From positions 21,266,001 through 21,330,000 of the forward strand of contig JAGIQG010000018.1 in NCBI GenBank assembly GCA_024679065.1: 64,000 nt of DNA, given 5' to 3'. The DNA comes from Sphyrna mokarran. Its lineage: Eukaryota. The notes below the pieces were generated by a model, which saw only the letters and a program-made list of their open reading frames with translations, was not told the origin of the DNA and did not search any database. Of this stretch, positions 1 to 64,000 are shown one piece after another. The translations under genes and the position numbers were made by a program. Within the stretch, counting starts at the first letter, position 1. The number at the start of each line of letters is the position of its first letter.

Positions 1-586
1 GTCTTAATGGGACTGTTTTTCCTTCTTGTAGCTATGAAAAGCTTCTCACTGGCTTTATTTGGAAAGGGATTTATCAAAATCCAGAGTACAGAAAACCTGA
101 AAAGTTAAATGTAAACGACAAAGGCAAACTCAGTCATAAAATATGTGGCAAAGAAGGGTGCAGTGCTCAATTTCCTCTTGTAAAGTAAGACAAGAAATTG
201 GCTCAAGGGACAGCCATTTGATAAATTGTGAAATGAAAGATATCAAAATATTGCACACAGCAGAAGGGACAAGTGCTTTGATAAAGTTGTTGAAGTAAAA
301 GGGACCAATCAGAAAAAAAAATAGTGCTGCATGATAAACAAATTTAAATCATTGATATGAAGCCACGAGAAGGGCACAGAGTTCAGAGAAACCACTGAGT
401 TAAAGGAAAACCTGTCAGAGCCATTAGCAACAGCACCAAAAGATCTGAGAGTAAACTGGATCACCACAAATATATCTTTAATGGGAGCTTGTTCGGAAAT
501 TGTGGTGTCAGTCTTTGTTAGAGGTTTTGGAAGTGTTTACAGCAATAGCAAATGGCTCAAAGTATCTGAGCAGAGTTCCTGAAATT

Positions 587-889
587 CATAGAATCCCTAC
601 AGTGCAGAAGGAAGTCATTTGGCCCACTGAATCTGCACCGACCACAATATCACTCAGGCGCTATCCCCATAGCCCCATATACTTACCCTGCTTATCCTCC
701 TGACACTCAAGGTCAATTCATCATTGCCACTTTGCTTAACTTGCACATCTTTGGAGTGTGGGAGGAAACCACAGTACCTGGAGGAAACCCATGCAGACAC
801 AGGGAGAATGTGCAAACTCTATAGACAGTCACTTCAGGCTGTAATTGAACTGGTCCCTGGCACTGTGGGGCAGCAATGCTAACCAACTG
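587..889 (-). mobile_element. tRNA-derived V-SINE (HE1-like)
   Basis: Reverse complement shows a tRNA-like head, the V-domain core (TTTGCACATTCTCCCTGTGTCTGCATGGGTTTCCTCC...TTTCCTCCCACA) and a CR1-type tail (CTGCACTGTAGGGATTCTATG). Five further copies occur in the window. Confidence 0.85.
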
Positions 890-1381
890 AAGTCCACAGA
901 CAAGCAACAAGACTGCTAATGGAATAGTCATGACATAAACTACAGAACCATTCATGATTTAAGACTAGAACCTTCAAGGGTGATGAATAATTTTGGAAGT
1001 AAACTTATAAATACTTATTCCCCTTCCCAGGTCATCTGGTAACATTGAAAGCTTGGTATTCAAGAAATGTGCTGACTAATGTAGTATTGAACTTTTACAC
1101 ATTTTTAGATAGGTTTGACAAACACAATAACCCTTTTTCTCATCTGTAATTCATTTTCTAACATTGAGTCAATTTGTGCTTCTGATTCTGCAGTGCTTTA
1201 TAAATCTTTGATTTTCTTTTAATGCAACATAGGAAGAGCTTTCCTCTGAAAATGTCTGTGCTGAAGCAAAGGTTGGAATTAATCTATCTCTGTTATTTTG
1301 TTTTGTGATTAGAGCATGTGTCATGTAGGTTTGATGTTTATCGGAAACATTTTATCTTCCCTTTCCTTTCCAAAGAATATG

Positions 1382-2460
1382 TTCACAGAATCTCAGAATT
1401 TTTACAGTGCAGGTGACCATTTGATCCATTTTGTCTGTGCTGATCTGCAAAAGAGCATCTTAGTGCTATTTCCCTACCTTTTCCCTATACTATTGCACAT
1501 TGTTTCTATTCATGTAATGCCCTCTTGAATGCCTCAATTGAACCTGCCTCCATCACACTTCCAGGCAGTGCATTCCAGACCTGAACACTCGATATGTGGA
1601 AAAAGATGTTTCTCACCTTACATTTGCTTCTTTTGCAAAACACTTTAAATCTGAGCCCTTTTGTTTTTGATCTTATTACAAATGGGAAATCTTTCTCCCT
1701 GTCTACTCTATCCAGCTCCCTCATGATTTTGAACTCTATGTCAAATCACCCCTTCACCTTATTTTCTCCGAGGAGAACAATCACAACCTCTCCAATTTAC
1801 CTTCATGTCTGAAGTTTCTCATCTCTGGAGCCAATCTTGCAAACCTCTTCTGCACTCTATCCAATGATTCACATCCTTCCTGTAGTGTGACACACAGAAC
1901 TGTAGACAATATTCCAGCTGAGGTCAATTTAGTGTCTTGTTTAAGTTCAGCATAACCTTCAATTCTATGTTTTAGAACTGCCCTCTCTATCTGCCCTGCC
2001 ACCTTCAATAATCTATGCATATATATACCCAGGTCCCTCTGGTCCTGTACTCCTTTAAAAAATTTATTCCTTGTTTTGTATTGTCTCTTCCATATTCTTC
2101 CTACCAAAATGTATCACCTCACATTTAACTGCATTGAACTTTATCTGTCACCTTTCTGCCTACTCACTTTCTGCCTACTACCTGTTCTATGTACTCCACC
2201 AACTTGATTATGTCCTTTTGAAGTTCTACACTGTCCTCTCAATACTTCACCTTGGGTTAAATGCTGTTCCATAAGCATTGTAATTGTCCCCCATGCACCA
2301 AGATCTAGATCATTAATGTATATAAGGAAAAGCTGGGGTCCTGATGCCAACCCCTGGAGAATACCACTACAAACTTTCCTCCTGAAAAATACCATTAACT
2401 CTCTGCTTCCTATTAGTCATCCACATTACTGCCGTCCCTTTTGTTCCATGTTGTTCCATC
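1382..2460 (-). mobile_element. Decayed CR1-type LINE, 3' part
   Basis: ORF remnants SGILQG..GPQLFLIYINDLD, QRDLGIYMH, LDRVQKRFARL and VWNALPGSVMEA are typical of the CR1 ORF2 RT and C-terminus. Confidence 0.85.
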
Positions 2461-2539
2461 CCAAATCCACAGACATCTTTCCAACAGGTCCCTGTTTGAA
2501 TCTCTCAAATTAGCTCTCCACATCTCCCACAGCATCAGA

Positions 2540-3290
2540 ATGGCCTAAACCAAAATCACAAAGGGCATTCTCTGTGACTGTGATCGTGATATATGTGTAA
2601 GTTGTTACTTTCTCTCTTCAGCATTTGACACTGCAAACCACATTATCCTCCTTCAGAGGGATGTTCTTCAGTTGATTTACATTTGTTTCATTATTATTGC
2701 AAATACAGAATTTCCATCAATGATTTTTCTTTGAACTATCTCCTCTTTGTCACATTCATGCTTTTTGTGGCAATGTCAGCTTCCCCATGTACACTAATCA
2801 CACCTGACACAACCTTTCTATCGACTCGCTTGCCTCCTTCAACTATCCTGCATTAATCCCCAGTCATCCATCACTCTGAATGCTCATCTATGCAAGTTTC
2901 TGAATCCCTGATGCCTTAAATTTTCATCAGTGTTTAAATCACTCAATGACATAACTTCCCCTTTCTCCAGAATGTCCTCCAGAACCAAAAAATCCACTCT
3001 ACCTTCCCTATCCATTTCCCCAAACCCATTATTCCCCTGAAGTCAGTCTCCCATTTATACTTCTCCCCTTCACTTCATGCCCTGCAATTTCCTCCCTTAA
3101 CCCTTCTGCCCTCAAGTTCTCTCTCCTCCTTTAATATCCTCCTTAAACACACCTCTTTAACTGTACCTGTGACCTCTCTTAATTTTTCCTTCTGTGGCTT
3201 AATGTCCATATTTGTTGCTTATGCTTCTACAAATCACTTTAAGATGTCTTTCAACATTAAATATGATATATAAATGCAATTTATTGTTGT
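2540..3290 (+). mobile_element. Old L2-like LINE fragment
   Basis: Degenerate SAFDT.NH.ILL motif near 2620 and an L2-like 3' tail (TATATAAATGCAATTTATTGTTG) near 3270. Confidence 0.55.
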
Positions 3291-3799
3291 ACTGGTCCTG
3301 CAAGTTTGTACCAATATGATCATTCAACTTGGAAGCAGCTTAACAAAAATCACCTTTTCCATGGAAATGGTACAAATTTTTACAGGGAACTTGATACCTA
3401 TTTTCAGTATCTGTAGTACAGCATTAGCTGTACGCTGCCTCATTTATAATTTGCTCCTTCAAGTTAAGGAGTCTGCAGCTAATAGTAAATTGAACCATTA
3501 TGTAGGATAAAATACTATATGTAATAAAACTACCAGTTGACCTCAAAGAGAAAACCAGCCAACATTTCGACTCATGATTACTATTCGTGGACTGCATTCA
3601 GTTTCTGCCTGTGCAGTAGACCTGCAATGTTAGCACCCATCGTTGAATAGCCTGTTATCACTCCCTTTCATGTAGGCACAGTCTACTTTGGTATTTGAGG
3701 ACTTGAGTGGTCTGAACCTTATGGGATCATCAGTGAATATCCCTACTTCTGATCTTATGATGGAAGGAATTATCTAACTGTCGGCATTGATTTCAAGTC

Positions 3800-6700
3800 A
3801 ATCAGCGCTGTAAGAGTTCAGCATGATAGTGTCTTAGACCCAGCCATCTTCAGCTGCTTCATCAATGATCTTCTCTCTTCATAAAGTCAGAAGTGAGAAG
3901 TTTGCTGATGATTGCAAAATGTTTTTTTACCATTCACAACTCCTCAGATGCTAGAATAGCCACTGTCTCTATGTAGCAAGACCCGCACAACATTCAGACT
4001 TGAGCTGATAAATGGTAAGTAACATCTATAACAAAAATACCAGACAATTATCGTGTCCATAAAGATACAATAATCTAACCTTTTCCCATCATGTTAAATG
4101 GTATTATTGTTGCTGAATCCCCACTTCAACAATCTCGGGATTATCATTGACCAGAAGTTGAACTGGACCAGCCATATAAATACTGCAGCTACAGGAGCAG
4201 GTCAGAGGCTGAAAGCTTTGCAGTGAGTGACCCACCTGCTGTCTCCCCATTTACATGGCATGTTAAGAATGTTATAGGATACTCCTCAACCTTTTGCCTG
4301 AATGTGTGCAACTCCAATAACACTCAAGAAATTTGACACTCTCCAGGACAAAGCAGCCCACTTCATTGGCACTCTATATACCACCTTCAACTTCACTTCC
4401 TTCACCACGGATGTGTTTCGGCAGCAGTGTGTATGATCCATAAGGTGCACTGCCTCAATTCATCAAAACTCTTTCAAGAACATCTTCCAAACTCTCAACC
4501 TCTTTTTTACTCACAGGGTAGTAAGAGCGTGGAATACAAAGAACAAAACAGCACGGGAAACAGGCCCTTCGGCCCAACAAGCCCGCACTGCCACCCTGAT
4601 GTTCCCGTCTCTACCCGTGATCCCTGTCTATGTTTATAGATCTATGGATTAAAAACCAAATTTGAGACAATTTAGGGAGAACTTGTTTTGCCAGTTAGCC
4701 TAAGAGCACATCTTTGGGATGTGGGAGGAAACCGGAGCACCCTGAGAAAACCCACGCAAGCACAGGAAGAATGCGCAGACACAGAAGAATCCCACAGACA
4801 CAGGCCCAAATCCATGTATCTGCACAGTACAGTGATAGTCACTGAGCTGTCATGTTGTCCATCAAATGGTCCAGGTCAAGCGTACACTAACAACGTGAAG
4901 CACTAGGATACTTTCAAAAAAAAAATCCAAGAACAGCCCTCTCATGACCCATCATGTGTATGCCCCTTGTTAGACAACAAGGTGGACCAAAGCACCTGCA
5001 GGATAAAAACAAGTACATCAATATCATCATCTATTTACACACTTCCCAGAGACTCCTAAGGCTCATGATCCCTATTTTAAATCAGTTTTCTATACCCCTC
5101 CATTCCCATTCTGTTCATGTGTCCATCTAAGTATTTCTTAAATAACTCCAGAGTACCTGCTTCCACCACTTTACTTGGCAGCACATTCCATACCCCCACC
5201 ACCCTCTGTGTGAAAAACTCCCTCCAGCATCCAAATTATACCTTACCCCCCTCATCCTAAGCCCGTGACCCCTTGTGCTATTTGAGTCCATCTTCGGAAA
5301 AAACTTAACCCTGTTTACTCTGTCTATACCCCTCAAAATCTTGTACACCTCTATTAGATCTCCTCTAAGTCTACGTCTTTCTAAGGAAAACAGTCCCAAT
5401 TTGCCTAACCTCTCCTCATAACTCAGATCTTCCATACCAGGCAGCATCCTGGTAAACTTCCTCTGCACTCTCTCCAGAGTCTCCACATCCTTCCGGAAGT
5501 AAGGCAACCAGAACTGGATGCAGTATTCCAAATGAGGTCTAACCAACGTTTTATACAACTGCAACATTAAAGGCCAGCTCTTGTACACTATACCCCTTCC
5601 TTTAAAGGCTAGCATACAATATGCTTTCCTCACAACCTTCTCCACCTGCTCTGCCACCTTCAGAGACTTGTGCACCTGCACCCCCAGGTCTCTCTGCGTT
5701 TCTGTGCTCTTAATAGGTCTACCCTTTATCATATACCTGTACCCTACATTCTTTCTCCTGAAATGCATCACCTCGCATTTATCAGGATTGAATTCCATCT
5801 GCCATCTATCTGCTGAAGCTACCAACCTGTCTATGTCCTGCTGCATTGCCTGACAATGCTTGTCACTATGGGCAAGTCCAGCCATCTTTGTATTGTCTGC
5901 AAACGTGCTGATCACTCCACTTACTCCCTCTTCCAAGTCATTTATATATATTACAAATAGAAGTCCCAGTACCGAGCCCTGTGACCAAGTTCCAGCTAGA
6001 AAAACACCCTTCCACTATTACTCTGTCTCTTTACTAAGCAAGTTACTTATCCATCTAGCTACTTGTCCTTGTATCCCATTAGCCTTGACCTTCTCAACTA
6101 ACCTCCCATGAGGGACTTTGTCAAACGCCTTACTGAAATCCACATAGATGACATCAACGGCTTGCCCTTTGTCAACCGTTTTCGTCACCTCCTCAAAAAA
6201 TTCTACCAGATTTGTAAGGCACGACCTTCCCTTAACAAAGCCATGCTGCGTATCCCTAATCAGATCGCAACGCTCTAAGTGCCTATACGTCCTATCTCTA
6301 AGAATCCCCTCCAACAGCTTCCCTACCACTGACGTCAGACTCACCGGCCTATAATCCCTAGGTTATCACTACTACCCTTTTTAAACATCAAATGCCCTAC
6401 CTACAGCAGTTGGTCACTCGCCAGCTTTGAGGGCGTTCAAATGGTCAGTGGATAGGCATATGGATAACTTTGTAATAGTTTAAGTTAGAGGGTCATTAGA
6501 TTGGTTCCACTTGTCGGCACAACATTGAGGGCGAAAGGGCCTGTACTGCACTGTTATATTGTATGTATCACCTGGAATTACAAGGCCAACAGATACATGG
6601 TAACACTATCACCTTCAAGTTCTGCTCCAAGCAACACACATTCCTCATTTTGAACCAAATAATATTCCTTCACTATCACTGGGTCAAAATCTTGAAACTT

Positions 6701-6835
6701 CCCAACTGTATTGTGAATGCATACCTGCATCATATGAACTGCAGCAGTTTAGGAAGGCAGCTTATCACCATCTTCTCGAGGACAATTCAGGTTGGGCACT
6801 AAATGCTGGCCTGGGCAGTGACACACAATTTTTAA
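3800..6835 (+). mobile_element. Old CR1/L2-clade LINE (3800-4500, resuming 6568-6835) split by younger insertions
   Basis: RT remnants (SCFINDL, FADDC) and a 3' end TAAATGCTGGCC shared with copies near 9890, 28400 and 52210. Confidence 0.7.
4535..6388 (-). mobile_element. Young 5'-truncated CR1 LINE with long 3' UTR
   Basis: ORFs 6018-6344 (QHGFVKGRSCLTNL, DFSKAFDKVPH) and 5127-5936 (STFADNTK, LVRPHLEYC, LFSLERRRLRGDL); tail near 4535. Confidence 0.95.
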
Positions 6836-7281
6836 AAATGCTATTTGCCATAATCACTCTATGTTATAGCAAGTTCTACATTCTAGCAATTCGTTGGGTA
6901 AAGTCACTTATGATTTCCCTATTTTGTTTGAGTGGCTATCATATTTATGATCTCCAGTTCGAATTAAAGAAAACATTTCACTTCTACTTTATAAAATCTA
7001 TTCAATTTGTGAATATGTAAACTAACAAAATTGATGAGCAGGAAAAGATCAACTGCTCCATTAAGCTCTTCCCACAATTTGAGAGTGCGTCGCAACTTGA
7101 TGTATCTTTCGTACCCTCCACGCAACAGCTAAGTAATCTGATACAGGAAAATAGTCATGAATAAGATTCAAAGAAACAAAAGACATTCCAAAATAGAGGT
7201 GCTAAATCATTGGGGATGTGAGTACTTGATGTGTTTAATCGATCAATGGCTATAATTTTCTTTCTCTTTGCTTTCTAACAG

Positions 7282-7837
7282 GAACATCCCGGAGGAGAAG
7301 CTGAAAATAAGAACTATGTTTGAAGGTACATCTGTCAATGGAGCAAAAGTAGCAGTAACCTCAATGGATGGAGCTGGTTTAGAAGCTGAGCAGAAGAAAA
7401 GCAGGGCCCGTGAGCGTAGAAAAGAAGGGCGTTCAAGAACATTTGATTGGGCAGAATTTCGTCCCACGCAACAAGTACCTAGTGTCGGATATGTTCACAG
7501 ACCCACTTCCCTGTACCTTAGGACTATGACTAATTCTGAAACAGATTCTGAGGAATTGGAAAGGGACCGTGCACGACGGCGAGAGGAGAGACGTAAACGA
7601 TTTGAGACAACAGATGCTTCTTTTTCCTTGGGTTACAAGGATGTGAACAGGATGGAGGTGGATGGGGCCACCACATCCCCGGGAGCTAAAAATGTTGATG
7701 TTGAAATTGAGCATAGATGGCAACAGGTGGAATGTACACCATTGCGGGAGGAGAAACAAGTTCCAATCCTCACTACACCGACCTCTAGTGAAGGACAGTC
7801 CTCTGCTCGGGACCTGCCATTAATACTGGACAAGAAG
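7282..7837 (+). CDS. MPRIP: MPRIP internal exon (after PH domain 2); upstream exons lie outside the window
   Basis: ag|GAACATC ... AAGAAG|gtaagg. Peptide EQKKSRARERRKEGRSRTFDWAEFRP and VEIEHRWQQVECTPLREEKQVPI matches my recall of MPRIP. Phase 0 end. Confidence 0.95.
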
Positions 7838-8106
7838 GTAAGGACGGACCAATCATGTAAGACTTTGTAACTGATTTTTCAGTTATTTGTGGAAACAGAA
7901 AATATTTAGATATGTAAAATTAGAACAATATTCCACCTTTATTAATGCCTTAGAATGTAAGAAACCTTTGAAAAAAGGCCATCTTTTTAACTTCTCACCC
8001 TAACTCTCAAGGTTCTGTAAATGATCCAAGCTCTTTTCACTTCTAACATGTTACTCAATCTAACATGTACGTTAATTGCTTTTAGTTCCTGTGAGGTACG
8101 AAAAAT

Positions 8107-8373
8107 TCACAGAATCCCTACAGTACAGAGGCTATTCAGCCCATCGAGTCTGTACTGACCACAACCCCACACATTTACTCTGCTAATCTCCTTGACATTA
8201 AGGGTCAATTTAGCATGGCCAGTCAACCTAACCCACACATCATTGGACCGTGGGAGGAAACCACAGCATCTGGAGAAAACCCACGCAGACACAGGGAGGA
8301 AGTGCAAATTCCACACAGACAGTGACCTGAGTCCCTTGTGCTGTGAGGCAGCAGTGCTTACCATTGTGCCGCC
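8107..8373 (-). mobile_element. V-SINE (HE1-like)
   Basis: Head GGCGGCACAATGGTAAGCACTGCTGCCTCACAGC, V-domain and CR1-like tail on the reverse strand. Confidence 0.85.
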
Positions 8374-9887
8374 TTGGGATTTCTGGGATGTTATTTGTAT
8401 CCTCTACAGTATAGGCCAATGCAAAATACCTGTTCAATTCCTCTGCCATCTCCTTATTTCCTTGTATTAATTCCCCAGCCTCACTTATTCTTTTTCAAAT
8501 GTCTATAGAAAATTTTACCATTTGCTTTTATGTTTCTCACTAATTTTATTTCATATTCTAATTTTTCTTTCCTTATTAATCTTCTAGTCATTCTTTGTTT
8601 TTTTATATTCTGTCAAATCTTTTGATTTGCCACGCAGTTTTATGCAATTGTATGTTTTCCCTTTAAGTTTGACACTATAATTAGCTTTTTTATAGTTAAT
8701 TACAGATGATGGACTCTCCCCTTGGAATGTTTCCTTCTCTTATCATATTTCTATTCTGTGAATTCAGAAATATTCCCTTCAATGTCTATCACAGCAAATC
8801 TATGGACCTTAACCTAATTTCCCAATTCACTTTACCTAGCTCTGCTTTCATGTCCTCATAATTGTCCTTTTTTAAATTTAAAATTACTAGTCTTGGACCC
8901 ATTACTTCTTCCTGAAATTGATCTTAAATTCAATTATATAACGTTTGCTGCTTCTTTTATATTTAAGTGGCTGTATGATTCTTTTAACAACTGGTGATAT
9001 GGTTTGTGGTGATGTCATTAGGGTGTTACACATTCTGCTGTTTAGTTTTAATTTGTACTATATATAGGAAAAAGCATGTAGAATAAATATGTCATTGTTA
9101 GTTTGAATCTACATGTCTAAACCACATATTTTCTTTTTGTTTAAAATGCACAACCCCTAACATAATTAAGATATTACAAAAATAAAATCAGTGATGTGTC
9201 AAAATTTTATTTCATTGAGAACATTGAAAAATATCCTGAGTACAGGAAAAAAGACATTGTGAGTCTTCAAACTTCAAATATTAGAAAGCTGGGGAAGAAG
9301 CAACAATAGGATTAAAGATTGAATTGCCATAAATGAATGCTAAGTAAGAAATAAAAAGGTGGATGTACTTTGTATGCTTCTAATAGAGAGGATAAAAGGG
9401 TAAATAATGGAAAGACTGTAAAATGCTCAGCAGTCTCGAGTCATTCGTGCCTGCAAGAGAAATGACAAGTCAAATCGGTTCTATGAGCCCTTTCAATTAA
9501 GAAAATGAATCATAGAGTTCCTGTGCAATACATTTTCAGTACTTTGTACAAGCAAACAAAATTGCAAACGAATTGCTGTAACCAGCTATTCTCAAAACAA
9601 TTGGAAATATCGTCAATTTGTTCTGGAACTTAGTTCATGCAGCAAAGTCAGGAACTAAAACTGATGATGACTTGACAAAGATCTTTGAAGAGCATTACTA
9701 TCCAAAGTCACTGATCATTACAGAACAGTTCAGGCTCCATTCGAAGAAATCAAATGGAAGGCAATAGCATTGCAGAGTTTAAGGCAACCTTAAAAAGGCT
9801 GGCACAACATGTGGGTTTGGTCATTAGAAGATTCTCCTCGAAATTGTTTAATTTATGGTCTCCAAATATCCAAAGAAGATTGCTTAC

Positions 9888-11930
9888 TTTTTTGTATTCA
9901 TTTGTGGGATATGGGCATCGCTGGCTGGCCAGCATTTATTGCTTAAACCTCGTTACCTTTGAGAAAGTGGTGGTGAGCTGCTTCCTTGAATCGCTGCAGT
10001 CCATATGCTGTGGATTAATCCACAGTGCCATTTGGGAGGGAATTCCAGGACTTTGACCCCATTGACTGCGAAGGAATGGCAATTTATTTCCAAGTCAAGA
10101 TGGTGAGTGGCTTGGAGGGGAACTTGCAGATGATACTGTTCCTTTGTATCTCCTGTCCTTGTCTTTCCAAATGGAAGTGGTTGTAGATTTGGAAGATGCT
10201 GCCTAAATAAGGATCTATGGTAAATTTCTGCTTAGCACCTTGTGGAGAGTACACACTGCTGCTACTGAGCATTGGTGGTGGAGGGACTGAATGTTTACAG
10301 ATGTGGTGCCAGTCAAGTGGGTTGCTTTATCCTGGATAGTGTCAAGCTTCTTGAGTATTGTTGGAGCTGCACCCATCCAGTCAAGTGGGAAGTTTCCCAT
10401 CACAATCCTGACTTGTGGTTTGTAGACATTGGATAGGCTTTGGGGAATCAGGAGGTGAGTTACTTGTCACAGGATTCCTAGCCTCTGACTTATTCTTTGA
10501 GTCATTATGTTTATGTGGCAAGTCCAGTTGAGCTTTGGGTCAATAGTAACCCCAAGGATGTTGACAACGGGGGATTCAGTGATGGTAGCACCATTGAATG
10601 TCAAGGAGAAGTGATTAGAATGTTTCTTATTGGCGATGACCATTGCCTGGTGTTTGTGTGGCATGAATGTTACTTGCCACTTGTCAGCACAAGCCTGAAT
10701 ATTGTCCAGATGTTGTTGCATTTGAACATGGACTGCTTTGGTATCTGGGAAGTTGTGAATAGTGCAGAACATGAATACTTTTCACTGTCTGTTAATACAT
10801 GTGACAGTAATAAATCAAATCAAAATCAACACTACGCATTCATCAGTGAACATCCCTATTTCTGACTTTATGGCAGAGGAGAGGTTATTGATGAAGCAGC
10901 TGATGATTGGGTCTAGGACACTACCCTGAGGAACTCCTGCAGAGCTGTCCTGGAACTGAGATGACTGCCTCCCCCTTCCAAACAGCACAATTGTCTTCCT
11001 TTGTGCTAAATATGATTCCAATCAGTAGAGAGTTTGCTCACTGATATCCATTGATTCCAGTTTCGTTAGGATTCCTTGATGCCACACTTGGTCAAATGTA
11101 ACCTTGACATCAAGGGCTGTCACTCTCACTATACCTCTGGAATTCAGCTCTTTTGTCCATGTTTGAACCAAGTCTGTAGTGAGGTCAGCAGCTGAGTGAC
11201 CCTGGTGAAACCCAACTGGGCTTCACTGAGCAGGTTATTGTTGAGGAGGTACGTTTGATAGCACTATTGATGACCTCTTCCATCAATTTTCTGATGATCG
11301 AGAATAGACTTGATGGGATGGTAATTGGCTAGGTTGGATTTGTCCTGCTTTTTGTGTAGAGTAAGAAGTCTGACAACACCAATTTATTTGATAGTAAATT
11401 CACAAGCTTTCGAGGTTTCCCTCTACGTCAGGTGAATGAAGAGTTCTAGCCTCAGACAGAGCATATAACAGCACAGACAATTAACAGATTACTGATTAGA
11501 ATGCAAATCTTTACACCTGCTATTCAAGTCTTAAAGTGGCTAACAGTGTGAGTGGACGGAGCACTGAGCACAGGTTAAAGAGATGTGTATTGTCTCCAGA
11601 CAATACAGTAACTGAGGTTTTGCAAACCCAGGCAAGTCATGGGGGTTACAGATGGGTTCATATCGCACTAAGATCCCTGTTTGTGTACAGGACATACCAT
11701 AGCAATTGTCCACATTGATGGCAAGTTCTAAAGCACAAGTCTTCAATACTTTTGCCGGAATGTTGTCAGGGTCCATTGCTTTTGCAGTATCCAGTGGCAC
11801 CAATTGTTTCTTGATATCACATGGAGTGAATCGAATTGGGTGGAGGCTGGCATCTGAGATGCTGGAGGAGGCCCAGATGAATCATCCACTTGGCACTTCT
11901 GGCTGAATATTGCTGCAAATGCTTCAACTT
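9888..11930 (-). mobile_element. CR1/L2-clade LINE inserted in the Gypsy element
   Basis: ORF remnants SAGVPQGSVLDP, WQVTFMPHK, ILGVTIDPKLNW and LDTAKAMDPDNIPAKVLK. Confidence 0.85.
11360..11660 (-). mobile_element. Penelope-like terminal repeat fragment containing a minimal hammerhead motif
   Basis: Same terminal sequence as the Penelope element at 50531-52175 (GTAAGAAGTC..ACAACACC..TTTATTTG). Confidence 0.75.
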
Positions 11931-14020
11931 TGTCTCAACATGCTTTGACTCTAAAGTCAGCAGTAGAAATCACAATGTTGATGGAATAGATGGAACTGGC
12001 TGCTAAAGAGGTTTCACAATTTGATGCAGGCATAAAGGTGCACAAGTTGAGAACTGCCCAAAAAAAAGCAAAAACGGCAACAAGCATGTTAAAGATGTGC
12101 CAAAATGGGCCACTCAAAGTAATTGCTGAAACAAGGATAGATAGCAAATGCAAGAGTTTGTGGCAAAATGGATCACATTGCAAAAGCTTGTTGGGCTAGA
12201 CCAGCCTCCACTGAGAATATTCAGAAGAAGAATTTGGGTACCTTCAGGAAGAACAAGTTGCATTCTAGAAAAATAATTTGCAATTTGGAAGAAAAGAACT
12301 ATGACCATGATGAAGAGTTCCAACTGAACCCTATTCATACAAGGTGCGTCACCGATTCTGGGTAATTTCGAAGGCTAGTATGGAAGTTAACGCTGGTGCA
12401 GTTGTATTTTTAATTCCTGAGACTAAATAACAAGAGCTGAAGCAGCTTCCTTTAAAACGAATTGATGTGATTTTAAGAACACACATAGACGAGATTGACC
12501 ATGAAGTAACCTGTTAACGGCACAATGTAGAGTTGAATGGAAAAACAGTGGAGTTGCCTCTCCATATGGTCTGTGGAAATTTTCTAGCTCTATTTGGGAC
12601 ATTGTGGTTCAAAGGTAAAGCTTAAGTGGAGTGTTGTAAACAAGTTGTTTGATGCCAAAACAGACCTACATTACTTTCTGGATAAATGCAATAGTCAACC
12701 AAAAAGTCTCAAAGCAAGAGCAGTGCCATATGCAATTTGTCCCAAGGCTGAAAAAGGATTAGCATGACTTATGAATACTGGTGTGTCATAACCAGTTACA
12801 ATGTGTGATAGGACTATCCCTATCATAACCATCATGAATCTAGATGGTCCAGTTTATATTTGTGGTGATTTTAAAACAACCATAAATACAATGTGTTGAT
12901 CAATAGCCGCTCCCTTTAATTGAAGATTTGTTTGCTGAGTTTTCAGGTGAGCAGAAATTCAGCAAGATTGATCTTTCACAAGTACATTTACAAGTCAATG
13001 TAGCTGTTGAATCTCCTATGTGTAACATCATAGTAATTTGTTGCCATGACCACAGAAGTAAAAGGAAAGGGTGTTATATATTTAAGTTGTTGTATGATTG
13101 ATTGTTTTAAGAGCTGGTGACATAATTTGATGGTCATGTCTTTTGGATGTTATGCGGGCTGCTGTTTTATTTTAGTTTTTATAGAAAAAGCTCTGAGACT
13201 AAACCTGTTGTTAGTTTGAATCTATATATGCAAACCACATCTTTTCTGTTTGTTTAAAATACACAACCCCAACATTAGAGAAAACTATACTGCTACTGAG
13301 GGACACCTTCACATAATGTCATTCATTAATTCTAACTTGTTGCACAATATCAAACCTACTACAGCCTGCTCATTGGTTGGCTCCAAAATGTGCTATTTTA
13401 AGAAACTATCTCAAAAGCATTCTAGGATTTCCTCATTTAGCCTACATTTGCCCATCTGATTCTTTTAGTTCTTATATTCCCCCATGATTATCGCATCTTG
13501 TGATATCGGTTTTGCACAACATTGGTTTCCACTGTCTCATTGTGATAAACTGATTCAGACAGACTCAGAAATAAATGAAAATAATTTCAAGCTAACAACC
13601 TTTTAGTGCTGAATTCCTGTTCAGGCCAAATACACTTCATTCACAAACTTGTAGCCAAGTATATGTTGTAGTAAGATTATATAAGTAAGCTGTCAATCAA
13701 CAGTCGCAATACAGAAACATTGCTGCTTAGTTTTACAAATTACTATTATTTTATCTCAGTGCTGAAATTCTGTTCAAGCTGGTTTTCTTTCCTCAGCAAA
13801 CCTGCACTCTGTCAGCCTCTTAATATTATAACTTTGTTTATCTAGTTCCTCAATAGAGAAGTATAATTCCTTTTCCAATTATTTAACCCCTGTCAAAATG
13901 TAGTGCATCTATAAGGAATTGTAATTCTGTAACTCCTCAACAATTCTTGTTCCCAGTCATCTGTTTCCCCCTTTAGGAAATCGTAATTATTTCAATGAGC
14001 TATGCTTTTTATCTCAACAG

Positions 14021-14137
14021 TTGGAACAGTCACATCAGGAGGTCTTCAGGTTACATGAACAAAACAGAGAATTGCAGGGGCAGCTGAGGGCGGCTCTGGA
14101 GAGGGAGCACAATGCACGGGATGGTTATGTTCTTCAG
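14021..14137 (+). CDS. MPRIP: MPRIP exon LEQSHQEV...RDGYVLQ (117 nt)
   Basis: caacag|TTGGAA ... CTTCAG|gtaagc; phase 0/0; resembles mammalian LEQSQ...AREGYVLQ. Confidence 0.95.
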
Positions 14138-14912
14138 GTAAGCGAAAGATAACCATTGTGCTACATCACTCAGGACTGTGGTCAGTAACACTGAGCTTGT
14201 TAATACTAAATTTTGTGCTCATCAACAGGGATTCTGTATTTAAATAATGATTCGTTGCACTTAATTGTTTAATTGAAAAATAGCATATTAAGAAATATTC
14301 TGTATTTGTATAGTTATAAATATAATACAATGTGGTGTTATATATATGCAGCACACCTCTTCAGTACTGTAAATTTTTACTCTTGCCCAGTTTATTTTGT
14401 GTTTCGTCCTCTTTATTTGCATGTTAATATGTGGCATGAAAACTAACTTTTGGGATTACCATTGAGAGTCACATCTCTGGCCTTTGCCATCAGGACAGCA
14501 CAGCTGAATGATCATGTATACTGAGCTACACTTCTGCTTCTTTTCCCAACGTACTGTATTAGTGCATGGCTTTGGTGCTGAGAGTTTTGCATGTCTGACT
14601 CTGATTATTTGTCTTCTGTGCATTGTGGATTGGTGGATTTGTCACAATTTGAATTTTCTCCAGAAATTCAGAATACTTGTCCCTTCCCCCCATCCATTTG
14701 TCTGGCACTCAACTATTCCAGTTGTTAAGAAGCTTGTTATTGGATACAGGCAGAAAGGTGAGGCAAACCACGTAACATGGAAAAGATCACAGTAGACTAA
14801 CCTATAATCTGACACTAGCAGTACCTTTCCTGGTCCAGTTTTGGCCAGAGGTGTGACATTCAGTATCTGGAGAAAAGAATGTTATTAACTAATCTCTCAT
14901 CATCTTTTAAAG

Positions 14913-17900
14913 TCAAAAGGAATATCCTCACCTTCAACTGCCTGGAAAAGACTCCAAAAACTAAACCGAGATATCCAAAATGAGCTCATAGCTTAATACG
15001 AGCAACAAACCCTGGTCAGTCAGCAACTGCAAATTTTAAAACAAAGCTATGAGGATGCAAATGATATTATCCACAGACAGGAGATGGAAATACAGAAACT
15101 GCAGGGACAATTAAATTGTGCAGTGTCTGAAGGATTGGGTCATGTACAAGTATTAACCAACAAAAGCAGGAATGACTACTGAAAACCAGAGGATCCAAAA
15201 CAAACAGAGTGGAGTCAAAAAGGGAAAACGATGACACTCCAATTAAAGGATAGAGAAGACAGTCCACATATTGTAGAAACTTCAGAGAAAATTCAGACTT
15301 CCAAGGAATTGGCAAAACAACAGACTCATCGAACAGGTTTGTCAGATAGATTATGTGACATCAACATTAAGTTTGGGAACCAGAAAGGCTCCACAGGAAC
15401 AATTAAATTTTAAAAAAAACTTATGAAGAGAAAAGGGAGATCCAAAGACAAAACATAAGGACCACAGAAGAAAAACTTATGCAACATGAGAATAAGCAAC
15501 AGATGGAACATCTGGAGATACCAGTAGGTTCAATAGAGAAGTGCCAGATAATGCACCAACTGGAAGAAAAGGAAATAACCATTAAATCTCTCTCACTGTG
15601 TCTTAAAAAGCTTAATAATGAAAGGGAAAAGCTGAATTCTAGATCTAAAGAGCTAGTTAATCAATTAATAGAAGTTGATGCTCAGAATGCCAAGTTACAG
15701 AGTCAGCAGACTCAACTGGACAATCTGGAAAGCTCATATGAAAAGTTATCTGGTGCATTTCAGCTAACTCAGAAAATGTTAGAAGAAAAGAACACAGAAT
15801 TGAAGGAGTCCAAGGAGGTACATGAAAACCTCATTGCAACTAAGAACAGAAAGCTTAATGAAGCCCTGGTTAAGCTGACTGCTCTGGGGAGTAGCCTGGA
15901 GGAGGCAGAGAATAAACTGCGGGCCAGAGAGGCAGCTTTGCAGAAATTCTGCTCTTCTAGTTCCAACACAAGTAGTATAAGTAGTAGAGAAGACTTTGAG
16001 TTGATGTTAAAACTGCCAATGTCATATTATTGAGCTGGAACAAAAATTAAATATATTGCAGCTTGGAAATGAAGAGCTTGAGCTTGAAAAATGACAAACT
16101 TAAAGAGGAACTCAGAGTTTCTGAAAATGTTCAAGAGCAACAATACAAAGAAATTATAAAACTATAGAAGAATTAAAAAGCCAGCTGGACTCTAATAGCC
16201 TTCAGGCCAGGGAAACAAAGCCACAAGTTTGCAGCAGCAACCTGTAGTTGCCCTAAAACTCAAAGAATTAGGTTTTCCAATACACTTTGTCAAAGATACA
16301 GTCCTGATGACGTAACAGAAAAATTGTGGGTCACAAACACTTCGGACATCACCCCGCATGGATGCTGTTCTGAAAAAAGGACCTTATTGGATGCATTAGC
16401 ACAGTGAACTCACAAAGATGATGCACAATTGTGCATTTCCACTGTTCATGCACTAGAATACAAATTTAATGTTAGTGAAGAAAAAAAATGACGTAAATTT
16501 GAAGTTGGAAGAGCAGCAAGGCAGAAGTTGAGAAAATTTAATGGAAAAACATTCTACATTTGTCCCAACTGAAGTGGAGCTGCAGGACAGTTTGTCTAAA
16601 ATTGATGCATTGACAATACAACTTGAAGTAGAAAAAGCATGGGACTGGAAGCTAGCCCAAGATACCAGTAGCCAATTAAGGTCGATGCAGCTGGAGTATG
16701 ACCAAGTCTGTTCACTGATGGGTACCTGTAAGCAAAATATCCAGTGTCATCTTGGAGGTAGGACTAAGGCAAAGAAAGTTCAGTTTTGTAGCTTGTCAGA
16801 GATGAAAAGTAGCCTGGCTGATGCTTCACATTGCTTGGAGTAGGTGGAACGATTCCTCCAGCAGTAGCGCAAAGAACTTCAAGAAACCCAAGACCAGATG
16901 CAATGTAGCACAGCTGATAGGACTGTACCGCTCCATGGACAGTTTGTTTTGGCAAGGGAGAAGGAACTATCTCAGCTTCCTGAGATGTTGGATAAGACAA
17001 ACTGAAACTTTTTGCTAATAAACTAGCTTTTGAAGCCTGAATTCTTTAAAAAGTGGCACAAGCTTTGCAAAGTAAAGATAGCGATGTTGTACGGAGCTTA
17101 AAAAGCCTCAGTAAAGAAGCTGAGATTTTGTCATCAGTTTTGCCTGCTTTAGACACGATCCGAAAACCACATAGCGCTGCAGACTTTGCAGATATTTTAC
17201 TGAAGATAATTATTTCGGAAGGAGAATTCTGGATAGAAGTAGAGAAGTTGAGGAAGAACATTCAACCAGAAGGAACTGCTGATAAGAAAACGGGAGAAGA
17301 TTTTGATAGTTTTATTAATGAGTTTGCCAGCAGAGCAGCTGATAGGGCATCTCTTAAGGCAGAGCTGGCATTCACAGTGCAAAAGATACAAGAGTACTTC
17401 AGTGCAAAAGTTGGGAAACTTAAAAAAGGCATTCAGGATGCTCAGCAGCAAATCAAACATAAAGAGAATATGTTGAAAGAAGTTCTAATAGCTACCAAGA
17501 CTGTTGAGATCAATAACACCATGCAGCAACTTTTGAGGGAACTTGAAAACCCAACTGACCCGGCAGAAAATGTGCTAATTATGAACCAGCCAGTGCTTAT
17601 TTCATATGCTGAACAAATCAAAAGGGAAGAGGCCCGGAATCTGGCTTTAAATGTTTTCGATAAGCAGTTGAAAAAACACCTTTCTGAGAATAACATGGAA
17701 TGGGAATTTTCCAGAACAGTCAGAGAAGAATTAGCTGAACAGTTAAAGAAACGAGCAATAGTTCTTCATCAATTATCTGAAGATTTGCAGGGTCCAACTG
17801 TTGAGGAAGCCAGCAGCATTTGTCAGAAGCTGTCAGAGATCTCACAAGTGTTATCATCTTACATCTACATGTGAAACATGAATAATTATGTATCTGTGAT

Positions 17901-18759
17901 GGTGCAAGAAGCCATGATTCAAGCTCAGATTACTTGCATGGTCTGTAGAATGAGCACAGGGCATGAGATGAAGCTCAAAATATATAAAGATTCATGTGAT
18001 AGTATGAACTCCTTATGCAAAGAACATGCAAAAAACCTTGCTTCTGTACGGGCAAAATATGAACAAATACTTCAGAAGGAATTGCATGATTATAAAGATG
18101 CATTTTCAGGGCTTGAAAAAGAAAATGAGACCCTCAGGATGCAGGCCTTGTTGCAAGACTCAAAATTAGAACTAAAACAAAAAGAATTACAAGAGATGCA
18201 AGAAAAGCACAAGCATCATCTCCATCAGACTGAAATAGATTAGTGCTTTGGGGAGTAGCCTGGCACTAAGCAAAAAACTGATTAATAGGGAAGAGGCGCT
18301 GAAGAAAAGAAGGGGTGATAACAGTCAGGAACAAGAACATGGAGAGAAAATTAAGAAATTAGAAGAAAGCTTACAAGATAACACAGAAGAATGTCTGATA
18401 ATGCATGAAGAGGAAAAGCATAATTTGTATAACAAACATGAGCAAAAGGTTAGACAGTTAAGAAAATTTCTGAAACCTCAAGGAGAAAGTTCAAAAATTA
18501 TATTTCACCAAAATTTCTTGATGCAGAATGGTGATTCCTATGATCAAGCAGGTGGTCAGTGCAATACCATGGTGATCAGTAGAAAGTTGCTGCAAGTTGA
18601 GGGGCAGGTGGAACTGGACTCCATGACAGTGCTGCATAAACGAATCCAAGAACTAGAGACCCAATGGACATGATGCGTGATGAACTGGGGCAGAAGCACC
18701 TAGAAGGAACCACTGCAGACCTAAGGAAAAAATACCCAAGAGACTTTGACAATCTGAAG
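14913..18759 (+). pseudogene. MPRIP: Disabled homolog of the MPRIP giant alternative coiled-coil exon (pseudoexon)
   Basis: Begins aag|TCAAAA SKGISSPSTAWKRLQKLNRDIQNEL, contains LNEALVKLTALGSSLEE, and ends LRKKYPRDFDNLK|gt. In-frame stops at 14994, 17038, 17047, 17872 and 18241, several frameshifts, and a length of 3847 nt that is not a multiple of 3. Confidence 0.85.
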
Positions 18760-19858
18760 GTTTCTGCATAAGTTAACACTAACACATTAAAATAACACAT
18801 TAAGCTCTAAAATTTGTATATCCAATAAAATAGTTGCATTTCTAGTAGCTACATTCTGACAAATTGTTCAGATTGAACAATCTAAAGAGATGAGCAGATT
18901 CTTGCACATAGGATCTCATTAGCATAAATATTTCACTTAATTATCTATTGTTAAACTGCAGTTAACATGCTACTCTATAGTGAATGAGTTCTTGGGGTGT
19001 TCCATTGTATCCTGTATAGAAGCAGGATGCAATTGATGATCTGCTCATAATTTGATTAATGATGCAATGATCAAAAAAATGCATTGTCTTACCCAGAGCA
19101 ATCGGACATATTATAGTAGTTCCTAAATATGCACAATGTAATTAAATAGACTTTCTCCTCTGAACTTTACTGTTTTTAAGCATTAAGCCACCTAGGCTTT
19201 AATCTGTCTCTTTCTTACCCATCAATTTCATCTTTAATATTTTTTCTGATTCAATGTCATCATTCAATCACTATCTGATGTTTAAATATCTTGCAAGCAC
19301 CTTGGCATCACAAACCAGTTGATAAAATTTTGTACATTTTTAAAAGATGTTTTATCCTCCACTCCTGAGCATTCAGGCTCATTAGTTTATTGTCCCTAAA
19401 GTTACCCAATTTTCATGCATGAACAAAGTGCACATTGATTGACTAATTATCTTTTGGGCACGCCACAACTAACTCCAATTGCTTGCGCATTTGACATAAG
19501 CAATTTTCACCAGTTAATGCTAGACAGTTAAACAACAGCCTTGGATGATTTTTCTCCTCCCAGTTCAGAGCATTGGTGCCAAGTCTACCATGCCAAAGTG
19601 TTTTGTAATACCAATACTCAACTAACCTAACTTAACATGACCTGGGACCTGAACATGGGATCTCCATGGTCTTTATGGTTCAATGTCACGCATCAAAAAT
19701 GTTGCATGTAACACTGAGCCATTGGGGTAGCCTCTGTAGATGCTAAATTGAGATATAGACAAACACATGTTACTGCTGGTTTTTATTAATGAAAACTTGA
19801 AGTCATCTCAGTAAAAAGATGTGATGCACAGTGAACAAACTTGTTTCCGTTCTGACAG

Positions 19859-20006
19859 GAAACCTGTGAGCGTGGTTTTATAGCAATGGAAGAATCACAT
19901 CAGAAAGTGATTGAGGAATTACAGAAACAGCACCAGCGAGAACTGGAGAAACTACAGCAAGAGAAGGATCGTCTACTGGCTGAGGAAACTGCTGCAACCA
20001 TAGCTG
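19859..20006 (+). CDS. MPRIP: MPRIP exon [16 protein letters not shown]...EETAATIA
   Basis: gacag|GAA ... GCTG|gtaaat; phase 0/1. Confidence 0.96.
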
Positions 20007-20082
20007 GTAAATTGGGAAATTTCCCCAATTGGGGAAAAAAAATCATATCAGATTCTAGATTTTGCTTTTGAATCAGTAACAT

Positions 20083-20402
20083 ATAAGAGAATCCCTACAG
20101 TGCAGAAGGTGGCATTTGCCCCATCAAGTCCGCACCGATTCTCCAGCAAAGCATTCCACCAGACCTAATCCCTGTAAATCCATGTCTTTATCCTGTTAAT
20201 CCCCCTACCCTACACATCTTGGGATACTAAGAGGTCAACCAACCTAACCCACACATCTTTGGACTGGGAGGAAACTGGAGCGCCTGGAGGAAACCCACGC
20301 AGACGCAGGGAGAACATGCAAACTCCACATAGTCATCCAAGGCCAGAATTGAATCCAGATCCCTGATGCTGTGAGGCTGCAGTGCTAAACACCCTGCTGT
20401 CC
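20083..20402 (-). mobile_element. V-SINE (HE1-like)
   Basis: V-domain and CR1-like tail on the reverse strand. Confidence 0.85.
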
Positions 20403-20409
20403 TATGATA

Positions 20410-21195
20410 TCCGATCCCAAATTCTTATTTTTTTGTAATATGTAATACACCATGAGCCATCATTCAATTCTTACCATGAACTCCATTGTCAGCCACCCAT
20501 TCCTCCATTTCTCATAGAAACTGAGACTGAACTAAACTCTTGATGGTTTTTTAAGAGTTGTGTTTGACTTCAAACACATATTTTTATGTCATCACTAAAA
20601 CCTGTTGTTTCCACCTCTGTAATGCCATCTGACCCCATCCCTGCCTCATCTGCTACTGAAACATCTGTATCTTTTGTGATATCTAGACTTAATTATTCCA
20701 ACTCACTCCTGGTTCAGCCTCCTATTTTCCATCCTACGTAAACAATGAGTTAGTCTAAAATTTAGCATTCTGTATCCTAACTCTAGTTCTATGCATCCAC
20801 AACCACTCTGCTTGCTGTCTTAATTCACTCCGACAATGCCTCAATTTTAAAACATGCATCTTTGTTTTCAAATCCATTTGTGAACTCACTTCTTGATAGC
20901 TGTACATTCTCTTCCAGCCTTTCAATCCCCTGAGATATCTATGTTTCTCCATTTCTGGTCTCCCGTGCATCCCTGGTTTTAATCACACCATCATTGATCA
21001 GCCCTAGGTCTGGAATTTCCTGACTGTCTCACCTCACCCCTCCTTTAATGCACACTTGATAATTTCTTGACCAAGCTTTTGATCATCTGCCAGAACATTG
21101 CCTTAGCTGGTTCAGTGTCAAATTTTATTTATAATGCTCCTATGAAGCACCCTAGGACATTGAACTACATTAAGGCTGCTAGTGCTGTTGTTGCA
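20410..21195 (+). mobile_element. Old L2-like LINE 3' fragment
   Basis: SRLNYSNSLL-like remnant near 20680, LVFKS remnant and an L2-type tail near 21140-21195. Confidence 0.6.
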
Positions 21196-21369
21196 TGTGA
21201 GCCAAACATTATGCCACATCTAGTTCTAACGAACAGTCAAACATTCACTGTTTTCTCTCCTTACAGATCCTGCCAGACCTGAGTTTTTCCAGCGTTGTCT
21301 GCTTTTGTTTTAGATTTTAGTATCCATAGTATTTTGTTTATATTAATATGTTTTGCTGTTTCTTTGTAG

Positions 21370-21487
21370 CTATTGAAGCAATGAAGAATGCCCACAGGGA
21401 GGAGCTGGAGCGAGAGATAGAAAAAACCCACCGGTCTCAAACCAGTGGTATGAATGCTGATATGGAGGCTTTGGGGAGACAGCACAA
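21370..21487 (+). CDS. MPRIP: MPRIP exon AIEAMKNAHREELERE...RQHK
   Basis: tgtag|CTATT ... CACAA|gtaagc; phase 1/2. Confidence 0.96.
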
Positions 21488-22264
21488 GTAAGCATCTCAC
21501 TTACACATGCATTCCCAACTGAGTAGCAATGTATTCCTAATACAATGGGCTCTACTTGTATAATATTCACAATTTGCTATAGTGGTTAAAAATTTGTTAC
21601 AATAACACTTACAAGATCTCTGTTTTGGCTTCTCAGTTCTGAACTGAGTATTCTGATTTATCAGCATCAGAAGACCCTGGTATCATTCTCCTGTGTCCAA
21701 CTTGAAGCCTAGTGTCACCAGTAAAATATTCTGGAGCCCCTACTGAGTCACCTACGCCAATCTTCTACAGCTGTAATTTTATAGCATACCCATTGCTTAG
21801 ATAGAAAACTGTATTTACTGTTTTAGCACCATGGTGTCCAAGTTTTCAGACTATCTTCAATACATCAGAACTGCTGGGTTTTTTCAGAGGCTAAGTTTTG
21901 AGCTTAACTTTAGCTAATACAAAAACTCTACAATATCCTGATGAAAGATATTTCTTTATTGACCAATGTATACTGAGAGAGAAGGGCTGGGCAATCCAAC
22001 AGTTCTCTGAAGTTACATCAAATTGGCCGTATAATTATTAAATTTCCAAAAATTATTTTACACACCCACTGGCTCATCCCAGTTGGAAATAAACCAATTA
22101 TCATTATTACAGGTCAGTTATTATTAGTAAATGTCATATGCCTTGGCTAATTACAGTTTTCCTCAGACAGCATTGGAATAGTGGTTGCGAATGATTTTTG
22201 ACAATTTTCCCATGGCCACCTGTTTAAGATTCCGCATCTTATCTGGTTGAAAGCTTTGTCTATT

Positions 22265-22598
22265 CATAGAAACCCTACAGTGTAGAAATAAGCCCTTCGG
22301 CCCATTGGTACACCGACCACAATCCCACCCAGGCCCTATCCCCATATCCCTATGTACTTATCCACTAATCCCTCTAACCTACACATCCCAGGATACTAAG
22401 GGGCAATTTTAGCATGGCCAATAAACCTAACCTGCACATCTTTGGACTGTGGGAGGAAACCGGAGCACCCGGAGGAAACCCACACAGACACAAGGAAAAT
22501 GTGCAAACTCCACACAGACAGTGACCCGAGCCGGGAACTGAACCCAGGTCCCTGGAGCTGTGAAGCAGAGTGCTAACCACTGTGCTACCATGTCGCCC
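22265..22598 (-). mobile_element. Near-complete V-SINE (HE1-like)
   Basis: A/B-box-like head (GGTAGCACAGTGG; GGTTCAGTTCCC), V-domain and tail. Confidence 0.9.
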
Positions 22599-22654
22599 TT
22601 TAAACTGTCTGGGTTTGCTAGCTTTGTCCTTGGCTTATGAATTTTCTAATCGGA

Positions 22655-23880
22655 CATAGAAGATTGGAACAGGAGAACATTTAGCCCTTTGAGCCTGCTC
22701 TGCTATTCATTATGATCATGACTGATCATCCAACTCAATAGTCTAATCTTGCATTTTCCCCATAAACTTTGATCCCATTAGCTTCAAGTGCTATATCCAG
22801 CCACCCCTTGAATACTTTCAGTGTTTTGGTGTCAATTACCTCCTATGGTAATGAATTCTACAGCTCACCACTCTTTGGATGAAGAAATGTCTCATCACCT
22901 CTGTCCTAAATGGTCTACCCTGAATCCTTGGACTGTACCCCTAGTTCTGGATTCCTGTACCATCAGGAACATCCTCCTAGAATTCGTCTGAACTCCAGTT
23001 AACCTAGTCAATTTCTTCTCATACGTCAGTCCCACTATCCCCAGAATCAGCCTGGCAAACCTTCGCTGCACTCTCTTGACAGCAAGAACATTGTTCCTCA
23101 GAAAAGGAGACCAAAACTGCACACAATGCTCTAGTGTGGCCTCACCAAAACCCTGTATAGTTGCAATAACACATTCCTGCTCCTGTACTCAAAACTTCTC
23201 ACAATAAAGGTCAGCATTTCATTTGCCTTCCTTACTGCTTGCAGCTCCTGCATGCTTACCTTCAATGACTAGTGCACAACGACACCCAGATACACTCTCC
23301 TCTGCCATTTTACAGCATTCAGGTAGTAATCTGCCTTCTTGTTTTTGCTTCCAAAGTGAATAACCTCACACATATCCAAATTATACTGCATCTGCAATTG
23401 ATTTGCTCACTCACCCAACTTGTCCAGATCATTCTCAAAGATCTTTGCATTCTCATCACAGTTCACCCTCCCACCCAACTTGGTATTATCTGCAAACTTT
23501 GAGATGTTACATTTTGTTCCCTCATCCAAATCATTAATATATATTGTGAATAGCTGCAGTCTCAACACTGATCCCTTGGCACCCTATTAGTTATTGTCTG
23601 CCAATTTGAAAAGCACCCATTAATTCTTTGTTTCCTCTCTGCCAACCAGTTTTCGATGCTTCCCCCAATTCCATATATTTTAATCTTACGTGATAATCTC
23701 TTATGTGGGACTTCGTCAAATGCTTTCTGAAAGTCCAGATATACTGATATCAATTGTTTCTTCCTTGTCAGCTCTACTTGTTACGTCTTCAAAAAATTCC
23801 GACAGATTTGTCAAACATGATTTCCCCTTCATAAATCCATGCTCTCTCTGATCCTGTCACTGCTTTCTAAATGCCAAGCT
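22655..23880 (-). mobile_element. Decayed CR1 LINE
   Basis: VYLDFQKAFDEVPH and QFWSPFLR..VQRRFARL remnants; same subfamily as 44160-45300. Confidence 0.85.
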
Positions 23881-24239
23881 ATAAAGTTCATAAGGACTGT
23901 CTAGAGTCTTTATTGATAACAACTATGCTTCCGTGGATGGATTGTTATAAAAAATGTGGTTCACTCCACTGGACTATTTTCCCGTAATGCCTTAGAACTC
24001 TGCCATTGGTCAATCTTTAGCATACTTTTCAGAAATACATGTTTAAATTCTTTAAATGTGATTGTGTTTCTATGCAAACAATACCTGTAAAATATATGTA
24101 AAGGGTAGTCTGTGATTTTTATCCTAAGTTAATCCATTCTGTTTTAATTGTTTTTATTAATGATTTAGTCCCAGGGTATTTTAAATCTCTCTCACAAGAC
24201 CCACTTTACATACTTACCTTTCTGAATTTCTAAATGCAG

Positions 24240-27040
24240 ACTAGGGGAAAGCTTTGCAAAACACCTTCGCTCTGCCTGCAAGTTTGACCCCAACCTTCTG
24301 GTCACTTGCTATTTGACCTCAACGTTTTGCTCTTATGTCCATCCTTGGCCCGCTGCAATGCTTCAGTGATGCCCAAAGCGAACTGGAGGAACAACACTTC
24401 ATCTTCTAATTAGACATGTTACATTGTTCTGGATTGAACACTGATGTCAATAACTTTAGACTGTGAACTTCCCTCCGTCTTGACACCCCCCCCCACTCTT
24501 TACCCTTGGTTTGTCCCAATGCAAACATAACTTTTCCCCACCATACATCACTTCTTTTCAGTTTTGCTTTTCAGTGAACGCTGACCTCTTCTTTGAAAAC
24601 GTTCTGATATCTTACCTTTATGCCACACTAATCACTGCAAGGAATTGACGAATAACAAAGCAAATAAACGAACAGGAGGTTTATTTTGGAAAAATAGCTA
24701 TATATAGGACAGTGAGAAGAAAGCTCAAACAACAAATCAACTCCAGCTGTCAAACAATCACGTCTCTGTGATACGCCCAATGGTCCCATTGGTCATGTGG
24801 TCCCAATAACCTATACCCACCAATCACGCCCCACCCCCCCCAAACACCATCACATCTCTTCTTTAATTTCTTAATAAATGTTTTACAATAACAATAAAAC
24901 TATTTATAATGTTACACCACAAAGGGACTGGATGTTAAGCAGTCTTCCAGGGATCCAATATTACCTAGAAAATATCTTGGTAACAGGTTCCATAGATGAA
25001 GAATACTTGCAGAACTTGGAAGAGATGTTGAAGAGACTTTAGGAACATAAGCTGCAGATTAGGAAAAAGAAGTGAGGTTCTTAGGGACTCTGTCAAATAT
25101 TTAGGAAATGTTATCAACGTGGGAGAGTCACATAAAGTAGCAAAGAAATTGGGGGCCATTATGAAGGCATGAGATTGTAATACATATCCCAGTTGAGCTC
25201 CTTCCTGGAACTCATAAACTATATAGGCAAATTTGTGCCTAATTTGGTGACAATACTGAAATCACTGCATCAGTTATTGATGAAGAGGCAAGTATGGAAA
25301 TGGGTGCCGAAGTGAGTCCTTGCTCATTTTAATCTGAGATTAAGCACTTTAGCTGGCCTGTATTGTCTTGCCATGTGGCGTGAGAGCGGTTCTGTTCTTT
25401 GTGATGGCAAGTGGGGAAGATAGGCCCTTCCTCACTTCCCTAGATGCATTTGCATCTAGGTCACTCTCTAAATTGGAAGAAAACTATGTGCAAGTAGAGA
25501 AGGAGGCACTATATTGGTATTACAAAATTTCATTACAATTTGTGTGGCAGGCAGTTTATCTTACTGGTTGACAACAGACCACTGTTGCAGTATCTATCTT
25601 CATTTTTAGTAGTCATCCATTCACCATTAATACAATTACAATTGGGGTTGACTTGCTCATTTTAGTATTGTTTATTTTGTATATTTCAGTTTCTTCTTTG
25701 GAATTATTTTTAAATTATACTCTGGAGTCTTTTATGTGCTCCTTGTTTAGCTTTGTTTCGCTCTGCATTTAAGCTAATACACTGCCTCTTGTTTCAGGCA
25801 AAACAAGTTACAACTTTAAATTTACACCTCTCCTGAGGGTGCTGTCAACCATACGGCTAGCATTCTTCTCAGTTCTTGGTCTGCAGAGCGGACATTCTGT
25901 ATCTCTATTCCGTGTCTTGCTTGTTGCTCTGACTCTCAGCTTTCAGAGCCCTCGTCCCTGATGCCACAATTCCCTGAGATTTCTCACCAAAGTTGGTTGA
26001 CCTCATCTAGTTGCATGCTTTTAACTCTAATACACCTTTCTCAGTGCTTTCTGTAGCCTGAGCAATCTTTAACACTCTTGTTGAGGTAAGCCCTGTCTCT
26101 GTTAATAACTTTTTTGTATGATAAGGTTATTCACATCACAAACCAATCCATCTCTCAACATTTTGTCAAGTGTCAACCTGAATTCACATTGTTCAGCTGT
26201 ATAAACCATGCCATGGATGCTGCTAATGCCAACCTGGATTCTTATTGTAGAATTAAATTTATATCACTCCATTATTACCAATAGTTTTGAATGATGGTGC
26301 TCTTTGTTCAGCCAGCTGCTCAAATGTTTTTGTATCTGAGGCCTATGGAGAAATCAGACTTTGAATTAGATGGTAAGTCCAAGCTGTGCAGGCTGTCATA
26401 AGGAATACCTACTGCGTTTCCTTCCCTAGGGTCAACTGCCCCCCACTATTTCATTAGCCCCCAAAATTAAGGCATTTTGGCGTTAAAAATTTGTTGCAGT
26501 ACTATTTCTTAAAAGGACGTGGTGCCTCAAGGACTGTTCTCCCAACTTGTAGCAAATAACAGAAAAAAGTTCCACTTTATCTCGTTGCTAACTGTAATGA
26601 CGGTAATGCATTAACAAACAACAAGGAAAGTAAAGAAAGAGGTTCAGTTTGGAAAAACATTAATAAACATAGGACAGCGATAAGAAAGCTGACCTTCAAC
26701 TATCAAACAATTGCCTCTCCGTGATTGGCCCGATGGATTACATGAACCCAATAACTCTCACTCCCTTCACAAAGTCACCATAGTCACTAAAACACTTTTT
26801 TTAGTCTTTAATGCCACCATTAACACCCTCTTTGTCATGTCCATGATATCTTTTTCAATCTCTCCAGAGCACCGACAGACCCCAACCTTCTATTCTGTCC
26901 CCCACTATACAATTCATGACATTACTACCCCTCTTCAGTTCTGTGGAAGAGTCGTATGGATTTGAAACGTTAACTCTTGTTTGTCTCTCCACAGATGCTG
27001 CCAGGCCTGCTGAGTTTATTCAGCATTTTCTGCTTTTGTT
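24240..27040 (+). mobile_element. Penelope-like 3' fragment (~24240-24630 and ~26790-27040) split by a Gypsy insertion
   Basis: GIY-YIG-tail-like ELEEQHFIF*L...GLN near 24380-24460; terminal sequence with a degenerate hammerhead-like core at 26937-26975. Confidence 0.6.
24636..26790 (-). mobile_element. Decayed Gypsy LTR element, LTRs ~24636-24853 and ~26593-26790
   Basis: Similar direct repeats, a PBS-like TAGCAACGAG next to the right LTR on the - strand, and gag remnants on the - strand. RT/RNase H remnants (YLENILVTG, FASRSLS..E.NY.Q.EKEAL) lie on the + strand. Confidence 0.7.
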
Positions 27041-27172
27041 TAAAAATATTGTTGTGAATGTGAGAATTACTTCTGACTGAAATATATGTTCTGCCTCCTT
27101 ATATCTTTTATTTTTAATTTTAATCTGACTGTCCTCGCACTGATCACTTGGTGATTCTTTACTCTCTTTTAG

Positions 27173-27332
27173 AGAGGAAATGGGTTCTGTCCAGCGTGAG
27201 TTGCAGGTTCTCTCAGAACAGTACTCACACAAGTGTTTGGAAAACTCCCATCTGGCTCAAGCACTAGAGGCTGAACGACAGGCACTTCAGCAGTGTCAGC
27301 GTGAAAATCAGGAGCTAAATGCTCACAACCAG
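27173..27332 (+). CDS. MPRIP: MPRIP exon EEMGSVQRELQVLSEQYSHKCLEN...ELNAHNQ
   Basis: ttttag|AGAG ... AACCAG|gtaaca; phase 2/0. Confidence 0.96.
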
Positions 27333-27759
27333 GTAACACATATATTGCTAAAAGGATCACGGAACTAAACAGCTAGAGGTAAGAGTACAGAATTACCAGA
27401 ATACAATGAAGATTGGATGTGATTTTGCGATTAAAGTGACCATTGGCCTCTGTGTCTCTGTACCGGGAATGAGAAAAGTCATCCAAAATTCCTATTCTTA
27501 AGCATTATTCACAGATTTCTGCAAGATGTGTTGTAAAAGCAGGATTAGCTGATTATTATTGGCGGAATCATAATACCCTGAATAAGTGGCTTCAGAGGAT
27601 AGAAGAAAGGAGTAAGGAAAAATAAGGAAAATGTTTGAAGCCTGTTGCCTCAGCTTTTAATTCTCCTGATGAATTTTCCAGAGCTGTAAAACATGTAGAA
27701 TGATTATTCCTGTGGTATTACAAGATGCCAGCTGTTGTCCCAATCTAATTATTTTACAG

Positions 27760-27879
27760 GAGCTAAATAACCGCCTGGCTGCGGAATTTGCAAGGTTAAG
27801 AGCGCTGGTTACTGAGGAGGGAAAGGGAGAGGATGCTGGTTCACCCCACTCACTGGGAAAAGATGTCTATGAACTGGAG
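27760..27879 (+). CDS. MPRIP: MPRIP exon ELNNRLAAE...GKDVYELE (GC donor)
   Basis: ttacag|GAG ... CTGGAG|gcaagt; 120 nt, phase 0/0. Confidence 0.92.
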
Positions 27880-28209
27880 GCAAGTATCATTCCTTCTTGC
27901 TGGAGGAGGTTGCATGTAAACAGTGGCTTCATTTTACCTTTCTGATGATTATTGGGTGATGCAGTTTAAATATCTGCTATCTGAACTGGGGAGGCCAAAA
28001 GAGTGAACAATTACTGTTCGCACCGAGAATCAAAACATCACGTGTATACCGTACGCTTGTACTTCCGACCTTATGTTTTCACGCAAGCTCTTCTGCATTG
28101 CGCGTTTCCTTTCTTTGTTCCTTCTGCTTCTGAGTACCTTGAGCAAATCATACAGTCAAGATCGCAGTTAAAATGACAATAAAGTTTCTATCTTTTGCTA
28201 AATTTCCAG

Positions 28210-28296
28210 GTTTTATTGCGGGTCAAAGAATCTGAAATCCAGTGTCTGAAACAAGAAATTAATTCTCTAAAGGATGAACTGCAGACTGCACTGAGG
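28210..28296 (+). CDS. MPRIP: MPRIP exon VLLRVKESEIQCLKQEINSLKDELQTALR
   Basis: ttccag|GTT ... CTGAGG|gtgagt; 87 nt. Confidence 0.96.
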
Positions 28297-28399
28297 GTGA
28301 GTGAATGCAGATGGGCAAGAGAAATCTCAATAACTCTATATAAAAATAAAACATGTATTTTTGAGTTCCTCGCTATAGGGCAGATGTAACAATAAATGT

Positions 28400-29260
28400 A
28401 TTATTTGTTCTTGGAATACTGTTGTCACTGGCCAGCATTTATTGCTCATCCCAAATAGTCCTCCAGAAGATGGTAGCGAGCCCCCTTTTTGAGTTTTTTT
28501 TGAGCTGCAGTTCATATAGTGTAAGTACACCAGAGCTGGTAAGCAGGAAATTCCAGGATTTTGATCCAGCAACAGTGAAGAAAACAGTGAAGATAGTTCC
28601 AGATCAGTATGGTGTGAAACCTGGAGGGAAGTTAGAGGTAGTGGTGTTTCCCTGCAACTGCTGCCCTTGCACATCTAGGTGGTAGAGGTCATGGTTTTGG
28701 AACGTGTTGTTGAATGAATCTTAGCTGCAGTGCACCTTGTAGATGGTGCACACTGCCACTATGCATTGTAGTGGGAACAGTGCCATTTAAGCAGATTGCT
28801 TTGTCATGGATGTTGTTGGAACTGCACTCATCCAGGCACATAAAGAATATTCCATCACACTCCTAATTTACGTTTTGAGAGTCAAGAGGCGAATTAGTTA
28901 TCACACAATTTTCAGCCTCTGACCTCAATATTTAATATGGCTGGTCACTGGCATCCCCAGGATGTTGATGGTGAGAGATTTATCAATGATAGTACGTTGA
29001 AAGTCTTGGGGAAATTGTTAGATTGTCTCCTGTTGGATATGGATATTGCCTGGCATTTGTATGGCATAAATATTGCCCTTATCAATCACTGAATGTTGTC
29101 CAGTTTGGACACAATTTCAATAAGTGAGGAATTGAACATAATGCAATCATCAGCAAATATCTCACATCTCACTTCTCGCTTACGCTAGAGAGAAGATCAT
29201 TGATTAAGCAGCTGAAAATACTAGAACTCAGGACAGTACTCTGAGAAACTCCTGTAGCAA
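28400..29260 (-). mobile_element. Old CR1/L2-clade LINE 3' fragment
   Basis: Colinear with the copy at 9888-10950 (GGCCAGCATTTATTGC end). Confidence 0.75.
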
Positions 29261-29945
29261 ACAAATTGCAATAATATCAAGAGTCTGAGACATATAGACA
29301 TATTGGAGAAACTGATGCTGATTTTTTTGGAAATTTTAAATATTCAAAATGATAAATGAAATTGATGAAGTAAACAAAACCAAAGAGACATGCTTTGTGA
29401 TCTTAAGCATGACATAAAGAGGGAGATGTTTGAATGTAACTAGTGGCAATTATGCTAAATTAGTTACAGCATTCAGAAAAATGTGGTTAATTCATTGAAT
29501 ATCAAGTAGCATGGGATTGTGTGAAATGTGTGTCAAGAGCAATCTAAATTCAGCAAGGGCAGTAAGGATTGGCTGATTTCTGCTTGTGCTAAAAAATGTT
29601 TTTTGTGGGCATGGTGACCAGTGATTCAATCTTCTAATTCCTGCTAAGGAGAACTCTGTGTTCATACTATAGAGTATTCTTATTGATATTAATATCCTGC
29701 TAGAAGTCAGTAACTTCTTTAGTGCCCTATTTATTGGCTGTATCTCTGCTGATCTTAATCCAAAATACTCTAACTCCTTGTTTCCTAAGACATTATCACT
29801 TGTCATAGTTTTGAATAATTCTCTAGAAAATCAAAACAAAATGTACATTGATAATTTTATTCTTGATAAAGTTTGATTTTTCCTTTAGAAGGCATCCTGT
29901 ATACTAAATCAGTCAATTTAATTAATGTATGTTTTTTTTTGTAAG

Positions 29946-30105
29946 GATAAAAAGTATGCTACAGATAAGTATAAGAGCATCTACACAGAGCTGAGCATCG
30001 TTCGAGCAAAGGCTGACTGCGATGTCAACCGGCTAAAAGAACAACTAAAAGCTGCTACAGAAGCTCTGGGAGAAAAGACAATAGACTGCTGTGTTACTAG
30101 CTATG
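29946..30105 (+). CDS. MPRIP: MPRIP exon DKKYATDKYKSIYTELS...ALGEKTIDCCVTSY
   Basis: tgtaag|GAT ... TATG|gtaaag; phase 0/1. Confidence 0.96.
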
Positions 30106-30194
30106 GTAAAGATGTGGGAAACATGTATAACTCTTTTTATGTTAAAATTCAGAAAGGTATAATTTGTTAAAACATATTTATTAGTTGGGCAGCC

Positions 30195-32860
30195 AATTTC
30201 TCCCTCCTGTGAACGTATACATTCCCCTTAAGAGAGGCAAGATATTTACTTGTGAAGGTAAATGTTATGGAGAAGGGTGGGGAATTGGATTCATCAGATA
30301 AGATGAATTTTTTGACAGGAAAAACAGTAGCTGAACGATGAGCTATCTTCAAAGAAAAGATGCTTTTGCCACAATCAAGGTATATTCCTTCAAAGGCGAA
30401 AGGTAGGGTAAACACATCTAAACCGTATTGGATGATACGGTGGAAATTAAGATAAAGAAAACGTAAGCTTACGACAGACATAAGATAGAAAATACAACCG
30501 AGAACCAGGTTGAATAGAGATTCAGAGGGTGAGTGAAAAAGCAAATAAGGAGTATGAAAAGAGACTGGCAGCTAACATAAAAGGGAATCCTAAAGTCTTC
30601 TATGAGGCATATATAGTAAAGATGAGGTAAATGGAGAAATCAGGCCGATTAGAGACCTAAAAGGGTATTTAAAAATGAAGGCAGGCATGTGAATGAGGCA
30701 TTAAATGAATACACCAAGATGATGCTACCCAGACCATCGTGAAGAGAAGGCAATTCAGACACTTCGAAGGATTTACAATTAACAAGGAGGAGATATTAGA
30801 CAAGGGTCCATAGGACTCTTAAATCGGCCTCGCAGGTGGAGGAAGTGGTCAAGGAGGTGTACGGTGTACTGGCCTTCATTAATCGAGGAATAGAGTTTAG
30901 GAGCCAGGAGGTAATGATGCAGCTCTATAAGACTCTTGTCAGACCCCAGTTGGAGTATTGTGCGCAGTTCTGGTCGCCTCATTATAGGAAGGATGTAGAG
31001 GCTATTGAGAGAGTTCAGAGGAGATTTACAAGATGCTGCCTGGATTGGGAGGCAGGCCTTATGAAGATAGGTTGAGGGAGCTGGGACTCTTCTCACTGGA
31101 GAGACGTAGGTTGAGAGGCGACCTGATAGAGGTTTATAAAATGTTGAGAGGAATAGATAGGGTGGACTCTCAGAGACTATTTCCCCGAGCTGAAATGGTC
31201 ACTACGAGAGGACACAGATTTAAGGTGCAGGGAAGCAAATACAAAGGAGATGTCGGGGTAGGTTTTTCACTCAGAGGGTGGTGAGTGAATGGAACCGACT
31301 GCCGTCGGAGGTTGTTGAGGCAAACTCACTGGGGTCTTTTAAGAGACTTCTGGATGAGTATATGGAAAAGAATAGGATAGGGGGTTATAGATAGGTCTGT
31401 GGATTGGTAGATGTGATTGGCGCAACTCATGGGCCAAAGGGCCTGTTTGTGCTATATTGTTCTATGTTCTAAGCTGTCTATACTTAAAGTTAACAAGGCA
31501 ATTTGAGCAGATGAGGTGCATCTAAGAATATGGAGGGATGTGAGAGTGAAAACTGCAGACACCAGCCATAATTTTTCTGCCTTTTTAGGCTGAGGTGGTA
31601 CCAGAGGACCAAAAAAGGTGCAAGGATAAGCCCAGAAACTCTGGGTAATTAGTTTAACGTAAGTGATGGGAATCTTCTAGAAACTGTGATTCAGGATAGA
31701 ACTAAAAGTGGAGTTCCCCCAGGTTGGTTTGGAACCCTTGCTTTTTCTGATGTACATTAATGATCTAGACCTTGATGTACAGGTAATAATTTCAAAATTT
31801 GCAGACAATATATAATAATCTTACTGAGGTCAGTTTCCCAATACCAATCACCTTTTCATTTGCAGTGATACCTGAACGCCTTTCAATGGCTACAGAGTGC
31901 AGATTGCTCCTGAGTCTCTCAACTGCTGGTCTGAGTAGAGCTAGCTGATTTTAAACCCCCTGTTGCTCCTTCCCTTTGAGTGAGCGTTCACTCACCTCAT
32001 AGAGGAGCTCATATTCACCAGACCTAAGGGAAGATCTGTTGATGATCCCATCATAATGCAATACAAAACTTGGAAGCACTGTAAACTGTGAGGAGGACTG
32101 TGTAAAGCTTCAAAAGGAGATAAACAAATTGGTGGAATGAATGGATATTCAATATAGGGAAAAATGAGGTGATATAATTTGGTTGGCAAATGGAGCAACA
32201 TGGAGGGATAGTATAAAAATAAAGGTGATGCAAGAGCAGAGGGACTTGGCTGTATATGTTCATAATTCATTATAAGTGGCAGGACAAATTAAAAGAGTAG
32301 TTAATGAAACAAACGGTAACCTAGGCTTTACAAGTAGGGGCAAAGAGGTTATGTTGAACTTAAACAGAGACACTAGTTAGACTGCGGTTGAAATATTGTG
32401 TCTGGGTGCAGCAGTTTAGGAAGGATGTGCAAGTATTGGAGAGAGAGTGCAGAAATGATCACGAGAATGGTTTCCAGGATGAGGAACTTTATAGATTAGA
32501 AATGTTGGGCTCTTTTCTTAGAAAAAATAAAACTAAGAGGTTTGATAGAAATATTAAGAGTAGACAGGGAGAAACTGTTCCTACTCATGAAAGAATTGAG
32601 AACAAGAGGGCATAGATTTAAAACAGTTGACAAAATAAGCAATAGCAATATGAGGAAAAAAATTCACTTTGGCTAGTTAGGGTCTGCAATGCACTGTCTG
32701 AGTGTGGTGGAGGCAAGTTCAATTTGAGGCATTCAAGAGGGAATAAGACAAATATTTGAAAAGAACCAATCTGTAGATTTATGACGAGAAGGCAAGAGAA
32801 TGGCACTTGATGAAATGCTCATTGAGAGAACTGGTGCAGACATGATGGGCTGAATGTGAA
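30195..32860 (+). mobile_element. Old CR1 LINE interrupted by a younger CR1
   Basis: LAANIKGNPKVFY, GVPPG...LFLMYINDLD and LKYCV remnants. Confidence 0.75.
30803..31470 (+). mobile_element. Young 5'-truncated CR1 LINE
   Basis: LVRPQLEYCAQFWSPHY and LFSLERRRLRGDLIEVYK; TTCTATGTTCT tail. Confidence 0.93.
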
Positions 32861-33277
32861 GAAGCTGCCATGGTTACCAAAAATGGTAAAGTATGCTTGA
32901 CAGGCACAATGGCTTCCTTTCTCTTCCTTTTTCTTATATTCTTCTCCACGCTGCATAGGTAGTTATCATAAATTGTTGCATTTTGGTATTGTAAGTGCCA
33001 GCTAGTGTAAGGAATAGAGTAAGTACACAACAGAGGTTAGTAAAGTTGTATTTATCTACCTTTGCCTTCTCAGTATTAAGCAATGCTCTGGGCATAGTTC
33101 CCAGCTCATGTTTTTTTTGTTCTAATTTCTTGTATATGTTTCTCTTGATGCTGGAATATGCAGTTGTACTTCAGTTCAACAGACTAATTACCCTCTAAAG
33201 TTTTTTCCACATATTATTGCAGTTTAAATGTTTGTGAGATCACTAACTATTATTGTCTCCACTAATTCCACTGCCAG

Positions 33278-33363
33278 ATATCATGAAGTCAAAAAGTAAC
33301 CCAGATTTTTTGAAGAATGACAAGCCAAACAGTCGCAGATCTGTGAGGACCCTGAGGTCAAAA
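33278..33363 (+). CDS. MPRIP: MPRIP exon DIMKSKSNPDFLK...LRSK
   Basis: tgccag|ATATC ... TCAAAA|gtgagt; phase 1/0. Confidence 0.96.
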
Positions 33364-33689
33364 GTGAGTGTTGAACCCTCTATGCTCTTTGAGCAATGAA
33401 TGAGTGGACTTTTACAGTTTTGCATGTTTTCACTCCTCTGACTGTGGAAATTCAAGTAATTAATCCCTAATAAACAAACAGCATGCAGAATGGTGGGAAA
33501 TGGGGTTCTGAGTCGATGGGGAGAGAACCAAACTGAACTATTGACAAATGGTCCTCATTTTATGAATAGTGTGTGTAAGTCCAGTTAAGTTGAGCAGAGC
33601 TATATTTAAAATATTAGAATAAACATTGTTATTTGATGCCAGCTGCATCAGTGGGTTTCACTCAGAACCTCAACTAAAATTTATATCAG

Positions 33690-34340
33690 GCTTCACGCTT
33701 TCAAGGTACAAAACTCCCTAGGATCTTAAGAAATAGTGGATACATTGTTTTGATCATCTAGAATTTTCTAGATATTAGAGTGTTTCAAGTGGACTGGGAA
33801 GGAGCAAATGTAACTCCGCTATTCAAAGGAGAGAAGATGAGGAACTATATGGTTGGTTGGCCCTACAAGTAGCATGGAAATGCTAAAGTCTATAATTAGA
33901 GTCACCGTGGCCACAGAACACTTAGAAAATCATGATTGCATTGAGTAAAGTTGGCACAGACTTACAAAAAGGGAAATGATGTTTGACAAATCTTAGTGGT
34001 TTCTGAGGTTATTTCCAAAACATAAAGGTAATCAATTGATGTAGTGCATTTGATTTTTCAAAATGGTGCCACTCAAAGAAACTAACTCAAAGACTCATTG
34101 TAATCCTATTTCCTAGCACTATAGCCTTGCAGGCTACCACATTTCTGATGCAGATCTAGATATCTTGTAAATGAACTGAGTGTTTCAGCCTCAACCACCA
34201 ACTTGGACAGTGAATGCCAGATGTCTACCACTCTCTGGGTGAAAAAGATTTCCCTCAAGTTCCCTTGAAATTCTTCCACCTTAAATCTATGCTCCTCCAT
34301 TTTGTACACGTTAATTAGATCACTGCTTAGCCTCTTCTGA
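33690..34340. mobile_element. CR1 fragments in both orientations
   Basis: ANVTPLFK and CLTNL remnants on +; FFTQRVVDIWHSL on -. Confidence 0.65.
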
Positions 34341-34859
34341 GGAAAACAACCTGTAATGATGTTCATACTAGTTGCATTTCTCCCAAGCAGTTTTTATGAG
34401 CATAATCTAATGTACCTGCTGTATTGTAAAACGACAGGACTAAGTGTGACTTTATTGCTGCCTTGTGTAGATTCATCATCACTCCCTAAGATTTGCACTC
34501 TTTCCTTTTGGTTATGCATCCTGAGATGCAGTTAGCTTTTCTGTTGTTGCATGTTATGCTGTTAGTACTAGGAAACTACTTATCAATATTCCTCAATCTT
34601 TCTTTTGCATTGCATTGTAAAGCCTCAAGGTGTTTGCATCTCCAATGCTTCTTTTGCCCAGTCATTGTGTTGTATGTGTTCATGCAGTGACATTGCCACA
34701 AAACACTTCATTCTCTCAGATTCCTTTGCAAAATAATGGAGAGAATTTTCCCTCATAAAATGGCACCCAAATGCAATATTTGTTTTTTGTGAACACGTTT
34801 TAGGATGGTATTAGTGTTCAATTCTATGTAGAATGTGACTCATGCCTTTGCGTATTTAG

Positions 34860-34897
34860 ACAAAACACAGCCTTCAGTTACAGTGGGAAACTGAGTA
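34860..34897 (+). CDS. MPRIP: Candidate MPRIP alternative penultimate micro-exon (TKHSLQLQWETE*)
   Basis: tttag|ACA ... GAGTA|gtgagt. In frame after RSK; TA plus the A that starts the next exon forms TAA. Positionally similar to the mammalian SVIEQVSWDT* exon. Confidence 0.45.
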
Positions 34898-36046
34898 GTG
34901 AGTGAATCACTTATATATAGGAAATTGAATTGTTCTATCAGTTTATACAATGCAATCTGCATGCAATTGTATGAAATTATGTGGTGCATTGTACCCCAGT
35001 AAGCATTTGTACACAGAATGTTCATTCTTATTAAATCAAAATTTATAACTGGCTATTTGCAGGGTCCAGTGATACTTAGTTGGAAGAATGAACGCATAAA
35101 AACAATTATATACAAAGCATGGAATATTTCAGCATGTGTGGTTCTACCAATGTTAAATGAGAGGTGGATTTTACAGCCTCGCTCAACCCAAGACTAGAAA
35201 ATCCAGTCCAAGGTCACCGGACATTTCCATTGTCCACCCCTCACCTACTCTGATTCTGTGGCAGGCGGGGTGGTAGAATTCCGGTGATGCAGTGAGATTA
35301 ATATTGTAGGACTCCACAATGTGGAGATTTAAACATTGAAGCAAATGTGTCATTCATGCTTGCCACTTTTTATTTAGTTTTATTCTTTTACAGGATGTGG
35401 GTGCTGCTGGCTAGGCCAGTATTTATTGCCCACCCCTAATTACCTAATGGCAGGATTCAATGGTGGGGAAGCTCTTGGAGAAAATACTGAGGGACAGGAT
35501 ATATGCATATTTGGAAGAAAATAGCAGCATGATTTTGTTTGGAGAAGGTCATGTCTCACCAACTTGATTGAGTTTTTTGATAAAAATAATTGATGAGGGA
35601 AGCGCTGTGGATGTAATAAAGAGACCTCCACCACCCAATGGTAACAAGGCCCGCCAAGGTATATCTGGGCGACAGACGAGGATGCAATAACGGAAAGTTT
35701 GCAACAGCAGCCCATACAGGAAACGCCTCCATGCGCTGGAAAAGGGCACAGAAGACATTTCTGTGAGGCACCTGACTCAAAAAAGAGGGCAGAGGCTTTG
35801 GGCCAATGTGGAATTCCTATGGTAAATTTTGAATAGACAAAAACATGTGCACAGTGCATAATTTCTGTATAAGGAATGGATTTGCTCCATATATTACATA
35901 ATGTATTACACCCAATAATTTAACTAGGATATTTATTCATTGACTGTAATCCTATTAGTATTCTGGATAAAAACAAGCATCCTGTTTGGTATGAATAGGA
36001 CTGACCAAAATAACCACATGGATAAATTGTTTCCTTCTTCCTCTAG

Positions 36047-36106
36047 AGTCTGAAAGAAGGTCTCACAGTGCAAGAACGGATGAAGCTCTTTGAACCCAAG
36101 GAATAG
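36047..36106 (+). CDS. MPRIP: MPRIP terminal coding exon SLKEGLTVQERMKLFEPKE*
   Basis: ctctag|AGTCTG; TAG at 36104-36106; resembles the mammalian C-terminus SLKEGLTVQERLKLFE. Confidence 0.96.
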   Translation, partial: SLKEGLTVQERMKLFEPKE

Positions 36107-38100
36107 AGGATTGCTGCATTCAACATTCCCTTGGCCATGGCTACTCTCTTCAATTAAATAGACTGCCTCATGTTAACAATCATTAATCTCACAGGGAGCA
36201 AACATCTGGGGTTCATCCTAACTTAAACTCATTAATCCATAATGTGATACTTCAAAAACAATCACATTTGCAATCATGTCTTGAAGTTAAACTTGATCTT
36301 TGCTAAATACAAATGATTCCTTTGAGTAACCAAAAGTTATTTTTAAATCTTCACTTTAGGCAAGGTTTTCCTATTCTCTACAAAAAAATAAAACTTTGCT
36401 GTCCATTACACCTGAGGCTTGTTTATTGTCAGTATTCAAACAGATATCTTTCAAGTGTTGTAATAGTAACGAGACAGGATGTTTCGTGGCTCACTGATCC
36501 TACTTTCCTATTTGCTTCTGGAAAGGCATCCAGAAGAAGGAATTGTTTTTGAATTCCTTCCTGATCAGAGCATTGAAGAGGTACACAACAGATACAGGAC
36601 CAGTGAATTGACAACGGGCCAAGGATCAATGCAGGATTGCCTTATTACTGTTTTTAAATGGCAGCCTCTGACAATATGGCCATTCTCACTGATAGGCCTA
36701 AAACAAGCATGGACCACCAACTTCAATAGGTCAGAAGAATGATATTGCCTGGGAGGGAAGGGATGTGGATGCCAGCGAAAGAGAAGCTGCCCAGCAGCAT
36801 TGCATGGTTTAGAGTGAGGTCAGGATATATAATACATACTAAATATTTACCTTTGTTGGAGCTTATTTTAGGACAGCCTGTTACAAAGCTTGCATACCCT
36901 GGATTCTCTAATTGCAGCTACTTCAGGGTAAACTAACAACAACAAGTTGAACCCTTTACGTATGTGAATAAGAAGCCTATTTCCTGCCTCAGGTATAAAT
37001 GCTAGGCGGTGGACATCCTGCTCATTCATGTCATATTCAAGGCTGTTTAGCATCCAAAATACAGATGCTGCTCTGTGAAAACACTGCATGCAACAGGAAT
37101 CAAATGAAATCTTTAAACCCAAATCTAATTCTTGTTGAATATGTTCGTCACCATTTACTTCCATAGAAGCTGTTCATAAATGATGACTAAGTTGGCAAGT
37201 TCACTTGAGGAATAGAAATTTCAGATAGTGCAGTTGTCATTGAGGCACACTAGTGGGGAAATTGGATGGGAATTTAATGGTGTCACAGCCATACTTTAGC
37301 ATGTTTTGCAGTTTCTAATGTGTGACATCTCTTATCAAACTTATTAATGGCTGTCTTAAATGCTTTCTCAAAGTGAAAACTCCAGTTTATAAAGTACAGA
37401 AACTATGCAAATTAGAGTTTTGACTTTTTTTAAACAAGTAGAAAAATACCATTCAAACAAATGAAATAATTTCCCTGTAGCATGTAACAGTACAATGAAT
37501 AGACAGCTTTATGGGTTTCCCCTTCATTATATACATGAAGTACACACATGCATATGTTATCTATCACTAAAGTTTCATGTGGTAGCTGAAAAAATTGAGC
37601 AATTCCAGCATTTAATACATTAACTAGTCTTCAATTTATTCCAAACTAAAAGCAATAGTTCAGTTTATATACAGGATACAAGAAACATAAAAAGAAAAGA
37701 CAGCACATGAAGTGCAGCTCATTTATGAAACTACTGCTTGCTGAGTGTACTTTCTACCCATCTAGCCTCATCTCTTCAACCCTCCATAAAAGCAATGTTC
37801 CCAAGGTTATGTTGTTTGAAGGATCACATGCAGAAATGGAGATAAGAATTATTAATTGCAGTAAGTAATGATAAACAGGCTCTTCATCAGATTGTGCTAC
37901 TGAACTCTATGTATGTGTGGTTTCTGTGGAGCAAACCCATCAAAGTCAAAAACCATTCCACCTGTTTTTTTTTAAAGTACTTTCTATTAAAAGTTGTCCA
38001 AATTTCTAATATGTGATAGAGTTCCACGTGTGTCCTCAGATTCTGTTCTGTGAAGCAAACTTAAAAAAAAATAAAGTTTTTATTACAAAGTAGCTGCACA
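36107..38100 (+). other. Probable MPRIP 3' UTR with polyadenylation signal AATAAA at 38070-38075
   Basis: About 2 kb of AT-rich sequence with no recognisable repeat after the stop; AATAAA followed by a T-rich tract. The end point is inferred. Confidence 0.5.
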
Positions 38101-38469
38101 GAATAGTCAGTATTACATTTAATGAATGTTATTGAACTGACAACTTGTTTATTTGTTACTGAATTCCTTTTTTGTAACTTAAAGCATTTAATTTTAAGAA
38201 AATGAAATCTTGTACTGATAGACTATTTCACATCTTAACAGATTGGACTAGAGCCCACTAAAACTGCTATCACTAATCTGTTCTACTCTACAGTAGCATC
38301 ATTTCTTCAGAAATAATTAGCCAATTATCAATAGTTAAATTTTAAAAAATTAACTACTAAGCCTAAGTTCAAAAATATCACTTGTAGGTTTTAAAAAATT
38401 CAGCCCAAATAACTCACTTCAGTCTTTTATTCAGCCAGCAGCTTAAAACCAGCAGAAGCGCAATGTAAA

Positions 38470-39030
38470 AACTAGAGCAGGAGTAGGCCATCTACCTCTT
38501 CGAGCTTGCTCCACCATTTAATAAGATCATGGCTGATTTTTTTCAAGGACTCAGCTTCACCTTCCCATCCGCTCACCATAACCCTTAATTCCTTTACTGT
38601 TTATAAATGTAAACATCATTATCTTAAAAACATTCAACAAGGTAGTCTCAACAACTTCACACAGCGAATTCCAAAGGTTCATAACCCTTTGGGTGAAGAG
38701 CTTCCTCCTCAACTCAGTCTTAAATCTGGTCCCCCTTATTTTGAGGCTATGCCCCCCAGTTGTAGTTCCACCTGTCATTAGAAACAACCTCCCTGCTTCT
38801 ATATCATCTATTCCCTTCATAATTTTATATAAGATCTTCCCTTCATTCTTCTAAATTCTAATGAATATAGTCCCAGTCTATTCAGTCTCCTCATAAACCA
38901 ATCTTTTCACCTTCAGAATCAATCTAGTGAATTTCCTCTGCACCCCCTCCAGTGCCAGTACATCTCCTCTCAAATAAGGAGACCAAATTTTTGTACACAA
39001 GCACAATTGTACACAATACTCCAGCATCAA
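38470..39030 (-). mobile_element. CR1 LINE 3' fragment
   Basis: GHSLKIRG, LFTQRVMNLWNSL. Confidence 0.85.
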
Positions 39031-39844
39031 CAATTATTTTGCTAGCCTTTAAAAATGTTGTGGGTGCTACATTATCTAGATTGTGAAAAATATAAATATA
39101 AACTGTCCTCTACTTTCCAATATGAAAATCCCAAGATTTTTCCAAGTTCTTCAACTTTACTTTTAACAATCAGATTCATGGCTTTTCTTTGTATTAACTT
39201 CTCCATTGCTTCTTGGGTTCATTAGCATCTTTCCATCTGAGACGATGGACATACAACAAATCCCACATTTCTTGATGGCTAGAACTGAAGTACTCAAGAT
39301 GCAAGCCAGAGGGCTAAACAATAATTGCTGTAATTTACATTTGAATTGCTACCAAATGATCTTGTGCAAAACTTATACTCATTGCTGACTAGTTTCGAAA
39401 TACTGATTTATGTCACAGTATAACACAGTTAGTTTATCCTTTTTACATCAACCCTCGAATTCCCAGGAATGGCTTTTCTCCCAACTCATTTAAAAAAATC
39501 TCCACTGGTAAGTTGACAATTGCACATGGTATGGTAATCTCAAATTGTAACAATTTGCATTTATATAGTGCCTTTAATGTGGAAAAATATCCCAAAGTAC
39601 CTACACATCTTCATGCGTTTTGAATTTAATATTTTTAATTTCTTCATCTTCTCTTGCCTCCTTCAAGTCCCCAAAGTTCTTCATCTATTATCTCCTGACT
39701 TGAAATGGATTTCTCAGAATTCACTTTGGACTCGTTATGATATCCAAACCCATCCATGGCTTGAATCCATCACATACACAGGGATGCTGCAAATACACCT
39801 TCCCTGAACAGGACATGAGAGTATTTGCTGCTAGATTTTTAAGA

Positions 39845-40130
39845 ATTTATTTATGGGGTGCCGGCTGGCCTAGCACGTACTGCCACCCCTAAATGCTCTT
39901 GTCATCTTCTTGAACTGCTGCAACCCATGTGTTGCAAGAACACAACCCCTATGATACTGTTAGGAAGGGGTTTTAGGATTTTGACAGTCACAGTAAAGGA
40001 ACAGCAATATAGTTCAAAGTCAGGATATTGTGTGGCATGGAGAGGAACTTGAAGGGACTACTATTCCCGTGCATTTGCTGTCCTTATTCCTTCCAGCTGC
40101 AGGATATCACAGGTTTGGACGGTACAAAAG
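39845..40130 (-). mobile_element. Old CR1/L2-clade LINE 3' end
   Basis: Colinear with 9890-10200. Confidence 0.6.
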
Positions 40131-40597
40131 GTGCCTTTTGCACATTCTGAATAAGTCTTAAAATATGATGTTTAAAATTTACGCTCTTTAAATTTACATC
40201 TCTATTTCAGGTACCACCCGGCTCTTATTTGCATTGCAAATATGTGGTTAATCAGCAGCTGGGCTGTTGGTTTCAAAACAATAACCTATTTGTGCATTTC
40301 CCTTCACACAATGTGCAACTGGCTCTAAGTTCTTAAAGGCAATTTGGTAACAAATATTTGTCAATGTCAAATTTTTAAAAAGTAATAATCCTGGACTGGA
40401 TTGTATTCATTTAGCATGCTGTTAGCCTTAGCACTACTGTTATGAGAGATGTGAAAGGTAAACTGGATGCTTTCTATGAGAGCAGGGAAATTATCCCAGC
40501 TTTCAAGGTATTAGCTATGGATTTGCAGCTAGACATCACTATTTAAAACAGTGACAGGAACATTCAATTTCTGAAGATAAAATTTATCAACCTTGAT

Positions 40598-41062
40598 AGG
40601 ATGCTGTCAGGACTTGATGGATTGAATTATGAGAGGCTGAATAGACTGGGACGTTTTTCCCTCTGGAGCGTAGAAGGCTGAGGGGTGACCTTATAGAGGT
40701 CTATAAAATAATGAAGGGTATAGACAAGTTGGATAGTCAATATCTTTCCCCAAAGGAGGGGAGTCTAAAACTAGACGCCAAAGGTTTAAGCTGAGACGGG
40801 AGAGATACAAAAGTGTCTAGAGGGGCAGTTTTTTCACAGAGGATGGTGAGTGTCTGGAACAAGCTGTAAGAGGCAGTAGTAGAGGCAGGTACAATTTTAT
40901 CTTTTAAAAAGCATTTAGATAGTCACATGAGTACTATGGGTATAAAGGGATATGGGCAAAATGTAGGCAACTGGGATTGGCTTAGGGGTTATATAAACAA
41001 AACAAGGGTGGCATGGACAAGTTGTGCCACAGGGCCTGTTTCCATGCTGTAAACCTCTGATT
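40598..41062 (+). mobile_element. CR1 LINE 3' fragment
   Basis: LERRRLRGDLIEVYKIMKG and WNKL remnants followed by a tail. Confidence 0.85.
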
Positions 41063-41081
41063 CAAGAAGTATGATTCAGTC

Positions 41082-41340
41082 TTGGAATCAGGGGTTCAAA
41101 TCTTACTCTAGACTTTGATGTATAATCTAGGCTGATGCCTGTGCAGTACTAACTACGTGATGAGCTGCAATGTTCAAATGAGGCCTCAGCTTTCCTTTCA
41201 GCTGGACATGCAAGATCCAAAGTCACTATTCCCAAAAGAAACATCAAGGCCGAGATTTAGCCCTTAACATGCATCACTAAAATATGATATGATAATTTAC
41301 CTCATTACTATTTGAGACATTGCTATGTTCAAACTGAATA
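41082..41340 (+). mobile_element. Ancient Deu-domain SINE (SacSINE1/AmnSINE1-like)
   Basis: GGTTCAAATC...AATCTAGGCTGA...TGCAGTACT...TCAGCTGGAC...AAGATCC...CACTATT...CATCACTAAAA matches my recall of the Deu-SINE consensus; strongly diverged. Confidence 0.55.
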
Positions 41341-43293
41341 AGGGTTTTTCCAGTCAATATTTAATAGACTGAAAACTGATACATAAATGTCTATTTTAAT
41401 GCAATGTGTTTTAGAGCAAATAATGACTTTTCCAATATTGACTAATGCCCAGTTATTTATGCTTCTTGTGCTTACTATTAAGAACTGATACATGATCTCG
41501 CTTCCTTAAATCACTTACAATGATCAACCAGTGCAGTGGGTTGATATTAGTATATAAACAATAGTAGAAGGAATGCTAATGAAATTCAGAGAAGACTACA
41601 AAAGTTGTTGGCTCCAGTTTGAGAGTTCAGAAACTGCAGGTGTAGGATAAAGGCAGACACAGACTTTATTTATATTCACAACAATGTTTAATTTTAAACA
41701 ATTTTGCCATTTAATTCTTTGATCTTCAATAATGGATCAAGAATTAACATTTAAATAGTCATCTTTATTCTTTGACATGTTTACAAAACAACCACATAAT
41801 TCTGGATGTACAATTCACTGAATTTGAGAATGATAGTCTACAAAGTTATACCACATATTTCTCCATCTTTTTAGGTAGAAATCAAAGTTGGGAATAGAAT
41901 GTCTTCCATTTTTGTTTTCCACTCAGTATCAAAGACTCTCATGGCAGTGCAACATCAGATTTAAAATAAAGCTCCCTCTACTGTGCCCAAGCAATTACTT
42001 TAGTTCTAAACTCAGGGCACAAAACTATTAGCTACGTGGAGTGACACCTCCTTACAGTTAAATTACACGTTTGCTGGGGGAAAGAAAATCTCCATTCAAG
42101 AAGGATGTATTTAAACTATAATTAGAATTATCTTAAGCAGTTTAATTTTGCAGTAGTGCTAGAGCTAAAGGTATAATAGCTGCAAGATCCCATTTTGCTG
42201 GCAGATATTATCTGCTGTGCATATTAAAAATTGATATGAATGGATAGAAAAATAAGGAGCAGTATGCTGACCATTTTCCTCACTTATGATATTGATTTTT
42301 TTTTTAAATACATACTGGTTGCCAGCATTATTTACTCTGTAGAGGAAACACAGGCCAAGCTGGGGGTCAGGAGTTGAGCAGAAGCTGCAATGAAGTTCCA
42401 TTGAGTATGATTGGATCTTATCTTCCTTTCGATTTAAAGAATAGTTTTTGTTGGTTACAAAGAAACTACTTGGCAACAATGTTAAACTTGTAAATGCATT
42501 CTTTTGGGTTTCTCAATCAGTTGGACCATTTTGATTTCTAATGCTGCATTTAACCTAGATTGCAGTGATCAAAATGCAGTATTGTAATTAATTAACAGAT
42601 CTTTCCTGAAACAGGGTAAACACTGAAAAACGTAACAAATTTTAAAACCAGAAGTGCAATATGCTAAAACATTGACTTCCAAGAGTAGTGTTAAAATCAA
42701 AGTGAATAATGTGGTGTGTAAAGAATCTAATTATTTGCAAGAACATGAATACTACATAACCTCCTCAAACCCTACAAATCAGAACTTTCTTCTTCCAATA
42801 CCAACATCTTGTGTATGTATTAGTCCAATCATTGACGTCAGCTATCCAGGCCCCAAGTACTAGAATTTCCTCCTTAAACACTGCACTTTATTCATTCAAC
42901 AATTTGCATAAAATCTATTCTTACCAATTTTTTTCATCACTTGTCCTTGCATCTCTCCTTTGGCAGTTAATCTTTGCCTGATTACATTTCTGTGAAACAC
43001 CTTGGGCTCTTTCATATGTTTAAGGCACTATATAAATGCAAGCAATTGTAATATTTTAGAGTTCTTACACACTATTCATGTTTTTAACTGCATGTGTCTT
43101 TATTCAATTTCTGAGAGCTAGTTATGAAACATGTGTTCTGTCATTATGATTCACAGAAATATAATTTGAAGCCCAAATATTGCTTATCCAAGTGAAATTA
43201 TGAAATATTAAATATTACTTGCCCACTTCCAATTGTAGAACTGAGTACTGCCAACAAACAGTAGAATCCATACTGAAACTAGTGAGTTTCCAT

Positions 43294-43529
43294 TCATTTC
43301 TTTGGATAAAAGCTGTACTTTGCTGGGTCATATTCATTCCAAAGTTGTTCAAATTCTTCTATAAATGCCTTCACAATATCATAGTTTTTAATTATGATCA
43401 CATTTTCTTTATTTCCAAAAATACCCTGGGCACTCCAGTTCAAAGATCCAGTTACAAGTGTCAATCCATCAATTAGTGCAAACTTGTGGTGCATGTAGTT
43501 TGTATCTTGATCATGTCGAACTTCTATAC
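43294..43529 (-). CDS. PLD6: PLD6 (mitoPLD/Zucchini) coding exon 2
   Basis: ttgacag|GT ATA GAA. Catalytic HKD motif YMHHKFALIDGLTLVTGSLNWS (HxKx4Dx6GSxN); ends EFEQLWNEYDPAKYSFYPKK* with TGA at 43296-43294. Confidence 0.97.
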
Positions 43530-43886
43530 CTGTCAACAAACAGTATTTTAGATCCACTTCACAGCTGAATTGTATCATTAAAGATTCTCTGATAAAAAAT
43601 GACAAAAGCCTTTGAGGCAACTTATGCTAACGTGCACTGACTTCACAAATGCAGTGTTTGTTTTTGTTGAAGTAATTAGTTAACTCTATTTCACCCAAAC
43701 GTGAGCCCACTTCAATTCATAGCGGTATGGTTGGTAATCAGTTTCTCAGCAAAAATACTGGTCCTAGCAGGGTATCACATTTAAGCAATGAGCATGTATC
43801 ATTAGAACAATTGCAAAATTGCTTGTTGCACATTTATACTCATGCCCACCTCAATTTTGGAAGTTACTTCATTAATTTTGCAGACC

Positions 43887-44140
43887 GATAGTTAGCACTG
43901 CTGCCTCACAGCGCTAAGGACCTAGATTCAATTCTCACTTCAGGTTACTGTCTGTGTGGAGTTTGCACATTCTCCCAGACTTTGCATGGGCTTCCTCCAG
44001 GTGCTTTAGTTTCCTCCCACAGTCCAAAGATGAGGGATAGCCAGATAAATATCGGGCTATGGGAATAGGGCTGGGGTAGGATTGTGGTTGGTGCAGGCTA
44101 GATGGGCTGAATGGCCGTCTGCTCTGAAGTGATTCTATGA
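43887..44140 (+). mobile_element. V-SINE (HE1-like)
   Basis: GTTAGCACTGCTGCCTCACAGC head, V-domain and GATTCTATGA tail. Confidence 0.85.
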
Positions 44141-44159
44141 TAACAGCCAGAACGGAGTA

Positions 44160-45300
44160 AACAAACATAGAAACATGGAAAATAGAAGTAGGAAGCCATT
44201 TGATCCTTTGAGGCTGCTCTGCCATTCATCATGATTATGGCTAATCATTCAACTCAATAGCCTAATCCTGCTTTCTCCCTATAATCTTTGATCCCATTTG
44301 CCTCAAGTGTTATATCTGGCTGCCTCTTGAATACAATCAATGTTTTGGCACTACTTCCTGTGGTAATGAATTTGACAGTCCACACTCTTTGGGTGAAGAA
44401 ACGTCCCCTCATCTTCTTAAATGGTCTACCTAAAATTCTTGGCTTGTGACCCCTGATTCTAGACTCCCCATCATCAGGGGCATTGTCTCTGCATCTACCC
44501 TGTCTAGTCCTATTAAAATTTTATAAGTCTCTATGAAATTCATCTGAACTCCAACAAAAATAATCCAAACCTAGTCAATCTCTCCTCATACATCAGTCTT
44601 GTTATCCCTGGAATCAACCTGCTAAACCTTTGCAGCATTCTGAGAGTAAGAACACCTTCCTCAGAAAAGGACACCAAAACTACACACAATATTCTAGGTG
44701 TGGCCTCACCAAGGTCCTGTATAATTGCAACAACTCATCCCTGCTCCTGGACTCAAAAACCTCTCACGATGAAGGCCAACATATCATTTGCCTTCTTTAC
44801 TGCTGCACACACCCCTCTTCCAATCTACAGCCAGATAATAATCTGCATTCTTGTTTCTGCTTCCAAAGTGAATAACCTCACATTTTGGATAAATTATACT
44901 GCAGCTGTAACTGATTTGCCCATTCACCCAACTTGTCCAGATCATGCTGAAGTATCGTCATCACATTTCACCCTTCCACCTAAATTTGGATGTTACATTT
45001 TAGTCCCTCATCCAAATCATTTATATTGTGAATAGGTGGGGTCCCAACACCAATCCTTGTGGCACCTACTAGTTACTACCTGCCAATTTGAAAAGCACCC
45101 ATTAATTCATATTCTTTGTTTCCTCTCTGCCAACCAGTTTTTATCCACCTCAATACACTTCATCTAATCCCATGCAGTTTAATCTTGTACAATAATCTCT
45201 TAGGTGGGACTTCATCAAATGCTCCCTGGAAGTCCAAATATACCACATTGAGTGGCTCCCCCTTGTCACCTCTGCTGGTTACATCAAAGAATTCCAACAA
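44160..45300 (-). mobile_element. Decayed CR1 LINE in the PLD6 intron
   Basis: LLEFFDVTSRGDKGEPLNVVYLDFQGAFDEVP; colinear with 22655-23880. Confidence 0.85.
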
Positions 45301-45349
45301 ACATGGATGGCACAGTGGTTTCACACTAATTGTGTTATTGTAAGCCTTA

Positions 45350-48300
45350 CGGGGGGAGGGGAGACAGATGGGAAAGAAGTTGGCGGGTGGGAAACAGGGG
45401 TTGGGGATGAGTGGGGTCAGAGTGTGAGGGTCAAATGGGTGGCCAAGCAAACAACAGGGCAAGACAGGGGGTGTGGGGAGGCTGAGGGAGGAGGAAAGCG
45501 GGGGGCAGGGAGGAGGGAGGAAAGCAGGGGGAGGGAGGGAGGAAAAGCCAGGGGGGAGGAGGGAGGAAAGCAGGGGGGAAGGGAGGAAGGAAAGAGGGGG
45601 AGGGAAGAAAGCGGGTGGGGGGGGAGGGAGGAAAGTGGGGGGGGTGGGGGAAGGGGAGAGGGAAAGGGGGGGGAAGGGGAGAGGAAAGGGGGGGTGGGGG
45701 GGGAAGGGGAGAGGAAAGGGGGGGTGGGGGGGGGAAGGGGAGTAGGAAAGCGGGGGGGTGGGGAGGGGAGAGGAAAGCGGGGGGGGGGGAAGAGGAGAGC
45801 AGGGGGGGGGGGAGAGGAAAAGCGGGGGGAGGAAAGTGGGGGGGGGGAGGGGAGAGGAGGAAAGCGGGGGGGGGAGGAGAGGAGGAAAGCGGGGGGGGGG
45901 AGGAGAGGAGGAACGCGGGGGGGGAGGAGAGGAGGAAAAGCGGGGGGGGAGGAGAGGAGGAAAAGCGGGGGGGGAAGGAGAGGAGGAAAAGCGGGGGGGG
46001 AGGAGAGGAGGAAAGCGGGGGGGGGAGCGGCAGAGGAGGAAAGCGGCCGGGAGCGGGGAGAGGAGGAAGGAAAGCGAGGTGGGACGGGAGAGGAGGAAAG
46101 CGAGGTGGGGGGGCGAAAGAGGAGGGAAAGCGAGGTGGGGGGGGGGAAGAGTAGGAAAGCGAGGTGGGGGCGGGAAGAGAGGGAAAGGAGAGTGGGGGGG
46201 GGAAGAGGCGGGGAAGCGAGGTGAGGGGGGGGAAAGAGGAGGAAAGCGGGTGGGGGGGGGGAAGAGGAGTGAAAGCGAAGGTGGGGGGGGAGAGGAGGAA
46301 TGGAAAGCGAGGTGGGGGGGGGGAAAGAGGAGGGAAAGCGAGGTGGGGGGGGAAGAGGGAAAGCGAGGTGGGGGGGGGGAAGAGGAGGAAAGCGAGGTGT
46401 TGGGGGGGAAGGGCGAGGAAGCGATTATGGTGGGGGGAGGGAAGGGGAGGAAAGCGAGGTTGGGGGGTGGAAGGGGAGGAAAGCGAGGTGGGGTGAGGGA
46501 AGGGGAGAAAGCGAGGTGGGGGGGGGAAGGGGAGGCAAGCGAGGTGGGGGGCGGGAAGTGGAGGAACAAGCGAGGTGGGGGGGGGAGGGGAGGAAAGCGA
46601 GGGTGGGGCGGGGGTAAGGGAGGAAAGCGAGGTGGGGGGGGGAAGGGGAGGAAAGCGAGGTGGGGGGGGGGGGGGAAAGGGGGAGGAAGCGAGGTGGGGG
46701 GGGGAAGGGGAGGAAAGCGAGGTGGGGGGGGGAAGGGGAGGGAAAGCGAGGGTGGGGGGGGGGAAAGGGGAGGAAAGCGATGTGGGGGGGGAAGGTAGGA
46801 AAGCGAGGTGGGGGGGGGGGAAGGGGAGGACAAGCTGAGGTGGGGGGGGAAAGAGGAGGAAAGCGAGGTGTGGATGGGGGGGGGAAGGCGGGGAAGCGAG
46901 GTGGGGGGGGAAGGTGGAGGAAAGCGAGGTGGGGGGGGAAGGGGAGGAAAGCGAGGTGGGGGGGGAAGGTGAGGAAAGCGAGGTGGGGGGGGAAATGGGA
47001 GGAAAGCGATGGGGGGGGGAAAGGGGAGGAAGCGAGTGTGGGGGGGGAAGGTGGAGGAAAGCGAGGGGGGGGGAAGGGGGAGGAAAGCGAGTGGGGGGGG
47101 AAGGGGAGGAAAGCGATGGTGGGGGGGATAGGGGAGGAAAGCGACTGAGGTGGGGGGGGACAGGGGAGGAAAGCGAGGTGGGGGGGAAGGGAGGAAAGCG
47201 AGGTGGGGGGAAGGGGAGGAAAGCGAGGTGGGGGGGAAGGGGATGAAAGCGAGGTGGGGGGGGAAGGGAGAAAGCGAGGTGGGGGGGAAGGGGAGGGAAA
47301 GCGAGGTGGGGGGGAAGGGGAGGAAAGCGAGGTGGGGGGGAAGGGGAGCACAAAGCGGGTGGGGGGGAAGGGGAGGAAAGCGAAGGTGGGGGGGGAAGGA
47401 GGAAAGCGAAGGGGGGGGGGAAGGGTAGGAAAGCGAGGGGGGGGGGAAGGGGAGGAAAGCGAGGTGGGGGGGGAAAAGGGGAGGGAAAAGCGAGGTGGGG
47501 GGGGAAGGGGAGGAAAGACGTAGGTGGGGGGGGGAAGTGGAGAAAGGAAAAAGCGGGTGGGGGGGGAAGGGAGGAAAGCCGAGGTGGGGGGGGAAGGGGA
47601 GGAAAGCGAGGTGGGGGGGAAGGGGAGGAAAGCGAGGTGGGGGGGAAGGGAGGGAAAGCGAGGTGGGGGGGGAAGGGGAGGAAAGCGAGGTTGGGGGGGG
47701 AAGGGGAGGAAAGGAGGTGGGGGGGGAAAGGGGAGGAAAGCGAGGTGGGGGGGAAGGGGAGGAAAGCGAGGTGGGCGGGGGAAGGGGAGGAAAGCGGAGG
47801 TGGGGGGGGAAGGGGGAGGAAAGCGATGGTGGGTGGGGGAGGAAGGGAGAGGAAAGCGAGGTGGGGGGGGGAAGGGGAGGAGAAAGCGAGGTGGGGGGGA
47901 AGGGGAGAAAGCGAGGTGGAGGGGGAATGGGGAGGAAGGAACAGGACGGGAAAGCGCGGTGGGGGGGGAAGGGGAGGAAAGCGAGGGGGGGGGGAAGGGG
48001 AGGAGCGAGGTGGGTGGGGAAGGGGAGGAAAGCAGATGATAGGTGGGGGCGGGAAGGGTAGGAAAGCGAGGTGGGGGGGGAAGGGGAGGAAAGCGAGGTG
48101 GGGGGGGGGAAGGGGAGGAAAGCGATGGTTGGGGGGGGGAAGGGAGGAAAGCCTGAGGGTGTGGGGTGGGGGGAAGGGGAGGAAAGCGAGGGTGGGCGGG
48201 GGAAGGGGAGGAAAGCGAGGTGGTGGGGGGAAGGGGGGAAAGCGAGGTGGGGGGGGAAGGGAGGGGAAAGCTAAGGTGGGGGGGGGAAAAGGGGAGGAAA

Positions 48301-49825
48301 GCGAGGTGGGGGGGGAAGGGGAGGAAAGCGAGGTGGGGGGGGAAGGGGAGGAAAGCCGAGGTTGGGGGGGGAGGGAATGGGAGGAAAGCGAGGTTGGGGG
48401 GGGAGGAAGGGAGGGCGAAAGCGAAGGTGGGGGGGGAAGGGGAGGAAAGCGAGGGTGAGGGGGGGAAGGGCGAGGAAAAGCGAGGTTGGTGGGGGGGGGA
48501 AGGGGAGGGGAGGAGGAAAGCGAGGTGGGGGGCGGGAAGGGGAGAAAGCAGGTGCGGGGGGGGAAAGGGAGGAAGCGAGGTGGGGGGTGGAAGGGAGGAA
48601 TAAGCGAGGTTGGGGGGGAAGGAGAGGAAAGCGAGGTGGGGGGGGAAGGGGGAGGAAAGCGAGGTGGGGGGGGGAAGGGGAGAAAGCGGCGGTGGGGGGG
48701 GAAGGGAGGCGAAAGGACGGTGGGGGGGGAAGGGGAGGAAAGCGAGGTGGGGGGGGGAAGGGGGGAAAGCGACGGTGGGGGGGAAGGGGAGGAAAGCGAG
48801 GTGGTGGTGGGGGAAGGGGAGGAAAGCTGACGGGTGGGGGGAAGTGGGAGGCAAAGCGAGGTGGGGGGGGAAGGGCAGGAAAGCGAGGGGGGGGGGAGGG
48901 AAGGGGAGGAAAGCGAGGTGAGGGGGGGAAGGGGAGGAAAGGAGGTGGGGGGGGAAGGGGAGGAAAGCGTATGGTGGGGGGGAAGGGGCAGGAAAGCGAG
49001 GTGGGGGGGGGAGGAAGGGGAGGAAAGCGGAGGTGGGGGGGAAGGGGAGGAAAGCGAGGTGGGGGGGAAGGGGAGGAAAGCGAGGTGGGGGGGGGAAAGG
49101 GAGGAAAAGCGAAGGTGGGGGGGGAAGGGAGGAAGCGAGGTGGGGGGGGAAAGGGGAGGAAAGCGAGGGTGGGGGGGGAAGGGAGGAAGCGAGGGTGGGG
49201 GGGGAAGGGAGAAACGCGAAGGTGGGGGGGGAAGGGAGGAAAGCAGAGGTGGGGGGGGAGGGAGGAAGAAGCGAGGTGGGGGGAGGGGGAAAAAGGGGAG
49301 GAAAGCGATGGTGGGGGGGGTAAGGGGGGAAGGGGGGAAAGCGAGGTGGGGGGGGAAGGGGAGAAACGAGGTCGGGGGGAAGGGGAGGAAAGCGAGGTGG
49401 GGGGGAAGGAGGAAAGCGAGGGTGGGGGGGAAGGGGAGGAAAGCGAGGTGGGGGGGGAAGGGGAGGAAAGCGAGGTGGGGGGGAAGGGGGGGAAAGCGAG
49501 GTGTGGGAGGGGGTGATGGGAGAGGGAGGAAAGCGAGGTGGGGGGGTGGGTGAGAGGAGGAAAGCGAGGTGGGGGGGGGGAGAGGAGGAAAGCGAGGTGG
49601 GGGGGGGGAGAGGAGGAAAGCGAGGTGGGGGGGGGGAAGAGGAGGAAAAGCGATTCGGTGGGGGGGGGAGAGGAGGAAAGCGGAGGTGGGGGGGGCGAGA
49701 GGAGGATAAGCGAGGTGGGGGGGAGAGGAGAGTGAAAGCTAGGTGGTGGGGGGGCGAGGAGGAAGCGAGGTGTGGGAGGGGAGAGAGAGGAAAAACGGGG
49801 GGCGGGAAACGAAAGCGGCGGGGGC
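45350..49825 (+). repeat. ~4.5 kb G-rich degenerate minisatellite, unit ~GGGGAGGAAAGCGAGGTGGGGGGGAA (about 25-28 nt)
   Basis: Directly visible tandem array that is almost entirely purine on the + strand, with variable G-run lengths. Confidence 0.97.
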
Positions 49826-49926
49826 AGAAATGAGGCGTCAGGGTAAGTGGAGAGGATCGGGTGGCTGGGTCGGCAAGAGGGCTCGGGGAGGTGAGGAAGA
49901 ATTGCCCTTAATTCTGCTTCACTCAC

Positions 49927-50338
49927 CCGCCCTCCTGAAAGTGCCGACTTGCGATCCAGCTAGGGCCATGTAGTCGGAATCGGTAATAATGCGGACCCTC
50001 ACACCACGGTCATGCACTACCAGCACAGTGCTGCTGAGCTCCAAACTGGATATGGTAAAGACGCAGACATCCAGCGAGTGGCGAGCGCTGAGCAACAAGC
50101 GGGTCAGGCAGCTCAGAGCGCTTTCCCGGTGCGACAGGCCACAGTCACAGTGGCCGGGACTCGACAGCAACAGTGGGCGTACGCACGTTACCGGGGCCGG
50201 GAAGAAAAGCACCTGGGACGGGCACCGCTGGCACAGCCTCTTCAGAGACCGGATCAAGTAATAGAATCCTTCGGCTGCAAGAGAGAAGCCAAGCGCGAAC
50301 AGCAAGCCCCGCCAAGCCGGAACAGCTATCAACAACAT
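49927..50338 (-). CDS. PLD6: PLD6 coding exon 1
   Basis: GGCGCCATG start context; N-terminal hydrophobic anchor; VLFFP; CCCH zinc motif (C..CDCGLSH); SLDVCVF; RGVRVRIITDSDYM; donor GCGG|gtgagt, phase 1, compatible with exon 2. Confidence 0.96.
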
Positions 50339-50339
50339 G

Positions 50340-50500
50340 GCGCCCCTATCACCTACCACGCGCGCTGCAGCACGTGCCATACCACAAACCCTCACCACAT
50401 CAACTGAAATGTGCGACGCTATGACGTCAACAGGTCGCGTGAATTTAAATAACGGACTTTCGAAAGATAAAAGGAACAGGTGAGAACTCCTTCATTAAAA
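50340..50500 (-). promoter_or_regulatory. PLD6 CpG-rich promoter/5' UTR with a full CRE palindrome TGACGTCA (50422-50429)
   Basis: CpG-dense stretch ~49800-50470 in a CpG-poor window; CRE and YAACKG motifs are visible. Confidence 0.6.
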
Positions 50501-50530
50501 ACCGGATTAACTATGATGTCAAGAAATAAT

Positions 50531-52175
50531 GTAAGAAGTACAACAGGTTTATTTGGTAGCAAAAGCCACTAGCTTTCAGGGCGCCTTCAGATACAAACTC
50601 AGTTTACAAAATAGTGATTGAAATGCGAGTCTTTACAGGTAATCAAGTCTTAAAAGGTACAGATAATGTGAATGCAGAGAGGGTCAAGCACAGGTTAAAG
50701 AAACGTGCATTGTCTCCAGACAGGAAAGTTATTGAGATTTTTAGGTAAGTCCAGGCAAGTCATAGGGGTTACAAATAGCGTGATAGATTCCAGTTGAGGG
50801 TATCCTCATGTATGTGAGATTTGGCTATCAGTCCTGTTCAGCGATTCTGCACTGTCATGTGTCATGAAAGCCACCTTGGAGAACGCTTATTGACAACTGA
50901 ACAATGAGGAACATTACAGATAGTTACTCAATGCTGACAACTGCCAGTTTCCACGTACAATTTTACAATTCATCCGTTTCATCCTGGACCGCCAACAACC
51001 AGTTCTTCCTTCAGCCACACGGAACACCTCAATATGTCAATGTCTTCATGCACAGATTCAAACAAGACCTCTTCACTGCACGGGACCTTCAACCAATACT
51101 ATACACCCAATACATTGATGAATTTTCTTCTTTTGGACTTATGGTGAACAATCATTGATACAATTATATGATGACATCAACAAGTTCCATCCCACCATCA
51201 GATTCACCATGAACTACTCTCTAGAATTGGCTGCATTCTTGGACACACACATCTCCATCAATGACATTCACCTCTACTACACACTACACACAATATTTGA
51301 ATAATTATAATTTGGATAAATTACACTGCAGCTGTAATTGATTTGCCCATTCACCCAACCTGTCCAGATCATGCTGAAGTATCGTTGTCACATTTCACCC
51401 TTCCACCCAAATTTAGGATGTTACATTTTGGTCCCTCATCCAAGTCCACAGCAAATTACCCAGCCTTCAGGAGAACAGTGACCACAACACCACACAGCCC
51501 TGCCACAGCAACCTCTGCAAGACATGCTGGATCATCGACATGGATCCATCTGCTCACATAAGAACACCATCCATTCTCAATTTGTTGGAGTGGATGAGGT
51601 ATATGGTACATACTCTTGCAACTTGGCCAACATTGTCTACCTGATACACTGCGCTCTTTCTGTTGGGGAATACTTCAGCAATCACGGGCATTCGGCCTCT
51701 GATCTTCAGGTAAGTGTTCTTCAAGTCAGCCTTCGCGACATATAACAGCACAAAGTCACTGAGCAGAGACTGTAGCCAAGTTCCATATACATGAGGATGG
51801 TCTCAACTGGACCTTGGGTTCATGTCACACTATCTGTAATGCCCATGACTTTCCTGGGCTTGCAGAATCTCACTAACTGTCCTGTCTGGAGATGATACAT
51901 ATCTCTTTAACCTGTGCTTAACACTTTTCACTCACACTGTACCTTTGAGACTTGATTACCTGTAAAGACTTGCATTCCAACCATTATTTTATAAATTGAG
52001 TTTGTATCTTTATATGCTCTGTTTGTGAATAGAACTCCCTCTCAACTTACAAAGGAGCTGTAAGCGCTCCAAAAGCTAGTGGATTTTGTTCCCAAATAAA
52101 TCTGTTGGACTTTAACTTGGTGTTGTGAGACATCTTACTGTGTTTACCCAAGATCAACTCCAGCATCTCCACCAT
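50531..52175 (+). mobile_element. Penelope-like retroelement with inverted 5' terminal repeat
   Basis: RT remnant PQYVNVFMHRF...TQYIDE and GIY-YIG remnant YSCNLANIVYLIHC. Segment 50531-50889 is an inverted copy of ~51710-52139. Confidence 0.85.
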
Positions 52176-52639
52176 CAATAAATAATGTGGCAGGAAAGAT
52201 AGAACATTATTTTTATCTATTTATTCACAGGCCGTGGGTATTACTGACTGGAATATAATGTCGATCTTTCATTTCTTTTTTGGATATGGGTGAACTATCT
52301 TCTGAAGCGCTCTGGTCCATGTGGTGTTGCAGCACCCACAGTACTATTAGGGAGGCAGTTCCAGCATTTTGACCAATGATTGATGGAATGGCAATATGGT
52401 TCTAAAGTAGATGATGTGTTGCTTGGAGAGGAACTTGCAGGCAATGATGATCTAATGCACCTGCCATCCTTGGTCCTTTTAGGTGATGGTCATAAGGTCA
52501 CTGTCAAAGCAACTTTGGTGCATTGCTACAGTGTATTGTACAGATGGCACATGCTGCTGCAACTGTGCACTTGTAGCGCAGGGAGTGAATGTTTAAGATG
52601 GCAGTTCGAGTGTTAATCAACCAACCTGTTTTGTCCTGG

Positions 52640-52955
52640 ATAGAATCCCTGCAGTGTAAAAGGAGGCTATTCATCCCATTGAGCCTGCACTGACAAAAAT
52701 CCCACCCAGGCCCTATCCCCATAACCCCACTTTTACCCTGCTAATCTCCCTACCACTAAGGAACAATTTAGCATGGTAGTCAACTTAAGCCACACATCTT
52801 TGGACTGTGGGAGAAAACTAGAGCATCCAAAGGAAATCCATGCAGATACAGGGAGAATATGCAAATACCACAGAGTGACCTGAGACCAGTACTGAATCCA
52901 GGTCCCTGGCACTGTGACATAGCAGTGTTAACCACTGTGCCACCATTGCACCACA
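52640..52955 (-). mobile_element. V-SINE (HE1-like)
   Basis: Head, V-domain and tail as in the other copies. Confidence 0.85.
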
Positions 52956-53308
52956 TGGGTTCCCCTCCATGCCACTCACATCCTACATGGAATTGGAAAA
53001 TCTAAATGCATCAATGCCACAGCTTTAAATGCTGTAGGTTGTCTGTTCCCCAAAAATCACCCAACTCTCCCTCTCCCATTCCAGATTTGGAAATTTTTGT
53101 CCTGACTGCAATCGAACTTTGTTAGTTTCCTTTTTCACAAATTCAAGGCAGGAGTCTAAACTGTTGGCAGTAAACAGAGACTTTTTTACCCATGTATCAG
53201 GTATGGCTTCTGTTTGAAGCTATCCTACAAGGTATCTGGAGAGTGGATGGTGTCAACCATCTTCAGGGTTGTTGGTGTGGTATTCATCCAGGCAAATGGA
53301 GAGCATTT

Positions 53309-54880
53309 CATAGAACATAGAACATAGAACATTACAGCACAGAACAGGCCCTTCGGCCTTCGATGTTGTGCCGACCAAAATAAAAAGCAATGCCCCTCCA
53401 AACTAAACCATTCCCTTCTCTTCCATATACTTATCAATTAACCTCTTAAACGCCACCAAACTTGGCGCATCTACAACAGCTGCAGGCAGGGCATTCCACT
53501 CCCTAATCACTCTTTGAGTAAAGAACCTACCTCTGATATCCGTCCTATAACTCATACCCCTTAATTTAAAGCTGTGTCCCCTCGTGCTAGCTTTCTCCAT
53601 CCTAGGAAAAAGGCTATCACTGTCCACCCTATCTAAACCTCTAATCATCTTATATGCTTCAATAAGATCCCCTCTTAGCCGCCTCCTTTCTAACGAAAAC
53701 AACCTCAAATCCTTCAACCTCTCTTCATAGGACCTGCCCTCCATACCAGGCAACATCCTGGTAAACCTCCTCTGTACCCTCTCCAATGCCTCCACATCTT
53801 TCTTATAATGTGGGGACCAGAACTGCACACAATACTCCAAGTGCGGCCGCACTAGAGTTTTGTACAGTTGCAACATGATGCTGCGGCTCCTAAATTCAAT
53901 CCCCCTACCAATAAAAGCTAAGACTCCATATGCCTTCTTAACAACTTTATCCACTTGACTGCCTACTTTCAGGGATCTATTGACACATACACCAAGATCC
54001 TTCTGTTCCTCAACACTATTAAGAGCCCTACCATTAGCCCTATACTCTACACATTTATTGTTCCTGCCAAAGTGCATTACCTCACACTTTTCCACATTAA
54101 ACTCCATTTGCCACCTCTCGGCCCAGCTCTGCAACTTGTCCAAGTCTCTCTGCAAACTAGAACACCCCTCTTCACTATCTACCACTCCACCGACTTTAGT
54201 GTCATCTGCAAATTTACTGATCCATCCTTCAATACCCTCATCCAGATCATTTATAAAAATTACAAACAGCAGGGGCCCCAAAACAGACCCCTGAGGCACA
54301 CCACTTGTCACCGAACTCCACGATGAATATCTCCCATCAACCACCACCCTCTGTCTTCTATCTGCCAGCCAATTCCTAATCCAATTAGCTAAATCACCCT
54401 CTATTCCACACATCTGCATTTTCTGTAGAAGTCTTCCATGGGCCACCTTATCAAAAGCCTTACTAAAGTCCATATATACTACATCAACCGCCTTACCCCC
54501 ATCCACCTCTCTGGTCACTTTCTCAAAAAACTCAATGAGGTTAGTAAGGCATGACCTACCCTTCACGAAACCATGCTGACTATCCCCAATCAATTCATTT
54601 CTCTCTAAATAACTATAAATCCTATCCCTAATAATTCTCTCCAATACCTTGCCCACAACAGAAGTAAGACTCACTGGCCTATAATTCCCAGGAAGGTCTC
54701 TCTTCCCCTTCTTAAACAATGGGACCACATTCGCTATCCTCCAGTCCTCCGGAACCACACCCATAACCAACGAGGACCTGAAGATCAGAGCCAGAGGCTC
54801 TGCAATCTCCTCTCTTGCCTCCCAGAGAATCCTAGGGTAAATCCCGTCCGGCCCAGGGGACTTATCCAACTTCAAACCCT
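53309..54880 (-). mobile_element. Very young 5'-truncated CR1 LINE with an uninterrupted 490-aa ORF2 fragment
   Basis: ORF 53403-54875 has the full RT motif set (SPGPDGI, NYRPVSLTS, QHGFVKGRSCLTNL, GVPQGSVLGP, KFADDTK) and a (TTCTATG)3 tail. Confidence 0.97.
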
Positions 54881-55209
54881 CAAATCACATTCATCACATT
54901 CCTGACTTGTGCCTTGTAGATAGTGGACAGAATTCAGTGAGTCAGGAGATGAGTTATTGCTGCAGAATTTCTAGCCTCTAACTTGCTCTTATAGCCATGC
55001 TATTTATTTGACTGGTACAGTTCAGTTTCCATTAATGGAAAACCCCATCCTTTCCTTGGATGTTTTAGTGGGGATTCAGCAATGGTAATGCCATTGATTG
55101 TCAAGAGAATTTGATTAGATTTTCTGTTGTTGGAGATGGTCATTGCCTGACACTTACATAGTGCAAATGTCATTTGCCATTTATCAACTCAAACCAGGAA
55201 GTTGTCTAG

Positions 55210-56040
55210 ATGAGAAATTGGGAAATAATGGTACTTTGAGGAATCAAGATGTCCTTGTGCACAAATCACAGAAAATTAATATGCAGAGCATCAAGCAATT
55301 CGGAAAGCAAACAGTTTGTTAGCCTTAGTTACAAGGGCATGAGCTATAAGAATAACAAAGTTTTATTGGAATTGTACAAGGCCTTGGTTTTGGTCCACTT
55401 AATTAAGGAAGGACACATCTATCCTAGAGGGAATACAATGAAGGTTTACTAGACTGATTCTTATGATGAGGGGATTGTTCTGTGAAGAATAGACCAAGTC
55501 TATGGTTCCTAGAGTACCATATGAGAAGTGACCTAATTGAAATAGTATAATGTATGCAATTTTTTAGAACAATACTTTTGGAACCAAATAGGAAGCAGGC
55601 TGTTTTAAAGCTCGTAATATGTAATAAGACAATTAATTAATGATCTCATGGTAAACAATCCTCTGTGTAAGAGCGATCATAACCTGATCTTCTTCACTCA
55701 CTCATTCAACTGCTAACAATTTCAGCAAAAACCCAAACTCAAAAGCCCTCCTACCTTAAAAGTGCCCCCAGTCAACCATTGCTTCCTCTGCACTGTTTGA
55801 GGGTGTGCAATTTGGGTCTGAAACTTAAATAAATACAATTACAAGATTATGGAGACAGAGGTGGCCAACATGAACTGGACAAATAGGTTAAAAAGAAACA
55901 CTGAAGAGCAACAGTGTTAGACATTTAATAACGCAACAAAAAATATATTACGCTGGCAAAGACTGTACGAGACTATGTACCATCCATGGCTAACTAAGGA
56001 ATTCAAGGATGGTATCTGTTAGAAAAACAAACATAGTTTT
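55210..56040 (+). mobile_element. Old CR1 fragments
   Basis: LLELYKALV and SDHN remnants. Confidence 0.55.
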
Positions 56041-56049
56041 AAGAGATTT

Positions 56050-57735
56050 ATAAGAACGAAGAAAATTACAGCATAGGAACAGGCCCTTCGGCCCTCCAAG
56101 CCTACACTGACCATGCTGCCTGACTTAACTAAAACCCTCTACACTTCCAGGGACAATATCCCTCTATTTCTATCTCATTCATGTACTTGTCAAGAACTTT
56201 CCACTCATCTGACGAAGGAACAGCATTTCTAAAGCTTGTGAGTTTACTATCAAATAAATTTGTTGGACTTTAACCTGGTTTTGAGAGACTTCTTATTGTG
56301 GACACACTCGTCACAGCCCTCCACTCAGAAACACATCCTTCCACTGCTACCCTTTGTCATCTTTGACCTAGCCAGTTTTGTATCCACCTTGCCAGCAACT
56401 TCACCTACTGCACCAGTCTGCCATTTCCTCTGATTCCACATATAAAATCCCTCCCTTGTCCTTGAGAGGGCCAACCCTTTCCCTGGCTACGCTCTTGCTC
56501 TTTATATTTGTGTAAAAAGCCTTGGGATTTTCCTTGATCCTGCTGGCAATGCTTTTTCATGATCCCTTTTAGCTCTTCTTACTCCTTGCTTAATTGTCTT
56601 TCTACTTTCCTTGTATTCCACACTTGCTTCGTGTGTTCCCAGCCTCCTAGCTTTGACAAATGCTTCCTTTTTTTCTTTGACTAGGCTCACAATATCTCAT
56701 TATCCAAGGTTCCAAAAACTTGCCATACATATCCTTCATCCTTCCAGGAACGTGCCAGTTCTGGATCCCTATCAGCTTATGCTTGAAAGCCTTCCACATG
56801 CCAGATATTGATTTGCCCTCAAACATCTGCACCAATCTACATTCTTCAGTTCCTGTCTAATATTGTTGTAATCAGCCTTCCCTGAGTTTAGCATCTTAAC
56901 TTGAGGACTGCCCTTATCTTTATCCATCAGTGCCTTAAAGCTTACTGAATTATGGTCACTGTTTCCCTACCGAAACATTGACCACCTGGCCGGGCTCATT
57001 CCCCAATACCAGGTTCAGTATGGTCCCTTCCTTAGTTGAACTATCTACATACTGTTTCAGGAAGCCCTCCTGTATACTCCTTACAAACTCTGGCTCATTC
57101 ACGCCCCTAGCACTAAGTAAGTTCCAGTCAATATAGGGGAAATTAAAATCTCCCATCACAACAACCCTGTTACTTTTACACCTTGCCAAAATCTGCCTAC
57201 ACATCTGTTTTCTCAATCTCCCACTGGCAGTTGGATGGCCTGTAATAAACCCGCAACATTTTGACTAAACCTTTCCTATTCCTGAGCTCTAGCCATATTA
57301 CCTCACTGTATGAACCTTCCGAGGTGTCCACGTGGAGTACAGTTGTGATACTTTCCCCCACTCCTTTTACATTTTCCTCAATCACACCTGAAAATCCTGG
57401 AATATTAAGTTGCCAATCCTGTCCTTCCCTTAACCAAGTCTCTGTAACGGCAGCTACATCCTAATTTCTAGTACTAATCCAAGCCCTAAGTTCATCTGCC
57501 TAACCTATTACACTTCTTGCATTGAAACAAATGCACTTCAGTCCACCAGACCCTCTCTGATTTGCAATCCCACCTGCCTGCTGTTTCTCTGAGTTTTATT
57601 GGCCCTACTCTCTCGTTCCCCTTCAGCTAATTTATCTTTGCTTTGGGTTGCATGCCCCTGCCAAACTAGTTTAAATCCTCTCCTATGACACTAGCAAACG
57701 TCCCAGTCAGAATATTTGTGCCCCTCCAGTTTAGA
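56050..57735 (-). mobile_element. Internally deleted CR1 LINE (endonuclease region plus tail), with a Penelope terminal fragment at ~56195-56300
   Basis: EVIWLELRNRKG..YYRP, VVVMGDFNFPYIDW and LVLGNEPGQV remnants. Confidence 0.85.
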
Positions 57736-58014
57736 TGGATTGTTAAATATTTATTTGTATTATTAAATATTAGAAATAAGGTATAGTTTTAAGTGGGTTC
57801 AATTTTATGTTTCTATGTAAGAAAAAGGAAAAGCTATATTTGTGTGTGGAGTTGATTCAGTTTCAACTGTGCTTCTATTGTGCTTAGAAAAGGTTATGGC
57901 ATGAAGAATAAATAGAAACTAGCAGAATTAGCTATGGTTGATTGGGGGTTTTTTAAGGTAAAAATTTCGTTTAGCTTTTGAATTTAGTTTTTACTGAATT
58001 TTTTTGGCAGTTGA

Positions 58015-61000
58015 AGAAACAAAGAACAGCACAGAGACAGACTCTTCAGCCCTCCAGGCCTATGCTGATCACAATGCCTGCCTAAACTAAAACCGTATGC
58101 ACTTATGGAGTCCATATTCTTTCATTCCCACCCTATTCATGTATTTGTCTAGCTGTCCATTAAATGCTGCTAATTGTACCACTTCTCCAGTATGCGCATT
58201 CCAGACATTGACCACCTTCCATGTAAAAAACATGCCTCACACAAGTCCTCTAAACTTTTCCCCCCTTAAATCTATGTACCCTAGTACTTGAATTTTCTAC
58301 CCTGGGAAAGAGAATCTGACTACCCACTCTGCCATGCCACTCAATCTTGTAAACATCTATCAGATCACCCATCAACTCTGCTGTTTCAATGAGAACATAC
58401 TGAGTTTATCAAACCTCTCTTCATAGTTAATACCCTCCAGACCCCTAGTAAACCTCTTTTGTACTCTCTCTTTACATCCTTCTGGTAGTCTGGTGACCAA
58501 AGTTGTACACAATATTCCAAACTAAGGTTCTAAGGCCTAACTAAGGTTCTGTACAGCTGCAGCATGATCTACCAACTAATGAAGGCAAGCATGCCATATG
58601 CCTTCTTGACTATCTTATTCACCTGTGTTGCCATCTTCAGTGATCAGTGAACATGTACACCCAGATCTCTCTGCCTATCAATGCTCCTAAGGGTTCTATC
58701 ATTTACTGTATAATTCTTTCATGCATTGGATCTTCCAAAATGTATTACCTCACATTTGTCTGGATTAAACTCCATCTGCCATTTCTCCACCCAAGTCTCC
58801 AACTGGTCTATATTTTGCTGTATCCTCAGACAGTCCTCTTCACTGTCTGCAACTTATCTGCAAACTTAATGATCAGATCAGCTACATTTTCCTCCAAATC
58901 ATTTATATACACTACAAACAACAAAAGATCCCAGAACAGTTCCCTGTGAAACACTGCTAGTCACAGCCTTGCATTTGGAAAAGCACCCCTCTACTTCAGT
59001 GCTTAAGCCAATTCTGTATTGGTTTGCCATCCTTCCTCTGATCCTATCTGACTTCACTTTTCGTACCAGTCTACTATGAGCTATCTTGTCAAAGGCTTTA
59101 CTGAAGTCCATGTATACAACATCCACCAATTTTCTCTTGTATATCATCTTCGTCACTTTCTCGAAAAACGGGATCAAGTTAGTGAGACATGACCTCCCCT
59201 TGACAAAGCTACGCTGTCTAATCACTAATTATGTCCATTTGTTTCCAAGGAGTAAATCCTGTCCCTAAGAATCTTTTCCAATAATTTCCCTACCACTGAC
59301 ATAAGGCTTACCAGTTTTTAATTTCCTGGATTATCCTTGCTGCCCTTTTAAACAATGGAACAACATTGGCTATTCTCCAGCCCTTGGAACTTTACCTGTA
59401 GTCAATTAGGATATAAAATTTTCTGTCAAGGCCCCAGCAATTCCCTTCCTTGCCTCCCTCAGTATTCTGGAGTAGATCCCATCAGGTCCTGGGAACTTAT
59501 TTACTTTAATGCTTTTTAAGATTCCCAACACTTTTTTGACATCAACATGACACACAACATCTACACACCCTACTCTAGGCTCCTGATCCATTATCCATCA
59601 AATCCTTCTCTTTTGGTGAATACTAAAGCAAAGTATTCATTTAATATCTCACCCATTTCCTCTGGTTCCATGCATAAATTCCCCCCACTATCCTTGAGTG
59701 GAGCAACCCTTTCTCTGGCTACCCTCATGCTCTTTACATACGTATAAAATGCCTTAGGATTTTCCTTAATCCTGTTTTCCAAGAATTTCCTATGACTCCT
59801 TTTAGCCCTCCTAACTCCTTCCTTAAGTTTCTTCCTATTTTCTTTATATTCAAGGGCTTCATCTTTCTTAAGCCTTTTAGACCTTATGAATACCTCCTTT
59901 TTTTTTGGCATGGTTCATAGTATCCCTCATTATTCAGGGTTCCTGATACTTGCCACACCTACCCTTCATCCTCACAGATCCTGAATTCCAATCAACTGAC
60001 ATTTGAAATCTGTCAGATGTTGATTTACCCTCAAATAGCCTTCTCCAATCTAAACTCTCCAAATCCTGCTTAATGTTGTTGTAGTTAGTCTTCCACTGAG
60101 GACTCTTGTCCTTATCCATAAGCACCTTAAAACTTACAGAATTATGATCACTGTTCCCAAAATGCTCTCCTACTGAAACTTCTAGCCAGGCTGATTCCCT
60201 ATTACCAGTTCTAATGGGACTCCTTCCCAAGTTGTTATTTAATACTGTTTCAAGAAACCCTCCTGGATGCTCCTTAAAATTCTGCCTCATCCAAGCCCCT
60301 AGCAGTGAGTGAGTCCCAGTCAATATAGGGAAAGTTAAAATCACGCATCACAACAACCGTGTTGTTTTTGCATCTTTCCAAAATCTGCAAATCTGCTACT
60401 GTATCTCCTGCTGGCTGTTGGGAGACCTGTAATAGACCCCCAACATCGTGACTATATCCTTTCTATTCCTGAACACTACCAGTATTGCCTCGCTGCCTGA
60501 ACCTCCAAGGTGTCCCCCTCTGTATAGCTGTGATATTCTTCTTAACCAGTAATGCAACTCCCCCATCCCTCTTACTGCCCTATCTATCCTGTTTGAAGCA
60601 TTTAAATGTTTAGTTGCTAATTCTGCCCTTTCAACCGCATCTCTGTAAAAACAACATAATATTTCCAAGTAATAATCCAAGCTGTGAGTTCATCTGTCAT
60701 ATCTGTTATACTCATCGCATTAAAACAAATGAACTTCAGACCATCAGTTCCATTGTGTTCATCAACTGCTTCCTGTCCGCGCTTCCTCTTAATTTTACTG
60801 GTCTTAGTTTGTAGCTCTCCTTCTGTTATTTCTCCTGCTGACCTACTGCCATATTAGTTTAAACCCTCGAGGAAATCTACCTGCAAGGATATTGGTGATC
60901 CTCCAGCTTAGGTGTACCCTATTCTTCTTTATATGTCCCATCTCTCCCAGAAGAGATCCTAATAATCAAGATATCTGAACGCCTCCCTCCCACACCAGTT

Positions 61001-62360
61001 CTTTATCCATTTAGTTGTACCATCTCCCTTCTTGTGATGAAGTCCCTGAACATGCATCATTACACCCAGACTCTCCGTAAATGGTGTCAAACTTTTGATT
61101 TGCCTCTGAAGCCTGCTCTCCCACTTTACTTGGTCTGCTTTCCCTTGAGTTCTCCTGAGTAATAGTACCTGATTCTCTATTCTCTTACCTTCAGAGTTAA
61201 GACAGTCTTTCTGTCTCACTGGCATGTGGCACAGGAGGTAATCCTGAGATTATAACTCTAGAGATCCTCTTTTAACTTGCTACCTAACTCCCTGAACTTC
61301 CCTTTCAGGACCTTGCCACTTTTTCTATCTATGTCATTAGTACCAATGCATACTACAACCTCTGCTATTCACCCTGCCCATTTCAGAATGTCCCATGATT
61401 GTTCAGAAACATCCTTGGCTCTGGCACCAAGGAGGCAACGTAGCATACTGCAGTCTTTTTCTCAGCCATAGAAATGTCTGTCTGTGTCCCTGACTGTAGA
61501 GATCCCTTAATTATTGTTCTTCTATGCTTTGACCCTCCCTGCAGAACAACAGAGCCTGTTGTGGTGCCACTGCCTTGGTTGCTGCTGTTTTCCTTTGATT
61601 GGCTATTCACCCCAAACAGTATCTAAAATGCTATACTTGTTAGCGAGGGGGACAGCCACACAGGATTCCTGCACTTACTGTCTGCCCTTTCTAGCGGTCA
61701 CCCATCTATCTGCCTGTACCTTGGGTGTGACCATGCCTCTAAAGCTCCCATCTAAGATGCTTTCCACACCTGCATGTTCCTAAGTGCATCCAACTGCTGC
61801 TACAATCAATCCATGCAGTCTGTGAGGAGTGCAATTGGGTACACTTCCTGCAGATGTATTTGTCTGGAACAAGCGAAGACTCACAGATTGCCCACATCTC
61901 ACAGATGAAGCATTTTACCCCACCAACTGACATTTATACAACTAATGAATTTATTTACAAATAAATTTTATTTTAATATTTAGGTTATAATTAGCTATAC
62001 AGTCTTGGTGCTAGATTTCCACTATAAATATTAATAGCTAAATACACTGGTCTCCTATACTATTTAATTAGGTTTTTTTAAACTGATTATTTATCCCTCT
62101 TAATCTGAAATCAAATTAAAAACAGTAATTTAAATCAAACTCAATAGATTTTCAAATTTAACCCAGACTCCCTTCCGGTCAATCAGCTCACAGTCTCCTG
62201 TGATTCACTTTACTGTTTTTTTCAAATTATGAAATAAACAATCTTACCTTTATCTGGCTGTCTGTCTATCTCCCAGAATGAAGGCCACAAATCCCCGAAG
62301 TAAAGTATTTATACTCTTATCTTTACCTGGCTGTCTCTCAATCTGTCCCAGCTTGGCTCC
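58015..62360 (-). mobile_element. Near-full-length but decayed CR1 LINE (5' UTR, ORF1, ORF2, tail)
   Basis: ORF1 zinc-finger-like VKCFICEMW...YICRKC at ~61930; endonuclease (GVYYRSPN, GNSDHN); RT (GRSCLTNL, DFSKAFDK); many stops. Confidence 0.9.
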
Positions 62361-62640
62361 ATCCCAGACTGAGTGAACATCTCTCAACTCTGCTAGAAGC
62401 TGGACAGGTAAAGGAATTAAAAAAAAGGCACCCTTTCTAAAGGACCAAATTCAGGCCAGGCAATCAGGGAATTGAGACTGAAAGATTGTCTTAATTCTGA
62501 AATTAAGGGAATAGAGAACCAGGTACTACTGTTCAGAGGAGAATTCAAGGGAAAGCAGACAAAGTAAAGTGGGAGACCAGACTTCAGAGGCAAATCAAGT
62601 TTAATACCATTTACAGAGAGACTGGGTGTAATGATGCATG

Positions 62641-62839
62641 GTAAGAAGTCTTGACAACACCAGGTTTAAGTCCAACCGATTTATTTGATAGTAAACTCAC
62701 AAGCTTTTGAGGCTGTTCTCTTCGAAGAGAGTTTACTAGCTTGTGAGTTTACTATCAAATAAATTGGTTGGACTTAAACTTGGTGTTGTCACACTTCTTA
62801 CCGTGTTTACCCCAGTCCAACACCGGCATCTCTACATCA
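62641..62839 (+). mobile_element. Penelope-derived foldback mini-element with 14-bp target site duplication
   Basis: Inverted arms 62641-62705 and 62738-62801; TGTAATGATGCATG duplicated at 62627-62640 and 62840-62853. Confidence 0.85.
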
Positions 62840-63599
62840 TGTAATGATGCATGCTCAGAGATTTCACCACAAACATAAAAGTTATTTATTGACAAGGAAA
62901 AATTGTAGAGACTGGCAGCCCATTGGCTATCTCTGACCCTATATATCTTTTAGATGTCTTTCACCCAAGATGGGACTCCACCCCCTCGGGTGATTACTCA
63001 CTCTCAGCCACTATTAGTTCCTTAAGCCAGATGACCATTTTCTGCCGTGTTGCCCTTCCAGGGATAATCACGATCACCACACGATGACGTTTCTAGAGAG
63101 TCTAGGAATCAAATCGATAAAACAATTGTGAACAGTTTATACAACACTCCAGATAAAGAAATCCTAAAGGGGGAATTGAAAATCCTGGATGCTGGATTAT
63201 TTGTTAAAAGTGGAATGGAAGCTTTGTTTAAAAGATTCATTTGGAAAATCTAGATTGGATTTTGGAATGCAGACTGCTGATGGAAAACATAGTTGTGCAA
63301 AAATATTTTTGAGAGGAGTTTGGAAATTTTCATGTAACAATCACCTGGGAGGATTCTGAGGAGAAATCCACTGACACTAACTCGGGTTCAGAGTGGAGTA
63401 TGTGGTTTGGTACAGCCAGTCCATGTTTTTAAAGGGACTTTGTGTTATGAGACCATAATATCAACTGTTATTGTAACAGTACCATTAGAAACAAGCTGTG
63501 CAATTCTGCAAAGATTACTGGTAGGTCAAAAGACTGAGGAAAAAGTGTGGGATTACAGGGATAGGGCCTGTGTAAAATACTCTGTTAGAGAGTTGGTGC

Positions 63600-63985
63600 A
63601 GATTCAATGACTTAAATGACCTCCTGTACTGTAGGGATTCTATGATGTAGAAACCACCAAAGGATGACTTTAGGGAAAAATTTGAGTATGACAGAAAACT
63701 AACATGCAATATAAAAACAAGCAGTAAAAGCTCCTACAAAGTTTAGGAAAATAAATGAGTATTATTTTCTTAAACAGTGAAAATAATAAATGAGGAATGG
63801 CAGAGACATTGAACAAGTATTTTCTATCTATCATCACAGAAGACACAAAAAAAATCTCAAGAATGGTGGAAAAGCAAGAGCAAAAGGGAGAGAAGACAAT
63901 CACTAGAGAAAAAGTACTAGTAATACTAATGGGACTGAAGATTGTCAAGTCCACTGACACTGATGGCCTGCCTTCTGGCTGAGTG
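63600..63985 (+). mobile_element. CR1 fragments
   Basis: CTGTAGGGATTCTATGAT tail, then MAETLNKYFLS...LMGLKIVKS. Confidence 0.7.
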
Positions 63986-64000
63986 TATTGGCAAGGATCT

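Follow-up and report, generated by a model that had tools for sequence, protein, structure and literature searches.

Lineage-specific decay of an ancient giant coding exon within an intact MPRIP gene of Sphyrna mokarran

The mpripa gene of Sphyrna mokarran contains a block of DNA that is, with a probability which we put at roughly 90%, a giant optional coding exon of MPRIP that has been broken, the gene making its short isoform by skipping it; the function of the exon was likely lost early on this shark's own branch and the sequence has likely decayed neutrally since. A unitary pseudogene-type loss confined to one alternative exon amounts to isoform loss, and the block fits this description through its many disabling lesions, its intact orthologues, the lack of a second intact copy that could replace it and a host gene which is intact and expressed. 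It differs from the usual case in its size, as its ~1290 codons make up more than half of the long protein, and in its age, the exon being found from sharks to mammals. The type of event is ordinary, and this is a new case of it: a working gene that, on good evidence, has lost an ancient giant isoform in a lineage-specific manner. All positions below refer to the window, i.e., the whole 64 kb stretch of DNA that was analysed.

The block and its host gene

The block is A-rich (38.2% A) and coiled-coil-like; its length of 3847 nt is one more than a multiple of three, and stops are present in all frames. The intact counterparts in relatives comprise approximately 1284–1290 coiled-coil codons, the closest intact protein being that of Mustelus asterias mpripa, to which the block is identical at 1124 of 1267 codons (88.7%) in a frameshift-aware alignment. 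The boundaries of this alignment fall exactly on 14913 and 18759, and between them lie 14 frameshifts and nine stops, 23 lesions altogether (Table 1). The block, its ends and the stops named in a preliminary description of the window, among them the stop 28 codons into the exon, were all recovered at the positions given there; the several frame changes that it noted, including that at ~18663, are also present, and the full set of lesions is larger than the one it listed. That description regarded the stops as substitutions, which is correct for the others that it named, and for eight of the nine overall, but not for TAG 18241, which arose with a net 13-base insertion absent from all four relatives compared. 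The inserted segment (18244–18264), whose near-copy is located within the exon itself, 2.4 kb further upstream, looks like the product of a local template switch; a 27-base pattern spanning it occurs only once in the genome.

Table 1. Positions, in the window, of the giant exon of mpripa, its lesions and its neighbours
Feature	Position	Strand	Remarks
Ten intact mpripa exons	7283..36106 (span)	+	starts ~7283, 14021, 19859, 21369, 27174, 27760, 28210, 29946, 33278, 36047
Upstream constitutive exon	14021..14137	+	intact, ends GYVLQ; translation and RNA joints
Acceptor AAG	14910..14912	+	AG intact; joint 14137→14913 used in X13, X24
Dead giant cassette exon	14913..18759	+	3847 nt; frameshift-aware alignment and RNA joints
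First premature stop, TAA	14994..14996	+	exon codon 28; Gln in relatives; in X2, absent from X13, X21, X24
Four frameshifting deletions (~15158, 15177, 15203, 15374) and TAA 15404	15158..15406	+	X2 as window; relatives differ
Eight frameshifts (~16010, 16087, 16160, 16224, 16399, 16416, 16481, 16995)	16010..16995	+	Mustelus alignment; 16087 and 16481 also in RNA-run comparison
Stops TGA 16529, TAG 16841, TAG 16865	16010..16995	+	Mustelus alignment
Stops TGA 17038, TAA 17047, TGA 17872	17038..17874	+	sequence and Mustelus alignment
Net 13-base insertion/replacement with TAG 18241	18236..18260	+	core matches 15880-15900 at 19 of 21 bases
One-base deletion, frameshift	18662..18663	+	absent in 4 of 4 relatives; X2 contig 18451-18720 without difference
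Donor GTTTCT	18760..18765	+	non-consensus, ancestral; joint 18759→19859 used in X13, X21
Downstream constitutive exon	19859..20006	+	intact, starts ETCERG; translation and RNA joints

The start of the gene lies ~163 kb upstream of the stretch analysed here. Within the window, the ten exons around the block were reported previously as lesion-free and this was found to be so, as it was for 13 further exons upstream, outside the window; these 23 matched constitutive exons encode 1133 residues with no stops. With lesions confined to the block and the short form expressed, the view that the long isoform alone was lost is upheld. A processed or duplicated pseudogene was ruled out, as the block is single-copy in a genome search and is located between its own exons; comparison of the block with the ESM Atlas gave generic coiled-coil clusters only. 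Identification of the gene as the MPRIP orthologue, mpripa, was borne out by a midpoint-rooted tree of the constitutive exons, from which five of the 23 selected rows were dropped as the exon anchor motif was not found in them. Here the gene forms a sister pair with Mustelus mpripa (support 100/99; 96% identity) and tetrapod MPRIP lies in the same 16-row clade (100/100), with the outspread-like proteins forming a separate clade. Together with the exon alignment, this points to a carcharhiniform shark that is nearer to Mustelus than to Scyliorhinus. Regarding synteny with human 17p11.2, where folliculin-domain genes are presumably located, the contig bearing mpripa has one folliculin-domain match, at a distance of 6 Mb. 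In annotation, the locus calls for a short gene model in which the block is a pseudoexon, and the exon should not be “repaired”. Elsewhere in mpripa, the donor GAG/GCAAGT at 27879–27885 marks a GC-AG intron.

Both the PH domains and the coiled coils at the C-terminus are retained in the short form; the long isoform has ~1290 extra coiled-coil residues just ahead of the latter. According to a study of the mammalian protein, these domains and coiled coils bind actin, RhoA and MYPT1 (bioRxiv 10.1101/2023.03.08.531807). The C-terminal coiled coils are the binding region for RhoA and MYPT1.

Splicing of the giant exon

Four sequencing runs, X2 from S. mokarran and X13, X21, and X24 from relatives (~94–95% identity), were treated as RNA because GT..AG joints were seen in them, none of the runs listed for the region being recorded as RNA; the organism's own RNA is represented by one run, as contigs only. 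Gaps in the cover by RNA contigs were not counted as evidence of absence. Skipping from 14137 to 19859, which had been predicted to preserve the frame, was confirmed, and the corresponding GT..AG joint was present in all four runs. In X2 this joint has a depth of 38.9 and lies in a 3004-nt contig with ~2.4 kb of spliced upstream sequence. The relatives show both skipping and inclusion: the joint 14137→14913 was found at a depth of 13.3 in X13 and 8 in X24, the joint 18759→19859 at 21.1 in X13 and 7.0 in X21, and the X13 exon contig implies a length of 3852 nt, a multiple of three. The inclusion junctions that the preliminary description proposed to look for in RNA were therefore seen in relatives only, the shark's own contigs showing the skip joint.

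Both splice sites are intact. The acceptor context at 14913 is AAG/TCA, a site used in the RNA of relatives, and the donor AAG/GTTTCT is the same in relative D (run X5; 30 listed differences, none within 18757–18768). The weak donor, earlier counted as part of the decay, is instead an old property of the cassette, since it is unchanged in relative D and the donor of the paralogous exon described below is also non-consensus. A splice-site mutation as the cause of the loss was likewise rejected on the strength of this unchanged donor; at the acceptor the check extends to the AG, which is intact.

The exon belongs to a recognised class. Giant protein-coding cassette exons suppressed by SAFB have been described in ANK3, ANK2, MAP2, MAP4, MAPT, NIN, MPRIP, NASP, and CLIP1 as A-biased and purine-rich (PMC10901741). 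The block is orthologous to the MPRIP exon listed there and resembles it as a cassette of more than 1 kb (3847 nt) with an adenosine content above 33% and abundant purine motifs (6.2 per kb in the block vs 1.3 and 0 in the flanking introns, for four author-chosen hexamers). Both inclusion and skipping occur in X13, X21, and X24, with only skipping seen in S. mokarran, and the open frame present in orthologues has failed in the block. The block is now noncoding, whereas the accessible text of PMC10901741 covers human, mouse and fly splicing and reports no lineage loss. A splicing event in MPRIP, the exon not specified in the portion available, is switched by RBPMS (PMC6613909).

Low-depth X2 contigs (2.5–5.7) cover 16 of the 19 bins into which the block was divided, compared with one of seven bins in the flanking introns, and the block is therefore not simply silent intron. 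This cover may represent residual inclusion removed by nonsense-mediated decay (NMD), or priming on A-rich pre-mRNA. In any transcript that did include the block, translation would reach the stop at codon 28 with the next junction still 3.8 kb away, and NMD would be expected. In this, the block resembles the poison exons of splicing regulators, since a transcript including it would carry an early stop with a junction far downstream. Poison exons, however, are conserved and regulated, whereas the mpripa block is lineage-specific and decaying. We consider it very unlikely that the dead exon has become such a regulated exon, tuning the level of the short isoform by sending MPRIP mRNA to NMD, even though both splice sites are intact, the stop comes early and the shark's own RNA covers the block and not its introns. 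No inclusion joint was seen among the X2 contigs, one of which (18694–18959) passes the donor unspliced; splice sites are expected to survive by chance at a divergence of 3–4%, no signal of constraint was found, and residual inclusion requires no function. Nor is a stop-bearing form seen across species, as none of the seven relatives compared shares a listed lesion. The suggestion that the block acts as a poison exon or yields a truncated protein is accordingly unsupported in the organism's own RNA run, and a decaying remnant of a coding exon remains our preferred reading.

Age of the exon and tempo of its loss

Intact orthologues of the exon were found in 10 named chondrichthyans (Mustelus, two Scyliorhinus, Rhincodon, Stegostoma, two Chiloscyllium, Pristiophorus, Heptranchias, and Callorhinchus) as well as in bony fishes and tetrapods, in agreement with the earlier proposal that it predates the split between sharks and bony vertebrates. 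A loss common to the whale shark was discarded: the protein that lacks portions of the exon (P0001) comes from an older automatic model, whereas the RefSeq entry for this species is complete. A search for lesions common to other chondrichthyans, as had been recommended, found none among the differences listed for seven relatives (three RNA runs across the whole block and four other runs across 18190–18830). Differences held in common place S. mokarran outside the nearest sampled group (relatives B, D, and F), with H more distant; the best word share in another organism was 0.17, with no close congener among those listed. Among 68 matches to proteins of 805–2562 residues, taken from the best word-sharing candidates, the giant exon of mpripa was represented in far more distant teleosts but in no ray or lamniform shark; independent losses in rays and lamniforms are possible, as is a limit of the search.

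Residue changes in the exon, polarised by six outgroups, comprise 89 derived in the window and 18 derived in Mustelus (22 ambiguous) over 1185 sites, compared with 18 and 10 (15 ambiguous) over the 1133 sites of the constitutive exons. The excess over Mustelus is thus 4.9-fold in the exon and 1.8-fold in the constitutive exons, although the acceleration specific to the exon is modest given the faster constitutive rate of this lineage (Fisher p 0.04 with stops, 0.07 without). Between 18190 and 18759 there are 17 substitutions on this branch and seven on the path to relative D (p 0.06); the ratio of nonsynonymous to synonymous changes there is 12:5 on this branch, which fits the neutral expectation of ~2.7:1, but it is 5:2 on the path of the intact relative, so that the ratios do not discriminate and dN/dS gives no demonstration of neutrality. 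The exon is weakly constrained everywhere, with 79% identity between Mustelus and Scyliorhinus vs 95% at the C-terminus.

The stops themselves offer a further measure of time. Under three neutral models, 4.6–6.4% of substitutions create stops, so that eight substitution stops imply 125–175 neutral substitutions (95% range 54–345 over the three models), and the figure extrapolated for the full length of the branch after its separation from the nearest sampled relatives is ~120 (70–192). As the number implied by the stops is close to that for the entire branch, a loss early on the branch is the simplest reading, which suggests that the exon has decayed neutrally for most of the length of this terminal branch. 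Family-level splits within the order to which this shark belongs date to the Late Cretaceous (PMC9763247), and the loss is on this basis likely to be tens of millions of years old.

The preliminary description had taken the loss to be fairly recent, as no transposon has landed in the block. This was not borne out: young repeats occupy at least ~6 loci in the 64 kb, so that ~0.4 would be expected within the 3.85 kb block and their absence is uninformative. Dating by transposons was for this reason ruled out. A loss confined to the latest fraction of the branch, or one which is still polymorphic, would agree with the lack of a transposon throughout 13276–19855, the longest repeat-free stretch in the window, and with the identity to Mustelus that the exon still retains. 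However, it would have to accommodate 23 lesions, a stop count that calls for about as many substitutions as the branch affords, and the fixation in two samples of all eight lesions that were checked, and we regard it as highly improbable. The second of these samples is X2, which derives from the same organism but from a separate sample and study, and in which all 12 pieces match at ≥99% identity with zero changed places. It covers TAA 14994, TAA 15404 and the frameshifts at 15158, 15177, 15203, 15374, 16481, and 18662, so that the independent confirmation which had been called for was obtained, in contigs, for eight of the 23 lesions. Of 646 words sampled across the region, a fraction of 0.99 is present in DNA run X1, which may be the source of the assembly itself.

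The lesions are genuine. That they are errors of long-read assembly in an exon really intact is barely conceivable, for although a noisy GA-rich satellite at 45.5–49.8 kb may mark error-prone stretches, eight of the stops are substitutions, the 23 other exons are clean, X1 contains 0.99 of the words, and X2, from a second study, already refutes such errors for the eight lesions that it covers, the first stop included.

Paralogues and consequences of the loss

An outspread-like paralogue at ~45.42 Mb on contig C783 has a giant exon that is homologous to the block and sits at the same place as in mpripa, between the two corresponding exons (G000:C783:45424801-45428535; L008:801-4535). Unlike the block, this exon is intact: it is 3735 nt long and open over 1245 codons, with an AAG acceptor and the donor AAG/GTGTCC, and its identity to the block is 22–32% in the main matches. 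Among the best 120 of 390 matches its orthologues occur in rays, chimaera, coelacanth and ray-finned fishes (Amblyraja, Callorhinchus, Latimeria, and Polyodon), with none in tetrapods. The presence of the exon in both paralogues, flanked by the same neighbours, makes it older than the duplication which separated MPRIP from the outspread-like gene, and hence older than was first proposed. A third member of the family, which we take to be likely TRIOBP, lies at G000:C927:4.93-4.98 Mb and has no giant exon at the matching position.

The course of the loss may be pictured as follows. The exon was at the outset a cassette whose donor was weak and whose skipping or inclusion left the frame unchanged, and in the relatives both occur. 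As the cassette was already optional, the first stop or frameshift would have removed the long isoform only, leaving the short PH-PH-coiled-coil scaffold unharmed. The loss was perhaps tolerated through a putative redundancy with the outspread-like paralogue, whose intact giant exon may buffer the absence of the long MPRIP form. A wider scenario, in which cartilaginous fishes lost the giant mpripa exon repeatedly whilst the paralogue supplied the giant isoform, and tetrapods were forced to keep the exon, is unlikely as matters stand. It is nevertheless an open lead, as repeated loss together with retention in tetrapods would, if true, form a reciprocal-retention system with which to map the function of giant MPRIP.

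No account of the role of the long MPRIP form was found in the literature searched, nor was a loss of its giant exon in any lineage, most subscription papers lying outside that search. A shark lineage without long MPRIP is a natural knockout and a point of comparison for tissues in which relatives include the exon, and in the dead exon one can follow how an A-rich giant exon loses its splicing signals after selection on its coding has ceased.

Some repeats in and around the gene family were also recorded. The repeat-free stretch around the block spans 6.6 kb and includes both flanking introns, which differ by 5–6% from those of relative E. A young repeat at 53311–54883 is 94–99.8% identical to copies on C927 and is likely a recently active element, and a LINE-like ORF fragment lies within the matching intron of the C927 paralogue. 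The GA-rich minisatellite, at 45475–49806, consists of ~147 noisy copies with a period of ~27, and a similar array is present in an intron of the C783 paralogue.
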